Notes under the pieces: model-generated
The model's database searches: none
Told to the model about the DNA's origin: nothing
The model's input: only the letters and a program-made list of their open reading frames with translations
In this document: positions 1 to 64,000 of the stretch, in pieces
Position numbering within the stretch: the first letter of the stretch is position 1
How the letters are laid out: the number at the start of each line of letters is the position of its first letter
Made by a program: the position numbers and the translations under genes
IMG/VR virus record: IMGVR_UViG_3300034062_005626
Strand: one strand, 5' to 3'
DNA: 64,000 bases
DNA from: a virus
Taxonomy: Duplodnaviria > Caudoviricetes

Positions 1-730
1 CACTTTGTTTGTTTTCCTCATTAAAATCCGTCCAATGTTTTGTTCTACCTTCTCTTGTGTATTCATGCCAAACAACTGTTTTATGTGGGTGAAATAAATC
101 ATAACCTAATGTATATGACCTAATAGATAAACTGATTTCATCACCAGCAAAGTAAATGTTGGGGTCATACTTATATTCTTCACAATGTTTTCCAATCGTA
201 AAGAAAAAGTGACCACTAACAAATCTTGCAGGTATTGGTTTATCTAACTCTTTCCAATTTGGAATTTCGTGAGGTCTAAACATAATTGTTCCTCCCGGTG
301 TGAAGTTAGATGCAACCATTTTGTATGGCTCAACATTTAATAATTTATTAGTTTTGGGTTCATACATGCCTGCATATGCAGTAATGATTGGTTTTTTTGA
401 ACCTGTCATTTTCATCATTTCAATCAACTCAATATCCCAATCCTGTAAGAATCTATGGTGTGAATCTAATTGTAATGTGTATTCTTCTCCGTTCCATAAT
501 TTTTGAATTTCTGAACGAGCCCAACACAGTCCTTTACTTTTTGACCAATGATAATCTAATATTTTGAATCTTTCGTCATTTGCAAATTCTCCCATAGATT
601 CATTTTCATCTCGTTGCCAACAAATACCAAAGGTTAAATTCTCAGGGTTTTTTGCCTTTGAAATGCAGTCTCTGATTGTCGGTAAAAGTTCGGGGTCTCT
701 ATAAGACGCAATTTGGACAAATATTTTCAT
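1..730 (-). CDS. GT60/GlcNAc-family glycosyltransferase (Gnt1/Skp1 alpha-GlcNAc-transferase-like), 3' end runs off the window
   Basis: Not in the ORF track (edge-truncated). Manual translation from ATG at 730: MKIFVQIASYRDPELLPTIRDC...GLCWAR...YTLQLDSHHRF...FVSGHFFF...YFAGDEISLSIRSYTLGYDLFHP...WHEY. The IFVQIASYRD start, the LDSH (DxH) metal motif and the G-D/E-E motif are typical of this family. Confidence 0.8.
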   Translation of the reverse strand, partial: MKIFVQIASYRDPELLPTIRDCISKAKNPENLTFGICWQRDENESMGEFANDERFKILDYHWSKSKGLCWARSEIQKLWNGEEYTLQLDSHHRFLQDWDIELIEMMKMTGSKKPIITAYAGMYEPKTNKLLNVEPYKMVASNFTPGGTIMFRPHEIPNWKELDKPIPARFVSGHFFFTIGKHCEEYKYDPNIYFAGDEISLSIRSYTLGYDLFHPHKTVVWHEYTREGRTKHWTDFNEENKQS

Positions 731-777
731 ATTATCATTTTAAACAAAAATAATACCTCAAGACTAAAAATAAATAA

Positions 778-1560
778 TTAAACTTGTGTGATTGTAACAA
801 TCAAAGATGGAATGGCCGGTCTAGTGGGTGATGTAAAAGGTCCTGCATCATATTGTAAACCTAATCTTGTGTCATCTACTCTAAATTTTAATTCTAAAAA
901 TTCATTGGCTGAAAGGTCTATTACAAAATTCCAAGCAGCTACAGTTCTACCATTATTAGAATTTACGACAACTTGTGTATTTGAGTTAGTAACATTACTA
1001 CCATTTTTAGCTAACCATATATCCATAGTTTGTGCTGAACCACCACCTGTTGATTCTAATTGAGCGGAAAATTGTAAATTATAAACACCGGCACTTGCAA
1101 CAACAAATTTTGTATTTGCCGATAATGTTACACCATTAGAACCAGTATTGGTGTCCGCACTCATAGAAAACGCACTAGAGGTACTTGAAACATATTGGTC
1201 CGTTGTGGACAAAAAAGACCCCCATGCTCTACCACTACCATCGACGCCACTGGTTCCGTTAGTTCCGCTAGTACCATTTGTACCACTGGTTCCGTTAGTT
1301 CCGCTTGTGCCGTTAGTTCCGCTAGTTCCACTTGTACCGTTAGTTCCCGAGGACCCGCTAGTTCCATTTGTACCACTGGTTCCTGAAGACCCATTAGTTC
1401 CATTTGTGCCTGAAGTTCCGGCAATTGATGCAGTTATAGCACTAAATGGTACTGCTTCTGTTCTACCTGATATTATTGGATTGTAATTTACAATTACCAA
1501 TAATGAATTAGAGTAACCTGTCGATGCTGCAGGTAAGGATGATATTGGTAAATCCGGCAT
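778..1560 (-). CDS. Putative trimeric fibre/adhesin: G-X-Y repeat plus C1q/TNF-like C-terminal domain
   Basis: 260 aa with about 20 Gly-X-Y triplets. C-terminal beta-rich segment AGVYNLQFSAQL...IWLAKNG...WNFVIDLSANEFLEL resembles C1q/BclA-type heads. Late motif upstream. Confidence 0.6.
   Translation of the reverse strand: MPDLPISSLPAASTGYSNSLLVIVNYNPIISGRTEAVPFSAITASIAGTSGTNGTNGSSGTSGTNGTSGSSGTNGTSGTSGTNGTSGTNGTSGTNGTSGTNGTSGVDGSGRAWGSFLSTTDQYVSSTSSAFSMSADTNTGSNGVTLSANTKFVVASAGVYNLQFSAQLESTGGGSAQTMDIWLAKNGSNVTNSNTQVVVNSNNGRTVAAWNFVIDLSANEFLELKFRVDDTRLGLQYDAGPFTSPTRPAIPSLIVTITQV
1231..1419 (-). repeat. Coding tandem repeat (GTS/GTN/GSS)n, about 20 Gly-X-Y triplets without proline
   Basis: Protein GTSGTNGTNGSSGTSGTNGTSGSSGTN...GVDGSG; 9/18-nt periodic DNA with varied third positions. 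Confidence 0.95.
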
Positions 1561-1583
1561 AGTCTTTTATAGATAAATATTAT

Positions 1584-1871
1584 TTAAGTTATTTTGATTC
1601 TAAAACCATCTTCCTGTAATATATAAAAACCAGTTTCTTGTAATAAATAACTTCCACAATCCACTTCTATTTCCATGATACAACCATTAGCATCTATAAT
1701 TTTTATATATATAACATCTTCATTTGGAAAAAAAGATTCTGAATTAATAACTACATTTGGTGGTATTGAAGTAACTCCTGACACATAAAAACAATAGGTA
1801 TTTGATGGGTCACAAATGAAAACATCATAAGGACTTAATCCGCTAGTTACTCCTGTTATTTGTATATTCAT
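1584..1871 (-). CDS. Small putative virion protein, single degenerate SprB-like module plus C-terminal LLQE..ILQEDG motif
   Basis: 95 aa; ITGVTSGLSPYDVFIC...IKIIDANGC parallels the SprB repeat consensus and the neighbouring 69-aa ORF. Confidence 0.5.
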   Translation of the reverse strand: MNIQITGVTSGLSPYDVFICDPSNTYCFYVSGVTSIPPNVVINSESFFPNEDVIYIKIIDANGCIMEIEVDCGSYLLQETGFYILQEDGFRIKIT

Positions 1872-1874
1872 ATA

Positions 1875-2084
1875 TTAACAATTTATTTCATAAAAAGTTT
1901 CACAACCATTACCATCAATCGCTTTTATTATTAAGGTATTTGCTGCAGAATAAAATGCAGATAAAACATAAACGGTAAGTGTTGTACCAAGTAATGAACA
2001 ATTATTTCCGTTTTCATCACAAACGTAATAACTAACGGGTGGTGTTCCTCCTGTCAATCCTGTTATGTCAACTGAGTACGGCAT
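1875..2084 (-). CDS. Small putative virion protein, single SprB-like module
   Basis: 69 aa; ITGLTGGTPPVSYYVC...IKAIDGNGC; abuts the SprB-repeat gene. Confidence 0.5.
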   Translation of the reverse strand: MPYSVDITGLTGGTPPVSYYVCDENGNNCSLLGTTLTVYVLSAFYSAANTLIIKAIDGNGCETFYEINC

Positions 2085-4388
2085 CTATGTATAACAAGTT
2101 ACATCGTAGTCTATTGTTAATTCTAAAGTGAAGTTAGCATCAGCCAATGGGTCGGTGTCTCCCTCACAATTTGATTCAATGTGAATTGTATTATCTGTCA
2201 AACTTATAGTATAACTACTAATATCAGTAACACCACTTAATATCCCTTCTATTGTTGATTGCCAAACAGTGTCTTGTGGAACATCATTCAATGTTGTTGC
2301 GGTATAGAATGTTTGAGTAAATGCACTTCCGTTAATATTCATTTCAAGTATAAATTCTGCAGTATTTAAACTACATCCCGTATATCCACTTGTAACATCA
2401 ATATACCCCTCATTTAACATTTCTAAAAATCCACGTTTAGCCCCAACTGTTGTTGCAAATTCATTTTGACACAATTCAACAACAGAGTATGTTGTTACAT
2501 TATTTCCTGAACATGTGATTGTAAAATTGTGAGTTTGTGAACATCCGCGACTGTCTGTAACTTCAACAGAATACGTACCGGCGGTTAAACCGGATATAGT
2601 TGAACCCGTTTGTCCTGACGGAACATTATCTGACCAATCATAACTAAATGTTGGTTCTCCGTCGTATATTAATACTTGCGCAGTTCCATTTTGACCACCA
2701 TAACATTGTGTTGTTGATATTGCACTAATTAAACTACCTCCCGTTGATATTGTTACTTGTTCATCAATTTGACATCCATCTGCATCAACAACTGTAAGAG
2801 TATAACTACCAGCCACTAAATTATTAAAGGTATATGAAGATAATGATGTATCTAATACTGATTGACCGTCACTTAATATATAGTCCAAAGGTGATGTGTA
2901 ACCAGTCCCAACTTGAACTTGTAAAACACCATCATTTTGTGAACATGTTGAACCAGTTGTTGTTGCACTTATTTCAAACTTATCAGTAGATGCCAACGTA
3001 ACAGTTGTTGTGTATTCACAGTTTGTTCCTGTTGCAGATATAATTAAGTCATACGTATCATTTGTTAAACCTGAAAACGTACTAGTTAAACTTTGTGTTG
3101 TATTGGTATATACTAAACCGTTCGTTTGTCCCGATAATATATAACTATAAAAATTATTTGAACCTTGTAATGAAACAGTTAATGAACCAAGTTGTTGACT
3201 ACAATTAGAATTAGTTACTACCGTATCAACTATAAAAAATGAATTTTCAGCATTAATAAATGCACTTATTATTTGTTTACAAAAGTTCGCATCTGTAATT
3301 TCTAAATTGTAATTTCCACTTGATAAACCTGATAAGGTTAATGTATCGCTTAATGTATACCCTACTTGTGATGTGCTGGCGGAATAATAATAAGGGACAC
3401 TACCCCCTGTAATTGTAAATGTAATACTACCGTCTGATGAAAAACAAGAAGGATTTACAGAAGTAACAATACCAACTCCAAGTGGGTCGGCTTCACCTAT
3501 AGTATCACTTTTAGTCACCACACAACCATTACCATCAGTTACAGTACAACTATAAGTTCCAATTGTTAAACCTGTTATTGTTTGACCCGTCTCACCGTTA
3601 TTCCAAAGATATGTGTAAGGTGATGTTCCTGTAAGTCCTGTGATTGAAAGTTTACCTTCATTAATCACACAAGTAGACGTATTTACTTTCCAAAAACCAA
3701 AATCAAAATTTGAAGAGGATGAAACAATTGCGTTAGATGTTGTTGCAGTTGACAACCCATAATCCACAACTTGAACAAAATATGTGTCCGCAGATAGATT
3801 TGTGAATGTATAAGGGAACAAAGTTGTTACTTGTGATTCAACAGTACCTCCTGATGTGGATAATATTAAAGTATAAGGCGACATTTGAGAGTCGGCACTT
3901 ACAGTTAGTGTTCCATTATTTTCTCCACATGTGGTTGGTGTTACGTCAATAATGTCAGTATAAAAACAACCTGTTATAATAACGTTTATATATAATTCGT
4001 TATTTTCAAACCCTTCAGAATCATTTAACCTAAACACATAGGTGTCGGCGGTTAATCCTGAAAATGTTATTGGACTTGATGACGTTTGAGCACTTATTCC
4101 ACCAGGTTGTATATTATCTATTGTGTATGGAGGTATTCCACCATATGGTGAAAATGTTACAGAACCCGTTGGGGATGAGCATGTACCTGTGATTGTAAAT
4201 GTTAGTCCTAATGGTTGGTCATCGCAAGTTGGTGTACAAGCGGACATTGTGTTATAAACACCAAATGTTGATGCTGAGTACGCACTATCAAAACAAATAG
4301 TTTCCCCTAAAGAAACTCCAACTACAAAGTTACCACAACAATCATAGTACCTATATACCCCATCCGTTAAACCCGAAAAACAAGCCAT
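2085..4388 (-). CDS. SprB-repeat adhesin-like virion protein
   Basis: 767 aa with about seven repeats of G-S/T-x-T...GG-x-PY-x-Y-x-W...I/F-x-GL-x-AG-x-Y-x-V-x-V-T-D-x-x-GC (e.g. TSPYTYLWNNGETGQTITGLTIGTYSCTVTDGNGC), the SprB repeat consensus. Confidence 0.8.
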   Translation of the reverse strand: MACFSGLTDGVYRYYDCCGNFVVGVSLGETICFDSAYSASTFGVYNTMSACTPTCDDQPLGLTFTITGTCSSPTGSVTFSPYGGIPPYTIDNIQPGGISAQTSSSPITFSGLTADTYVFRLNDSEGFENNELYINVIITGCFYTDIIDVTPTTCGENNGTLTVSADSQMSPYTLILSTSGGTVESQVTTLFPYTFTNLSADTYFVQVVDYGLSTATTSNAIVSSSSNFDFGFWKVNTSTCVINEGKLSITGLTGTSPYTYLWNNGETGQTITGLTIGTYSCTVTDGNGCVVTKSDTIGEADPLGVGIVTSVNPSCFSSDGSITFTITGGSVPYYYSASTSQVGYTLSDTLTLSGLSSGNYNLEITDANFCKQIISAFINAENSFFIVDTVVTNSNCSQQLGSLTVSLQGSNNFYSYILSGQTNGLVYTNTTQSLTSTFSGLTNDTYDLIISATGTNCEYTTTVTLASTDKFEISATTTGSTCSQNDGVLQVQVGTGYTSPLDYILSDGQSVLDTSLSSYTFNNLVAGSYTLTVVDADGCQIDEQVTISTGGSLISAISTTQCYGGQNGTAQVLIYDGEPTFSYDWSDNVPSGQTGSTISGLTAGTYSVEVTDSRGCSQTHNFTITCSGNNVTTYSVVELCQNEFATTVGAKRGFLEMLNEGYIDVTSGYTGCSLNTAEFILEMNINGSAFTQTFYTATTLNDVPQDTVWQSTIEGILSGVTDISSYTISLTDNTIHIESNCEGDTDPLADANFTLELTIDYDVTCYT

Positions 4389-7336
4389 TAATTACAATTT
4401 ATACTAGCGTTTATACCTATATTTAAGTACAGTTTTTTATTTGTGAAGTCATCATAACAAGTTGAATTACTTATTACTAAAGTTTTACCCGCAAAATAAT
4501 AGTTTAGTCCATGATTATATAATTCTTGTAATTTGTCATCAATTGCCGCTGTTATTTGAGCAACCGTTGGCACATCATAAAAACCATATCCTGTGTAGAA
4601 TTGCTCTTGAACTAAAATCGTACTGTCTAATCTACAATCCACAAACCACTCCGATACTATACTTGTTAAATCACAATTGGCTTGAGTGTACCCACTCTGT
4701 TTTACAACCGCACTTAAAACTTGTGTTAGATAAGTTTGTGGACTGTCAAAGTTTAATTCACATCTTAAAGTTTGGTCTATACAATCATATCCAAATAACT
4801 GACCGTCAAATGTACAAGGTACACATTCAACTTGTATAAATTGACATCCTCTTTGTCTTCTCCATATGAATTTTTGTCTATGGAAAATTGAGTTTTCCAT
4901 TTTTTGGCCCGTGAGCCAAAGTGTTGTTGCAGGAACCAACTGTTCCAATAATCTTTGCCAATAATCACCAATACCTAATGTATAGTCTATCATTTTTTGA
5001 TAGGTAAATTGATTGGAAGGTATTCCTACTGTTTGTTGTGATTGAAGGTATTTCCAATATATTGATTGAAGTGTAGGGTAACCACCTGTCTTACCGTCGA
5101 AAATTGTTTGTCTATTTCTAACATTAATCATGTTGGTAAAGAACGATTGAGCAAATTCAAAAAATGTTTTTTGTTTTGGTTGTGGGTTTACAAAAGTCCA
5201 ATCTATCGCTCCTGGATATGGATAAGGTGACGTTAAACCGGTATTTGGAATTGGGTAATCGTATTTAACACACATATCCCACACATCATAAACTAACCCT
5301 TGACCCATATTAATATTTAATTCAATATTTTTTGAGTTTATAAGTTGTTTGTCGTTTGTAATGGTGTAATCAACCCCATTAAAGTTTGAATTATTTTTTC
5401 TGTTTCCTATGTCGTCAACGGACCAAGACTTTTGGTTGTCGTAAATTTTTGTTATTGTATACCCTTCATTCAAAAATGGAAACTTAGTAAACCTGTCTAA
5501 GTATTCTTGACCATATGAAAAAGGTTGTAGTTGTGTTACAACACTTGGTACGTTTTGGTCAAGTTGTGAATTTTCTAAATCGACAACTTGTGGTGACCTG
5601 TGTTTTGGGCTAGATTCAAACCAACCTGAACCTTTTTGGAAAAAGTAATCATCTGTCTGTGTTGGTGACTTAGGGTAACCATCGTCAGAAATACCATAAT
5701 CATTTCTTGACGTTGTTACAGTTTGCACTTCTCCGTTTGTTGTAAATCCGGTATATGTTACTCCTTGAATAGAAAATGTATTTGTTGGGTCTAATGCAGG
5801 TTTTTCAACATAAACCGTACCTCCACTTATTTTAGCATAATTTTCTTTAAATTGGTCCACATTAATTTTTGAATCGACCAAATACACAACTTCATTAAAT
5901 TCTGTTATTGCTTCAGGTGCACCAATCAATCTCATTATGTATTCCAAAGATGTTCTTGTTCCTTTGGATTTAAACATATATGCTGAGTTTAGAATTACAT
6001 TTCTAAAATATTGATAGTTTAATTCTGATGGTGTTTTTTCTTCTGCTTGACCTGAATAAATTTGGTCGGTTGTTGTACTAAACACCGCATCTAATAATTG
6101 GTCGTTATTAATTGGCGATATATTTGTATTTACCCCCAAGGTTTGTGCTAAATTAGTTAGTAACTGTGATGGTATATCATTTCCCACAACATAGTTCACT
6201 GAGTTCATATTCGCCAAGGCATCAATAAACTTTTTAACCTCATCAAAACTTCTACCATATATTTGTAGAATTTTTTCCATCTTTTGGTCCTGAGTGTCAA
6301 AGTCCTTGAATGCCCCTGTTGTTAGAAATCTTGAAATCAAATTGGTTTTGTAATCGTCAAGATTAAGTGCGATTTCACTTAAAGTTGTTAAATACGTGTC
6401 AAAATTAGATGTCACAATATCTAAATTCCATAAACCGTCCAATACCCATGTTACACTTTGTACTTTTAATGTAAAAATCCCATCTGAATCGTAGTATGGG
6501 TACTCAAAAATCGCAGTATACTTTGGTTGGCTATTTCTATTTAATATAAAATCCTCAACCTCATCAAAATCATCTTGGAATATTTCAGCAGTTTTTTGTG
6601 TATTTGGTTTTACTATAAATGTTTCTGTTGAAATTGTTTGTCCTGAAAAAGGGTCACCTTCAACTGTGAATGTAATTGTTCCTGCTGTTAATGTCGCTGA
6701 AGGTATAAAATCAACTACAGGGTATTCTGTTGTAAGAGCAGAAAAATATAAACTAAAGTTTTCGTAGTTATTTGTTAAATCACGGTATTTTGAAACTTTT
6801 ATAGGTCTAACTTGAATGTTTCTTGCTGCGTTTACAGAGAAGTCAATGTCAAAAGGATTAACTATCCACGGAACATCAACATCAAACGTTGTTAAATTTT
6901 CAATAGGGTCAAAAGCAATATTTGTAGCGGTGTATCCTGTTGTAAATGACAGAGTCGTTCCTCTTACTTCTAAGGCCGCCGGAAAATAACTTATTATTTT
7001 TGTTACGGACGCTGATAATCTTTTTTGAAGTGAACCATACAACGTAAAACTCGTTACTTGTGATATATCAAAATTTGGATATACTGAAAAGTTTTTTTGT
7101 ATGATTTTTTTTGTTTGTTCAACATCTTCAATATTTAAATTTTCTAAATTATAAAGTTGTGAGAAAACACCTAAATCAAAATTACGATTTACCTTTTCAT
7201 AAATGGCAGTTGTAAACTGAAAGTTTCCTTGTGTTAATCCACCTCCTGTCACCAACTGTAATCCAACTATGTTGTCAAACGCAGTTAAAGTTCCTACAGG
7301 TGGAGCAGGTGGATATCTAAATATTTGTTTTGCCAT
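4388..7336 (-). CDS. Putative baseplate wedge protein (P2 gpI / T4 gp7-like) with large accessory regions
   Basis: 982 aa. Motif LLTNLAQTLG...NSAYMFKSKGTRTSLEYIMRLIG...ITEF resembles the KGT motif of Tail_P2_I/gp7. Lies downstream of gp25 and gp6-like genes. Confidence 0.5.
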   Translation of the reverse strand: MAKQIFRYPPAPPVGTLTAFDNIVGLQLVTGGGLTQGNFQFTTAIYEKVNRNFDLGVFSQLYNLENLNIEDVEQTKKIIQKNFSVYPNFDISQVTSFTLYGSLQKRLSASVTKIISYFPAALEVRGTTLSFTTGYTATNIAFDPIENLTTFDVDVPWIVNPFDIDFSVNAARNIQVRPIKVSKYRDLTNNYENFSLYFSALTTEYPVVDFIPSATLTAGTITFTVEGDPFSGQTISTETFIVKPNTQKTAEIFQDDFDEVEDFILNRNSQPKYTAIFEYPYYDSDGIFTLKVQSVTWVLDGLWNLDIVTSNFDTYLTTLSEIALNLDDYKTNLISRFLTTGAFKDFDTQDQKMEKILQIYGRSFDEVKKFIDALANMNSVNYVVGNDIPSQLLTNLAQTLGVNTNISPINNDQLLDAVFSTTTDQIYSGQAEEKTPSELNYQYFRNVILNSAYMFKSKGTRTSLEYIMRLIGAPEAITEFNEVVYLVDSKINVDQFKENYAKISGGTVYVEKPALDPTNTFSIQGVTYTGFTTNGEVQTVTTSRNDYGISDDGYPKSPTQTDDYFFQKGSGWFESSPKHRSPQVVDLENSQLDQNVPSVVTQLQPFSYGQEYLDRFTKFPFLNEGYTITKIYDNQKSWSVDDIGNRKNNSNFNGVDYTITNDKQLINSKNIELNINMGQGLVYDVWDMCVKYDYPIPNTGLTSPYPYPGAIDWTFVNPQPKQKTFFEFAQSFFTNMINVRNRQTIFDGKTGGYPTLQSIYWKYLQSQQTVGIPSNQFTYQKMIDYTLGIGDYWQRLLEQLVPATTLWLTGQKMENSIFHRQKFIWRRQRGCQFIQVECVPCTFDGQLFGYDCIDQTLRCELNFDSPQTYLTQVLSAVVKQSGYTQANCDLTSIVSEWFVDCRLDSTILVQEQFYTGYGFYDVPTVAQITAAIDDKLQELYNHGLNYYFAGKTLVISNSTCYDDFTNKKLYLNIGINASINCN

Positions 7337-8244
7337 TATTCAATAATATTGGTAAAGTTTTTACTGTAATCAATGTTATTATTTCTATCTTGTCTAACTT
7401 CAAATAGAAGTTCACTAAAGTTGTTTCTAATTTCAAATAGGTTGTATTGTTTGTAAATGTTTCCTGCCGTATCGTAAAGAGTGTAAATACCATCCTCAAT
7501 ACTTTTGGTTTGATTACCATAAAGAGCAATTGCTAAAGTGTCAATGTCGTATTCCGCCATTTGAACATCAATAGTAATAGGATTAAAGAAAGTATTTGTT
7601 ATTATAATATTTTGGTTTGGTTGACCTATAAAAGGAATTGCACTTGGTTTATTAGATGGAGATGAAGAAGGTGAAAGTGTACAGAAAATTAAATCTGTTG
7701 GGTTGTCTACATATCTATATCTAATAGACTTTTGTGTTGTGTTAACCTGTTCTGTAATTACAGGTTCACAATAAAATGATGACGTAACAAGTCTATAAAA
7801 GTTTGGTATTTTTGTTCCGTTATTATTTAAGTATTCAACTCTAAAACCAACAAGTCCTTGATTAACAAATTTATTTCTATACTGTGAAGGAACATTATTA
7901 ATATCAATAATAATACCTTTTACGTTTGGTAGTGCCGATAAAACTCCACAGTCATTTATTGTTGTTCTAATTTCAGCAGGTCTAATCATTAAAGTATAAA
8001 TCCCCAACTTACTAAACTCGGTTGCGGGCAATCTTAAATTATATAAACCACCTAAAATTTCCACGTTATTATTACCACCAGTATCTGAATTATGAAAATA
8101 TGGTGTTAATATATTTGCGGCATTTAATTTTTTTAATGTGAAATTATTTGTAACATCCCTTGAAGGTGTATAGTGTAAGATGATTTCAACATCATCAGGT
8201 GATACATCAGCGGGTCTTGTTATTCCATATGTGCCAAGTGCCAT
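7336..8244 (-). CDS. Putative virion structural protein, unknown function
   Basis: 302-aa ORF, translationally coupled to its neighbour, TATTTATA motif upstream, inside the baseplate/tail cluster. Confidence 0.55.
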   Translation of the reverse strand: MALGTYGITRPADVSPDDVEIILHYTPSRDVTNNFTLKKLNAANILTPYFHNSDTGGNNNVEILGGLYNLRLPATEFSKLGIYTLMIRPAEIRTTINDCGVLSALPNVKGIIIDINNVPSQYRNKFVNQGLVGFRVEYLNNNGTKIPNFYRLVTSSFYCEPVITEQVNTTQKSIRYRYVDNPTDLIFCTLSPSSSPSNKPSAIPFIGQPNQNIIITNTFFNPITIDVQMAEYDIDTLAIALYGNQTKSIEDGIYTLYDTAGNIYKQYNLFEIRNNFSELLFEVRQDRNNNIDYSKNFTNIIE

Positions 8245-8276
8245 TTTTTTATTTTATAAATAGTTTATGTCTTTTT

Positions 8277-9365
8277 TTATGTTGTATTAATTTTATAATA
8301 TCCGTAACCATATCTTACCATATCACCAATATTATCAACTTCACCTAATCTTTGTAATGGTTCAAACGCGCTATATTTACCTCTTTCGATATAAACATCG
8401 CTTTGAACTTCAGGGTCCATAACAAAATCTAACAAATATTCATTTTTTGTAATCGCTGAAAACAATAAATCATTTTGGGTAAATCCTGAACTTTGTAATA
8501 AGTACAGAGTTTGTCCGTTTGGAAAGTCGTAATAAGTGATGTCATTTATTGTGTATGAAGTATACCCTGACGTTATAGAATTTATTTGTCCGTATGGTAC
8601 TCCATTTTTTATAAAAGTATAACCAACTGTATACGGGTTAGGTCCCCATCTTTTTACATCCGTAAGTTTAGATTTGGTATAACCTGAAACAGGAAAAGGA
8701 ATTGTCGTGTATGAACTTGATATTTGTGATGATACATTATTTTGTGAATCACCTGTTGCTATAAAATCGTAACTTACAGGTATACCTGACCAATAACCAC
8801 CTTGTGGTGTGAAAGTAAAATTACCTTGTAAATTTGTTATTGTTGCCCCCGTTAAAGGAAGTACAATCGGTTTTTCAATTATATTCAACCCCCAACTATT
8901 TTGACCAGAAAAAGTTATGGTATACGCACTTGGTGTGGTGGGGTATGTATGTGTCAATGGTTGGGTTCCAACCTGTTGAGTTGGGCTCCCATCACCCCAA
9001 TCAACAAAGAAACTTGATAGTTTTAAAAATGATATTTCTATGTCACCCGATGTATTATAAAAATTAACATCGTAAGGTGTTAATGTATCAGCAGAAAATA
9101 AAAAATTAGACAACACATCTTTTTGTAACATAAGACCATCAAACTCACTATAAAAACCAATATCGTTCATAGTTTGAGTGAACATAATTGGTATTGTTAA
9201 ACCTGTTAAAAGTGATGTACCTCCCGTTCCTCCACTCAATATGTAAGACATACCTGAATACACACCAAAGGTTTGTGACCCACTGTCACCACTATAAGTT
9301 TCACCAAAAATATCTGTAGAAATATTTTCAGGGGATACTATTAAAGAATATTTTTCAGCTTCCAT
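8277..9365 (-). CDS. Putative virion protein with PKD-like domain
   Basis: 362 aa; FFVDWGDGSPTQQ...THTYPTTPSAYTITFSG matches the WDFGDG...HTY PKD signature. Confidence 0.6.
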   Translation of the reverse strand: MEAEKYSLIVSPENISTDIFGETYSGDSGSQTFGVYSGMSYILSGGTGGTSLLTGLTIPIMFTQTMNDIGFYSEFDGLMLQKDVLSNFLFSADTLTPYDVNFYNTSGDIEISFLKLSSFFVDWGDGSPTQQVGTQPLTHTYPTTPSAYTITFSGQNSWGLNIIEKPIVLPLTGATITNLQGNFTFTPQGGYWSGIPVSYDFIATGDSQNNVSSQISSSYTTIPFPVSGYTKSKLTDVKRWGPNPYTVGYTFIKNGVPYGQINSITSGYTSYTINDITYYDFPNGQTLYLLQSSGFTQNDLLFSAITKNEYLLDFVMDPEVQSDVYIERGKYSAFEPLQRLGEVDNIGDMVRYGYGYYKINTT

Positions 9366-10207
9366 TATGGGTTTCCGTATTCATACCATTTTATAACATT
9401 AACCGAATCACCAACTCTTTGAAGAACAGGTGCTTGGTTTTGTTGTGGGATTTCTTTGTAAACTTGATATTCAAAGTTTGCAAAATCTAACTCAACTTTA
9501 TAATAAAAATATTGTGATTTATTAAAATTAAATTTGTTATTTGCAGAAAAAGTAGATTGTGGTTCATTCATAAACCTTACAAATTGACCTGTCTTCGCAT
9601 TAAAAAACTTAGCGGTCATATAAAACTCTGTAATATTTATAAAATCAGTTTCTTTTAACCAATATATAAAAAATCCTTCTTTGTCGGAACCTGTATAATC
9701 AAGTTTAAATTTTGGTTTTTTAACATTCACTTGTGTTTGATTGTTTAATGGACCTAAAAAACCAACTCTTGTTTGTCCTTGTTGTGTTGGTAATATTACA
9801 CTAAAATATGCCTTTTGGTTTTCATTTGTTTTTGTGTCATAAAAATCCAATTTGAAAAAACTACCTTTGAATGAATTTGCAAAATAATATAATTCAGGGT
9901 CAGTAAATGTTGCATTATCATAGTCAACTGCCCAATCATTAGATGTTGCGGCAGTAACAGAAACGGTAGAATCTAAAAAATAAAATTCATAATTTATGTC
10001 TGTAACATTTGGTGTTTGCGAGTATTCTTTATTTGCGAATCTTGTAGTTTCAAAATCATCAATACCATTTATTAAATCTTGTAAAATATCAGTTTCAAAT
10101 TGAACGATTCCATCGTTTCTACCACCCATGTCAAAAGTTATTTCAACCGGTATGTTAAAAGCCGTATCTTCTGAAGTTACACTAAACCTATAATAATTAT
10201 TATTCAC
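9365..10207 (-). CDS. Putative virion structural protein, unknown function
   Basis: 280-aa aromatic/beta-rich ORF overlapping both neighbours in the tail cluster. Confidence 0.5.
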   Translation of the reverse strand: MNNNYYRFSVTSEDTAFNIPVEITFDMGGRNDGIVQFETDILQDLINGIDDFETTRFANKEYSQTPNVTDINYEFYFLDSTVSVTAATSNDWAVDYDNATFTDPELYYFANSFKGSFFKLDFYDTKTNENQKAYFSVILPTQQGQTRVGFLGPLNNQTQVNVKKPKFKLDYTGSDKEGFFIYWLKETDFINITEFYMTAKFFNAKTGQFVRFMNEPQSTFSANNKFNFNKSQYFYYKVELDFANFEYQVYKEIPQQNQAPVLQRVGDSVNVIKWYEYGNP

Positions 10208-11915
10208 AATCGTCGTTAGTTATTTGTTGATATTCGTTTGAGAATACATTGTTATTTCTTCGAATAGGATATTGTAAAAATATACAATTTAAAAACGGAT
10301 AATGAGCTCCGTTGATGAATGGGTTATTTACCCCAATCCCATCACTATCTATATATCCATAAGTATATAAATCTCTCCAATACCATTTGTTATTATATTC
10401 ACTAAACCAAGAATACCCAGGTATATTGTCTACAGTGTCTTTTGTTCCATTTTCAATATAATCACTAAAAGCTCTAATGGGTATTGAATGGTGTGGGTTG
10501 TACAAATAACCATCAGGATAGTTTTGATTTCCCGTTGTTTGAAACAACAAATCGTTAAATGAATATTTGTGAATGGCTTTAGATAAAACATACTCTCTTT
10601 GTTCCATGTAGTTATATTCACAAAAATCTCCTAAAATTACATCACCTTGATTTAATATTTCATTATAATAAAATGTTTGTCCATTTAACGAATATGAATT
10701 TGTTGGTATATTATCTTTATTTAAACTATTGTTATGGTTCCACCATGTGTCCACTGAATTTTCTAAAAAATTAAAATTCCAACCTACGTCAATTCCGGTT
10801 TGTAGGCCATTTTGATTAACAAATGGTTTATTAAACCACCCCATATATCCTCTGTTTATAATTGTTAAAAACAACTCAGTTAATGGTTTTCCGTTGTTGT
10901 CTATGTAACCCCCTATTCTTACGTCTTTATCAAACGTGAAAGAAAATGTCTGAGCGTTATTTTTTACAGAAACTCTTTGTACTTGATTTGGTGTTAGTGC
11001 CGAATACTCTAATTTTTTATCTATTGCAAATGGGTTATTTTCAAATCCTGCTTTACTAATATTACATTGTTCACTGTTTTTGATAATCTTGTGTAATCTA
11101 ACATAGTATATGGATTTTGTTTCTGCAGAATTAGCAGGTTCAGTTATTCTTTTAAGATTTCCAAAAACACCCGTTTGTATATCTAATGTTGGATATTTTA
11201 AATCATAAATTGTAAAAACTTTATTTTCTGAATCGATTGTTCCATCACCCAAAGAATAAACTTGAAATATAGTTTTATTATTAATTGGTGTCGATAATTC
11301 AACATATTGTCCAATTTGTAAATTGTGATTTGTACCACAATAAAAATAAACTAAAGATTTTCCATTAAATTTACCTGTCGTTAAAACATAAGGTATTCCG
11401 TCACCAGCAACAAACCCCCCATTGGTTACTCCAAACTTTTCATCAGTATATGACATTGTTTGTGCGGTTGTACTTGAAAACGCATAACTAACATAAAAAG
11501 ACCAATTATACGTTGAAGCACTTTTAGGGACAAATGGTACATGTCCTGTAATACCGCTAAATCTTTGAATTGAGAACTCGTCAAACTGAGGGTTTCCTTC
11601 CCAAAAGTTTGAGTTGTTGGACGCATTACTTATTGCGTTTGTGTAATATAAATTATTTTTAAACGGTGTGTAAGATGTTTTACCGGTTAATGTATTATCA
11701 AATACATTTGTAATCTTACCAGCAAGTCTAAATTTATCACTCTCCTGTCTTTCTGTTTCAAAGAGCGTTTGTTGATTTACTAAGATACTTCTATCCCCTT
11801 CAATTAACTCTCTTCTATCACCAATTAATGGTGGTTGGAGCCAAACATCTTTATCTGTATTCCCAGCATACCTTTTGGACCCAATAACAATTCTTATTTC
11901 ATTTTCGTTACTCAT
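10200..11915 (-). CDS. Putative virion structural protein, unknown function
   Basis: 571-aa ORF with coupled start/stop overlaps in the tail cluster. Confidence 0.5.
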   Translation of the reverse strand: MSNENEIRIVIGSKRYAGNTDKDVWLQPPLIGDRRELIEGDRSILVNQQTLFETERQESDKFRLAGKITNVFDNTLTGKTSYTPFKNNLYYTNAISNASNNSNFWEGNPQFDEFSIQRFSGITGHVPFVPKSASTYNWSFYVSYAFSSTTAQTMSYTDEKFGVTNGGFVAGDGIPYVLTTGKFNGKSLVYFYCGTNHNLQIGQYVELSTPINNKTIFQVYSLGDGTIDSENKVFTIYDLKYPTLDIQTGVFGNLKRITEPANSAETKSIYYVRLHKIIKNSEQCNISKAGFENNPFAIDKKLEYSALTPNQVQRVSVKNNAQTFSFTFDKDVRIGGYIDNNGKPLTELFLTIINRGYMGWFNKPFVNQNGLQTGIDVGWNFNFLENSVDTWWNHNNSLNKDNIPTNSYSLNGQTFYYNEILNQGDVILGDFCEYNYMEQREYVLSKAIHKYSFNDLLFQTTGNQNYPDGYLYNPHHSIPIRAFSDYIENGTKDTVDNIPGYSWFSEYNNKWYWRDLYTYGYIDSDGIGVNNPFINGAHYPFLNCIFLQYPIRRNNNVFSNEYQQITNDDCE

Positions 11916-14900
11916 CTTGGTTCAATATATATGCTTTGATGTATCTGTTGATTGCACTTTTACCTTTGTTTAATCCAAAATAAAAATGATTAGGTCCTCC
12001 CACAATAAATGATTGTTGAGTACCTGCCGGCCAATTTGGATTTGATAAACCTTGTGGTGTTTGATTAAATATGTAACCTCTTCCTCCTGTTGTTGATGGG
12101 TTAAAGTATGGTGTAGTTGGAGGGTTAAAACTAAAGTTTTGGTATTTTTGATAATAAAAACTACCATTAGCCAAAACATCAGTAACCCAATCATTTGTGT
12201 CAGAACCAAAAATAGTTGAAGTTGTTGAAGATGACCACTGATATGTTGGGACTACTTGTGTGTTAGGGTAACCAAAATAATTTGTAAGGTTTGGTGCGAA
12301 TGTTTGAATACCCGGACTTAGTGTTAATCTATTAATTGTATTTGAACTAAAGAAGATTCCCATTAAAGCGTCTCCCGTACCAATATACAACTCATTATCA
12401 GTGTAATTATCTTCATCAAACTCTTCAATTCCATACTCAGAGTTTATTGAAAACATTTGAGCTACATCACCATCTATTCTGTCTTCACTTCTTGAAAACA
12501 TTCTGTTTATTGATGAATCACCCAAACCTAAAACTTGACCCCAAAAATTAGAGTTAATAAGTCTTGAAATAATAAACAACTGTAAAATTTCAGAAGTATC
12601 ATTGTATGAAGTACTTTTGATTGTTTCAATCAAGTACCCTTCAAAATTAGGGTTAGTACATATTTCTTTTGTAAACTCATCTCTTGGTCCTAAGTCCATA
12701 ATGGTGGTCGGGAAAAACAAATTTCTAACATTCATCCCTTTGAAGTTCGCGTCTTCAAATGTTGAACTTGTGATATTTAATTTTCTTGGTTTTTGTCCAA
12801 TAAATTTACTTCCGTCATAAATAGCACCTCTATAAAACAATGAATTTGTGGTTCCTCTTGTATAAAATATAGGTCCTTGATATGGTCTTAATGTACTATC
12901 AGGACTACCACAAAACTTATATTTTTTTGGTTGTCCCGCAATGTTAAAAATTGTTTGTTTTTTCAATGAGAACATATATAAAGAACCATTGACCCAATTG
13001 TTTTGAAACACATGTGAAAATATTCCTCTACATGCAGCAAACACCATTCTAAATCTTGTTTTCCATTCAAAGAAATATGTAACATCTTTTGGTATTGAAA
13101 CAAGTAATGGACTATCAACAAATTTGTAACATCCCCCTGACATTCTTTTTCCATTCGGATTTTCACTACATGGATTTTGAACTGAAAAAGATGTCCCACC
13201 GCCTTGGTAACATTTTAATACTGTCATGTTTTCACAGGAAAGTGATGCCAAAACTGTACTTGATATTTGACTCGGAGTGTCTCCTGTTATATCTTGAGCA
13301 TTATTTGTAGTGTCATTAGGACCATTTGTTGATGGTGCCAATGAAGTACCACCATCTTCGTCTACTGTGTAGACCGCAAAGTTGTCGTTTAAAAATAAAC
13401 TAAACGAGTTATTACCACTTAATTCTGTCGCACTTGATGTAGGTAGTCTATCAGACCTAAATACAATGTTAGAAGAGTTTGAAATGGAAATGTTCGATAC
13501 TACCGAAGTGTGGTATGCTGGTGAATAAACTCTTGTGGTTGTTGTTGCAATGTTTATACTTGTTCCCGGAGTTGCGTTTGAAGCAATTAAAGTTCCACCT
13601 TCAATATTACCTTGAGCACTTAACACACCATTTGTCCATTGGAACGCCAATTTATTATTACCAACACTTGGTTGTATATTTGAATATACACCAGGTGTGG
13701 AAGTAAAATATGATAAAGTCACAGCGTCTGATGAATAAGCTTTAAATGTTTGTTGTGACTTATCTGTTGAGTTATAAAAGTAAGGTGAGTTGTTTGTAAA
13801 TGCACTAAACAATGTACTATCAGGAGTAAAACCAAAAGGTGGGTGATATAATGACGCATTTGTATTATTTGAAACTAAATGTGATTCAGGCGTTTTATAA
13901 TCATTAAACCAAGCTCCACTTCCTGAGTTTTGTTGTATTGGTACATTAAGATAATAACTACCTTCAATAACAGGACCCGAACCTAAGTTAAATCCAAATA
14001 ATTTCGATAGGTCATATCTTATATTTTGTTTGTCGGTGTATGGGTCCGTACCTCTTGTTAAAAATATAATTTCATAGTTTGCAAAATTATCAATAAATTT
14101 GATTGGGAATACGTAGTCACATTGTTGTACTGGTGTACCATAACAGAATCTTTGTGTCTTTTTAAACAAATATTTGTTAAGTAATCCTCCCGTTGTGTTT
14201 GTTAATCCTGAAAACTGTGATACAGTACCTCCTGTGATAACTTGAAAATATTCAACCCCCGCAGGATATTTGTAATCTTTTCCATCTTCAGATATATTTA
14301 ATTTCAAGTTTACAGTTTGTTGTAAACCTGCTTGATTAATGTAATTAACAGGAACTGTCACTAAACTTGTTGCGTTATATGGTGTAGTTCCCGTAATACT
14401 ATTAGTATTAAACTGATTGGAATTAGTTATACCCGTTAAGTTGGGGTCATTTATTAAGTTGATGTCTTGGAATGTTAAAAGTTGTCCAGGTTGTAAACCG
14501 TTGAAAGTTCCACTATCAACAAATAACATCATAACACTATCGGTAAACGGTTGTGACGCATCTAATGTTGTTGTATTTGGAATGTTGTTTCTAACAGTTG
14601 TTTGAATTAAATTATCACCTTCAAAATATCTTTGTCTAATATTTGCTAAATTCAAAGATTGTGATAGTGTAACGTCATTCGCTAATACTTTTATTCCCCC
14701 TTGTGCCGGATATTCGGCAATTGGAGTTTTAACTAACTTATCATTATCATTTCCAAGATTTTGGAATTGGTAACCCGCCATCGCTTGGACAACTCCATTG
14801 TTAAAAGCGTCAGGGTCATTTGCCGAAGATGCTTGCGATGAGTTGTAAACACTATAAGAAGTTGTGGAATTTGTATTCGCTAAAGGACTATTATTTTCTG

Positions 14901-16761
14901 ATGAAATTGCAACATTTGCACTTTGAGCGAATGAACTTTGACTACTATCTTCAGGAAGTGTTTCATCAGTACATGGGCAGGCCTCACAATCAGGATAAGA
15001 CAACATGGGTAAAGAAATTCTTTTAAATATATTTTCTTTTCCTAATGGTTTAATTGATTGGGTTTTACAACCACCTTTAGGTCTTGCTCCAAATGTGATT
15101 GCACTTATCGCTAAACAAATACCATATATAACAACATTTATTACCCATATTAAAAGATTTATCAATATTCTTAATATTGGGTATATAAATGCAACAAAGT
15201 GTAAAATGATTATTAAAGTTATGAACGTAGGTGTAAGTAGTATTAAAAGTAGACTTAGTAAAAAGAACAAAAAGTCAAAATTTCTTACACCATCATTAAC
15301 CGGAAATCTGTTTGTGGTGGTAGTACATCGTCTATCTGTAATTTCTTTTATACCTAAATGTCTACTTCTATTGAATCCCCACTTCCATCTATCTATAAAA
15401 TTTGCAACTGTATAAACTTTATTGAAATTAAATTGATAAAACTTATCATTACAGTTTACAGCCTCTTGAATCATTTGTTGACCTATTGTCGTATTCACAT
15501 CCCCATAATCATCCCAATCTAAACTAAATGCGTATGATTTTAATTGTGCGGTTACGTCTGTAGGCGCATTGATGTTAGATGTGGTCCATCCCCATTCTTT
15601 AACATTTGGAACCAAATAATCTGCTCTTAATACACTTGATTCCATTCCATCTTCATTCTGATATTGGATTCTAAATCTATATTTTCCTTTTGTTGGTATA
15701 CCGACATTTGGGTCTGTTGATAGTACTTGTTCACCAAACTCGTTTGTTGTTACGTAGTCCAAATTCATTGGGACGTTTACTAACCAAGTACCGTTGTCAT
15801 CAATTATTTTACCTCCTTCGGGTAGTGAATATTGTTCTAATGCCGGTCTACCGTTTACATCATAATTTATTGTTTGTCTAATTGCTAATATTCTTCCTTG
15901 CCCTGTGACTAAATCACATAAATTACCGGAGTCTTTTTTAGGTTTACAATTTGATTTTAAAAAGTCTTCTTCACTTGTTGAAAACAATGAACCCATAAAA
16001 ACGGCTTGAGGTGTAATTTCAATCCCTAAATCTCTTAAATCAAAATCAACTCTTGTTATTCCAACATTACAAATGTTTTCTTCACCCCAGAAAGATGCAA
16101 CGTCTATATCTTTTTTTTGATTTACTATTTGAGGTAGTGAGTCTAAATCTGTCGATGATTTAAATTGGTCCCCATCAAATTGTTCTGTAGTTCCCCGACC
16201 TAATCTTATTAAGTCTGAAGGTCTAAGTGAAAAACAACCGATGTTTGATAAGTCTAAATCTAGTATTGCGGTTTGAATACCTAACGGTACACCAATAATC
16301 ATAAAGTCACCACTTTCATTAGTTTTTACAGTGTACTTATAATACTTTTCATAAACTTCTAAAACTTCATTTCTTGTTAAAACATCCTCCACATCAGGAA
16401 ATGTACCAGTCGGACTATGACCACCATACTCTTTAACATATGGTAATAAGTTATATCTATAACCATCTTCGTTTTTTTGGTCAGGTCTTTTATAAGGGTA
16501 TAATGTGGATATAATTGGGTCGTTTTCGTCAATAGCATCCAATGGAACAAAAATAGATACATTTGCGTTTGGAACACCGTACCCACCATTAACAACAACT
16601 CTACCTGCAACAACACCGTAGTCGGCACAAAATCTTGTATATACATCTTCTTGTCTTAACTTTAAAGATAGTATCTCTAAAAAGTCAAAATCCTGTGTTA
16701 CGTTAATTCTTAGATTTTGGTCTTTTGTTGGTTGAGCCTTTAGTCTATATGTTTTGGTCAT
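11908..16761 (-). CDS. Giant putative baseplate/tail protein with N-terminal carboxypeptidase-regulatory-like beta domain and an internal hydrophobic hairpin
   Basis: 1617 aa; GVVAGRVVVNGGYGVPNANVSIF at the N-terminus; about 65-aa hydrophobic stretch at ~15088-15289; directly after the gp6-like gene; late motif upstream. Confidence 0.5.
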   Translation of the reverse strand: MTKTYRLKAQPTKDQNLRINVTQDFDFLEILSLKLRQEDVYTRFCADYGVVAGRVVVNGGYGVPNANVSIFVPLDAIDENDPIISTLYPYKRPDQKNEDGYRYNLLPYVKEYGGHSPTGTFPDVEDVLTRNEVLEVYEKYYKYTVKTNESGDFMIIGVPLGIQTAILDLDLSNIGCFSLRPSDLIRLGRGTTEQFDGDQFKSSTDLDSLPQIVNQKKDIDVASFWGEENICNVGITRVDFDLRDLGIEITPQAVFMGSLFSTSEEDFLKSNCKPKKDSGNLCDLVTGQGRILAIRQTINYDVNGRPALEQYSLPEGGKIIDDNGTWLVNVPMNLDYVTTNEFGEQVLSTDPNVGIPTKGKYRFRIQYQNEDGMESSVLRADYLVPNVKEWGWTTSNINAPTDVTAQLKSYAFSLDWDDYGDVNTTIGQQMIQEAVNCNDKFYQFNFNKVYTVANFIDRWKWGFNRSRHLGIKEITDRRCTTTTNRFPVNDGVRNFDFLFFLLSLLLILLTPTFITLIIILHFVAFIYPILRILINLLIWVINVVIYGICLAISAITFGARPKGGCKTQSIKPLGKENIFKRISLPMLSYPDCEACPCTDETLPEDSSQSSFAQSANVAISSENNSPLANTNSTTSYSVYNSSQASSANDPDAFNNGVVQAMAGYQFQNLGNDNDKLVKTPIAEYPAQGGIKVLANDVTLSQSLNLANIRQRYFEGDNLIQTTVRNNIPNTTTLDASQPFTDSVMMLFVDSGTFNGLQPGQLLTFQDINLINDPNLTGITNSNQFNTNSITGTTPYNATSLVTVPVNYINQAGLQQTVNLKLNISEDGKDYKYPAGVEYFQVITGGTVSQFSGLTNTTGGLLNKYLFKKTQRFCYGTPVQQCDYVFPIKFIDNFANYEIIFLTRGTDPYTDKQNIRYDLSKLFGFNLGSGPVIEGSYYLNVPIQQNSGSGAWFNDYKTPESHLVSNNTNASLYHPPFGFTPDSTLFSAFTNNSPYFYNSTDKSQQTFKAYSSDAVTLSYFTSTPGVYSNIQPSVGNNKLAFQWTNGVLSAQGNIEGGTLIASNATPGTSINIATTTTRVYSPAYHTSVVSNISISNSSNIVFRSDRLPTSSATELSGNNSFSLFLNDNFAVYTVDEDGGTSLAPSTNGPNDTTNNAQDITGDTPSQISSTVLASLSCENMTVLKCYQGGGTSFSVQNPCSENPNGKRMSGGCYKFVDSPLLVSIPKDVTYFFEWKTRFRMVFAACRGIFSHVFQNNWVNGSLYMFSLKKQTIFNIAGQPKKYKFCGSPDSTLRPYQGPIFYTRGTTNSLFYRGAIYDGSKFIGQKPRKLNITSSTFEDANFKGMNVRNLFFPTTIMDLGPRDEFTKEICTNPNFEGYLIETIKSTSYNDTSEILQLFIISRLINSNFWGQVLGLGDSSINRMFSRSEDRIDGDVAQMFSINSEYGIEEFDEDNYTDNELYIGTGDALMGIFFSSNTINRLTLSPGIQTFAPNLTNYFGYPNTQVVPTYQWSSSTTSTIFGSDTNDWVTDVLANGSFYYQKYQNFSFNPPTTPYFNPSTTGGRGYIFNQTPQGLSNPNWPAGTQQSFIVGGPNHFYFGLNKGKSAINRYIKAYILNQDE

Positions 16762-16835
16762 TTACTGTTTTAAAATAAATAGATAATTTAGGTTTTTTAT
16801 TTAAAACTAATAACCTTAAAAATAAAATAAATGAT

Positions 16836-18674
16836 TTAGTAGAAGTCTACGGTTCTTAGTTGTTTTACCCTTACATTAATATCTCTAGAATCAAATCTGA
16901 TTTGATATATTTGGTCTGGTTCGGCAAATAAGGTGTCGTCAATTAATAAAATTTCTTTGGTTTCCGCATCGGCGTACCTTTGAGATGTTTCAGATGACGA
17001 ATATTGACCCCCTGTTCTGTTATATATTTTCAAATCTGTTAATGTATTAACACCTGCAACGTCTTGTATTAATCTTCTAATATCAGAAACGTTTACATTT
17101 TGACCTAAATCTCTGTTTTGCGGATTCATGTAAGTTGATACTTGGTCAATAATTTGAGTAATTATTTGACTTTGAGCGGTATTATTTTCGATTACAACAG
17201 ATATTTCAAACTCTAAATCTATTACCTTTGCGACATCAATTGATATGTAGTCATTTATCATTCTATACTTAGACAAATAGGTTGCCAAGTTTGTTTTAAT
17301 TGCGTTTGGAACTGTTTGTGTTAGATTCCCGTCTGAATCATATGATAAAATTTGTACAGTAACTTTGTTATTATTTTCTGTAATCGCGACTTTGGCAGGT
17401 GCCCCAAATTTACCTGGCATTGTATCGATTAAAGATTTATAGTCATTAACTGTCACCGCTCTTTTTTGTGCCGCAAAGTTAAAACTAACCATGTTTCTTG
17501 CCTCTTCAATTGTTGGTTGGTTTGCTCCTCCAACCGCACTTGTTACATTATTAATTTTTAATGATTGTACAACACTTTGATTGATTTGTGATGATGGTCC
17601 GTTTACCGCTAAATTAACTAATCCAACTTGGTTGATTGAACCAACACCAACATTTGATGCAGTTCCTCCACCTACTCGGTACTGAACAAATAGTGTTGTG
17701 TTAGGTGTTACTGTAAGTCCCAATCCGATATTATTTTGATAATTTTGTATTTTTAATGGGGTTCCAAGATTTGCAAATTGTTGAAGTTGTTGATTTGGTG
17801 TTGTCGTTGCTGCCCCAAATTGTACCTTCATATAACTTTCGGGTGTGTATTCTGTTATAAATCTGTTGTCAGTTTTTATATATTGACCAACTTTAACGCC
17901 AGCATTGTCTATTGGTTTTGTGGGGTCCTCAATAAAAACTGTGTCTTCCGCCAATGCGTCAACTTCATACCATTTGTTCTGTGATGTTATAAATTCAGCA
18001 TTTGTTGGGGTTGATTGGTATTGTGTTCCGTCTTTTTGTATGATTGTTGTAACAGACAAAACATTCTTTTCAGGTAAAAAGAAACTATAGAAAGGAACTA
18101 CGTCTGCAGCATTTACAACTTGTTTATATATTTTAGTAACACCATTAACAACAACTTCTCTTTTAGTTATTATATAACTTGTTATTTTATTATTGTTGTC
18201 AAAAACAGGGGTTTTGGTTCTATTATTTACCCCTTCGTTGTTATATTGTGTAGAAAAATCAACATCATAGACTGTTTCAAATGTTTGCCCTCCACCATTA
18301 AACTGAGCCCCCGCTCTTAAAATACCTAAGTATCTTGAATCTTCATTGTCACCAAATGCCGGAACTTGTATTGATATTTCCACAAGAGCAACTGAAGGTC
18401 TAAATCCCGGTATTTTCAAACCATAGGTTCTTGCAATATTAAAAATAGAAGACCTTTGTTGTGCATATTGTAAGACAGTTTCTTGAATACTTCTATCGAT
18501 ATGAAAATGTAAATTATCTCCAATCGCAGCATTTAAATCCATCAAAACTGAAAAGATTGAAGCGTCATTAAAATTTTGAATTATTTCAGGATAATACTGT
18601 TGGGTATAGTTGATTAAGTCCTTTCTTAGACTTTCAAAATCCCTACTTGTATAATTAATTTTTTGAGTTGCCAT
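16836..18674 (-). CDS. Baseplate wedge subunit (T4 gp6 / baseplate J-like)
   Basis: 612 aa; N-terminal INYTSRDFESLRKDLINY...NFNDAS, ETVLQYAQQRSSIFNIARTYG, and AQKRAVTVNDY, all typical of gp6; follows gp25. Confidence 0.85.
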   Translation of the reverse strand: MATQKINYTSRDFESLRKDLINYTQQYYPEIIQNFNDASIFSVLMDLNAAIGDNLHFHIDRSIQETVLQYAQQRSSIFNIARTYGLKIPGFRPSVALVEISIQVPAFGDNEDSRYLGILRAGAQFNGGGQTFETVYDVDFSTQYNNEGVNNRTKTPVFDNNNKITSYIITKREVVVNGVTKIYKQVVNAADVVPFYSFFLPEKNVLSVTTIIQKDGTQYQSTPTNAEFITSQNKWYEVDALAEDTVFIEDPTKPIDNAGVKVGQYIKTDNRFITEYTPESYMKVQFGAATTTPNQQLQQFANLGTPLKIQNYQNNIGLGLTVTPNTTLFVQYRVGGGTASNVGVGSINQVGLVNLAVNGPSSQINQSVVQSLKINNVTSAVGGANQPTIEEARNMVSFNFAAQKRAVTVNDYKSLIDTMPGKFGAPAKVAITENNNKVTVQILSYDSDGNLTQTVPNAIKTNLATYLSKYRMINDYISIDVAKVIDLEFEISVVIENNTAQSQIITQIIDQVSTYMNPQNRDLGQNVNVSDIRRLIQDVAGVNTLTDLKIYNRTGGQYSSSETSQRYADAETKEILLIDDTLFAEPDQIYQIRFDSRDINVRVKQLRTVDFY

Positions 18675-18676
18675 AA

Positions 18677-19141
18677 TTATATGTTAATTATTATAAATTC
18701 TCTTGAACCAAACGAGTTGTTGTCGTCCGTATAATCTATTGTAAGTTTAGCTGTGTATTCTTGAGTTGCTCTACCAGGTATTCTATATATATCACTTGTT
18801 CCTAATAACTCTTGGTTAATGTCACCTGGAGCCTCATCTGATTGTAAATATGGAACCACTTTAATTTCATTTATAGTTAAATTTGGTATGTACTTGTCAA
18901 CCTGTTGTTGTATTTCAGATTTGATTCCGTCAAACGTTTCACCATCCAAAGGGTCAAAAATAAATTCATATATACGTGTTCCAAAATCAGGATTATAATA
19001 TCTACTACCTCTTGCGGTTAATATCAAATGTAAAAGGTCTGCCCGTATCTCATCACCAGCATTTTCGGTTAAATCAAAATAATAAGATTTTGGACTATCC
19101 CTAAAGGGAAAATTAACACCATAAGTTCTTCCATCTGCCAT
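18677..19141 (-). CDS. Baseplate wedge subunit gp25-like (GPW/gp25)
   Basis: 154 aa; IRADLLHLILTARGSRYYNPDFGTRIYEFIFDP is the canonical gp25 motif. Confidence 0.9.
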   Translation of the reverse strand: MADGRTYGVNFPFRDSPKSYYFDLTENAGDEIRADLLHLILTARGSRYYNPDFGTRIYEFIFDPLDGETFDGIKSEIQQQVDKYIPNLTINEIKVVPYLQSDEAPGDINQELLGTSDIYRIPGRATQEYTAKLTIDYTDDNNSFGSREFIIINI

Positions 19142-19185
19142 ATTACATAAATATAATATCCAACATTTTTAGTTAAATAGATATA

Positions 19186-19213
19186 AATAAAAAATCCGAG
19201 TATAACTCGGATT
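19186..19213 (-). terminator. Intrinsic terminator after nrdA
   Basis: Perfect 8-bp stem AATCCGAG(19193-19200)/CTCGGATT(19206-19213), followed on the minus strand by TTTTATTT. Confidence 0.8.
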
Positions 19214-19218
19214 AATTT

Positions 19219-21642
19219 TTAAGAAGAACAACCAAAACAATCAAAGTCTGAATTAGTTGGTTTTGGTGGAAGATTCATATATGAATAATCTACTTTTGGT
19301 TCAACCGGTGAAACTTTTGGTTTTTCCTTTTTTGTAACATCTAAAGCCAAGTGTTTTGCTCCTGTTGAAATGGCCTTTGTTCTTACATAATAACAAAGAG
19401 TCTTTAGACCTTTTTCCCATCCATAAAAATGTGAAGATGTTATTTTAGAAAGTGTTGGGTTAGACATGTAAATATTCATAGATTGTGATTGGTCAATAAA
19501 CGGAGCTCTTTCGGCAGCCATGTCAATCAATTCTCTTTGTGAAATTTCCCAAATTGTTTTGTATTTTGGAATCAAATGTTCAATTCTTTTAACCTTTCTA
19601 TTATAACCTTTTTCTTCAGTATCTAAGTAATTGTTGAAATTAATATTTTGAATTGAACCTTCATTCATAATAATTTCATTTTTTAAATCCTCGGACCAAA
19701 TTCCAATTTTTTCAAAGTCGTTGATTAGGTATTTGTTTACAATCATAATTTCACCTCCAACAACACGTCTATTAAATAAAGCCGAATGTGCGGGTTCTGT
19801 CATTTCGAATGAACCTGTAATTTTGGCGGAAGATGCTACAGGCATTTGAGCGGTGAATAATGAATTACACACCCCATAAGTCATCACGTCTTCTTTCAAG
19901 GTTTTCCAATCCATAAACAAATCTTCTTCAGAGAGTCCCCACATATCAAATTGAAAAATCCCTTGTGACATAGGTGAACCTTTGAAAAACTCATATGGGG
20001 TTCTCAAACCTTTTTTACACAAGTCATTACTTTCAAGAATAGCCGCGTAATAGATTGTTTCAAAAATGTTTTTATTTAATTTTTTAGCCTCAGGTGAGGT
20101 AAATATGTAATCCATTAAATAAAATACATCAGCCAATCCTTGTGTTCCAATTGCAATTGCTCTTTGTTCTAAACCACCTCTATGACCTTTTTCAGTAGAA
20201 TAGTTATTTTTATCAATAACATTATTTAATGCTCTAACAACTTTTCTAACTTCACTTATTAATAAAGAATAATCAAACTGTCCGTCTTTGATATAATTTT
20301 TTAACACTATTGAAGACAAAGTACAAATTGCTGTGGTCTTTTCATCTGTATATTGGTAAATCTCATTACATAGGTTAGACTGTTTAATTACTCCAATATT
20401 TTGGTGGTTAGTTTTTTTGTTTGCACTATCTTTAGAACATAAATAAGGAACTCCCGTTTCTACTTGAGACTCAATAATTTTAGTCCAAATGTCTTGTGCT
20501 TTAACTTTTTTACCAAGACCCATACTAACTGCCGTGTTATACACTTCTTCGTATTCATCTCCAAAACATTCTTGTAATGCCTTTAGTCCTGCCTTTTTAA
20601 TATCATTAGGACAGAATAAATACCAATCGGCGTTGTTCTTAACCGCATTCATAAAGTTGTCAGGAATCCAAAGTGCTGTAAATAAATCACGAGCTCTTAG
20701 TTCTTCGGCTCCTGTGTTCTTTTTAATATCTAATAAATCAAATATGTCTTTGTGCCAAGGTTCAAGATATATTGCCGCACTACCCGGTCTTCTACCTTGT
20801 TGATTAAAAAATCTTAAAGACTCATTAACGATTTTTAAATATTTTAACAATCCCCCTGCGTAACCACCTGAACTTGAAATTCTACTTTCTTTACTTCTTA
20901 TGTTAGACATTGAAAGTCCAATCCCGGCAGCATCCGATGAATAAGTTGAAATATCATTCATTGTATTTAACAATCCTTCTCTTGAGTCTGAATCGTTGTA
21001 GTGTAAAACACAAGACGCAAGTTGTGGTGTTTTGGTGCCAGAGTTAATCATAATTGGTGTTGCTGGTGAAATAAGTTGAGTCGATAAAGAGTTATAATAC
21101 TCTAACGCATCTTCTAATGTATTAGTAACCCATATCGCAACTCTCATATACATATGTTGTGGTCGTTCAACAACTTTACCATTTGGTCTTTTTAACAAAT
21201 ACATTTCTTGTAATGACCTCCAAGCAAAATAATCAAAGTTATAATCGTTGTCATGTTTAATTGCAACGTCGACAGTATCTTCACCGTAATATTCAATTCG
21301 TTTAATTAATTCTTCATTAACAACTCCATCCTCGTAAAGTAATCTCATAGTCTTTGAAAAACTTTCATCAGTTTCTTTATGATATGAAGATATTGCAACC
21401 GACGAAGCCATTCTTGAATAGTCGTGATGACTTCCTGTATAGGCTGCCGCAATCTCATAAATTAACTTATCAAGTTCTTTAGTTGTTACTTCCCCCTCAG
21501 TCGGAACCGATGTGATTACTTTAATAAAAATTTCATCTGAGTTTACGTTCAAACCTTTTGCTGAACGTTTTACTCTGTTATAAATTTTTTGTGGATTGAA
21601 CGCCACGTTCTCTCCATTTCTTTTTGTTATTTTTAATGACAT
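19219..21642 (-). CDS. nrdA: Ribonucleotide reductase class Ia alpha subunit with ATP cone
   Basis: 807 aa; ITKRNG ATP cone, SPATP, QLASC, QQGRRPG, SNLCNEI, TLCYY, C-terminal CFGC; no intein. Confidence 0.97.
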   Translation of the reverse strand: MSLKITKRNGENVAFNPQKIYNRVKRSAKGLNVNSDEIFIKVITSVPTEGEVTTKELDKLIYEIAAAYTGSHHDYSRMASSVAISSYHKETDESFSKTMRLLYEDGVVNEELIKRIEYYGEDTVDVAIKHDNDYNFDYFAWRSLQEMYLLKRPNGKVVERPQHMYMRVAIWVTNTLEDALEYYNSLSTQLISPATPIMINSGTKTPQLASCVLHYNDSDSREGLLNTMNDISTYSSDAAGIGLSMSNIRSKESRISSSGGYAGGLLKYLKIVNESLRFFNQQGRRPGSAAIYLEPWHKDIFDLLDIKKNTGAEELRARDLFTALWIPDNFMNAVKNNADWYLFCPNDIKKAGLKALQECFGDEYEEVYNTAVSMGLGKKVKAQDIWTKIIESQVETGVPYLCSKDSANKKTNHQNIGVIKQSNLCNEIYQYTDEKTTAICTLSSIVLKNYIKDGQFDYSLLISEVRKVVRALNNVIDKNNYSTEKGHRGGLEQRAIAIGTQGLADVFYLMDYIFTSPEAKKLNKNIFETIYYAAILESNDLCKKGLRTPYEFFKGSPMSQGIFQFDMWGLSEEDLFMDWKTLKEDVMTYGVCNSLFTAQMPVASSAKITGSFEMTEPAHSALFNRRVVGGEIMIVNKYLINDFEKIGIWSEDLKNEIIMNEGSIQNINFNNYLDTEEKGYNRKVKRIEHLIPKYKTIWEISQRELIDMAAERAPFIDQSQSMNIYMSNPTLSKITSSHFYGWEKGLKTLCYYVRTKAISTGAKHLALDVTKKEKPKVSPVEPKVDYSYMNLPPKPTNSDFDCFGCSS

Positions 21643-21652
21643 ATTAATAAAT

Positions 21653-22600
21653 TTAAAAATCTTCTGTGAATGTTATAGTTTCGTTTAACTTTGCTTTTTG
21701 GTATTCCATTGTTCTTGATTCAAAGAAATTACCTTTTGTTTCAACCGCAATTTGTTCCATGAATTTAAATGGTTGTTCAACATTAAATTCTTTACTACAA
21801 CCCATCTTAACCAATAAACCATCAACAACAAACTCTAAGTATTGTTTCATTAGATTAGAGTTCATACCGATTAAAGATACTGGAAGTGATTCAGTGATAA
21901 ATTCTTTTTCAATTTCTAATGCTGAAAGTAGAATTTCTTTGATTCTTTTTTCTGATGGTCTTTCTTCTAAGTGGTTATTTAATAAGTGAATTGCAAAATC
22001 ACAATGTAAATTTTCATCTTTAAAGATAAGTGAATTAGCATTACATAATCCTTGCATAATACCTCTTGATTTCATCCAAAAAATAGAACAAAAAGAACCT
22101 GAAAAGAAAATACCTTCAACGGCAGCAAACGCAACTAACCTTTCGGCAAATGACGCCTTTTCAATCCATTCTAATGCCCATTTAGCTTTCTTTTGAACAG
22201 CCGGTAATCTATCAATCGCATTGAAACATTCGTCCTTTTCTTTAGCGTTTGAGATATACGTATCAATCAATAATGAATACATTAATGAGTGAATGTTTTC
22301 CATAGCCAATTGAAACCCGTAGAAAAATTTAGCTTCAGGATATTGAACTTCACGATAAAAGTTTTCAGCCAAGTTTTCATTCACAATACCATCTGACGCC
22401 GCAAAAAATGACAGTACATTCTTAATGAAGAATTTTTCATTTTCTGTCAAATTTTCCCAATCTCTGATGTCATTTGTTAAATCGACTTCTTCTGCTGTCC
22501 AAAATGCAGCTTGGTGTTGTTTGTAAAATTCCCATATATCATTGTGTTCAATTGGGAAGATGACGAACCGACCAGGATTTTCTGTTAATATTTTTTCCAT
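21653..22600 (-). CDS. nrdB: Ribonucleotide reductase class Ia beta subunit
   Basis: 315 aa; [41 protein letters not shown]; eukaryote-like C-terminal FTEDF. Confidence 0.97.
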
Positions 22601-22614
22601 AATTTTTAATTAAT

Positions 22615-23994
22615 TTAAGATTGTTGTTCTTTTTGCTTTTTCTTTTCTAAAAGCTCTTTGATTCTATTTTTGTTTCTTTCTTCTTTTTGTTCTTCCAAAC
22701 CTAAGAAAGTCATACTTTGTTCTGTGTCTATTTCTAACATTCCGTTGTCAAATTTACAGTTTTCAAAAACAACACCGTCTTTACCAATTCTTGATTTGGT
22801 AATGGCGATTGTTGCCAAATTCATTTCTTTCTGTTGTAGACTCTTGGCCACTGTAATGATTACGTGACCTACCTGAGCCTTTTTAATTGACCCACCCATT
22901 TGGTCTGTTGTAACCACTTCTGACGAAATCGAATTACGATTTCCTTGTGTTGCGGTCCAACCTGCGATGTCCAACTCATGACACATAGCCTCAAACCCTC
23001 TCATTACTGAACCTTCACTTTTCCATTCATCACCCAACATTTTGTCAGGAACAACACAGTCAATGTAATCTAAAATAATCATATCGACTCTAGTTCCTTC
23101 AGCCATCATCTTTCTAACCTGATTTTTGATTTGATTCATAGTCACAGTATCGGAAGGTAGTTTTTTAATAATTAACTTATTTTTCATAGTTTCCTTAATG
23201 TGTTTTACCTTCGCCATAACTTCATCTCTATATTCAGACATGTCATCAGGATGAATCCCGGTCCAAAGCGTAAAGTGTTTTCTTTGGATAATTTTTGGGT
23301 TGTCTTCAAAAAATATTTGAAGAACGTTGTATCCCAAGTTGAATGCGTGGTTTGCAATTTTTGTAGTGAAAGTTGACTTACCAACACCCGTTGGTGCCAA
23401 AATAACACCAATCTCTCCCTTAGCTAAACCACCTTTCAATAGGTTGTCAATACCCGCAACCCCAATTGGAATTGGGTGTCTGTAATCGTCGTTTAGAACC
23501 TCTTCAAGGTTGAAGAAAACGTCGGTTGTTCCTTTATCGACCTCACCAACTTGTAATGCTCCTCTTACCATTTCTTCTAAGTGGTCATAACTTTCAAAAT
23601 CACCCTTATCGATAATTGATTGTGCTTTAGTCATAACCTTCTGTAATTCTTGTTGTTTACAGAATTTTAATGACTTTTCTTGAACAAATAATGAACCGTC
23701 ATCAGACACATCTTTTACTTGTTGTAATGTATCCAAAACGCTCTTTTGAGCCATCGGAGAAGATATTTCTGACTTTGTAAGTTGTTCTAATGTATCAAAT
23801 GTTGGAGTATGTTCATACTTTGAATAGAACTCCTTAATCATTTGACAAATAATACGAAAATATTGGTTGTCAAAATAGTGTGGGTCAATAACTTCAAGAA
23901 TGGAATTTGAGAAATCTTTATATAAAATAATATTGTTTAATAATTGAATTTGAAAAGTATTTCCTAAGTATCCGAAGTTTTTTTTGTCTGACAT
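22615..23994 (-). CDS. Replicative DnaB-type helicase (T4 gp41-like)
   Basis: 459 aa; Walker A APTGVGKS, Walker B IILDYID, TATQGNR, KSR motif. Confidence 0.93.
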   Translation of the reverse strand: MSDKKNFGYLGNTFQIQLLNNIILYKDFSNSILEVIDPHYFDNQYFRIICQMIKEFYSKYEHTPTFDTLEQLTKSEISSPMAQKSVLDTLQQVKDVSDDGSLFVQEKSLKFCKQQELQKVMTKAQSIIDKGDFESYDHLEEMVRGALQVGEVDKGTTDVFFNLEEVLNDDYRHPIPIGVAGIDNLLKGGLAKGEIGVILAPTGVGKSTFTTKIANHAFNLGYNVLQIFFEDNPKIIQRKHFTLWTGIHPDDMSEYRDEVMAKVKHIKETMKNKLIIKKLPSDTVTMNQIKNQVRKMMAEGTRVDMIILDYIDCVVPDKMLGDEWKSEGSVMRGFEAMCHELDIAGWTATQGNRNSISSEVVTTDQMGGSIKKAQVGHVIITVAKSLQQKEMNLATIAITKSRIGKDGVVFENCKFDNGMLEIDTEQSMTFLGLEEQKEERNKNRIKELLEKKKQKEQQS

Positions 23995-24032
23995 ATTCTG
24001 TATTTTTTTTTCTTTGTATATGATAAATATGA

Positions 24033-24485
24033 CTAAGCCAACGAATAATTAAGGTAATTATAAGATAAATTTTTATCTGAAAAAATGTCAGTTAAGTCTT
24101 TTAATATCGTTTTTATCGTTGGTCGTATATCCAGGGTATATCTAGCCTTTGGTGGGTATACTTTAGCGTCGATGATGGTATGACAAATTGTCTCATTTCC
24201 AATTCGAATAATCAAATTAAAAACTTCCGGACCATCAGTATTTGATGTGTCTAAGATAGATGGGTCTTCTTCAATTTGGAACCGATTTTCCAACATATAG
24301 AAAACTGATTTGTTTCTTAGTTTTGTTTTTAACTCTTCTGACAATGATTTCATGTAGTTCAATAACTCAATACTATTTTTAGCCTTTTGGTTAATGTTTC
24401 TTACATTGAAAAAACGTTGTACAACGAAGTTGTCATTTAATGTAATTAGAAATTCAACTTTAGTAATGTCCTGATTTTCTTTCAT
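24033..24485 (-). CDS. Hypothetical protein in the replication cassette
   Basis: 150-aa ORF tightly packed between the exonuclease and helicase genes. Confidence 0.6.
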   Translation of the reverse strand: MKENQDITKVEFLITLNDNFVVQRFFNVRNINQKAKNSIELLNYMKSLSEELKTKLRNKSVFYMLENRFQIEEDPSILDTSNTDGPEVFNLIIRIGNETICHTIIDAKVYPPKARYTLDIRPTIKTILKDLTDIFSDKNLSYNYLNYSLA

Positions 24486-24489
24486 AATT

Positions 24490-25497
24490 TTAGTTTTTTG
24501 TTTTAAATTTTGTTTTTTCTTTTCTTGTTAACTTTAAAAATGGTTTTAAAAAATAAATCCAATTATCATCTGTTTTTGGTAGGTACTTAAATAACCCGTC
24601 TTCCATCATCATACGTATTAGGTTTTTGTATCCCCTACCGTCAGGGTCCAATGATTCTGAATAATATGCCCTAACCAAATCTTTACCTTCTTGATTTATT
24701 AGTGGTTTATCTAAATCAATTAGTTTTTTATTAATCACATAATATTCATCACCAAATATACCTTCTTTTGTTTTACCAGACAAAAGATTTTGTAATGATT
24801 TGTTGTCTTTATTTTCTTTAAGGAGTTCCTCCCCTTTCGATAAAATATCGGATAATTCCACTTCTTTTTCAAGTAGCTCAGGAAAAAACTTAATTAAAGT
24901 CTTTTCACCTAAATAAAAAATACCGTCGATATTATCAGATGAATCGCCTGTAAGGATTTTAATTGTTTTGACATTATAATGGGGAACTTCAAAATCACTC
25001 ATTTTGATAGTATCCCCCATCTTATAATATCTTTTTGTGGATGGTGAATAGATAGAAACCTTTTCAGATATAAGTTGTGTAAGGTCTCTATCACTTGAGA
25101 AAATTGTTTTATTCTCGTCTTCAGAAATTTGACAGTAATACGCAATTAAATCATCCGCTTCTGAATTTTCAACTTCAAGTTGTCTAACAAACATCTCTTC
25201 AAGATATTGTTTAACTCGTTGTTTTTGTTCTTCATAAGAATCTTGTTTAATCTCATTAGAATCGTTTCTACGGTTTAATTTATACTTGGGGTATATCAAC
25301 CTTCTCTGTGATGAGTTCGTGTCACTATCCCAAAATACTACAACTTTATTATAGTTGTTCTCCTCTAAAAACTTTCTTAAAGTATTCAAAAAGTGCCAAA
25401 TGGCCCCAATATGTTTTCCTTTGTGGAAATAATCTTTCACTCCATGAAAACCAATTTTCATCAAATTGTTTCCATCAACCAATAAGGTTTTTGTCAC
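24490..25497 (-). CDS. 5'-3' exonuclease / flap endonuclease (T4 RNase H, PolI N-terminal-like)
   Basis: 335 aa; LLVDGNN, YKLNR, EADDLI, SSDRDLTQL, LTGDSSDNIDGI...GEKT. Confidence 0.93.
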   Translation of the reverse strand: MTKTLLVDGNNLMKIGFHGVKDYFHKGKHIGAIWHFLNTLRKFLEENNYNKVVVFWDSDTNSSQRRLIYPKYKLNRRNDSNEIKQDSYEEQKQRVKQYLEEMFVRQLEVENSEADDLIAYYCQISEDENKTIFSSDRDLTQLISEKVSIYSPSTKRYYKMGDTIKMSDFEVPHYNVKTIKILTGDSSDNIDGIFYLGEKTLIKFFPELLEKEVELSDILSKGEELLKENKDNKSLQNLLSGKTKEGIFGDEYYVINKKLIDLDKPLINQEGKDLVRAYYSESLDPDGRGYKNLIRMMMEDGLFKYLPKTDDNWIYFLKPFLKLTRKEKTKFKTKN

Positions 25498-25518
25498 TTT
25501 TTTTGTTTTTAATTGTTA

Positions 25519-26526
25519 CTACTCTACTTCTTCTTTTTCTGCTTTCAAATCAAAGTCACCATCAACTCCGATTATTTCCTTCCAATACTCGGCATATTCT
25601 TTTTTGTATTGTTCGATTGATGCCTTTTCTTCGGAAGCTTCTTTTCCTGGTAAGAACCCGTGTGGTGTTACGATAATCTTCCCATCTTCAAAACCAAGTC
25701 CGTTGATGTGATTTTTCATAACAGACACCTTAGTTCTTGATGCAAACTTCACAGTTCTCTTATCTTTAGTTGCTGTAATTTTTGTTGTACCAGCTCCTTT
25801 TTGATTTCCAAATAAGAATACTAATGAAGAGTTCAACCAAATCGCCTCACCACCTTTTGCCTTAATTTTAGGCTGTCCAAATGGATTGTCAGGTAATTCA
25901 ACCCAAGGTTGATTAACAATTATTAGGGTGTTTTCGTATTTAGAGTCTGCTTTACGTGAACCTGAAATACGTTGGTTAATACCCATACCAATCTTGTCGG
26001 CCAAAACACTTGCATTGTGTTGTTTACCTCCTTTACCTTCGTAAGTCATTTTACAAGGAACAGAACCTACTGAGTCCCACATAATACACAATGAATAATC
26101 TAAATCACCCTTTTCTTGTGCGTCTAATAAATCATTGATGTAATCTGTGATTTGTTCAATATAATCAAAGTTATTATTGAATATATAAAACCCGTCCCAC
26201 TCTAATTCTCCAGTTTCTGTATCAACAACTTCCTCACATTCAAACCCCATTAACTTAGCGTGGTCAAACGACCATTTTTGTTCGGTGATGATAAATACAG
26301 GTAAAATACCTTTCTTCTGAGCATCAACCGCAGTTTTAACTAGTGCCGTTGTCTTACCTGTGTCTGAATGTCCTAAGAACATATTGATGTGTCCCATAGC
26401 AGGACCAGGTAGACCAACAGCATCCAAAAACGGAGCACCAAGGTCAAAGAATCTTTGTGGTTTATATTTTGCAGATGTGGAAAACTTTTTTTTCAAAGAC
26501 CCAAAGTCATTCTTCTTAATAGCCAT
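25519..26526 (-). CDS. uvsX: RecA/UvsX recombinase
   Basis: 335 aa; Walker A GHSDTGKT, WDSVGS, IIVNQ, KAKGGEAI, KNHING. Confidence 0.9.
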   Translation of the reverse strand: MAIKKNDFGSLKKKFSTSAKYKPQRFFDLGAPFLDAVGLPGPAMGHINMFLGHSDTGKTTALVKTAVDAQKKGILPVFIITEQKWSFDHAKLMGFECEEVVDTETGELEWDGFYIFNNNFDYIEQITDYINDLLDAQEKGDLDYSLCIMWDSVGSVPCKMTYEGKGGKQHNASVLADKIGMGINQRISGSRKADSKYENTLIIVNQPWVELPDNPFGQPKIKAKGGEAIWLNSSLVFLFGNQKGAGTTKITATKDKRTVKFASRTKVSVMKNHINGLGFEDGKIIVTPHGFLPGKEASEEKASIEQYKKEYAEYWKEIIGVDGDFDLKAEKEEVE

Positions 26527-26747
26527 TACAGTTCGTAAATTTTAAAGTTTTTAATAGTTTCCAACTTGTCGTTTGCGTTAGTTAGTTGTTCAACCAAATT
26601 ATCCATTTCTTCGGTGTGTTGTGGGTGCTCACCAATTCCTACAGGGTTTGTAAAATATACATATAATCTTGCCTCAGCATCTGCAATTTCAGACTCGTAT
26701 TTTTTCACAAGAGCATCTTTTAATTTTTCTGCTAAAAATGTGTTCAT
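26526..26747 (-). CDS. Small helical hypothetical protein
   Basis: 73 aa, coupled to uvsX; GIGEHP motif between two predicted helices. Confidence 0.65.
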   Translation of the reverse strand: MNTFLAEKLKDALVKKYESEIADAEARLYVYFTNPVGIGEHPQHTEEMDNLVEQLTNANDKLETIKNFKIYEL

Positions 26748-26770
26748 TTTTTAATTTTTTAAAGTTAATA

Positions 26771-26799
26771 AAAATCGGGCTTAGGTGTAAAGCCCGATT
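26771..26799 (-). terminator. Intrinsic terminator after the SSB gene
   Basis: 10-bp stem AATCGGGCTT(26773-26782)/AAGCCCGATT(26790-26799) plus minus-strand T-tract. Confidence 0.8.
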
Positions 26800-26813
26800 A
26801 TGTTTTTTTTGAT

Positions 26814-27668
26814 TTAGAATGGTAAATCTTCTGATGGTTCTTCGTTTGCTTGTGGGTCAACAACAGGTGTTGTTTCTTGTTTTGAACCTCCAAGTGAAAT
26901 TTCAGCAGCTTCACCGTAAACATATTTTTTAAGTTCAGATGACCACATTGGTGTTTCACCAACTGCAACTGCCTCTAAATATTCTACAGGTTTTTTAGAA
27001 TATACATCATTCCATGTTAATTCATCTTGAATCCATCCTTCCATGATTGCCTTATCCTCATGTAGTGGTTGTGGGTCATCATACATAATAGTTTGGATTA
27101 CTGTGTACTCTTTTCCTTGTGGTGTTTTTGCCTTTGTAAGTTCAATAATTAAATCACGACCTTTTTCGGCATTAGTTACATCACCTTTAGCTTTCCAAAT
27201 AGGTAGGATTTTATCTAAAACACCTTCTTGTTTGTAGTTGTGTTTGAATCTCCAAAACTTAACACCATCTTGTTCATTGTCTCGGTCAATAACTTTTACA
27301 ATGTAAAATAAACGTGAACGGTATTGTGATGCCAATTCTTTGTCTTCTTTTTTACCTGTCGAAATTAATTCGTTATAAACTTCAGTTAATGGTGAACGGT
27401 CGTTGTCGTTTTTCTCGGGGTCATACAACTTAACCCACTGTCCGTTTACTTGGATTTCATGGTACCAAACTTCAACAAATGGTGATGAACCATCTTTTGT
27501 AGGTAAGATACGGATTCTTCGTGATGCGGATTTTTCATTCTTTTGAAGAATTGCGGAAAAATATTTCTTCAATCTGTCTTCTTGAGAAATGTTTGTTTTT
27601 GTGCTGTTGCTCGATGTTGAATTTTTTTCGTACTGAGCAAGTACTGAATCTAATACTGAATTTGCCAT
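26814..27668 (-). CDS. Single-stranded DNA-binding protein (T4 gp32-like)
   Basis: 284 aa; RRIRILP, PFVEVWYH, LFYIVKVIDRD...GVKFWRF, GRDLII; acidic C-terminal tail ending EDLPF. Confidence 0.88.
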   Translation of the reverse strand: MANSVLDSVLAQYEKNSTSSNSTKTNISQEDRLKKYFSAILQKNEKSASRRIRILPTKDGSSPFVEVWYHEIQVNGQWVKLYDPEKNDNDRSPLTEVYNELISTGKKEDKELASQYRSRLFYIVKVIDRDNEQDGVKFWRFKHNYKQEGVLDKILPIWKAKGDVTNAEKGRDLIIELTKAKTPQGKEYTVIQTIMYDDPQPLHEDKAIMEGWIQDELTWNDVYSKKPVEYLEAVAVGETPMWSSELKKYVYGEAAEISLGGSKQETTPVVDPQANEEPSEDLPF

Positions 27669-27703
27669 AAATAAATTTTTAATTATTACTCTTTTATCTA
27701 TGA

Positions 27704-27734
27704 AAAATATAAGTGAACTTTCGTTTTTGTCAAA
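27704..27734 (-). promoter_or_regulatory. Host-type (early/middle) promoter for the SSB gene
   Basis: Minus strand TTTG(ACA)-N19-TATATTTT, matching the Bacteroidota TTTG/TAnnTTTG layout; also reads as TTGACA-N16-TATATT. Confidence 0.6.
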
Positions 27735-27735
27735 T

Positions 27736-27760
27736 AAAAAAGGGAAGATAATTCTTCCCT
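27736..27760 (-). terminator. Intrinsic terminator separating the late block from the replication cassette
   Basis: 8-bp stem AGGGAAGA(27741-27748)/TCTTCCCT(27753-27760), minus-strand T-tract, immediately upstream of the SSB promoter. Confidence 0.8.
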
Positions 27761-27784
27761 CAAAAATATAATTATGAAAAATAA

Positions 27785-28465
27785 TTAGTAAGTATTTTCA
27801 TCATCATCTTGGTCAAAAATACCAAATGTTTTTTTAACTTCATTAGGTGAATAGTTTTCAACCTCATCTGAAGTTAAGATATATTCTTCTTTCCCTTGTT
27901 TTTCAAAGTCTTCTTTTTTGTCTTCAAAATAATCTGTCAATTTTTGATTATAAGGATAAGAATCAAGTGAACGTAACATCAATTTTTCTTCAGGTGACTT
28001 AGGTCTACTTTTTTCTACTTTACTTTCGATTGAATCAATTTTTGACATTATTTGGTCCATCTGATTTAATTTTGTTTCTAAATCATTCAATTTAGAAAAC
28101 ATACTATCCATGAACTCTTCTTGTTTTGTTTTAATTTCTTCTTGTGTTGTTACTAAATCTGTAATATCTATTTCTTCAGTTCCTTCTTCTTCATCTTTTT
28201 TTGTATCAACTTCTTCAACATCAGGGTCTGACTCAACATCTACAGGTTCGGGTATTGCGTCGGCGCCTCCTGCATCAGGTGTGGGTGCTCCTGCGTCAGG
28301 TGCTGGTGGTGTTGCTCCTGCATCAGGCGCGGGTGCTCCTGCGTCAGGTGCGGGTGGAGCTCCTGCTGCGTCAGGTGCTGGTGGTGCAACTTCTTGTTCA
28401 TTAATATATCCTGTAATTTGGTTAAAACGTTTTAACTCTTCTAAAATTTGTCTTTCTATACTCAT
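27785..28465 (-). CDS. Acidic, Pro/Ala-repeat and coiled-coil protein (possible head-internal/scaffold-like)
   Basis: 226 aa; (A)PPAPDAG(A) repeats, acidic linker, heptad-like C-terminal half. Confidence 0.5.
   Translation of the reverse strand: MSIERQILEELKRFNQITGYINEQEVAPPAPDAAGAPPAPDAGAPAPDAGATPPAPDAGAPTPDAGGADAIPEPVDVESDPDVEEVDTKKDEEEGTEEIDITDLVTTQEEIKTKQEEFMDSMFSKLNDLETKLNQMDQIMSKIDSIESKVEKSRPKSPEEKLMLRSLDSYPYNQKLTDYFEDKKEDFEKQGKEEYILTSDEVENYSPNEVKKTFGIFDQDDDENTY
28256..28392 (-). repeat. Coding tandem repeat PAPDAG(A)
   Basis: APPAPDAAGAPPAPDAGAPAPDAGATPPAPDAGAPTPDAGG; GC-rich imperfect DNA repeats (tcaggtgc...) in an AT-rich background. Confidence 0.9.
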
Positions 28466-28467
28466 TT

Positions 28468-28692
28468 TTACCCATTTAATAATGTTTTAACCCCTTGTGG
28501 AGTTTCGACTTTTAATGTTCTATTTGTTTTCATAGTATTGTCAACTCTTTCAATTAGACCATCTTTCATTCTAATTGTATAACAATCACCAGTTTCCAAA
28601 TCACAAACTTCTTGATACCCATTACCCTTATCTCTTTGTGTAATTTTTGTATCTTTTCTTAGATAATTATCTAATAACATTTTTATTTCCAT
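28468..28692 (-). CDS. Small hypothetical protein
   Basis: 74 aa; TATTTATA motif 11 nt upstream; EVCDLETGDC. Confidence 0.65.
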   Translation of the reverse strand: MEIKMLLDNYLRKDTKITQRDKGNGYQEVCDLETGDCYTIRMKDGLIERVDNTMKTNRTLKVETPQGVKTLLNG

Positions 28693-28716
28693 AGTTTTTT
28701 TTATATAAATATTATG

Positions 28717-31700
28717 TTATGGGAAAAATATACCATAACTATTTTTAAATTGGACAAAATATCTATTATAAATATCTTGTATGTCGGGGAACGACGAATT
28801 TACTTTGTCATTTTTTCTAGTTATAAAATCATTGGTTGTACTTGGTAAATTAACGTAGGCACCTACTCCACCTCCAGGACTAACAAATCTTCCTTCAAAC
28901 CAAAATAAAGTAAATAACGTATAGGCTTCTGCATATTTTTCAACATCTGTGGTATTTGTACTGAAAGTTTTTAGTTGTTCTATAATAGGTAAAAAACTTT
29001 GAACTTGAGCATGTATAAATTGTGTTGGTACTACAAAGTCTGAGAACGATGCATAAGGTCTAGATGATGTATCATTTTCTAATGCCGTTGTTAAACACAC
29101 TTGTTGGGATATAAGAGCATTTAAATCTGCAGTATAGTTGTTTGAAGTTGATATTTCATATAGATTATAATTTGGTGGATTACAAACAACTTGGTCAATT
29201 TTATTATTTATTCTAGTAAATGCAATACCAAAATAAAGAGGTCGTAATTTTTCTTGGGCCGCTGGAATATTTGTCGTTAATAAAGTTTTTAAATCTTCAA
29301 CCGTTATTGGTGTTATATTAATTCCAACAAATGGTGTAGTTGTAAACGTCGTCGCAGAAAGACAAATATTTTCAGGACTTTGTAACGCGCCAGGTTGTAC
29401 CGTACCTTGTTGTGTGTTTACATTTGTAATTGGTTCAGTTGTCTTAACTTCTTTTAATATCAATTCTTTGTATGCGTTTATATAATTTTGATTGACTGTG
29501 TCTAATAGACTATTTGGTTGTGGTAAACTATATCTTGATATTCTTGGACCTGAAAAAGTTGTGGAAAAACTAGTTTGAGTAATTCTATGTGATAGTGATA
29601 AAACCATGTAAGGTCCATAGAATAATGGTACATGTCTTAAGTTGAAGTACATAGTCGGTTGAATCATGGCATTACCCATCATTTCTATTTCAACATTATA
29701 ACTTCTACTTTTATATATACTATAAAGTGAAACGGATTGTTGAGCCACTTTGTCTCCTGAAACAGATGCTCCTAATTGTGCAAACATTTTATTTGATTCT
29801 GCAGTGTTTTTCTTTTCAGACATATCTACTTTAACACTTTTAAAAATACTTTGGTTTTGAGTTCCGTAATCAACGCTAAAACCTACTACTCTATTTTTTT
29901 TAGAGTAGTCTTCCTCGGGGTTAGATGGTACTCTTAATGGGTTGTCTGAAGATTTTCTTATATCAAATGTATCACTTGCAAACTTTGAAAATGAAGAATT
30001 ACTTGCAACAAACTCTGACGGTTTACCTGTATAAAGTAATAAAAATTTTGGAGATGCCTTTAAATAATCAACATCCAAAAAAGTTCCAAACAATGTTTCA
30101 GTTGCATCCACAGGTAATGGTGTACTTTTCGCCACCGCCTGCTGTATACCGTAAAAATTAACGTATGCTGGTAAAGCAAAGAAAACCATGTTGTTTTGCG
30201 AACATATTTGAGATATTAATGATAAATAATTTTGGTTGTCGTTTGATTTTAAATAACCTTTGATTTTTTCTAAGTCAATTGTAAACTCATCACCAATATC
30301 TCTACCAGCCTTGTCTTGAAATAAAAAATCTTCAAATATTGTTTTATTTAAAAAATCAGTACCAGAAATCCATTTATCATTCATTGTTTTTAAAATGGAA
30401 TATGTATCTAACTTATTAACATTACCTGAAGTTGTATTTTTGATTGTTGTTGTGTTAGTTGTTGTTGTAGGTAAATCAGTATTCAATCTATTGAAAGTCT
30501 GTGTTAAATTTTCAGCATTAAAATTTTGTTGTTGTAATAAAAAATTATTAATTGCTTGTTGGAATTTTAATTTATTTAAAGTTGCATCTTCAGATTTTTG
30601 TTTTGCAAATAATCTAATTAGTGGGAATAATGCTTCAACGTTTGCCTCTGTAAACTCAATATCCATTCCATTATTTGCCGTAAAAAAATCTGTAATTACA
30701 CTCCCCGTATCTGTATATTGGAATGGTGTTTGGTTAAAAACTCCCACATATTTTCTAAGAGAGTTCCACGCATCTCTGTTGTTTGCAATACTTGTTGCTA
30801 ATGTAGGTGAACCGACTGTTCCGTCACCAGGTAAGGAACCAGGTATATATGGATTAAGAGTTAAAGGGTTTAAAGGTTGGAATGTAGGATTGTTACTTAT
30901 ATAATTAAAAACTCTTCGTTTAAAATTACCGGGGTTACCCATTTTAAGAACACATTCAAAATTTAAAAAATCTACAACTTTTGGAAAAAAGTTAGATATT
31001 TGTTTTTCCGCCAAAAGTAAACCATCTTGTGATTCATCGTTTAGTAATGTCACGCTATTTTTTGGCACCATAAATAAGGATTCCATTTGATTGAAAAGTC
31101 GTTTTTCTGTCACATTTCTAACTGAACCAGGATTAGTATAGTTAGAGTTTGTTTGTTCTTCATTTAAAATTAAATCAGATACTGCCGGTGTTGGGTTACA
31201 AAAGTTTAAGAATAAATTTTCAAACTTATCTAAAATTTCTGGTTCAAATACCGCAAATATTTCTTCTATATTAGAATATGTTGATTGTGCATTTTTTAAT
31301 TCGAAACTTAAATTTTTACTGTTGTTCGTGTAAACAACTTTTAAATATTCATTAAATGCTGGTTTTTTAATTAAAGAATTTTTAAAATAACCAAACTGTG
31401 ATACACCCCAAAGTGGTCTAACACTTCCATTATAAACTGCCTTGTTATTAAAAACTTCTTCTTTAATTTTATTTGTCGCATCAAAACATTCAAAATTCAT
31501 TTGGTTTATATTGATTCCCCCTGTTGATGGGATTAACAAAAACTTTTGATTGCTTTCGGGATTATCAAAATAGGCGTAGTAATTTTTGTTCACAAACGCT
31601 CTGTTTGGATTTTGTAAATCAAATCCAAAGTTGTAGAATTTTCCTGAAGTTGAGTTTGTACCTATTTTTAAACCTACTGTATTATACGCATCTAAAAAAG

Positions 31701-34700
31701 ACTGATAGGTTGGTGTGTTTAAAATGGTCAAATCTTTGTTAAAGAAAAATCGATAAACATTATTAATTACTTTAGGATACACCCCTAAAGTGACATTATC
31801 CATCGTTTGATTAACATTTGGTATTAGTGTTGTTGTACTTTGTAATTTAATTTCTACTTGAGTTGTTCCGCCAGTATATGATGGAAAAATTAATTTACTA
31901 TTTGTGCTAGGTGTTGTCCCTGTTGTGTCATAACTTTTTAAATAATCAAAATCGGTCCAAATTGTATTATCTAATATGTCATTTCCTGTTTGAATAAATT
32001 TTTTGTACCTATGCCATATACTTCCATATTTTAAAACCCACGCATATGGTAATCGGTGAATTGATGAAAACTTGTTAAAGGTTGACGCCAAATAATCTAA
32101 ATCTGTTGCCACGGAACTTGTGTCATCAAAACTTTTAATTTTTTCTCTTGTTGTAATTAAAGGTAATGAATTTAAATATAAATAACCTAATGCAGCGTAA
32201 GGGTCTGAAACGTTTGTTTTTTGATTTTCAACTCCTTGAACTAAAGCATTAACAAAATATGGAGTATTCAATAATGATGTTGTTTGTATTTTTGTTGCTA
32301 CTTGACCACTATATTCATTCCCATAATCAAAAATACTTTCGGTAAAATATAAGTCTTTTTCTTTTCTTGTTGAATAAAAATTACTCAAAGAAGTTTGTGA
32401 GTTTACTGGTACACTTGTATTCAAGTTTGTCATGAAAGGTTGTGTAAAATTTTTAAACTCATACTTAGAAACAAAAACATTGATATTTTTAGTGTTTTCT
32501 GTTTCGTTTACCCTCGCTATTGTTTTTTTCTCATCTAAATAAACATAACTTGATGTTTTATTAAAATCGTTTATTGATGAAATACTATCACCTCCTTGTA
32601 AATTTGACTTTAACCAATTAACATTTGTTATTGGGTAGTTGTCTAAAAAATAAGTGTCGGTGGCTGGCATACCGTTTATAAAATTTTTAATTGAGTCAGG
32701 TAATGGTACATTCCCGTCTATGGCAATTGATGAATTAGATAATGTGTCAATACTATAAACCTCATTATAAACATCAACGTTTTGTGTTCCATCATTTAAT
32801 TCTAATAAATTTTTTATGTACTCTGTGGTAAAAACTGAGTCAGAATAAAGTGTCCATCTTGTACCAGTACCATTATTTGAAATTTTTCTTAATGTTTGTA
32901 AAAAATTGACGTAGGTGAATGAAAATTCTTTTAAAATTTTAGTGAGTGCCAAATTACTTTGTACTGTTTGTTTTATATTTTCAGCCTCTAAATTTCCCAA
33001 GAAAACAGGTATTTGTTCTTGGTTATATCCATTTCTATTTAATTTAGCATAATACGCACCTAAATAACTTCTTTCAAAAATTTCATATAAATAACTTTGT
33101 TCTTGAGTATTAACGTATGGTGTTGTTTTGAATGGAAATTCTACTGCATTTATAGATAAAACTTTACTTAACGATGCGGGATTATTATATACATTTGCAG
33201 ATTTTGGTGTTGTTTTTTGTGCTATTGCATTAATGTATTCCTCAGTAAACGCAACTTCGGGCCATACAACACTATCGAATCCTTTTGTGGTGTTTATAAC
33301 TGAACTGTCACCAGGGTATTTTATAACGTATAACTCTGAACCATCTTTTTGGGCTTCTTTTAAAAAATATTGTGGCCAAGGATAAACAACATTTAAATCG
33401 TTAAGTTGATTTGTACCGTTTACCAAATTTTTAGAATCTACTCCAAAATTTTTTGATGCCGGTATAATTGATTCTAACCTTATTGGGTTTGTTCTTTGAT
33501 TCCATGCGCTTGTGTGGGTGTCTTCCATAAGTCTATAAAACCCATCTAATCCGGCAAATAAAACTGCCATAACGTTTCTTATAGTAGGTAAAAATCCTAA
33601 AACATTTGGTCCGTTTACTACTTGGTCACTTAAAAACTGAGTGAGAGATTTTTCTATTTCTACATTTTTTTTATTTAACTCATCATTAATTTTTTGAATC
33701 TTATCTAAAAAACTATTTGCAATATAATTGTTGGAACTTCCAACTTTATCACCAAATTTGTAATATTGGGGAAAATCATTAACCACAGTGTTGGTTAATG
33801 TGTCAAGTAAAAAATTTGGATTAAGACTTTTAAAGTCGGCAATAGATTTATTTAACTGATTGTCTGTTGGATTAGTTCCAAAATTAACAACATATGTTTC
33901 TCTAAAATCCGCGTCGGTTAATGTGTTATAATCTATCTCTTCAAAAATATCATTAATTGAAAATTTAATCGGTATTTCACCAGGTATATTTCCCTTATCA
34001 GGTAATTTATACTGTCCTCCCGTTCCAAAACTTTTGTTATTTTTTAATAAAGTAACATAGTTGTTTATTGCAGTTTCAACACGTTGTTTATATTTTGCTC
34101 TATCTGCAAATGAAATGTTTTCTAAATATGGGTAATAAATTTGTCCTTTGTATAATTTTTCTGATGTATCTAAAAAGTCAGTTATTGAATTGGCGTAGAC
34201 TTCGTTTCTTAATTTATTTAAGTTTGTCTGAAAATCAGCAACATCATTCATTACTGTAAAATCTGCCTTTTTTAATGCGTCCGCTAATGCTGTAGGTAGG
34301 TTTTCTATTCGGGCAATAAATTCCTCTAAAGTTATTTCAGGAAAATCTGGAGTAATTAATCCCTTACTTTTATAAATAGAATAAGCTTCTCTCATTTTTT
34401 GTAACCCTACTGATTCAACAACGGTGGTTGAGTTGTTTGTATTTACACCATTATTTGAAGAGTTTGAAGTACTTTGAGTAACCACAGTTTCTGTTTGAAA
34501 CATTTTTGGTGAGTTTCTAGCATATCCTATTATACTATCAGCAAGTATCGCACTGTTTCTACTTAAAAGTTTAAGAGTAATTTTAAAATTACCACTTGAC
34601 GCTTCGAAACTCGCATTGAAATCCGTTAAACTTAATTGGTACCTAATTGCCTTCCCATAATATCCTTTTAAGGTTAAAAAAAACGGAGGATATGGTAAGT

Positions 34701-35292
34701 TAAAAAAAACAGAATATAATGAATTATCTCCTTGTTCAAATAAAGCTCGACCTCTAATGTCTTCCATTTGTATTGTTACATTTGTCACATTAGCTGGTGT
34801 TACGTCAACAGTTATTTCTGTAATACCTAAAGTTTGAGTATCTTCATAGTTTAAAACTTTTTGTTTAAAAACAGCATTTCCATCTTGATTAATTTGATAT
34901 TCGGAGTTTTGATTAATTCCTTGACCTTGTCTAACGCCTCTACCTGTAAATTCATCCGACCAACTTGTATCAAATGCTTTTTTACCTTTGGGTCTTAAAA
35001 AATTAAGTTTCAAATCTTCAGGGAAAGTAGATAAGGATGCAATTTGTGAATTATAAACAGGATTATCAAAACTATCACCAATTGCTAATTTTGTTCTTGG
35101 TATAATTTGTGTTTCTAAATTTGCGTAAAAAACAAGATTTTCTTGTTGAACGTATCTATCTTTAACGTTGTTGTCTGCATCAACAACTTTGTTAGGGTCA
35201 ATTAAAATAATATTATCGTAGTCGGCTTCGACTAGAATTTTATTTTCTTTGTTATATATCTGTCTGAATTTTGTTGGGTCATTAACGGCCAT
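28717..35292 (-). CDS. Giant baseplate hub protein (T4 gp27 / gpD-like termini with very large insertion)
   Basis: 2191 aa. N-terminal LGITEITV...VTIQMEDIRG..LF and C-terminal NVEIEMMGNAMIQPTMYFNL..VPLFYGPYMV..LSHRI...FSTTFSGPR resemble hub beta-barrels; position after the LysM/gp53-like gene fits. Confidence 0.65.
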   Translation of the reverse strand: MAVNDPTKFRQIYNKENKILVEADYDNIILIDPNKVVDADNNVKDRYVQQENLVFYANLETQIIPRTKLAIGDSFDNPVYNSQIASLSTFPEDLKLNFLRPKGKKAFDTSWSDEFTGRGVRQGQGINQNSEYQINQDGNAVFKQKVLNYEDTQTLGITEITVDVTPANVTNVTIQMEDIRGRALFEQGDNSLYSVFFNLPYPPFFLTLKGYYGKAIRYQLSLTDFNASFEASSGNFKITLKLLSRNSAILADSIIGYARNSPKMFQTETVVTQSTSNSSNNGVNTNNSTTVVESVGLQKMREAYSIYKSKGLITPDFPEITLEEFIARIENLPTALADALKKADFTVMNDVADFQTNLNKLRNEVYANSITDFLDTSEKLYKGQIYYPYLENISFADRAKYKQRVETAINNYVTLLKNNKSFGTGGQYKLPDKGNIPGEIPIKFSINDIFEEIDYNTLTDADFRETYVVNFGTNPTDNQLNKSIADFKSLNPNFLLDTLTNTVVNDFPQYYKFGDKVGSSNNYIANSFLDKIQKINDELNKKNVEIEKSLTQFLSDQVVNGPNVLGFLPTIRNVMAVLFAGLDGFYRLMEDTHTSAWNQRTNPIRLESIIPASKNFGVDSKNLVNGTNQLNDLNVVYPWPQYFLKEAQKDGSELYVIKYPGDSSVINTTKGFDSVVWPEVAFTEEYINAIAQKTTPKSANVYNNPASLSKVLSINAVEFPFKTTPYVNTQEQSYLYEIFERSYLGAYYAKLNRNGYNQEQIPVFLGNLEAENIKQTVQSNLALTKILKEFSFTYVNFLQTLRKISNNGTGTRWTLYSDSVFTTEYIKNLLELNDGTQNVDVYNEVYSIDTLSNSSIAIDGNVPLPDSIKNFINGMPATDTYFLDNYPITNVNWLKSNLQGGDSISSINDFNKTSSYVYLDEKKTIARVNETENTKNINVFVSKYEFKNFTQPFMTNLNTSVPVNSQTSLSNFYSTRKEKDLYFTESIFDYGNEYSGQVATKIQTTSLLNTPYFVNALVQGVENQKTNVSDPYAALGYLYLNSLPLITTREKIKSFDDTSSVATDLDYLASTFNKFSSIHRLPYAWVLKYGSIWHRYKKFIQTGNDILDNTIWTDFDYLKSYDTTGTTPSTNSKLIFPSYTGGTTQVEIKLQSTTTLIPNVNQTMDNVTLGVYPKVINNVYRFFFNKDLTILNTPTYQSFLDAYNTVGLKIGTNSTSGKFYNFGFDLQNPNRAFVNKNYYAYFDNPESNQKFLLIPSTGGININQMNFECFDATNKIKEEVFNNKAVYNGSVRPLWGVSQFGYFKNSLIKKPAFNEYLKVVYTNNSKNLSFELKNAQSTYSNIEEIFAVFEPEILDKFENLFLNFCNPTPAVSDLILNEEQTNSNYTNPGSVRNVTEKRLFNQMESLFMVPKNSVTLLNDESQDGLLLAEKQISNFFPKVVDFLNFECVLKMGNPGNFKRRVFNYISNNPTFQPLNPLTLNPYIPGSLPGDGTVGSPTLATSIANNRDAWNSLRKYVGVFNQTPFQYTDTGSVITDFFTANNGMDIEFTEANVEALFPLIRLFAKQKSEDATLNKLKFQQAINNFLLQQQNFNAENLTQTFNRLNTDLPTTTTNTTTIKNTTSGNVNKLDTYSILKTMNDKWISGTDFLNKTIFEDFLFQDKAGRDIGDEFTIDLEKIKGYLKSNDNQNYLSLISQICSQNNMVFFALPAYVNFYGIQQAVAKSTPLPVDATETLFGTFLDVDYLKASPKFLLLYTGKPSEFVASNSSFSKFASDTFDIRKSSDNPLRVPSNPEEDYSKKNRVVGFSVDYGTQNQSIFKSVKVDMSEKKNTAESNKMFAQLGASVSGDKVAQQSVSLYSIYKSRSYNVEIEMMGNAMIQPTMYFNLRHVPLFYGPYMVLSLSHRITQTSFSTTFSGPRISRYSLPQPNSLLDTVNQNYINAYKELILKEVKTTEPITNVNTQQGTVQPGALQSPENICLSATTFTTTPFVGINITPITVEDLKTLLTTNIPAAQEKLRPLYFGIAFTRINNKIDQVVCNPPNYNLYEISTSNNYTADLNALISQQVCLTTALENDTSSRPYASFSDFVVPTQFIHAQVQSFLPIIEQLKTFSTNTTDVEKYAEAYTLFTLFWFEGRFVSPGGGVGAYVNLPSTTNDFITRKNDKVNSSFPDIQDIYNRYFVQFKNSYGIFFP

Positions 35293-35599
35293 AATAAAAA
35301 ATATGTGTATCTAATGCACTTTTGTAGCCTTGTAGAGCACTTATTAATGGGAATGGTATTATTAATACCGCACCGTCAGGAATATTTGTTTCTAAACCAC
35401 CATATATTGGATTTGCAGTTAATATTAACCAACCAAAATATGGTGTTCCATATTTTTCATAACTTATTTTATCTAATCTACTTTTATTTTTTGTGTAAAT
35501 GTATCTTTGGTCTGACGCTCTGACGGGTAGATTAACAAATGGAACTACCGTCTGTTGACCGTTAATTAAAAAATTTTGGTATCTGTTGTAGTATTGCAT
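35282..35599 (-). CDS. LysM-like baseplate wedge protein (T4 gp53 / P2 gpX-like)
   Basis: 105 aa; RLDKISYEKYGTPYFGWLILTANP; canonical position between tube initiator and hub. Confidence 0.75.
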   Translation of the reverse strand: MQYYNRYQNFLINGQQTVVPFVNLPVRASDQRYIYTKNKSRLDKISYEKYGTPYFGWLILTANPIYGGLETNIPDGAVLIIPFPLISALQGYKSALDTHIFYYGR

Positions 35600-35600
35600 A

Positions 35601-38600
35601 TTAGTCGAATGAAACTTTTAAGTTATATTCATCACCTGTAGAATTAGTTGATGCGTTTAGGGCTTTCATGTTGTCAATTTCTGTTTGTGCTGGAAATAAT
35701 ACTTGAGAAAAATTTAGTTTTCTTTCCTTATCTTTATTTAAATTATAACTACATGTTGAACAAAATTCTTTACTTAAAAAATTATCTTCGAAACTTTTAA
35801 ATCTTGCATCAACAAAAGCTTTTGAATCTTTATATTTTGCGTAAGGTCCTGTTGGTATTTCTTGTCCCGTATTTGTAAAACCTAAATTACCTTTAAGATA
35901 ATTAAACCAGTCGGTTTTTCTTTCATTGTTTGAAATTGTATCGACGACTTCATTTAAAAATTTGGTATAGTCATCAATAATTTCTTTACCGAATATCATA
36001 AAAAATCTATTTTCTTCAGGACTTATCGCATCTGGGTCCGAATCTATAAAGGTATTGAAATCAAACTCATCGTTATATACTTCATCTTGAGCGGTTGGAA
36101 TCAGACTATATGTTTCTAAGTTGTTATTAAATGTGCTCATTTTGGTTCCAACAATTAATAAGTCTCCTTTTAACTCATCCAAAGTATTTGCGTATGTCGT
36201 ATTAGATGGGTCAACCGCAGAAGTACCTGTCAAAGAAAAAACAATTACTTCATTTTTATCGTTAGAATAACCATCGAAAGAATTACACACATAATTTAAT
36301 TGGTCTAATAAATCAATTGTTTTAGTTTCATCAACTTGATTTTTTACAATGTTGTTAGACGCCTCAGTTATAATAGACAGGTAAGTTGACTGTCGACTAT
36401 CTATCATATCTTTAAGTTTTCTTTTAATTTTTCTTGTCGATATATTTGTAAAATTCTGTAGAGGTAAACTAGCCAATATCGGGCTTGTTTCATTTTCTAC
36501 ATCTTCTTTTGCTTTAGAAAACAACGCATCAACTTTATTTTCATACTGACTTTTTCCAAATATTTTTACTAAGTTAGTTTGTGGTTGATTGATGTTATTA
36601 AAATATCCCGTTTGGTATTTTCTATCTTTTGTAAAAATTAAAATTCCTCCAATCAATAACTTATCATTTATATTTTTTAAATTTTGAAAAACACTATTTG
36701 CATATTCTTTGGTTATGTCTATAAAATTTTTCATATTTTCTTTATATGATAAAACACCTGTAAATCCACTTAATGTTGTATCATATTTAGATGATTCTTG
36801 TTTTCCAATTGTAGTTCCAATTTTATTTTGTTGGTTTTGCTGTGGTCTTGTCAATGGGTTTATTTTCAAAGCTTCAAAATATTCTGCATCATACTGTGAT
36901 GTTACATCTTCGGTTATTGTCGCCCTTTCATCATACATTTCAGTATTTGCATAATAATTAAATGAAAGGGCGTTTTGAAGTTCGGCTATCGGACCCGCCA
37001 ATCCATGACCACCTATCATTTTAAATCCTAATGTTATGCTTGCAAACATAGGTTGAACGCCTATTCCTTCAGGATTCAAATCTAACGGTATATTTGAATT
37101 AAGTTCATATTTTATATCTAACCTATCAGGTATTATTTTAGTGTGGAAAAAATCACCAATCCTTAATACCAAAACAGGTGGTGCACCAAATGCACTGTTA
37201 AAGGCGTCGTTATAATCTAAACTATATGTTCCTGCCGCATTTTGTGAAACAGTTGGAATTGTATCTCCTGGTCTTACACATTGTTGTAAAAATGTTAATC
37301 TTGAGTTTAGACCTTCAGGAGTAATAGAGTGGAAAACAGGATTAAAATACTGAAACTTACTTCTAATTGTGTCATAAATAAATGGATTTGTCTCTTTAAC
37401 CATTTGAAAATAATTACACTCTGTAAGTAACCTTCTTAATATTTTTTTCGCCAAATCTTTATATTGTGGTGTTTGTTTAAAGTTGTCAATTACTTGGTTT
37501 TGTGGTGTTGGTTTCGGTGCTGTACTTTCAGCAGCGGTAGGATTTGGAGCAGCAGACTCTACTTGTGAAGGTGGTGTTTCTGATTTTGCGGGTGGTCCTG
37601 GTTTATATACAATTTTTTCAATTTTTACTCTTCTACATGCCATTGCCTGTACAGAATAAATTCCTTCTTCGTATTGTGATTTAAATGGTTTGGTACAATC
37701 AATTTGTGAATATTTAGGGTCTTGAATTGCAGCACTTGAGCCCGTCGCTTTAGCATTTATTTTTAGTTTTCCTGAATCTATAAATGATTTTAAAGTTTTA
37801 TTATTTACTGTAAACTTTTCAATAAACTTTAAAACCGCATCGTTTCTTCTTTCAGACAAATTTTGATTACCACTGGTATTTGTTGAGCTGGCAGTTGCCA
37901 ATAAGTCAAAAGTGACTTCTCCACCTGAGTCTAAAACTTTAAATACTTCACTTAAAAACTCTTTTAAATCATTAAACTCTTGTAATATATTATCAAAAAA
38001 TCCACTAAGGGTTTGTTTTCTTGTGTCAACATATTCGGTTAATGAAAAAGTAGGAGTTGTTGTTGTGTTAAGAGCCACTTTATTTGCGTCACTATATTTA
38101 AAAACTTTATTAAGTGGTTTTGTTGTGTCATATAATGTTTTATTTGACACATATTCATTATACCAATATTCAAAATCTTTACTTGTTGTTGAACTACTTG
38201 AATCGTTAGGTTGGGCGTTTTCAAAAAACAAAAATATTTCTTGAAACTTTGGGTCTGAAATTTTTGTTTCAGTTTCTGGTGGTGTTGTTTTTACAATTTC
38301 TTCTTTTACAGGTTCGGGGTCAGGTGTTTCTTTTACTATGGTTGTTGCTTGTTCAGGATATTTTATTAGTTGAATAGCGGTTTGAATATCCTGTGGGGCT
38401 AAAGATGCGAATCTTTGACCTAATGTATAAATGTCATATTTTAAACACCCTGCAAAAAATGAATCCATAACTTTTTTCAATTCTGACTCAGGTTTTATAT
38501 CTTTCAACTCTTGGTCCACTAAAATGTTTGAGATAGAGGGATGGTCAACTATAATGTCAAAAGATAATGACCCATTTCTTTCAGTACTATTATATGTGTA

Positions 38601-41600
38601 TATGGGTTCTGGTCTACCTATGAAATTTGTATTACTGAAGTCGGGTCTTGTGTCTTCACTAAATGTCAAGTTATATGGAGGAAACCACATAATTCTACCA
38701 CCATTGGGTCCTCTTTCACAAGCCGGTAAATCTTGTACGGTAAAACCAGGTTTGTTTGATGTTCTCCAAGCCAAATTTTCTAACGAAAGCATATATTTTT
38801 TAACCTGACCATTAATAATATTTGACGATTGTCCGTTTTTATCATTGAATGGTACAATATTAAGGTTATATGTATTATCTAAAACTGAATAGGTATAATT
38901 TCTAATATTACCATCCGTTTTTTGTAGTTGTGAATAATTTGTAAAAGGAACATCTTTTGTAAATAATCTACAATATTCATATCCTTTTATTGTACTGTCT
39001 GTACTACCTACTGAGTTTTTTGAAGTATATCTAATAACTCGAGAACCTTTTGTCATTTCAACATATCCATCATTAAAAACTTTAGATATTTGATTTATCG
39101 CAGTACCAACGTGTTCTAATTTTTTAATTCCTGACCTGTCTGCAGAATCAACAATTTTTTGAGTTGTGTCTAAAATTGAACCGTCTCTCCATACATTGTT
39201 TTCTTCTATTTTCCAAGACTCAGTATCTTTGAACGCTGACTCATAATTTTTTGTAAATACGCTACTTTCACCAAATCTTTGTTTTCCTTCAGGACCTGCT
39301 AATTGTCCTGTTTTAAAATATGATTTTTTAGAAGACCATGTGAATCCACCAGCTAAAGGTGTTGTACCATCTATATAATTTCTAGTGTTGAGACCAAATT
39401 TATAATTTTGAAACGCTTCACCTTCAAAATACTTTCCTATTTCACCCACTGAGTAAACAGGTGCACCACTAGGTTCTCCGTTCCTGTCTAGGGGTTGAGC
39501 ATTAACTGGAGATATTAAAGTAGAAAATATATCATCAGAATTACCACCACCATAAAATTCAGGGGATGGGGCAAATAAAGAAGGTCTTCTTAAAGTTAGA
39601 CCTCTATAATCAGGTCTATATAAATTATAAAACAATTGCCCAAACAATAGACTTCTTGTTGCGTTAGATGTGTTGGCTAAAAAAAGTTCAGACCCTCTTT
39701 TGTTTTTTTGACCTGTTATTGTTCTAATTGCTCCCATAACAGTACTTGTCACAACTTCAACTGGGTTTTCAACAAGTCTATTTAACATACGTTTATTTGG
39801 GTAGTCAAAATATTCTCCAACTATAATGGAATACGGTGAATATAATCCTGCTATTTTAGCTGTAAAATTCAACGCTCTTCCAACTAATGATTCAGGTGAT
39901 GTAATTGTATAATTTCTAGCTAATAACGGAATATTTCCTGATATTATTCCCGCTGCGTCAAATGGGTTAAGGTTTGGTTTTACTGATATTTCACCACTAT
40001 CGGGGTCAACCGATGAGTCAAGAGCATTAACTCTACCTAAAGTTTGAGACAACAACTCACTTGCAATTCTATACTTATATTCTTTTTTTAATTGTCTTGC
40101 ACCAATTCCCGCTAATGCGGAATCCTGTGACAAAGTACCATCAGAACCTCTTGGGTTGTCGCTTAATAATATATTAATAGGTCTATAGGTTGAAGGTATA
40201 AAATTTAAAGGTGTTAATGAATATGCATATGCACTTCCATAACTTGTTGGTATAATTTCATCAATTGTTATTACATCATAGTCTCCATCACCTGTTACAT
40301 ATTTATTTCTAACATATGCCTCTTGTTCTTTTTGAAATCCAATAACTTCTAATCCACTACCTTTAGTATCGGGAAAACCATATTCACCTTCATTTGACAA
40401 TTTACCCAAATTTACATTGATGTCTACTGAATCTGTTGGTTGATTTTCAGGGTTATATTGATTTACACTAAATAAAAAAGGTCTTTCATTTTCACCTTTA
40501 ATTTCTAATTCACTGTCCAGTGTGTCAGGAAAACCATAATTACCTTCGTTGGCGTTTGTTTGTAAATTTAAATTTGGAACTACAGTAGTTTGAGATTGTC
40601 CTTGTTCAGGTCCATATTGATTTATGGCAAATAATATGGGTCTATCGGTTTCACCTTTAATTTCTAACTCACTATTAATTGTGTCTGTAAAGTCATATTC
40701 TTTTTCGTTAGATTTTGTTTGCTTATTAATAAATGGGAATACAGTATCTAAAAAACCACCACCAGGACCATATTGGTTTAATGGGTATAAGGTATTTCTA
40801 TTTTGTTCACCATCTTGTTCTAATTCGCTATTTATCGTATCAGGGAAACCATATTCACCTTCATTTGAACCCAAAGATAATATGTTATTAATTGAATATT
40901 TTGTCGCTCCGTACCCAGGGGTAGACGCGTCAGGTGTATATTTATTTAAAACTCTTAAAATAACTTCCCTATCATTACCGTTTGTTTCTAATCTATTGTT
41001 TACAGTATCAGAAATATTGTACTCTCCCGCACCTACAGTTTGAATAACTTGGTTATTTTGAATACTATAAACAGGTGTTCCAAAACCATTATTACTAGTA
41101 TTTTTATAAACGTTTAATACTTTTAACGCAATTTCTTGTTGATTACCAATAGAATTTAAAAAACTGTTGATTGTATCGGCGATAGTATATTCACCTTGTC
41201 CATTTGTTACAAAAGGTTTTAAATCATTAATTGAATAAACAGGCGTACCAAAACCATTAATTGCAGAATTTTTATACGCATTTCTTACTTTAGATAAAAT
41301 TTCTTGTTGGTTTCCTATACTATCTAAAAAACTATTTATTGTATCCGAAATACTATATTCACCCTCTCCTCTTGATTGAATTGTTTGATTATTATTAATG
41401 TACCATACAGTATCACCAAAACCACGGTCATTTGTGTTAAGTGGTTTATAAAGGTTTGTTACAATTAATTCTTTTTCTTTTGTATCACCAATTTTTTCTA
41501 AATCACTTCCAACAGTTAAAGGGTAACCATATTTACCTTTATTTGTTTCTGTTTGTAAATTTTTGTTAATTTCTATGGTATTACCATATGATGTTTCAAA

Positions 41601-41990
41601 TTCTGTTGGCCCGTAAATGTTATTAACATACAATAATTTTTCTTGTCCGTCTCCAATTTTTTCTAATTTAGAGTTAATGGAGTTTTTAAAACCATATAAA
41701 CCAAAATTAGTTTCAACATTAAGATTAACGTTAATATTGACCATATCTCCGTAGGTGGAGTTACTATTATCAGGGCCATATTTATTTTGTTTATATAAAT
41801 CTTTTTCCTGTATGTCACCAATTTTAGAAATTTCTTCAGAGTCTTTTACTGAATAATCTACAATTTGAAATTCTTTATTTTGAAAAGATTCTCCAAAAGA
41901 TGTGCCGTCAACACGATATGGTTTAAGATTTCGTGTTAATAATCTTTTTCTAAAGTTTTCAGAAGAGTTAAATGAAAGTGGACTATCCAT
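35601..41990 (-). CDS. Giant tail-tube initiator-like protein (gp48/gp54/CIS-tube-like segments) with N-terminal repeat array and OmpA-like insertion
   Basis: 2129 aa. FPPYNLTFSED...FIGRPEPIYTYNSTERNGSLSFDI and VLVLRIGDFFHTKII...LDIKY...PMFASITLGFKMI are tube-initiator-like; follows the tape measure gene. Confidence 0.6.
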   Translation of the reverse strand: MDSPLSFNSSENFRKRLLTRNLKPYRVDGTSFGESFQNKEFQIVDYSVKDSEEISKIGDIQEKDLYKQNKYGPDNSNSTYGDMVNINVNLNVETNFGLYGFKNSINSKLEKIGDGQEKLLYVNNIYGPTEFETSYGNTIEINKNLQTETNKGKYGYPLTVGSDLEKIGDTKEKELIVTNLYKPLNTNDRGFGDTVWYINNNQTIQSRGEGEYSISDTINSFLDSIGNQQEILSKVRNAYKNSAINGFGTPVYSINDLKPFVTNGQGEYTIADTINSFLNSIGNQQEIALKVLNVYKNTSNNGFGTPVYSIQNNQVIQTVGAGEYNISDTVNNRLETNGNDREVILRVLNKYTPDASTPGYGATKYSINNILSLGSNEGEYGFPDTINSELEQDGEQNRNTLYPLNQYGPGGGFLDTVFPFINKQTKSNEKEYDFTDTINSELEIKGETDRPILFAINQYGPEQGQSQTTVVPNLNLQTNANEGNYGFPDTLDSELEIKGENERPFLFSVNQYNPENQPTDSVDINVNLGKLSNEGEYGFPDTKGSGLEVIGFQKEQEAYVRNKYVTGDGDYDVITIDEIIPTSYGSAYAYSLTPLNFIPSTYRPINILLSDNPRGSDGTLSQDSALAGIGARQLKKEYKYRIASELLSQTLGRVNALDSSVDPDSGEISVKPNLNPFDAAGIISGNIPLLARNYTITSPESLVGRALNFTAKIAGLYSPYSIIVGEYFDYPNKRMLNRLVENPVEVVTSTVMGAIRTITGQKNKRGSELFLANTSNATRSLLFGQLFYNLYRPDYRGLTLRRPSLFAPSPEFYGGGNSDDIFSTLISPVNAQPLDRNGEPSGAPVYSVGEIGKYFEGEAFQNYKFGLNTRNYIDGTTPLAGGFTWSSKKSYFKTGQLAGPEGKQRFGESSVFTKNYESAFKDTESWKIEENNVWRDGSILDTTQKIVDSADRSGIKKLEHVGTAINQISKVFNDGYVEMTKGSRVIRYTSKNSVGSTDSTIKGYEYCRLFTKDVPFTNYSQLQKTDGNIRNYTYSVLDNTYNLNIVPFNDKNGQSSNIINGQVKKYMLSLENLAWRTSNKPGFTVQDLPACERGPNGGRIMWFPPYNLTFSEDTRPDFSNTNFIGRPEPIYTYNSTERNGSLSFDIIVDHPSISNILVDQELKDIKPESELKKVMDSFFAGCLKYDIYTLGQRFASLAPQDIQTAIQLIKYPEQATTIVKETPDPEPVKEEIVKTTPPETETKISDPKFQEIFLFFENAQPNDSSSSTTSKDFEYWYNEYVSNKTLYDTTKPLNKVFKYSDANKVALNTTTTPTFSLTEYVDTRKQTLSGFFDNILQEFNDLKEFLSEVFKVLDSGGEVTFDLLATASSTNTSGNQNLSERRNDAVLKFIEKFTVNNKTLKSFIDSGKLKINAKATGSSAAIQDPKYSQIDCTKPFKSQYEEGIYSVQAMACRRVKIEKIVYKPGPPAKSETPPSQVESAAPNPTAAESTAPKPTPQNQVIDNFKQTPQYKDLAKKILRRLLTECNYFQMVKETNPFIYDTIRSKFQYFNPVFHSITPEGLNSRLTFLQQCVRPGDTIPTVSQNAAGTYSLDYNDAFNSAFGAPPVLVLRIGDFFHTKIIPDRLDIKYELNSNIPLDLNPEGIGVQPMFASITLGFKMIGGHGLAGPIAELQNALSFNYYANTEMYDERATITEDVTSQYDAEYFEALKINPLTRPQQNQQNKIGTTIGKQESSKYDTTLSGFTGVLSYKENMKNFIDITKEYANSVFQNLKNINDKLLIGGILIFTKDRKYQTGYFNNINQPQTNLVKIFGKSQYENKVDALFSKAKEDVENETSPILASLPLQNFTNISTRKIKRKLKDMIDSRQSTYLSIITEASNNIVKNQVDETKTIDLLDQLNYVCNSFDGYSNDKNEVIVFSLTGTSAVDPSNTTYANTLDELKGDLLIVGTKMSTFNNNLETYSLIPTAQDEVYNDEFDFNTFIDSDPDAISPEENRFFMIFGKEIIDDYTKFLNEVVDTISNNERKTDWFNYLKGNLGFTNTGQEIPTGPYAKYKDSKAFVDARFKSFEDNFLSKEFCSTCSYNLNKDKERKLNFSQVLFPAQTEIDNMKALNASTNSTGDEYNLKVSFD
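40280..41832 (-). repeat. About 9-10 degenerate 52-58 aa protein repeats
   Basis: Consensus L-x-x-x-G-x-x-x-E/R...N-x-Y...G-E-Y-x-x-x-D-T-I-N-S, visible in the translation (e.g. LDSIGNQQE...GEYTIADTINSF LNSIGNQQE...). Confidence 0.85.
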
Positions 41991-42027
41991 TTATTTGTTT
42001 ATTTTATAAATAGACATTGTTTAATTT

Positions 42028-44037
42028 TTATCCTCTTTTTTGAGTAATAAATGCATTTGATAATTTATCTGAATATTCAGCACTTAATCTAGTATTGACT
42101 GTGGACATAATTGTTTCTTTTAATTGTGACGTATTTAAAACTTCGTTTATTAGATTTTGTGGTATATTTGTGTTAATGTTCAAAGTAACTTCAGTTTTAC
42201 CTCCAATTTCTACTTTTTGAGTTGTTTCTGTATTAGTTGGTGAAAATGAAGAAGACTTTGTTAATAAGTCAACCAAATTTTGTGATGGTTGAGCGGTAGC
42301 GTTTTTATATAATAAAGATAAATCTCCTCCCGATTTGGGACCTCCAATTGATTTTAAAATATTTTCAGATTCATTATATTTGTTAAAAAAATCTCCAATT
42401 CCAGGAGAAAGTAACATATCATCTTTAGTGTCTCCCAAAAATTTACCAAAAGAACCCGTAACCATTTTTCCTCCACCTGCAGGTACAAATGCATCTGAAA
42501 CTTTTACTGTTGGGTTTGGTGAAGGTGGTGTTATACCCCCAAGTGTTACTTGTATAGAGGCAACAGTTGTATCAACAAGAGCTTTAAGAGTTGCTATAAA
42601 AGTTGTAAAAGTAGCCAATTGAAATTCGTATGCGGTTTTAATTGAGGAATTTGCATTATCAAACGAATTTTTGAACTCTCTGATTAAACCATTAAGAGAT
42701 GTTTCAGCCGCACCATATAATGTTTTATCTTCTCCGGCTTTAAGTATTGTTTTCCCAACATCTAAACCTTGACCAAAAATACCTTGGTTTTGAATTGTAA
42801 TTAATGTTGCCAATTGTTTATCTTGTACACTTAGTTGATTTTTAGCATTTTGTAACATTTCTGTTTGTAAATCTTGTTCGCTCTTACCTAAATCTTTGTT
42901 GTACTGATTCAATGCATCTATGAAAGTATTATCATTCATAAGTGTTGCCAAGTCTTTTCCTGCTTCATCAAAACCTGGTAAATCTATAGATACTTTACCT
43001 CCAGGTCCAATTTCTGCCAAACTTGAAACTAACCCTCTTTGTTCCTCAGTTAAACCTTTAAAATCAATCCCTTTGGACATAATTTCTTGTTCTTTTCTGG
43101 CATTGATTGCCCCTTTAGCAACGTCTTCATAAGATAGACCTAAAATATCGGCTTGTTGTCTTAATCTCAACATTTCCTCACCACCAATTTTAAATTCACC
43201 TGTAGTTTCATTAAAATCAACAGCAGCTGATGAGGCTTTAATAATTTGGTCTTGAAGTCCTTCCATATCATACATTGACATGTGTATTAATTGAAAGGGG
43301 TCACCTAATGCACCAATATTACCACCTAATGCTTGTAATTGAGAAGCCATTTCCACGGCCTTTTCGGGACCACCATTCAAGATTAGGTTTGCTGTTGTTT
43401 GTGCTTTATCTAAACTTAAACCTACACGTTGTGCTTGAGCGGCCATTTTTGTTAAACCTTCGACACCATTTTTAAAACCGTATATTTGAGCCTTTTGGAT
43501 ATTATCAGACACTGTTTTGGTTAGTACCTTTGCATCAACACCTGACGCCTTTGCGGTTGCAGCAACTTTATTCATTATCGCAATGGATTTACTTTGTGTA
43601 ATACCATATTGAGTCATTCCTCCAATAAGTTTAGCGACATTCTCAGGAGTTTCTCCGATTGCTTTTCCAAAAACTAATGCGTTTTTTGTCATTTCAGCAC
43701 TTGTAGGAATCATCCTACCCATACTTGATTGTACTCCTTCTAGAAATTTTCCCGCATCTTCAAATGCAATACCATATTGTATACCTTCTTCATAAACTTT
43801 ATAAATTTCTTCTTGAAATTCAACAACGCCCTTTCTAAGTCCTTGACCTAAAGTTGTATTTAGTTTTGTTGCTTTGGATTCTAACGTTAAAAAGAAATTT
43901 TCAACCCTTGTTTGGTCAAATGCAGAATTAAACGCCTTATTTAATTGGTCTGAAAAGTTGGAAACTTGTACATCTGTATAGGTAGGACCGCCACTACCAG
44001 TGCCAGCAAAAGGGTCAGAATAACCTAAAAACATCAT
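42028..44037 (-). CDS. Tape measure protein
   Basis: 669 aa, Ala/Gly/Lys-rich helical protein directly after tube and chaperone genes; late motif upstream. Confidence 0.75.
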   Translation of the reverse strand: MMFLGYSDPFAGTGSGGPTYTDVQVSNFSDQLNKAFNSAFDQTRVENFFLTLESKATKLNTTLGQGLRKGVVEFQEEIYKVYEEGIQYGIAFEDAGKFLEGVQSSMGRMIPTSAEMTKNALVFGKAIGETPENVAKLIGGMTQYGITQSKSIAIMNKVAATAKASGVDAKVLTKTVSDNIQKAQIYGFKNGVEGLTKMAAQAQRVGLSLDKAQTTANLILNGGPEKAVEMASQLQALGGNIGALGDPFQLIHMSMYDMEGLQDQIIKASSAAVDFNETTGEFKIGGEEMLRLRQQADILGLSYEDVAKGAINARKEQEIMSKGIDFKGLTEEQRGLVSSLAEIGPGGKVSIDLPGFDEAGKDLATLMNDNTFIDALNQYNKDLGKSEQDLQTEMLQNAKNQLSVQDKQLATLITIQNQGIFGQGLDVGKTILKAGEDKTLYGAAETSLNGLIREFKNSFDNANSSIKTAYEFQLATFTTFIATLKALVDTTVASIQVTLGGITPPSPNPTVKVSDAFVPAGGGKMVTGSFGKFLGDTKDDMLLSPGIGDFFNKYNESENILKSIGGPKSGGDLSLLYKNATAQPSQNLVDLLTKSSSFSPTNTETTQKVEIGGKTEVTLNINTNIPQNLINEVLNTSQLKETIMSTVNTRLSAEYSDKLSNAFITQKRG

Positions 44038-44057
44038 ATAGTTTTATTTAATAAATA

Positions 44058-44246
44058 TTATTCTTGTTGTTTTTTATTTTCTTCAATCAACTTATTAATG
44101 AAGAACTTTCTTTCATATGTTGGCATACTCATGATGTCTCGATAAGAAAATCTTGCGAACTTGACTAAATAATATATTTCGTCTAATAGATGTTTTTGAT
44201 AATCAGAAGAAAGGGCGAAAAAACTCCACCCCAAAAGTAACATCAA
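44058..44246 (-). CDS. Tail assembly chaperone C-terminal extension (probable frameshift product)
   Basis: 62-codon frame overlapping the chaperone stop in the +1 frame, just upstream of the tape measure gene; sequence DEIYYLVKFARFSYRDIMSMPTYERKFFINKL. Confidence 0.6.
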   Translation of the reverse strand: MMLLLGWSFFALSSDYQKHLLDEIYYLVKFARFSYRDIMSMPTYERKFFINKLIEENKKQQE

Positions 44247-44955
44247 TAGTCACTTTTTCTCCAGACGGGGTTTGAATTACTTTTTGTAAATCGATTTTTG
44301 GTTCACATTTATATGCAAATCTTCTAAAGTCTTTTGCATCTGATATTGGCATTTGATTAATAAACTTTACAATTTGAAGTGGGTCCTTAGAACCATCGAT
44401 TTCTACAATTTGTTTTTCTAATCTTTTGGTTGCAATAGGTACGGTCATACCGGCTGGATATTGAGAATTAAATTTGTCCAACTCTTTTTGGTCCCCAATT
44501 GTCAACAGTCTAAACTTAACTTCTTTTTTAGATTTTGGTAGTACATATGAGAATAACCCTTCAAAATCAGGTTTTTCTTCAATCGGTTTGTAATCCAACG
44601 CATCTAAAAGAACAGTTGTTTCAAAAGTTTTGTTTGTTCTCGGGTCAGTAACCGTAAAGTTATATTCAGGACCAAAAGATGTGTTTCTTAAAAAAATTAA
44701 AACTGCTTGAACGTCACAATCTAACATATCATTAATGTTAAATCCAGGTTCATATATTTTTTGTCTAAGTAATGAATAAATAATTCCATCTTTATCGTTA
44801 TTTTGTGACATCAAAATATTTTCATCTTGTGCGGTTAAAAAACCTACTTTAATAGTTTCTTTTTTTGGTTTGTAAAATATACCTTGTGATGGTAATTTTA
44901 TTACGTCATGTGGCAAACTAAAATCCATTTGCCCGTATTTTGCTGATTCGTCCAT
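44203..44955 (-). CDS. Tail assembly chaperone / T4 gp26-like baseplate hub assembly protein
   Basis: Likely start is MDESAKY at 44955 (the track start at 45009 lies inside a terminator). LPSQGIFY...GFLTAQDENIL, DVQAVLIFLRNTSFG, ends GVEFFRPFF; lies between tube and tape measure. Confidence 0.75.
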   Translation of the reverse strand: MDESAKYGQMDFSLPHDVIKLPSQGIFYKPKKETIKVGFLTAQDENILMSQNNDKDGIIYSLLRQKIYEPGFNINDMLDCDVQAVLIFLRNTSFGPEYNFTVTDPRTNKTFETTVLLDALDYKPIEEKPDFEGLFSYVLPKSKKEVKFRLLTIGDQKELDKFNSQYPAGMTVPIATKRLEKQIVEIDGSKDPLQIVKFINQMPISDAKDFRRFAYKCEPKIDLQKVIQTPSGEKVTIDVTFGVEFFRPFF

Positions 44956-44997
44956 AGTTTTTATTTTAAAAATATTTTGAATAAAATTATTGTAAAT

Positions 44998-45023
44998 AAA
45001 AAATCCCATCTATTGACGGGATT
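44998..45023 (-). terminator. Intrinsic terminator after the tail tube gene
   Basis: Minus strand AATCCCGTC-AATA-GATGGGATT (one G-U pair) followed by a T-tract. Confidence 0.75.
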
Positions 45024-45047
45024 AATTATAATTTTATTTTTAAAATT

Positions 45048-45536
45048 TTAGTAAACTAGAATACATCTATCCGGTCTCAAAGTCATGTCTACAGTCATAA
45101 GGTCTGAACCATCATACCCGACCTCATTAAATTTTGCTTCCGTTATACTACAATTTTGTAATATCCACTTTTCAACTGCAACTCCTGTTGGGTCTAACAT
45201 TTCTAAGTTCACATCTTTTTTGTAACCAGCAGCATAACCCATACGACCTGTTACTGATTCAGCATGTAAACGAACCCACTCCATTACCGCCTGAGCTGCC
45301 GATGGACCAATCGGGTCTCTTAAGGTTACAGAAATAGTGTCCCACGCAAAAGACCCTGCAACATAAGTTTCAGTATTCAAAAATTTAATTTCTTTTGTAT
45401 CAATTTTAATTGACGGTCTTGACGCTTTTTCAACATACCATGAATTAATACCCAAACTAGAGTCAAATGTTAGTATAAACCTATTTTTCTTTTTTGGTTC
45501 GTACTGAAACGGCATTCTCATTAATAAATCAGCCAT
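45048..45536 (-). CDS. Tail tube protein (T4 gp19-like)
   Basis: 162 aa; EPKKKNRFIL, ASRPSI, YVAGSFAWDTISVTLRD...VMEW, GYAAGYKKDVNLEMLDPTG..VEKWIL. Confidence 0.9.
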   Translation of the reverse strand: MADLLMRMPFQYEPKKKNRFILTFDSSLGINSWYVEKASRPSIKIDTKEIKFLNTETYVAGSFAWDTISVTLRDPIGPSAAQAVMEWVRLHAESVTGRMGYAAGYKKDVNLEMLDPTGVAVEKWILQNCSITEAKFNEVGYDGSDLMTVDMTLRPDRCILVY

Positions 45537-45639
45537 GTTTTCTTATTTTTTAATTTTTATTTTATTTTACTATAAATACTTACTAAATTATTTTTTGTAT
45601 TTACTTTCAATTATTTTAAATTTATTCTATAACTAGAAA

Positions 45640-46530
45640 CTAGTATTTAACTTTATTTCCTCCTTTTGTTAAATATAAGTTTAAAGGTAATTCTTCATAC
45701 TCACTAGATAATAATTCTTTAATTTTTTCAACATTTCTTAAATCGTCATCTGAAAAACCAATATAAGGTTCCCAACTTGAATTAAATTCAACATCATTTT
45801 TAAACATAGGACTACCCTCAACCCCGTAACGACTTTTTAATTCACTTGCCAAACTCTTACAATAAGATATAAATTGTTTTAATGCATCAAATTTTGCTTG
45901 TTCAGGGTTAGAGGCGTTTCCTTTTTTAAAAGACACGGGTTCAAATTTACATAAGTCCAAATAGTCATTAAGTTCTGATGGTGACAATGCTTTAACAGTA
46001 GTGTCCGCTTTAACTTTGTTTCCTATTTCTCGATACTTGTATAAATTTCTAGCTAATTCTCTTGAGTCTATTCCGTTTTTATTACTCATTACTAAGTTGT
46101 AAACAGCCTCTCTTAAAGTTTCAGGACTATGACCTCTAGCGGTAATTATAGAAAAAACTGACCCACCATTTATACATTCCACAAAATCAGACCAAGACGG
46201 ACCGGGTTTTGCAACCATTGAATCAATAATAAATCTTTTGTTTCCAAACTCCTTAAAGTTTTTAAATGCTCCGATAGAAAATGCGACGATTCTTTTACCT
46301 TTATACATAAACGGTTCAAAACCAATTTTTTCTCTGTACTCTGCAAAGTCTTCTGTTGACATGGGTATTTCGTTTTCGTCTTCATCCATAACCAAAATAG
46401 AAGTTGGCATGAATAAAATATTGTCATCCCAATCAAATGCATAATATTTTAAGTCAGGTCTACCAACATCATCAAATCCTTCGTTCAATCTTTGTTGAAC
46501 AAATTTTCTAACATACCCTTTAATATCCAT
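45640..46530 (-). CDS. HAD-superfamily phosphatase-like protein
   Basis: 296 aa; motif I FDWDDNI, motif II IITARG, motif III K (EQAKF), motif IV GFSDDD. Confidence 0.7.
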   Translation of the reverse strand: MDIKGYVRKFVQQRLNEGFDDVGRPDLKYYAFDWDDNILFMPTSILVMDEDENEIPMSTEDFAEYREKIGFEPFMYKGKRIVAFSIGAFKNFKEFGNKRFIIDSMVAKPGPSWSDFVECINGGSVFSIITARGHSPETLREAVYNLVMSNKNGIDSRELARNLYKYREIGNKVKADTTVKALSPSELNDYLDLCKFEPVSFKKGNASNPEQAKFDALKQFISYCKSLASELKSRYGVEGSPMFKNDVEFNSSWEPYIGFSDDDLRNVEKIKELLSSEYEELPLNLYLTKGGNKVKY

Positions 46531-46667
46531 TATTTTTGAAGTTTTTCTAAAAGTTTTTCTAACTGAGATTCAGTTAAAACTACATTTTGTTTTTTTGTGG
46601 AATAAGTTTTGTCCGACCAATCTTTGATTCCAACTGACTCTTTAATAACTTTCTTTTTAATTTTCAT
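46530..46667 (-). CDS. Small basic hypothetical protein (45 aa, below the track cutoff)
   Basis: Manual translation MKIKKKVIKESVGIKDWSDKTYSTKKQNVVLTESQLEKLLEKLQK; its stop overlaps the ATG of the HAD gene. Confidence 0.7.
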   Translation of the reverse strand: MKIKKKVIKESVGIKDWSDKTYSTKKQNVVLTESQLEKLLEKLQK

Positions 46668-46681
46668 TTTATTTATATTTT

Positions 46682-46710
46682 AAAAATAAGTGGGGGAATG
46701 ACCCCCCACA
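46682..46710 (-). terminator. Intrinsic terminator after the sheath gene
   Basis: 8-bp stem GTGGGGGG(46690-46697)/CCCCCCAC(46703-46710), minus-strand TTATTTTT. Confidence 0.8.
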
Positions 46711-46714
46711 TTTA

Positions 46715-49700
46715 TTATACGTTGTCAAATGATGCTCCTGTTGGTGTAATAACAAACTCGATGTCAATGTATTCTAACGCTCTTGTTGGTTTCAAGTAAA
46801 TCTTACCTGTAAGAGTGTTTGAGTCTAAATCTTCAGGTGTATTTGAAACTGTAACTCTAAAGTCAATCAAACCTCGGTCTCTTCTAATTGAATCCAAAAT
46901 TGGATTTACTGAATCTAAGAAGTCTTGTCTTACTTTGTCATCATTTTGTTCAAATAATAATCTAATTGCCACTGCTGAAATTAACTTACGAGCTTGTAGT
47001 AATAATCTTCTAACGTTGATTCTGTCAAGTGCAGATTCTCTAATTTGTAGAGTTTTATTACCCCAAATTACCGTACCAACATCATTGAAAGTCGCAATTG
47101 GGTTGATTCTACCTTTATATAATACGTCTCTATCTTCTTGTGTCAACTTACGTCTCGCTCTAATTGCATTTACAAGACCTCTCGTGTAACCCGCTGATGC
47201 GAACCAAGGGAATGCAATGTTGTCTGTTAATGCTAAGTTTTTAGTAACTTCAGCCGTAGGGGGAAGATAAATTTGTGTGTTATTAACACTATCCCTTGTT
47301 AATACCCAAGGGTAGTAAGTTGCTGTGTAGTTAGAGTCTATACCCGTAGTCTCTAAATTGTCAACCGCCTGTTGAGGATAAATTAACCCCTCTTCTATAT
47401 TTTGGTAAGAAGGTAAGAATAAGTTAAAGTCAGGTGTAGTACAGATGTAAATTGAATCTGCTCTATCTTCCTCAATCAAATTAACCGCATCTTCAACTAA
47501 GTTACTGTTGTTTACATAGTCAATTCCTGGTGTAACAAACACATTTATATTTGTAGATTCAGGATTAGAGAATGTTGATTGACCCCATTTGTAAGCGTAG
47601 TAGTCAGTGTTCGCCCAAGTTTCTTGGTTTGGTCCTGAAATTTGTTTGAACGCTCCCCAACCTGATGCTGTAGGATATGTTGCGGAAGCTGCCGCTCCTT
47701 GTTTGTATCCTGTCTGACCTAACGCGAATGTATCTGCGTTTGTTCTAGACGCTCTATAAATGTCCCAACCGTCAAATCCGCCGTAAGCATATACGGTATA
47801 TTTTCTTGTATTTAAGTTGTAATAAGGATTATCACTGTCTAAAGGTTCGCTCGAGAATGAACCCGCACCCACTTCAAACGCTGACTGACCTGAAGTAACA
47901 TATCCGTTAGAAATAGTTACAATAGTTGCTCCACTATCCATATGGAAACCTTTAGTAACATAACCCCAATCAGGACCTGTAGTGTCAGTTGCGATATTTG
48001 TAGGAAGTTGTTTACCTTTGTATTCAAAGAAATCATAATCAACACCTGTAATATTAGAAATACCCAAGTATGCTTTTCTAACATTTTCACCTGATGAAGT
48101 TCTAATATTATTACCATTGTTTGCAGAACCAAAAGGAGGATTGTCTATTTGCTGTCCTGCCGTTAAATATCTTGTTTTGTATACAATAAATGGAGGTGTC
48201 GCATTTGAGTATTCTCTCATAATATAACCCTCAAATCCACAAGGTAGCGCATCTGTTGGTGCTTCATCAGCCATTTCAATCATTAAGTATTTAGATTTTA
48301 CTTGATATTCACCATTAGAAGTACCAATTTTATTTGCTATAAAATTATTTTGTGTAGGGTCTAATGAACAGTTTGTAAAACTTTCTATTACTCTAACCTT
48401 ATCGTCAGTATCATAAAAGTCTCTAACAAAAACGTCAAAAGTATTGTTTGTAAAAGATATATTACCTATTGATATTTTTACAAGTCTATTAGCCGCATTT
48501 CCATCGGAAATTAATACAAATCTAAATAACTTATAAACCAAATTACCTCTTAGTTCAGACACTAAGTAAGGAGTTTTAGGTGTTTGATATTGTTCTAAAT
48601 AGAAACCAATAGTTTCAGTATCTAACGATTCAGCACTGTCCAATGCAATTAAATCACAGTATAAACCTCTAATTTTACTATTGTTATAACCTGAATTTAA
48701 TAAACTTGGATAAATTTCCTCAACAAAAATTGGAACTTCGTTTCTATCTTTCGCAAAGTTTGATTTACCAAATAAACTTGACATGTAGTTGGAATTTGTA
48801 GACAACATTGAAGTTTCAAAACTAAATGTTTCAGAATCATATGTAATACCTGATATTACAAAAGTTGAGTATGGGTCACTTGTAACTGCTGAATATGTAC
48901 CAGTACATACCATTTGAACGTCACTTGTACCCGTAACCCAATATTGTGGTCCGTGTTGTGTTGAAGAATATGTGGTAAGACCTCTTGAACGTAGTGTTGA
49001 TACAACTAAATCATCCCATTCACTATAAGGTGAACCTGAATAGAATGTCATACCAATATTACATCTACCTGAGAACACACCACCACCGAGAGATGACATC
49101 GCTCCGATTGAAGCACCTAATCCGTATCCATAATATGAGCCAACACTTTGAATTTTGTTATAGTCAAATAATGCATAGTACCATGTATCATTCGTATCTG
49201 CTGAAAGATTTGTTAAAGATAAATTAACATTATCAACTCCAAAGGTTTCAGAAGTTGCGGTTACAGTATTCACTGAAGACCCTGACACGTAAGTTAGTGT
49301 ATTCGCACTTAAAGTACCCCAATAAATCGCAGTTGTTGCTGAGGTAGACGCACTTAAACTAAATCTATTAACGTTAGTAGAAATAAAGTTTTGAAAATCT
49401 GCATTTAATGTGGAAGTTCCTCCGTTATAAGACGTGTATGTGCTGTAAAAATCAGCACTTAATTGTGATGGAACAGATGTAATTGTAATATTTCCACTAG
49501 TACCTGTAGTTCCTGTAAAGTTTAATGTAATACCTGTTGTATTACCTGTTGCTGATATTGTTGCCGGATTTGGGTTTGCAATAGTAACAACCGACCAAGA
49601 TGGTCCTGCATCATAACCTGATAATCCAAGTATTCTTGTTACGAATAATTGATTTGATTGACTTAAGTAAGCCTTTGCAATATAAGACGCCTCATATTTT

Positions 49701-49918
49701 GGTATTTGGGTATTAACAAATCTTTCAGGACTTGTTCCCCCAAAATAAACTTGATATTCGTCAAAGTTTGTTATGAAAATAGGTTCAAATGCGGGACCTT
49801 GAATGGTTTCACCGACAATACCTAAAGTTGTTACACCAACGCTTTGTGCAACAAAAGTTAAATCTCTTTCTGAAGTGTAAACACCAGGTGAGACGAAAAC
49901 CTTATTACTAGATGCCAT
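46715..49918 (-). CDS. Contractile tail sheath protein (T4 gp18-like), enlarged
   Basis: 1067 aa; N-terminal VSPGVYTSERD, GPAFEP; C-terminal WFASAGYTRG, INPI..F...GTVIWGNKTL, RINVRRLL, FEQND, IYLKPTRALEYIDIEF. Confidence 0.95.
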   Translation of the reverse strand: MASSNKVFVSPGVYTSERDLTFVAQSVGVTTLGIVGETIQGPAFEPIFITNFDEYQVYFGGTSPERFVNTQIPKYEASYIAKAYLSQSNQLFVTRILGLSGYDAGPSWSVVTIANPNPATISATGNTTGITLNFTGTTGTSGNITITSVPSQLSADFYSTYTSYNGGTSTLNADFQNFISTNVNRFSLSASTSATTAIYWGTLSANTLTYVSGSSVNTVTATSETFGVDNVNLSLTNLSADTNDTWYYALFDYNKIQSVGSYYGYGLGASIGAMSSLGGGVFSGRCNIGMTFYSGSPYSEWDDLVVSTLRSRGLTTYSSTQHGPQYWVTGTSDVQMVCTGTYSAVTSDPYSTFVISGITYDSETFSFETSMLSTNSNYMSSLFGKSNFAKDRNEVPIFVEEIYPSLLNSGYNNSKIRGLYCDLIALDSAESLDTETIGFYLEQYQTPKTPYLVSELRGNLVYKLFRFVLISDGNAANRLVKISIGNISFTNNTFDVFVRDFYDTDDKVRVIESFTNCSLDPTQNNFIANKIGTSNGEYQVKSKYLMIEMADEAPTDALPCGFEGYIMREYSNATPPFIVYKTRYLTAGQQIDNPPFGSANNGNNIRTSSGENVRKAYLGISNITGVDYDFFEYKGKQLPTNIATDTTGPDWGYVTKGFHMDSGATIVTISNGYVTSGQSAFEVGAGSFSSEPLDSDNPYYNLNTRKYTVYAYGGFDGWDIYRASRTNADTFALGQTGYKQGAAASATYPTASGWGAFKQISGPNQETWANTDYYAYKWGQSTFSNPESTNINVFVTPGIDYVNNSNLVEDAVNLIEEDRADSIYICTTPDFNLFLPSYQNIEEGLIYPQQAVDNLETTGIDSNYTATYYPWVLTRDSVNNTQIYLPPTAEVTKNLALTDNIAFPWFASAGYTRGLVNAIRARRKLTQEDRDVLYKGRINPIATFNDVGTVIWGNKTLQIRESALDRINVRRLLLQARKLISAVAIRLLFEQNDDKVRQDFLDSVNPILDSIRRDRGLIDFRVTVSNTPEDLDSNTLTGKIYLKPTRALEYIDIEFVITPTGASFDNV

Positions 49919-49968
49919 TTTAAATTATGTTTTAGCTTTTTATGTTTTATATATAAATACATTGAATT

Positions 49969-50000
49969 TTTGCAAAAAACTATTGACAATAATATATTTA
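49969..50000 (+). promoter_or_regulatory. Host-type promoter for the small RHH-like gene
   Basis: TTTG(49969-49972)-N20-TATATTTA(49993-50000), the same layout as the polymerase promoter. Confidence 0.5.
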
Positions 50001-50006
50001 TCTGAT

Positions 50007-50033
50007 AAGGCAGACAAAATTCTGCCTTTTTTC
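50007..50033 (+). terminator. Terminator-like hairpin in the leader of the RHH-like gene
   Basis: AAGGCAGA(50007-50014)/TCTGCCTT(50021-50028) followed by a T-run. Confidence 0.5.
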
Positions 50034-50048
50034 TCACCTAAAATTATT

Positions 50049-50207
50049 ATGAAAAATAAAAAAATTAAAAACATTAAAATATCTGATGACGCTCATTCAG
50101 TATTAAAAACTTACTGCGAAAAAAATGGTTTGAAATTGTATAAGTTTTTAGAAAATTTGATAATTAGAAATTGTAGTAAACCTAAAGATATATATGGTGA
50201 AGATTAA
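50049..50207 (+). CDS. Ribbon-helix-helix-like small DNA-binding protein
   Basis: Likely ATG at 50049: MKNKKIKNIKISDDAHSVLKTYCEKNGLKLYKFLENLI (52 aa); beta-strand KNIKIS followed by two helices. Confidence 0.65.
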   Translation: MKNKKIKNIKISDDAHSVLKTYCEKNGLKLYKFLENLIIRNCSKPKDIYGED

Positions 50208-51436
50208 ACAAAATAGGCAACAGTTTTAATTACCGATGTTTGAGTGATTAAAGTTTTATATGCTTTTATTAATACAGAATCCCCATCATTAACTTGAATC
50301 ACATCTAAATCATCACCTATGTAAAGACCATTTATATAAACAGAAAATGCACTACCACAAGATGTTGTTGAGTTTGTTGTTGCGCCTGTTGGGTTTGAAA
50401 ACACGGGCAAAGTACCACCTTGAACACAAACAGTTCCTGTATTACCACTTGTTATTCCTGATATGATTGATGGCCCGCTATTACATGTTACAAAATTTAA
50501 AGTGTTGTTTGTGGTTGCAGTATAATTAAAATTATAACAACTTGATAAATTTTGCAATTCAACAACTTTCAAATCTGCAGTATATCTAAAAACTTCAGAT
50601 AGTTGTGTTACTCCAGGTAGAAAAGTAAAATCAAAATCAAAGTTGTCGGGTCGTGGAGGTTCAATTTCAACTCGTCTAGTTTTAATTTTTGTATCTACTT
50701 CAAACATCGTCATATATCTTGATATTGCGGGAGAAACTTGAAAATCTTCTTCATCTAATAAAAACCCTTGTAGTGTCAACTTATAATTTATAATGTAGTA
50801 TTTTCTTTTTTCTAAATCTTTTACTGACTCATCGGACACTTCTTCCATCATTATTGGCATATAGTGTCCATTTATTTGAGTATAGGATTGAGCGGATGCA
50901 AATGTTTGCATAACAATTTTGTTAAACTCGTTGTTTTCTCTCATTCGATTACAAAACAACTTTAAATTGTAAACAATATCAACGGCAACAGGTTGTGGAA
51001 CTTTATAGACATCGGCACCTTTTCTTTGTCCATCCCATGTTGGTACTGTAAAATAATTAATTCTAAGTTTTTCGGGGACATTAAATCTACCCCCAACATA
51101 TTTACCTGGTTTAACTTCAGGGGTTCTTACAATTGCTAAAAAAGGTAATGATATATTTTTATCTAAATCTTGAAAATTCCATGTTTGTGTAAATTGCATC
51201 CAATTTTGATTGGTTATAATTCTATCAATCAACGGTACTTTTTTTTCATCAACAACTAATTCTAATTTGTCTTTAACAAAATCTAAAAACCCCCTGTCCA
51301 AATCGGCATGTAATACCCCTTTTGGTAAAAATGTTCCATGTCTTGTTATGTCCTCGAGCATTTCTTCTCTTCTTTCCACACCAAACTTTTGTGGAATCAA
51401 AGGTAAATTTTTTTTTACTTGTTTTGGAAAAGCCAT
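50204..51436 (-). CDS. Tail terminator / sheath stabilizer (T4 gp15-like) with C-terminal Thr-rich extension
   Basis: 410 aa; VPQPVAVDIVYNLKLF, NKIVMQTF, RKYYIINYKLTLQGFL; lies between neck and sheath genes. Confidence 0.65.
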   Translation of the reverse strand: MAFPKQVKKNLPLIPQKFGVERREEMLEDITRHGTFLPKGVLHADLDRGFLDFVKDKLELVVDEKKVPLIDRIITNQNWMQFTQTWNFQDLDKNISLPFLAIVRTPEVKPGKYVGGRFNVPEKLRINYFTVPTWDGQRKGADVYKVPQPVAVDIVYNLKLFCNRMRENNEFNKIVMQTFASAQSYTQINGHYMPIMMEEVSDESVKDLEKRKYYIINYKLTLQGFLLDEEDFQVSPAISRYMTMFEVDTKIKTRRVEIEPPRPDNFDFDFTFLPGVTQLSEVFRYTADLKVVELQNLSSCYNFNYTATTNNTLNFVTCNSGPSIISGITSGNTGTVCVQGGTLPVFSNPTGATTNSTTSCGSAFSVYINGLYIGDDLDVIQVNDGDSVLIKAYKTLITQTSVIKTVAYFV

Positions 51437-51443
51437 AATTTAA

Positions 51444-51959
51444 TTAAATTCCTTCAAATTCATTATTCGTAACAGGGGTTGCAAGAATTGTTCTATAAAA
51501 TCTTTTATAACCAGCATAAGTATGTTTATTGTCAGTAAACACCCTACCATCATTTACCACACTATAATATCTAACTCTACTTTCTGTTTCATAATACCCA
51601 ATATAATCACCATATTCTATATCAATTTCTAAATCATCTAAATAATCTTGATAAACACTAACAGTTAAATTACCCGGCTCTAACTGTTCTAATTTTGTTG
51701 AGCCATAGTCTTGGTTTGCAGGGGCCTCTATTTTAACCAAACCTTTAAATTCTATTGGTGGTAAAAATTGTATTCCGCCTTTTAATGCTTCGCCATACAC
51801 ATCGTCGTTGTTGGTTTTCTGTCTATCAACTTTATATAAAACTAAAGTGAAGTTCATATCCCCCTCTAACCATTCTCTTCCCATTTTTATATCTAAATTG
51901 AAGTCTTCTTCTGCAAAAAACTTATTTAATCTTGTTATTGGAACTTTAGGTTGTGTCAT
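51444..51959 (-). CDS. Neck / head-closure protein (T4 gp14-like)
   Basis: 171 aa; LVLYKVDRQKTNNDDVYGEA...F...IEFKG, GDYIGY. Confidence 0.65.
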   Translation of the reverse strand: MTQPKVPITRLNKFFAEEDFNLDIKMGREWLEGDMNFTLVLYKVDRQKTNNDDVYGEALKGGIQFLPPIEFKGLVKIEAPANQDYGSTKLEQLEPGNLTVSVYQDYLDDLEIDIEYGDYIGYYETESRVRYYSVVNDGRVFTDNKHTYAGYKRFYRTILATPVTNNEFEGI

Positions 51960-51975
51960 ACCTATAAATACTTTA

Positions 51976-52006
51976 ATTGATTTTTTCTTGAATTTTATTA
52001 TATTTT
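51976..52006 (+). promoter_or_regulatory. Host-type promoter for the SNF2 helicase gene
   Basis: ATTG(51976-51979)-N19-TATATTTT(51999-52006), 8 nt before the ATG at 52015. Confidence 0.5.
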
Positions 52007-52014
52007 ATTATACT

Positions 52015-53778
52015 ATGGAAGATTTTGTGCCTAAAACACCCGAATCAAAAGCCCTTTTAATATTAGATGATTACGAAGGGTCAAATAACTATATCCTTAA
52101 TTTAAAACACAAAAAAGAGAACAGTAAGTCTTTCGTACCCACAAGACCTCAGGCGGATTATATCAATAATTATAACACAACACAACCAAAAGTTGCAAAA
52201 AAATGGGTCAAACTTGATTCATATTTTGGTAAAAAACTGATGGAAGATAAGATGTATACTAAGGAACCTTCTGAAATATATGTTGAAAAATTGTTGGTTG
52301 AAAAAGACAAAGCATATCATATTTGGGGTAAGATATTTTCAGGAGAAACTTTACATGATTTTTGGATGCCAAAATCAGCCTTATTAAAAGATAATGAAGT
52401 TAAAAACATTTCTATTGATTATGGTAAGTACACTCATAGACCTCCTATGGAACATCAAAAAGAAGCAATCGAAAAACTTGTAAGAAATAAAAAGTTTATT
52501 CTGGCCGATGACATGGGTCTTGGTAAAACAACATCAACCATAATTGCAGCATTAGAAACGGGAGCCAAAAAAATATTAATTGTGTGTCCAGCATCATTAA
52601 AAATAAATTGGCAAAGAGAGATTGCAAATTATTCAGATAGGTCTGTTTATATTGCAGAAGGTAAGAAATTTTCAGACGAACATGATTTTGTTATTGTAAA
52701 CTACGACATCTTAAAAAATTTTCATGACATTAAAGAAAAGGATAAGTCAGAAATTATGAAAATTAATTTTGATTTGGTAATCATGGATGAAGCTCATATG
52801 ATTTCTAATCCACAAGCCCAAAGAACAAAAATCGCTAACGACATCGCAAGTAAATCAAATAGAGTTTGGTTATTATCAGGAACACCTATGACCTCTCGAC
52901 CTATGAATTATTATAATTTATTAAACCTTGTTGATAGTCCAGTGGCAATGAATTGGATGGCTTACGCTAAAAGATATTGTAATGGATTTCAATTTAGCGT
53001 TGGGAAAAGAAAGGTATGGAACGTTACAGGAGCATCCAATCTTGACGAATTAAGAGAAAGAACCTCAACACATATTCTAAGAAGGTTAAAAGAAGAAGTT
53101 TTGGATTTACCTGAAAAAATTATCACACCTGTTTATTTAAGACTCAAATCAAAAGACTACGAAGAATTAATGGGTGAATATTTTGATTGGTATGACCAAA
53201 ACCCTGAAGAGTCATCTTCACTTACAATTCAGTTTGGTAAACTAATGAAAGTAAGAAAAGTAATTGCACAAGAAAAAATTAATAACACAATCGAGTTAGC
53301 GGAGAACATTATAGAACAAGGTAAAAAGGTCATTATATTTACAAACTTTACCGACACATTAAATCAAATCTATAATCACTTTGGTAAATCTGCGGTTTAT
53401 TTAGATGGTAGTTGTTCTAAGTTTCACAGACAAAATGCGGTCGATGAATTTCAAACAAACGATAAAATCAAAGTATTTGTTGGAAACTTAAAGGCTGCTG
53501 GTGTGGGGATTACTTTAACCTCGGCGGAAGCTGTAATTATGAATGATTTATCTTTTGTTCCTGCTGAACACTCACAAGCAGAGGATAGGTCACATAGAAT
53601 TGGTCAAAAAAATTCAACATCAGTTTATTATCCTCTTTTCGAAAATACAATAGAAGGTGCAATTTACGACATATTAAATAGGAAAAAGAAAATTATCTCA
53701 ACAGTAATGGGTGACGATATGTTTGATGACGCATCCACAATAGAAGAAATGTTAAATTTAATTTCTAGCAATCGATGA
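52015..53778 (+). CDS. SNF2-family helicase/ATPase, SMARCAL1(HARP)/ZRANB3-like
   Basis: Likely start MEDFVPK at 52015 (587 aa); LADDMGLGKT, DEAH, SGTP, LRRLKEEVLDLPEK, GVGITLT, QAEDRSHRIGQ. Confidence 0.9.
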   Translation: MEDFVPKTPESKALLILDDYEGSNNYILNLKHKKENSKSFVPTRPQADYINNYNTTQPKVAKKWVKLDSYFGKKLMEDKMYTKEPSEIYVEKLLVEKDKAYHIWGKIFSGETLHDFWMPKSALLKDNEVKNISIDYGKYTHRPPMEHQKEAIEKLVRNKKFILADDMGLGKTTSTIIAALETGAKKILIVCPASLKINWQREIANYSDRSVYIAEGKKFSDEHDFVIVNYDILKNFHDIKEKDKSEIMKINFDLVIMDEAHMISNPQAQRTKIANDIASKSNRVWLLSGTPMTSRPMNYYNLLNLVDSPVAMNWMAYAKRYCNGFQFSVGKRKVWNVTGASNLDELRERTSTHILRRLKEEVLDLPEKIITPVYLRLKSKDYEELMGEYFDWYDQNPEESSSLTIQFGKLMKVRKVIAQEKINNTIELAENIIEQGKKVIIFTNFTDTLNQIYNHFGKSAVYLDGSCSKFHRQNAVDEFQTNDKIKVFVGNLKAAGVGITLTSAEAVIMNDLSFVPAEHSQAEDRSHRIGQKNSTSVYYPLFENTIEGAIYDILNRKKKIISTVMGDDMFDDASTIEEMLNLISSNR

Positions 53779-53790
53779 TATTTATATATC

Positions 53791-54876
53791 ATGACCGTGG
53801 ATATTAAATATATAGATGTTGACCCAACAAAGGAGGATAAAGAATTAATTAACAAATTTATTTCTCAGTTGAAAAAAAATTATCCTTTAGAAAATGACAT
53901 AACAATCTTGTTTCAAAATAACAGAACTGGTAAAATGACCACAGGGTCAAGGACAGACAAACATAAATTAAAAATATTAGTTAAAGATAGATTAAATCGT
54001 GATGTGATGAGAACATTAGCACATGAATGGTCCCATGAACATCAAAGAACAGTTCTTAATAGAAAAAAAGGTAAAGACATTGGAGGTAAAAATGAAAATG
54101 AAGCCAGTTCTCAAGCATCTGAAGAAATAAAAAAATTCGAAAAAGGTAATAAAAAAATAGAAAAAGTTATTTATAAACCTTTTACAGAAAGAATTGAAAG
54201 AATAGAATCTTTGTTACAAATAGAATCTTTAGAAAAACAATCATTAATAAATGAAATTAAAAAAATAAGCGTAGATAAACTACCTTACGAATATGATTCT
54301 TTAGAAGTTTTTATTGATAGTGAAACAATGAAAACTCACTACAACAAACATTACAAAGGTTATGTTGAAAAATTAAATAAAGAATTAGAAAAAATAAGTG
54401 GTAAAGATTTAGACTTAGAACAAATTATATCTGACATTTCAAGTTTTAATACAATAGTTAGAAATAATGGTGGTGGAGCATTTAATCATGCGTTGTTTTG
54501 GAAAATGATGTCGCCTAAAAAACAAAAGTTAGACGACCCCATCAAAAGTAAAATAGAAAAGACTTTCGGTTCATTTGAAAAATTTAAAACAGAATTTGAA
54601 GACGCCGCCAAATCTCGTTTTGGTTCAGGTTGGGTATGGTTGATTCTTACAGATAAAAATAGATTGAAAATTGTAACCACCGCAAATCAAGACAACCCCC
54701 TAATGGATAATCAAGAAGAAAGAGGTTACCCCTTGTTAGGTCTTGACGTTTGGGAACATGCTTATTATTTAAAATACAAAAATCTAAGAGACAAGTACGT
54801 ATCTAATTTTTGGAAAGTGGTTAATTGGGGATTTGTTAATGATTTGTATTCTACTCAGTCTAAACTTAACAACTAA
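53791..54876 (+). CDS. sodA: Fe/Mn superoxide dismutase (Mn-type signature) fused to an N-terminal HExxH domain
   Basis: 361 aa; LPYEYDSLE..I, THYNKHYKGY, NGGGAFNHALFW, FGSGWVWL, NQDNP, LGLDVWEHAYY (all four metal ligands present); N-terminal RTLAHEWSH. Confidence 0.92.
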   Translation: MTVDIKYIDVDPTKEDKELINKFISQLKKNYPLENDITILFQNNRTGKMTTGSRTDKHKLKILVKDRLNRDVMRTLAHEWSHEHQRTVLNRKKGKDIGGKNENEASSQASEEIKKFEKGNKKIEKVIYKPFTERIERIESLLQIESLEKQSLINEIKKISVDKLPYEYDSLEVFIDSETMKTHYNKHYKGYVEKLNKELEKISGKDLDLEQIISDISSFNTIVRNNGGGAFNHALFWKMMSPKKQKLDDPIKSKIEKTFGSFEKFKTEFEDAAKSRFGSGWVWLILTDKNRLKIVTTANQDNPLMDNQEERGYPLLGLDVWEHAYYLKYKNLRDKYVSNFWKVVNWGFVNDLYSTQSKLNN

Positions 54877-54900
54877 ATTATATTTATATAATAAAAACTT

Positions 54901-56022
54901 ATGGCAACTACTGTAATTATCACCGAACCTGAAAGAAGTAAATTATATAAAAGAATAAAAAATCTTTTAGGTGCCCCTATTCGTAGTGTTGAATTAGAAG
55001 ACGAAATGATGGATTCATTATTAGAATTATCTATTCAGGATTACGCACAGCACGTTAATGATTGGTTGATTGAAGCTCAATGGTCTTCTTTGAACGGTTT
55101 GAATTTAGATGAGCAATCACTAACAAGGGCCTTTACTACAAGAAGTATGGATTGGGAAACTCAATATACTTACGCATATTCAAAAATTGTGGGATTACAA
55201 GCTGGTGGCGATTATGTATTGAAAAAAGATTATATTGATTTAGTTGCAAATCAACAAATATATGAAATACCTGCAGGTCGTGAAATCAATGAAATATTAT
55301 GGTTTTCTCGTTCTGAATTAGACGCAGCGTATTTTGACCCGTTCATGGGTGGATTTGGTGGATTTGGTGGTATTGGTTTAGGTGGTGGAGCAGGATTTTC
55401 TCAAATGGGGACAACAGGAAATTATTTTATTACACCAGCCTTTGATATTTTACTTAGAATGGCTGACATTCAAATGAAAAGAAGAATCATAACAGGAGAT
55501 TTGACTTATAGAATAACGGCACTTCCTGAAGGAAAAAAAGCATTACATTTAATGAATGTACCTGGTGGAAAATTTGATTTTGGAAATATTGCTTATCAAA
55601 AATACAAAGTATGGTATTGGTATTATGATACTTTTGATAGAGATGATTGTTTAGCGAAAAATCCTGACGTAGTTAGACTTCCTTCTGACGTTCCAATTGA
55701 CGAAATGAGATGGGATGAATTAAATTCACCAGCAAAAACTTGGGTTAGAAGATGGTTTACGGCATACTGTAAAGAAACTTTGGCAAAAGTAAGAGGTAAG
55801 TATAGTGGTAGTTTAAAGACTCCTGATAGTGAATTAACCTTAGAGTGGCAAAGTTTGAATACTGAAGCCAAAGATGAAAAGGCTATGTTGTGGGAAGAAT
55901 TAAAAACTAGACTTGAAAGGTTAAGACCTGAAAAACAAATGGAACAAAAAGCCTTACAGGCTGAAAACTTGAACAAAGCCTTGAAATTTAGAGCATTTAC
56001 AAGTCCTTATAATATCATATAA
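54901..56022 (+). CDS. Neck / head-tail adaptor protein (T4 gp13-like)
   Basis: 373 aa; IKNLLGAPIRSVELEDE, YCKETLAKVRGKYSG...LTLEW, EELK; late motif upstream. Confidence 0.75.
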   Translation: MATTVIITEPERSKLYKRIKNLLGAPIRSVELEDEMMDSLLELSIQDYAQHVNDWLIEAQWSSLNGLNLDEQSLTRAFTTRSMDWETQYTYAYSKIVGLQAGGDYVLKKDYIDLVANQQIYEIPAGREINEILWFSRSELDAAYFDPFMGGFGGFGGIGLGGGAGFSQMGTTGNYFITPAFDILLRMADIQMKRRIITGDLTYRITALPEGKKALHLMNVPGGKFDFGNIAYQKYKVWYWYYDTFDRDDCLAKNPDVVRLPSDVPIDEMRWDELNSPAKTWVRRWFTAYCKETLAKVRGKYSGSLKTPDSELTLEWQSLNTEAKDEKAMLWEELKTRLERLRPEKQMEQKALQAENLNKALKFRAFTSPYNII

Positions 56023-56029
56023 TTTTTTT

Positions 56030-56362
56030 ATGTCAGTATTTAAATCTATTCCTTCAATTAGAATAATTAATGGTAATAGAGTTGAAACATCAGATTCTGC
56101 AATAGTTTCTAACTCTTACTATGAAACCGATGGTGAATACGTCATTATCGTTTCGGGTGTTGAAAATTGTGAACTTTTGTTAAATTCATCAAACACCGAC
56201 CACGTTGTTGTAAAATCTATGACGAATGTTTTAGTAAAGGGAGACTCATTAATTGATGAACAATATGAAGAAGTTGAATTAACTAAAGGTTCGTGCGTTG
56301 AGTTTAAAAAAGTCGGAAATTACTGGTATATATTATCTTCAGACGGATTAAAAAACTCTTAG
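56030..56362 (+). CDS. Small beta-rich putative virion protein
   Basis: 110 aa ending IDEQYEEVELTKGSCVEFKKVGNYWYILSS, similar to short fibre-associated beta domains; converges on polB with a 4-nt overlap. Confidence 0.45.
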   Translation: MSVFKSIPSIRIINGNRVETSDSAIVSNSYYETDGEYVIIVSGVENCELLLNSSNTDHVVVKSMTNVLVKGDSLIDEQYEEVELTKGSCVEFKKVGNYWYILSSDGLKNS

Positions 56363-59187
56363 TCGAAACTAAGAGCCATTAAATCCCCATCCACATCAAA
56401 TTCAAAGTATTCATCAATATCCACCTTCTTTTGTTGTACGACAAATTCTTCCATTAACTTTTTGTTATTTTTAACCCAATCAACATCCACTAAATCAACA
56501 GTACCATCTAAATACATATAGTAAGGGTCAATACCTACGTTTTTCCAAAACGTTAATTCCATGTCAGATAATGTTAATACTTCCTCTAATGTATCTTGAT
56601 GAGTTTCTTTCATGGGGTAACCACGTACTAATTCAGTTTGGGACTTAGTAAAGATAGGTCTATCTTTTGGGTCTTCAATTAAAATGTCCTCTCTAATTTC
56701 AGGTTTATAAACAACAAGTAATGGTTCAATCCTTTTGTTAAAAGCCGCCAAATATCTTGGAACATTATACTCACCTAATAAATCAGGATTCATTTCTATA
56801 TCACGTTCATCAATCAAATAACAATTTAAAACTAATTCATCTTTTTTCTTTTGAACGTCTCCGTGAGATTTCTTTTCACCATTATTAACATAGAAGATTG
56901 TATCACCAAGACCAGGATTTTTACCTTCTTTAATCAAAAGTTCCATGTGTGCTTGACGGGACATCATATTTCCGGCCTTTGTTGTTTTAGTAATGTGAAC
57001 TTTATAATCGTCTATTGATTGTTTAACACGAGCTTTGTTTGCAATTTTTGCCAAAGGAATTTGTCTGTTATAAAGTTTGTCCACATATTCGTAGTAGAAA
57101 TCTAAAAACTCACCACCTTTACCGTCCAATAACATTCGAAGACCTTTGTCCAAAAATTCAGCAACATACGTTTGAAGTTTTTTAGATTTAATTGTATTAC
57201 CTGTAAGTTTTACTTTACCCTTATCTGTAAGAAGTGCGTAGTTTTTACGAGCCACATTAATTGTTGATGGCCAAACACCGTCAATATCCAATCCCATTTC
57301 ACCTCGTAAAAATAAATCATTGTATTCAGCAACATCGGCCTCGGCCCCAACATATTCTTTACCTTCTTTAACCAACCCATTTAAACCTTGACCAATGTAT
57401 TTATACGATTCTCTATCTTGTGGGGTTTCAAAGTTTACACCGTCCGTGTCCATTACAAGTGGAACATAACCTCTTTTCATAAAGAACATAATCATTTGAC
57501 GTAGGTATTGTCTACCTGTACAAGTAATCTGTTCACCCATATCAATATCACCCCACGGAAAAACTTGTGGTGCCGATAATGAACCAAAGAATGCGTTGAT
57601 AAAGATTTTAATTGGTAATTGTTTTCTGTCGTAAGAAATCGCAAGTTTTGGGTCAATAGATTTATATTCACTTGCTAAGTTCTTGTATTTAATACGAGTA
57701 TCACGGAAATACTTTAACATACTTTTCATTGCTCCTGTCACATCACACTTAGGAAACACATCGTGAACCAACTGAATAGATGGATATAGTGAAGAGTAGT
57801 CAAGTTTCAATACGTTTTTAGAGAACCCAACCTGTACCAAACGAGAAAGACCTCCTGTAAATTTTCTTTTTTCTAATTTTCTTGGTAATGCTAAATTATG
57901 TTTATATGACCATGCGGCCATAATCATTTTCCATAATGTCGCAGTTCCCATAGTTGAAAGTCTTTCATATGTTGTTGGTACAAGTTTAGACAATAAGAAG
58001 TTTGCTTGATTAAACTGTTCATCAACTATCATCGTTTCATAAAGGTCATCGTCCAAATAGTCCTCAATAATTTTTGAACCCGTAACTAATTTATAAACAT
58101 CATCTCTTCTTTTACAGATTTCATCTATTTTTGAATCAAACCCAACTTTTTTATAAGCTCCGTTTTCTTTGTTCATCCAATATTCAAGATTATCAAAATA
58201 GATTTTACCAATCTTATCCCCCTCAACGTAAACACGATTTGGTTTTTCAGCTTCAATAAATTTGGTGATGTACTTCAAAGACCAACTCTTAATGTCTGAG
58301 TTGATTGCTTGTGCTCTACGAACTGCGTGTGCAATATCAACAATATTATATCCCCACATCTGAGTCTGAACGTATGGTTCCATTTCGTTCGCCAACTTTA
58401 GAATACCATCTTTTTGTTTTAGTGTATAATCAGGATGTAAGGTCTTGCAGATTTTTTTGATATTAACTTTTAATATTTCAGCTCTTTTTAGAATAAATGG
58501 GAAGTCAAAGAATGCTGAGTTGTAACCCCCAATCAAAGATGGTTTTAACTCATCAATAGTCTTAAAGAAGTCGACAATCATTTGTCGTTCTTCATCTTCA
58601 TTTTGTGCTGATAATAATTTTAAAAAACCACGATTGTCTTTCATCCCTATCAAGAATATCTTACTTGTTTTAGGGTCAAGACCTGTGGTTTCAATATCGA
58701 ATACAAACCTGTGGATTTCATCGTATTCATCAAAACCTTTGAATAGTCTTTTACTTTTTTGAATTAAGTATTGTTCTACGGGTGATAATATTTGAATTGA
58801 GTCTGTATTATCTCTACCCCATGGGTCTAATCCACCACCCTTAAAGAAATTTACAAGATTAGAATATGACTTGGTTGTTTTAACTAAATACTTCAGTCCG
58901 TTTTCTAAACGTTCGTCATTGTGAGTATCAAGTTTTTCTATGATAATACCATTTTCACTCATCGCACGTTTTTGTGCGTGTTTGTCGTTCTTGTAAAAGT
59001 TTTTACCTTTCAAGTCACCAACCCAAGCAAATGGAATAAATGTGTCGGGACGTAATAATTTACCCTTAACAGGGTCTTGAATTACCTTATATATTTTAGA
59101 TGATTTGTAATCGTATTCGAGTGATACAATATATTTTTCGTCGTCTTCACCTAATAAAAAGCGTTCAATTTCTTCTTGTGGAACCAT
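56359..59187 (-). CDS. DNA polymerase family B with 3'-5' exonuclease
   Basis: 942 aa; ExoI FDIET, ExoII GYNSAFFDF, motif A LDYSSLYPSI, motif B KIFINAFFG, motif C MDTDG, KNYA; no intein. Confidence 0.95.
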   Translation of the reverse strand: MVPQEEIERFLLGEDDEKYIVSLEYDYKSSKIYKVIQDPVKGKLLRPDTFIPFAWVGDLKGKNFYKNDKHAQKRAMSENGIIIEKLDTHNDERLENGLKYLVKTTKSYSNLVNFFKGGGLDPWGRDNTDSIQILSPVEQYLIQKSKRLFKGFDEYDEIHRFVFDIETTGLDPKTSKIFLIGMKDNRGFLKLLSAQNEDEERQMIVDFFKTIDELKPSLIGGYNSAFFDFPFILKRAEILKVNIKKICKTLHPDYTLKQKDGILKLANEMEPYVQTQMWGYNIVDIAHAVRRAQAINSDIKSWSLKYITKFIEAEKPNRVYVEGDKIGKIYFDNLEYWMNKENGAYKKVGFDSKIDEICKRRDDVYKLVTGSKIIEDYLDDDLYETMIVDEQFNQANFLLSKLVPTTYERLSTMGTATLWKMIMAAWSYKHNLALPRKLEKRKFTGGLSRLVQVGFSKNVLKLDYSSLYPSIQLVHDVFPKCDVTGAMKSMLKYFRDTRIKYKNLASEYKSIDPKLAISYDRKQLPIKIFINAFFGSLSAPQVFPWGDIDMGEQITCTGRQYLRQMIMFFMKRGYVPLVMDTDGVNFETPQDRESYKYIGQGLNGLVKEGKEYVGAEADVAEYNDLFLRGEMGLDIDGVWPSTINVARKNYALLTDKGKVKLTGNTIKSKKLQTYVAEFLDKGLRMLLDGKGGEFLDFYYEYVDKLYNRQIPLAKIANKARVKQSIDDYKVHITKTTKAGNMMSRQAHMELLIKEGKNPGLGDTIFYVNNGEKKSHGDVQKKKDELVLNCYLIDERDIEMNPDLLGEYNVPRYLAAFNKRIEPLLVVYKPEIREDILIEDPKDRPIFTKSQTELVRGYPMKETHQDTLEEVLTLSDMELTFWKNVGIDPYYMYLDGTVDLVDVDWVKNNKKLMEEFVVQQKKVDIDEYFEFDVDGDLMALSFD

Positions 59188-59250
59188 ATTTTATATTTTT
59201 AATTTTGGGTTATTATTCTCACAAACTATGTTGTGGTTTCCCTTTTTTAA

Positions 59251-59282
59251 TAAATATAAAAATGAGTTGTGTTAATGTCAAA
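59251..59282 (-). promoter_or_regulatory. Host-type promoter for DNA polymerase
   Basis: Minus strand TTTG-N20-TATATTTA, equivalently TTGACA-N17-TATATT; the upstream box overlaps the TGA stop of the 117-aa gene. Confidence 0.65.
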
Positions 59283-59631
59283 CAATGTTTATATAAAGAT
59301 TTTCTCTAATTGGCGAAATCAATTCTCCATTTTGTAAAACTACTGAAAATTCACCTATAAACCTACCTTTTATTTTTGTATCGTTTGCGGTCCATTTGTA
59401 ATATAAATAATATTCAGTTGGACTATCGGGGTTATTTTTTAATTTTTCGACAATATAAGCTTGGTTCATAAATATTTTTTGTATTCCATTCTTTTCGTCT
59501 TTCATTGAAAAACGAATAATTGCATTATCTAAAATTTCTATAATATTTTTATAAGAGTCACTTCTACCGTCCACGACTGGTTCCATTTTCAAAATTGGTA
59601 ATGTAGAGTTTTGATTTATAAAAAATTCCAT
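59278..59631 (-). CDS. Putative BppU-N-like virion protein
   Basis: 117 aa; FFINQNSTLPILKM...IRFSM...YYKWTANDT...GRFIGEF, resembling baseplate-upper N-terminal Ig-like domains. Confidence 0.45.
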   Translation of the reverse strand: MEFFINQNSTLPILKMEPVVDGRSDSYKNIIEILDNAIIRFSMKDEKNGIQKIFMNQAYIVEKLKNNPDSPTEYYLYYKWTANDTKIKGRFIGEFSVVLQNGELISPIRENLYINIV

Positions 59632-59649
59632 TTTTTCTTCTTATGTAGT

Positions 59650-62163
59650 TTATGAACAATTATTTAATACTTGAGTAACAACGCCATTTGAAATACTTAA
59701 TAATACGTAGTTTCCACCGTTTTGTGCAACATAAAATCCTGTCATACCATAGTAATTACATGTTGTAGGTCCACCATAGAACACCGTACCAACTTGAATT
59801 TGTGGAGTATCAATGTACATAGATTCAATTGCTCCATTGGTACTACATGTTCCTGCAGATAAACACAACAACGAACTACAAGCCAACGAATAACTATTTG
59901 AAAAATTACCATATTGATTAGTAGAAAAACTTAAATATGAGGATAAGTATGGGTGTGTTGTTAAACAAGGTACGGGTGTTGGAGCCGGAGGACATAATGC
60001 ACAATCTCCATTTTGACCATACACTTGACCGTTCCATGTCACAGTTTGAGGACCTGCAGATGGACCTGTAACAACATAACACTGACCATTTGTTCCACCA
60101 ACAACATAATAGTTGTCAAGATTTTGATATTGAGGAGGTATTGAAATAACTTCCGCATCAAACTCACCCGCACAAGGTATTGCAACTGCAAGTATATTTG
60201 CGGGTGTCGGAGTAGGGGTAGGTGTTGGGGTTGGTGTCGGAGTAGGAGTAGGTGTTGGGGTAGGGGTAGGTGTTGGAGTTGGTGCCGGAGTCAAACAATC
60301 AGGACACCAATAATCAAACAAATCAAATTTATCTTTTAAAATTCTAAAATTATGTTGTACTTGAGGACTTGCAAAAGGTTCAGTATACATTCTAAATTGT
60401 GATATACCCCCCATAAATGAACCCCCAAAATTTTGTTCAACAAGTATATTTGTGGTTAAACCACTTAAAGTTGTTGCTGACAATATTTCATTTGGAAATA
60501 ATTCAGGGTCTTGTATATATGGTCCTGTTAATAACGTATCTGCCGAAAAAATTAAATTGTCATGTAATCCTTGACTACCCCCACCCCAAGAAATATTAAA
60601 CGGTACACCGATTTGTTTTTCTTTTTCACAATTTAATTCTCTTGGAATTATTTCTTCAAAGTTTTCAATTATGGTGAATAAGTAACCGTTGATATATAAT
60701 TTTAGTCTTCCTAATCTATACCAAGTATCATCAAACCATTTATGGTCAAAAACAATTCTATAAACTTTATTTTCTTTTGTGTCTCCAGAATGTGTTTCAG
60801 GTGGCATAATCAAATTATATGCAGTCCCGTTTAAAATAGATTGATAAGTCACCTCTCTTATATCCCCTAAACCGCCAAGATTTAATAAATCACATTCTTC
60901 TATTGTTGTATATCTTTCAAAAACTGCCGTAACCATTACCCATCTGTCTTCAGTTATTGTCCCACAAACATAATCACATACATCATATATTGGTGGTGTA
61001 CATACTTCGGTTATGGTGTACCCTGTTTGAAAAGTAACACCAGTAGTTTCACAAACACCTGTTGTGACACAATCTCCTGTTATTTTAATGTATTTGATAC
61101 ATAAACTTGGATTTAAAGGACAACCACTAAATCTAATTGATAATGCGTTTGACAACACATCAAATTTAGGGTCTAATGGTGGAACTGGTATTTGTTCTGT
61201 ACATGCTCCACATCCACAACCAATTTGGTGAACTGCGGTTGTTGCACTTTGTGGGTAAAGTGTGACACAGTTAGCGTTTGTTACACCAGTATCAGAACAT
61301 TTACAACTTTGTAATGATGTTAAACCTGTGGTTGCCCTTGTGTATCCTGAATCCGATTCAGGACTTCCACTTGCAAAATGATAAAATTTGTTTTCGGCTC
61401 TTGTACCAAAATAGAAAAAAGTACCAGCATTACTCGGGTATTTTGTATTCAGATACTCTTCAGTTGATGTATTGATAATATATTCATCTAAGTTTCTTGG
61501 TTTTATAACCGTCTCCATGGTCCAACCTTTATTTACTCGCTCAGGAAAAACTTCATAATCATAACCAAAAAGTTTATAAAATCCTTGATAGAAACCACCA
61601 TATAATTCTTGATAGTAACCAATTGTTGGGTCACTTTTAGATACAATATTATACATAGATTGTTTTGGTCTACCTGAAAAAACAACATTTGGTAGATTGG
61701 TATACCCCGTAACCATATGCATTTTCATTCTTCTGTCGTAGTATATTGGGTTAAACTTATAATCATTTCTAACCCCCATAGTGTAATAAAGTGTTTGACC
61801 TGTCAACGAAGTAAATAAACCATTATCGGTTCCAACTATTCCAACATCACAAGTTCCCGTAAATGCCGAGATACAATCTAAATCAACATTATTAGGGTTG
61901 TAATAATTTTTACTAACTAAAGTAGCACCACTATAAAAGGTGTCAAACGACATTGGTATTTGAGGACAAGTGTTTGAATCCCCTAAATCAAATAAAATTG
62001 GAAGTCTATTTCCGTCATTGTATGCAATGAGTTCGTTAGAAAATACCACCTCTTCATCGTAGTCTTTTTCATCTCCGACAAGTGTAAAATCGAAATAGTC
62101 CGCAAAATTTAATTTTTGGGAATATTTTGGTGTAAAATATGAATTAATACTTTGACTTGGCAT
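59650..62163 (-). CDS. LamG/concanavalin-like virion protein with (Thr-Pro)n linker and Cys-rich C-terminus
   Basis: 837 aa; WTMETVIKP, WVMVTAVF, LKLYINGY, FMGGISQFRMYTEP are LamG-like; late motif upstream. Confidence 0.6.
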   Translation of the reverse strand: MPSQSINSYFTPKYSQKLNFADYFDFTLVGDEKDYDEEVVFSNELIAYNDGNRLPILFDLGDSNTCPQIPMSFDTFYSGATLVSKNYYNPNNVDLDCISAFTGTCDVGIVGTDNGLFTSLTGQTLYYTMGVRNDYKFNPIYYDRRMKMHMVTGYTNLPNVVFSGRPKQSMYNIVSKSDPTIGYYQELYGGFYQGFYKLFGYDYEVFPERVNKGWTMETVIKPRNLDEYIINTSTEEYLNTKYPSNAGTFFYFGTRAENKFYHFASGSPESDSGYTRATTGLTSLQSCKCSDTGVTNANCVTLYPQSATTAVHQIGCGCGACTEQIPVPPLDPKFDVLSNALSIRFSGCPLNPSLCIKYIKITGDCVTTGVCETTGVTFQTGYTITEVCTPPIYDVCDYVCGTITEDRWVMVTAVFERYTTIEECDLLNLGGLGDIREVTYQSILNGTAYNLIMPPETHSGDTKENKVYRIVFDHKWFDDTWYRLGRLKLYINGYLFTIIENFEEIIPRELNCEKEKQIGVPFNISWGGGSQGLHDNLIFSADTLLTGPYIQDPELFPNEILSATTLSGLTTNILVEQNFGGSFMGGISQFRMYTEPFASPQVQHNFRILKDKFDLFDYWCPDCLTPAPTPTPTPTPTPTPTPTPTPTPTPTPTPANILAVAIPCAGEFDAEVISIPPQYQNLDNYYVVGGTNGQCYVVTGPSAGPQTVTWNGQVYGQNGDCALCPPAPTPVPCLTTHPYLSSYLSFSTNQYGNFSNSYSLACSSLLCLSAGTCSTNGAIESMYIDTPQIQVGTVFYGGPTTCNYYGMTGFYVAQNGGNYVLLSISNGVVTQVLNNCS
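60202..60291 (-). repeat. (Thr-Pro)13 coding repeat plus TPAP
   Basis: 13 consecutive nGGnGT hexamers at 60202-60279 with shuffled wobble bases. Confidence 0.95.
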
Positions 62164-62171
62164 TTTTATTA

Positions 62172-62199
62172 ATAAATACTTTAACAGAAGATATTTATA
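62172..62199. promoter_or_regulatory. Back-to-back divergent late-type motifs
   Basis: TATTTAT on the minus strand (62178-62172) before gene 62163, and TATTTATA on the plus strand (62192-62199) before gene 62213. Confidence 0.6.
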
Positions 62200-62212
62200 T
62201 AAAAAGTATTAA

Positions 62213-62929
62213 ATGAAAACTTATAAATATTCTACAAAAGAAAGAGCAGAAAGAGTTGCTAAGACTTTAGGATGTACAGGTTCACACCAACATACAGAAA
62301 AAGGTAAGAAGATTTTTATGCCCTGTAAGAGTCATGAAATATTCACAAAAAAAACAAAAAACTCAGAAGGTGAGGTTACAGAATTGGTAGATGATGATGG
62401 AACTTGGAACTCATCTTCTATACCTATTTTGAATCCAGCAACAACAGGGACAAAAAACAATCCGACAACCACAGATAAAATTGTTTCTATGAGTAAAAAC
62501 CCAAGAGACCCACTTTTAAGGGGTTGGTATGGTTATTATGGTGAGGGTCACGTAAAAGAAATTGATATGTCGAAGGCCTTTGGTTTTGAAGACACAAAAT
62601 TTATGGATGCAGAAGAAACTGAGAAATTTTTCAAAAAAGAATTAAAGTTAAAACCACAAAACGCAAAAGTAAGAACACTAGACCAAGGAAAGAAAAAAGG
62701 ATTAGATAAAAAAACACCCCCACAAATAAAAAAGAAAAAAGGTTTTATAGATAGAGAAATACTAAAAGAGTTGGAATTGGATGAGGAAATTTTATTAGAC
62801 AAATCAAGAAAATCAGACGATGGTGTTATTGGTGATTTAATTAAAAAAAATGTAAGAGCCCTTAAAAAAATGGCAAATGACAACAACATTTCTCTTCAAG
62901 AATTAATTTATATGTTAAAAGATGAATAG
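62213..62929 (+). CDS. Hypothetical basic protein with N-terminal Cys/His motif
   Basis: 238 aa; LGCTGSHQH...FMPCKSHE. Confidence 0.6.
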   Translation: MKTYKYSTKERAERVAKTLGCTGSHQHTEKGKKIFMPCKSHEIFTKKTKNSEGEVTELVDDDGTWNSSSIPILNPATTGTKNNPTTTDKIVSMSKNPRDPLLRGWYGYYGEGHVKEIDMSKAFGFEDTKFMDAEETEKFFKKELKLKPQNAKVRTLDQGKKKGLDKKTPPQIKKKKGFIDREILKELELDEEILLDKSRKSDDGVIGDLIKKNVRALKKMANDNNISLQELIYMLKDE

Positions 62930-63386
62930 TTCATTATACGATAGAAAGGCAGTTGTACCCGACACATTGTTAAAACATTTAGAACAATGTTTTAGTTCGA
63001 CAGATGGTGACGAAGGAACCGAAGGGTATAATAGAAATAAAGAATTGCGTGAAAAAAAAGTTGCAACCTACCAACAAATAAAAAGAATAAAAAATTGGTT
63101 TGATGGTTACAACGGAAATAAAAAGGACGCCCCTTTTATTTTAAACGGTGGAGACAGAATGAAATCTTGGTGTGATGAGGTTTTAAAAACTTGGAGAAAC
63201 AGTGTTGAGGGTGGAAAAAAAGTTAAAAGTGATACGGGAATGCAAAACCAGTTTAACGACACTCATGAAAAAAATGGTATTAATTTAATACCAAGTAAAA
63301 GACATGAAAAGGGGGGGAATAAATTTGATACATCAATAAAAGAAGAAGTTAAAAAAATAAACTATTTAATTAAAAAAATATTGTAA
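62922..63386 (+). CDS. Hypothetical protein
   Basis: 154 aa, coupled to both neighbours. Confidence 0.6.
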   Translation: MNSSLYDRKAVVPDTLLKHLEQCFSSTDGDEGTEGYNRNKELREKKVATYQQIKRIKNWFDGYNGNKKDAPFILNGGDRMKSWCDEVLKTWRNSVEGGKKVKSDTGMQNQFNDTHEKNGINLIPSKRHEKGGNKFDTSIKEEVKKINYLIKKIL

Positions 63387-63679
63387 TGGCAGTTCAATCA
63401 GATAAATTAGATTTTTCGCAACCTGACAACACGTTGTCAAAAATTGCCGAAGAACAAAGAAGAAAAATGTTTGCTCGTAATGATTTCAAGGAAGTTAATC
63501 CCTATTCAAGTGTTAATCCCGCAGCATTAGCAGATGGTGATGGTAAAGGTAGAGGTACTGGTGGTGATTTAGATATATACAATCAAAATGCAGGAACAGC
63601 ACTTGATAGATTTGAAAGAAAAGACGATTTGAAAAGTAATAAATTTTCAGAAAAAAATCCTTATTACGTTCCACAATGA
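63386..63679 (+). CDS. Hypothetical protein
   Basis: 97 aa; ATGA overlap with the next gene. Confidence 0.6.
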   Translation: MAVQSDKLDFSQPDNTLSKIAEEQRRKMFARNDFKEVNPYSSVNPAALADGDGKGRGTGGDLDIYNQNAGTALDRFERKDDLKSNKFSEKNPYYVPQ

Positions 63680-64000
63680 AATTAGTCAACAATCTTAGTG
63701 AATTGATTACAGAAATTGCTGCAATTTCTGACATGACGGATTCTATTAAAAAAAGAAACGTGGTGACAATTTATTATGATGGTGATGATAATGGAGGTAA
63801 AGGATATAGAACAATAGAACCTGTGTGTTTAGGATTTTCAAAAAGAGATAATATGGTTTTAAGAGCGTGGGAAAGAGAAGGTGCTTCCTACAGTGCACAA
63901 AATAAAGGTAATGTTTTACCAGGTTGGAGATTATTTAGAGTAGATAAAATCTTTACATATAAACCCTCCTTTGATAAGTTTGATGAAGTTAGACCTAACT
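63676..64000 (+). CDS. Stand-alone WYL-domain protein, 3' end runs off the window
   Basis: Not in the ORF track. Manual translation MKLVNNLSELITE...VVTIYYDG...GYRTIEPVCLG...VLRAWE...GWRLFRVDKI; R-x-I-E-P, L-x-A-W and R-x-F-R-V-D-x-I are WYL hallmarks. Confidence 0.8.
   Translation, partial: MKLVNNLSELITEIAAISDMTDSIKKRNVVTIYYDGDDNGGKGYRTIEPVCLGFSKRDNMVLRAWEREGASYSAQNKGNVLPGWRLFRVDKIFTYKPSFDKFDEVRPN

What the first reader, a model, noticed from the sequence alone, without database searches (positions are those of the whole stretch)
1..1560. Candidate phage-encoded virion glycosylation system: GT60 GlcNAc-transferase directly after a Thr/Ser/Asn-repeat fibre
Seen: an unannotated ORF (<1-730) with GT60-family motifs is the last gene visible in the tail/fibre run, right after a fibre whose repeat is almost only Gly/Thr/Ser/Asn (8 N-G-T/S triplets). 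The window also encodes a (TP)13 mucin-like linker. Established: GT60 enzymes add alpha-GlcNAc to protein hydroxyls (hydroxyproline of Dictyostelium Skp1, Thr of trypanosome mucins). Inference: the phage O-glycosylates its own fibres, e.g. for shielding from proteases, host recognition or stability. Protein glycosylation systems are poorly described in tailed phages.
Basis: partly seen in the sequence, partly recalled or inferred. Interest (0 to 1): 0.72.

Follow-up and report, generated by a model that had tools for sequence, protein, structure and literature searches.

The report
Phage mucin-type fibre glycosylation enzyme
A large freshwater phage carries, inside its tail-fibre gene block, an enzyme of the family that starts mucin-type sugar chains in protists. 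In many unrelated phages this enzyme sits right after threonine-rich or collagen-like fibre genes, so these phages probably sugar-coat their own fibres, though no biochemistry exists yet.

Summary
Window 2-730 (- strand) encodes the first 243 of 413 residues of a PF11397/GT60 glycosyltransferase (E 3e-63). It has the DxH motif typical of GT60 and GT27. Its fold is closest to Dictyostelium Gnt1 and to polypeptide GalNAc-transferases.

It lies 47 bp after a collagen-like fibre gene (778-1560, -) with 21 proline-free G-T-S/N triplets. Both are at the far end of a co-directional block that starts with baseplate-wedge genes of a jumbo-class freshwater myovirus.

One correction: the gene is not the last of the run. 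In 99%-identical contigs it is followed by an overlapping GT6-like transferase, a protein with four (PT)n linkers, and more structural genes.

Across 31 clusters of related enzymes, a protein with a long Thr-X or G-T/S collagen tract lies directly upstream far more often than chance (9.9 clusters against 2.2 expected; 0 of 5000 permutations reached this). These neighbours belong to 10 unrelated protein families. The pairing also holds where the enzyme has moved elsewhere in the genome.

In divergent phages the enzyme heads clusters of further glycosyltransferases and methyltransferases. No prolyl hydroxylase and no hydroxymethyl-pyrimidine route was found.

Best reading (about 0.6): it starts O-HexNAc glycosylation of Thr-rich fibre tracts. 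The collagen fibre is one plausible substrate, not the only one. Other agents of this scan have flagged the same pattern on other DNA.

The parts
2..730 (-). N-terminal 243 aa (of 413) of a soluble GT-A glycosyltransferase, PF11397 / GT60-like. DxH motif at nt 458-466, WHEY (C-His) at nt 59-70. No signal peptide or membrane segment is visible; the catalytic core starts at residue 2.
731..777 (-). 47-bp spacer between the fibre gene and the transferase gene. No terminator-like hairpin.
778..1560 (-). 260-aa collagen-like fibre: N-terminal segment, 21 proline-free G-T-S/N triplets, and a C-terminal globular domain of about 150 aa. Candidate substrate.
1231..1419 (-). The G-X-Y run itself (aa 48-110): X = Thr in 17 of 21, Y = Ser or Asn in 19 of 21, no Pro.
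1584..2084 (-). Two small Cys-containing module proteins (95 aa and 69 aa). In relatives the 95-aa homologue is extended by a (TP)15-18 tract and lies directly upstream of the transferase.
2085..4388 (-). 767-aa SprB-repeat protein, 28% Ser+Thr. Its homologues carry Thr-X tracts of 9-22 units in many relatives.
4388..16761 (-). Six further co-directional structural-type ORFs (982, 302, 362, 280, 571 and 1617 aa) with no family match. They are syntenic in relatives.
16836..19141 (-). Baseplate wedge genes (gp6-like 612 aa, gp25-like 154 aa) that open the co-directional block ending at the transferase.
59650..62163 (-). 837-aa viral protein with a (PT)13 linker at nt 60205-60282, beside the DNA polymerase B gene. 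It could be a further substrate, but it is not linked by position.

Best explanation
The gene encodes a soluble, metal-dependent GT-A transferase of the GT60 / PF11397 kind, related to the polypeptide alpha-GlcNAc-transferases of protists and to Skp1 Gnt1.

Proposed mechanism (inferred): it is made late in infection together with the baseplate and fibre genes. It acts in the host cytoplasm and uses a host UDP-HexNAc, most likely UDP-GlcNAc. It puts the first sugar on Thr/Ser hydroxyls of extended, Thr-rich tracts in the phage's own fibre-type proteins. In this phage those tracts are the proline-free G-T-S/N collagen stalk encoded just upstream and the (PT)n linkers of the protein two genes downstream.

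The next gene overlaps the transferase stop codon and encodes a GT6-like GT-A enzyme, which would add a second sugar. In other phages longer cassettes of transferases and methyltransferases would extend and cap the chain. The result would be a mucin-like coat that stiffens and protects the fibres.

Shown here: family, fold, motifs, gene order, and statistical association with Thr-tract proteins. Inferred: the donor sugar, the acceptor, the timing and the biological effect.
For: 1. Family. PF11397 at E 3e-63, or 2.7e-67 for the full length. D89-S-H91 and H222 are invariant in 45 diverse homologues. DxH in place of DxD is specific to GT27 and GT60 (PMC7185993).

2. Fold. The AF2 model has pLDDT 94. 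The best Swiss-Prot model is Dictyostelium Gnt1 (E 1e-25, TM 0.66), followed only by ppGalNAc-Ts. The top 41 PDB hits are all ppGalNAc-Ts. Every characterised relative acts on protein hydroxyls (PMC8724618).

3. Position. The gene lies at the end of an 18-kb co-directional block that opens with baseplate wedge genes. There is no terminator before it. The same slot is kept in dozens of relatives.

4. Neighbours.
- A protein with a Thr-X tract of 8 or more units, or a G-T/S collagen tract of 8 or more, lies at position -1 in 37 of 79 loci, at +1 in 15 of 79, at +2 in 25 of 78, and at 0-21% (mean about 8%) of loci at positions 3 to 8 genes away.
- Weighted by cluster: 9.9 of 31 clusters against 2.2 expected; 0 of 5000 permutations reached this.
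- After masking the repeats, the upstream proteins fall into 10 unrelated families.

5. Moved copies. Where the enzyme has left the syntenic slot, it again follows giant Thr-X proteins: G006 1314 aa, G008 2891 aa and 2461 aa, G010 1754 aa.

6. Partner enzymes.
- The overlapping next gene has a GT-A fold nearest to GT6, with an invariant E-D-D motif.
- In divergent loci the downstream genes include HtrL_YibB x11, GT10 x4, GT2-type x7, GT25 x3, GT34, GT7, GT8, GT17, FkbM x4 and TylF.
- GT60-HtrL fusions exist.

7. Precedent. C. difficile SgtA is encoded next to bclA3 and puts O-GlcNAc on Thr of its collagen repeats (PMC7157674).
Against: No biochemical or proteomic data exist for any phage member.

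The collagen-like fibre slot is variable, and it is empty in several close relatives that keep the enzyme (L014, L017, L022/23, L041, L053, L058).

Some homologues lie among small non-structural ORFs (L036, L039, L043, L044, L054, L068). Others lie beside DNA polymerase, RNase H, NUDIX and a carbamoyltransferase in Xanthomonas and Stenotrophomonas jumbo phages, with no Thr-X tract within 8 kb.

L105 and L113 keep a Thr-X protein at the slot but have a reverse-strand 195-aa ORF where the transferase would be. Those contigs are short, so the enzyme may lie elsewhere.

Thr-rich proteins are common in these phages (12% of genes), and fibre regions are hot spots for accessory genes. The clusters used in the statistics are still related by descent.
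Confidence: 0.6

Rival explanations
1. Host-directed transferase. The enzyme and the associated transferase clusters remodel a host glycoconjugate (LPS, capsule or a host glycoprotein) or a host cytoplasmic protein during infection, for example to block superinfection or take over the cell. On this view the position next to fibre genes is incidental.
For: - The PHROG category of phrog_24687 is 'moron, auxiliary metabolic gene and host takeover'.
- The downstream families in divergent loci (GT25, HtrL_YibB, GT10, GT8) are typical of LPS and O-antigen synthesis.
- Relatives carry a separate island of sugar-nucleotide epimerase and GT2 genes.
- Some homologues lie among small early-type ORFs.
Against: - The protein is soluble, with no membrane segment, and its closest folds are polypeptide transferases.
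- It recurs directly after Thr-tract proteins of 10 unrelated families, including after relocation.
- It is co-directional with the baseplate and fibre genes, with no terminator between.
Confidence: 0.15
2. Accessory-gene hot spot. The enzyme does glycosylate something, but its closeness to Thr-rich and collagen-like fibre genes only reflects that fibre modules collect mobile accessory genes and are rich in such tracts. Under this view the substrate is unknown.
For: - The slot directly upstream is highly variable.
- Tract-bearing proteins make up 12% of genes in these loci.
- L060, L190 and the L036/L043/L044 groups have no adjacent tract.
Against: - Permutation within the same loci gives 2.2 expected against 9.9 observed clusters at position -1.
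- The enzyme itself is the conserved element and the fibres around it vary, which is the opposite of a moron pattern.
- It is translationally coupled to a second transferase.
Confidence: 0.13
3. DNA glycosyltransferase. The enzyme adds sugars to modified bases of the phage genome to evade restriction.
For: - Many phage transferases modify DNA (review text in PMC12619734).
- Homologues at 39-45% identity in XacN1, Xoo-sp13, CM1 and RAS14 lie beside DNA polymerase, RNase H, NUDIX and a carbamoyltransferase.
Against: - No structural hit to DNA glycosyltransferases appears among the top matches, which are all polypeptide transferases.
- The only thymidylate-synthase-family gene in the 99%-complete relative G002 and in G004 passes the true ThyA equivalog model at 300-322 bits against a cut-off of 108. 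No hydroxymethylase is therefore seen.
- The gene lies in the fibre block, not the replication block.
Confidence: 0.07

Closest known systems
CAZy GT60 polypeptide alpha-GlcNAc-transferases of protists (Dictyostelium, Trypanosoma cruzi) and Skp1 hydroxyproline GlcNAc-transferase Gnt1
   Same: Same Pfam family (PF11397), GT-A fold, DxH metal motif, and no ricin-type lectin domain. Gnt1 is the best structural match (PMC8724618, PMC7185993). Gnt1 is also a soluble cytoplasmic enzyme.
   Different: Only 24% identical to Gnt1. It carries an extra C-terminal beta domain of about 90 aa (residues 323-413) that Gnt1 lacks. It is encoded by a tailed phage, and no prolyl hydroxylase partner was found. 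Its activity is untested.
Metazoan polypeptide GalNAc-transferases (GT27), the initiators of mucin-type O-glycans
   Same: Closest solved structures, with all of the top 41 PDB hits. They share the DxH motif and act on dense Thr/Ser/Pro tracts like those encoded beside the phage gene.
   Different: Sequence identity is 12-17%. The GT27 enzymes are Golgi type II membrane proteins with a ricin lectin domain, whereas the phage enzyme is soluble with a different C-terminal domain.
Clostridioides difficile SgtA with BclA3 (and Bacillus BclA): glycosylated collagen-like spore filaments
   Same: The transferase gene lies next to the gene for a collagen-like protein whose G-X-Y repeats carry Thr. SgtA adds O-GlcNAc to those Thr residues from UDP-GlcNAc with Mn2+ (PMC7157674).
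   Different: SgtA makes a beta link, and its homology to the phage enzyme was not tested here. BclA3 repeats are G-P-T (Thr at Y), while the phage repeats are G-T-S/N (Thr at X, no Pro).
Mycobacteriophage virion glycosylation (Freeman et al. 2023, as cited in PMC12619734) and giant-virus capsid or fibril glycosylation
   Same: Virus-encoded transferases decorate the virus's own structural proteins.
   Different: In the mycobacteriophages the glycans are on C-termini of capsid and tail-tube subunits. Here the predicted targets are Thr-X or collagen tracts of fibre proteins, with a GT60 initiator. I could not read the primary paper.

Membership tests
Pfam PF11397 / CAZy GT60 | Sequence match to the family profile above the curated cut-off | tested here: met
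   214.7 bits for the window part and 228.2 bits for the full length, against a cut-off of 21
Pfam PF11397 / CAZy GT60 | GT-A fold closest to Gnt1 and to GT27 polypeptide transferases | tested here: met
   Gnt1 Q8T1C6 at E 1e-25, TM 0.66. The top 41 PDB hits are ppGalNAc-Ts.
Pfam PF11397 / CAZy GT60 | DxH motif in place of DxD, plus a C-terminal His ligand | tested here: met
   D89-S-H91 and H222 (WHEY) are invariant in 45 homologues. The motif rule comes from PMC7185993.
Pfam PF11397 / CAZy GT60 | Retaining transfer of alpha-GlcNAc from UDP-GlcNAc to a protein Thr, Ser or Hyp | not testable with these tools
   Needs an enzyme assay and glycopeptide mass spectrometry or NMR.
Skp1-type hydroxyproline pathway (P4H then Gnt1) | A prolyl 4-hydroxylase partner that creates the acceptor | tested here: not met
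   No PF13640 match in G002 (99% complete) or in G003-G005. Other 2OG-oxygenase families were not searched. The collagen run has no proline.
Mucin-type O-glycosylation system (initiator plus substrate tract plus elongating enzymes) | Initiator encoded with dense Thr/Ser(/Pro) tracts and further transferases | tested here: met
   Tract proteins are enriched at positions -1, +1 and +2. The next gene is GT6-like. Downstream transferase and methyltransferase clusters occur in divergent loci.
Mucin-type O-glycosylation system | Glycans actually present on the tracts | not testable with these tools
   No isolate or proteome is available.
Collagen triple-helix repeat protein (PF01391) | Uninterrupted G-X-Y repeats matching the profile | tested here: met
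   E 9.5e-9 with 21 triplets. Trimerisation was not tested.
Phage DNA glycosyltransferases | A hydroxymethyl-pyrimidine (or other acceptor base) pathway in the genome, and similarity to known DNA transferases | tested here: not met
   The ThyA homologues are true thymidylate synthases. No DNA-transferase structures are among the top hits. Only relatives could be searched, not the window's own whole genome.

The most novel reading that the evidence does not exclude
A widespread pathway of tailed phages that has not been described: a GT60 initiator plus lineage-specific elongating transferases and methyltransferases build mucin-type O-glycans on Thr-X stalks and proline-free collagen-like fibres of freshwater jumbo phages. 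Glycosylated Thr would take the role that hydroxyproline plays in animal collagen, stabilising and stiffening the fibres. The family has thousands of members in metagenomes, so glycosylated phage fibres could be common in lakes.
Probability: 0.4. Interest if true: 0.8.

Novelty: new variant of a known kind. Interest (0 to 1): 0.62.

Why it matters
Glycosylation of phage virions has been shown so far only in mycobacteriophages, and at the C-termini of capsid and tail-tube subunits. If GT60 enzymes coat Thr-rich and collagen-like fibres, a mucin-type pathway thought to belong to eukaryotes would operate in the bacterial cytoplasm under phage control.

The family is large: 6121 proteins at 90% clustering and 4416 clusters at 50%. 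Such a pathway would bear on fibre mechanics, protease resistance, adsorption and immune recognition.

It would also offer a compact two-gene tool for making mucin-like or collagen-like glycoproteins in bacteria. The claim can be tested directly by co-expression in E. coli.

Tried and rejected
- Megablast of window 1-8000 against 50,697 phage records found no match. The window's own assembly is not held, and the nearest record, G001, is a 32-kb fragment without the gene.
- Sequence searches of the PDB with the protein and with a 45-sequence profile gave nothing meaningful. Only fold comparison worked.
- Literature searches for GT60 or PF11397 or Gnt1 together with phage, and for O-glycosylated tail fibres, returned nothing relevant. 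The primary mycobacteriophage paper is not held.
- The 'moraphage' paper (PMC12619734) describes another lineage and only mentions transferases in general terms.
- The sigma-70 promoter scan is at chance level (13 found against 11.4 expected), and no terminator was found. This says little for a host of unknown promoter type.
- I considered reading the N-G-T/S triplets as N-glycosylation sequons and rejected it. They follow from alternating GTN and GTS triplets, and no GT60/GT27 enzyme is known to make N-links (established knowledge).
- Hydroxyproline as acceptor is rejected for the collagen run, which has no Pro, and no P4H was found in relatives.
- I did not run a complex prediction of the enzyme with its substrate, because the tool description says such pairs are rarely informative.
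Full report
**What is in the window.**
On the - strand, an ORF starts at ATG 730 and runs off the window at base 2. It gives 243 residues. It matches Pfam PF11397 'Glycosyltransferase (GlcNAc)' at E 3.3e-63 and the phage family phrog_24687 at E 1.6e-85.

Three IMG/VR contigs are 99% identical over it. They show the whole protein, 413 aa at L002:10001-11242.

Forty-seven bases upstream on the same strand, with no terminator-like hairpin between, lies a 260-aa ORF (778-1560). It matches the collagen repeat profile and several PHROG tail-fibre families. Its G-X-Y run covers residues 48-110 and has 21 triplets with no proline. X is Thr in 17 triplets, and Y is Ser in 11 and Asn in 8. There are nine N-G-[ST] triplets. 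The observation therefore stands.

**Which phage and which module.**
The window encodes tail sheath, tail tube, gp25-like and gp6-like baseplate wedge proteins, family B DNA polymerase, ribonucleotide reductase, gp32-like and UvsX-like proteins. Relatives reach 292 kb at 99% estimated completeness. It is a jumbo-class myovirus from freshwater metagenomes, and no cultured relative was found.

From the baseplate wedge genes (16836-19141) to the transferase, all ORFs are co-directional. Most have no family match, and one carries SprB repeats.

The transferase is not the end of this run. In the identical contigs it is followed by:
- a 265-aa gene that overlaps its stop codon;
- a 535-aa protein;
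- small Cys-rich modules;
- two proteins of about 525 aa (one with SprB repeats) and a 737-aa protein;
- only then a RuvC-like resolvase.

**What the enzyme is.**
An alignment of 45 homologues at 34-74% identity has invariant D89, H91 and H222, among other residues. DxH in place of DxD is the mark of GT27 and GT60 (PMC7185993).

The AlphaFold model is confident (pLDDT 94). Its best match among Swiss-Prot models is Dictyostelium Skp1 hydroxyproline GlcNAc-transferase Gnt1 (E 1e-25, TM 0.66, residues 2-322). Only polypeptide GalNAc-transferases follow it. The best 41 solved structures are all polypeptide GalNAc-transferases.

GT60 enzymes start mucin-type O-glycans with alpha-GlcNAc on Thr/Ser in protists (PMC8724618). 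Residues 323-413 form an extra beta domain that is absent from Gnt1. No signal peptide or membrane segment is apparent, so the enzyme should act in the cytoplasm, where UDP-GlcNAc is abundant (inference).

**The neighbours.**
The overlapping 265-aa gene has no Pfam match. It folds confidently (pLDDT 92) into a GT-A domain with an invariant E-D-D motif, and its nearest structures are GT6 enzymes: the ABO transferases and Bacteroides BoGT6a. These act on glycan acceptors, so a two-step cassette is plausible.

The 535-aa protein after it has four (PT)n linkers, up to (PT)15, between Cys-rich modules. In this phage the enzyme pair is therefore flanked by a Thr-rich collagen stalk on one side and a (PT)n protein on the other.

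**Comparative test.**
Of 302 IMG/VR contigs with a relative, I examined the 80 best.

The close lineage keeps a fixed gene order in which the slot directly upstream of the transferase varies:
- a G-T-S/N collagen-like fibre of 260 to 1153 aa in about 20 loci;
- a paralogue of a downstream fibre-type protein in others;
- nothing at all in L014, L017, L022/23, L041, L053 and L058.

The enzyme is therefore not tied to the collagen fibre alone. The (PT)n protein downstream is present in nearly all of these loci. In some loci the small upstream module protein has itself gained a (TP)15-18 tract.

In divergent phages (enzyme 41-57% identical), the gene directly upstream on the same strand is again Thr-rich. 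Examples are (TP) of about 60 units in L034, and T-P-T-X arrays in L055, L061, L074 and L075. L067 has a 1366-aa protein that is 35% Thr, and L080 has a 1792-aa protein that is 39% Thr. L072 and L076 have G-T-S collagen.

Counting proteins with at least 8 consecutive [TS]-X units or at least 8 G-[TS]-rich triplets:
- they lie at position -1 in 37 of 79 loci, at +1 in 15 of 79, and at +2 in 25 of 78;
- at positions 3 to 8 genes away they occur in 0-21% of loci (mean about 8%).

Weighted by 31 clusters of the enzyme at 80% identity, 9.9 clusters have such a gene at -1, against 2.2 expected when a random gene of the same loci is taken. None of 5000 permutations reached the observed value.

After masking the repeats, these upstream proteins fall into 10 families with no detectable similarity to each other.

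**A selection independent of the enzyme.**
A search with the conserved 737-aa downstream protein showed that most syntenic loci carry the enzyme. More distant relatives lack it at that slot.

In those relatives it is found elsewhere on the contig, and again directly after giant Thr-X proteins:
- G006: a 1314-aa protein, then the enzyme, then eight ORFs of 227-482 aa;
- G008: a 2891-aa protein, then the enzyme, a 568-aa protein and a 2461-aa protein;
- G010: a 1754-aa protein, then the enzyme.

The four records without a match are only 30-56% complete.

**Partner enzymes elsewhere.**
Ninety ORFs lying downstream of the enzyme in divergent loci include:
- HtrL_YibB (11), GT10 (4), GT2-type (7) and GT25 (3);
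- GT34, GT7, GT8 and GT17;
- FkbM (4) and TylF methyltransferases, and a carbamoyltransferase.

Fusion proteins of GT60 with HtrL_YibB, and tandem GT60 domains, also exist. This is what a glycan-assembly line headed by an initiating enzyme would look like.

**Rivals.**
DNA glycosylation is the classic role of phage transferases. The homologues in Xanthomonas and Stenotrophomonas jumbo phages do sit beside replication genes with no Thr tract nearby. In this lineage, however, three things argue against it. The fold points to polypeptide acceptors. The gene lies in the fibre block. The only thymidylate-synthase-family genes in two large relatives are true ThyA (300-322 bits against a cut-off of 108).

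A host-directed role cannot be excluded. The PHROG category, the LPS-type families in the clusters, and a separate epimerase and GT2 island in relatives all allow it.

The hot-spot explanation is weakened by the permutation test and by the fact that the enzyme is the conserved element while the fibres around it vary.

A Skp1-type hydroxyproline route is unlikely. No PF13640 hydroxylase was found in four relatives, and the collagen run has no proline.

**Comparison with what is known.**
Three known systems come closest:
- the protist GT60 / metazoan GT27 initiators of mucin-type glycans (same family or fold, and the same kind of acceptor tract);
- the C. difficile SgtA-BclA3 pair (a transferase gene next to a Thr-bearing collagen-like protein, with O-GlcNAc on those Thr residues);
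- mycobacteriophage virion glycosylation (cited).

The searchable literature does not connect GT60 with tailed phages. Databases carry only automatic names such as 'Glycosyltransferase, GlcNAc [uncultured Caudovirales phage]'.

Other readers and one follow-up agent of this scan noted the same pairing on other genomes. I treated those notes as leads and tested the association myself.

**Verdict.**
The family assignment is secure (about 0.95). The reading that the enzyme starts O-glycosylation of the phage's own Thr-rich fibre tracts is the best-supported one (about 0.6). That the collagen-like fibre at 778-1560 is itself a substrate is plausible but less certain (about 0.35-0.4).

I class it as a new variant of a known kind: virus-encoded virion glycosylation, with a different initiator and a different type of substrate.

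Noticed in passing
L002:12081-13688 (just beyond window base 1): A 535-aa Cys-rich protein with four (PT)n linkers, up to (PT)15, lies two genes downstream of the transferase. It is conserved in nearly all syntenic relatives and is a better-conserved candidate substrate than the collagen fibre.
   Followed up: partly
L002:11239-12036: A 265-aa gene overlaps the transferase stop codon (ATGA). It has no Pfam match but a confident GT-A fold nearest to GT6 (ABO transferases, BoGT6a), with an invariant E-D-D motif. It is absent from about half of the syntenic relatives.
   Followed up: yes
window 28717-35292 and 35601-41990 (- strand): Two giant ORFs (2191 aa and 2129 aa) lie between the replication genes and the tail sheath region. 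I did not resolve any family for them individually.
   Followed up: no
window, one of the 33 ORFs between 8277 and 63679 (exact ORF not resolved): An Fe/Mn superoxide dismutase is encoded in the window (PF02777 at E 1.5e-41, PF00081 at E 1e-22). This is an uncommon auxiliary gene for a phage.
   Followed up: no
window 1584-2084, and L002:13693-13983: Small paralogous modules of 69-96 aa share an 'SG.SPYD...C' signature and recur around the transferase. In relatives they are fused to Thr-X tracts or to larger fibre proteins, as if they were anchoring or assembly modules.
   Followed up: partly
window 59650-62163 (- strand): An 837-aa protein with a (PT)13 linker lies beside the DNA polymerase gene. 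Language-model look-alikes point weakly to Laminin_G_3 / ConA-like lectin domains of viral proteins (scores 0.91-0.92; a lead only).
   Followed up: partly
G002:C1:129000-143000 (99%-complete relative): A separate island holds a sugar-nucleotide epimerase/dehydratase and several GT2 genes about 70 kb from the GT60 gene. It might supply or extend sugars, or act on the host.
   Followed up: no
L045 and L047: Here the enzyme (54-55% identical) lies among G-P-T / G-P-I type collagen-like proteins, closer to the BclA repeat type. It is followed by a protein of about 725 aa whose N-terminus resembles the GT6-like gene.
   Followed up: no
P0121-P0132: Metagenomic proteins of 1100-2460 aa carry 2-4 tandem GT60 domains. 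Their origin and role were not examined.
   Followed up: no
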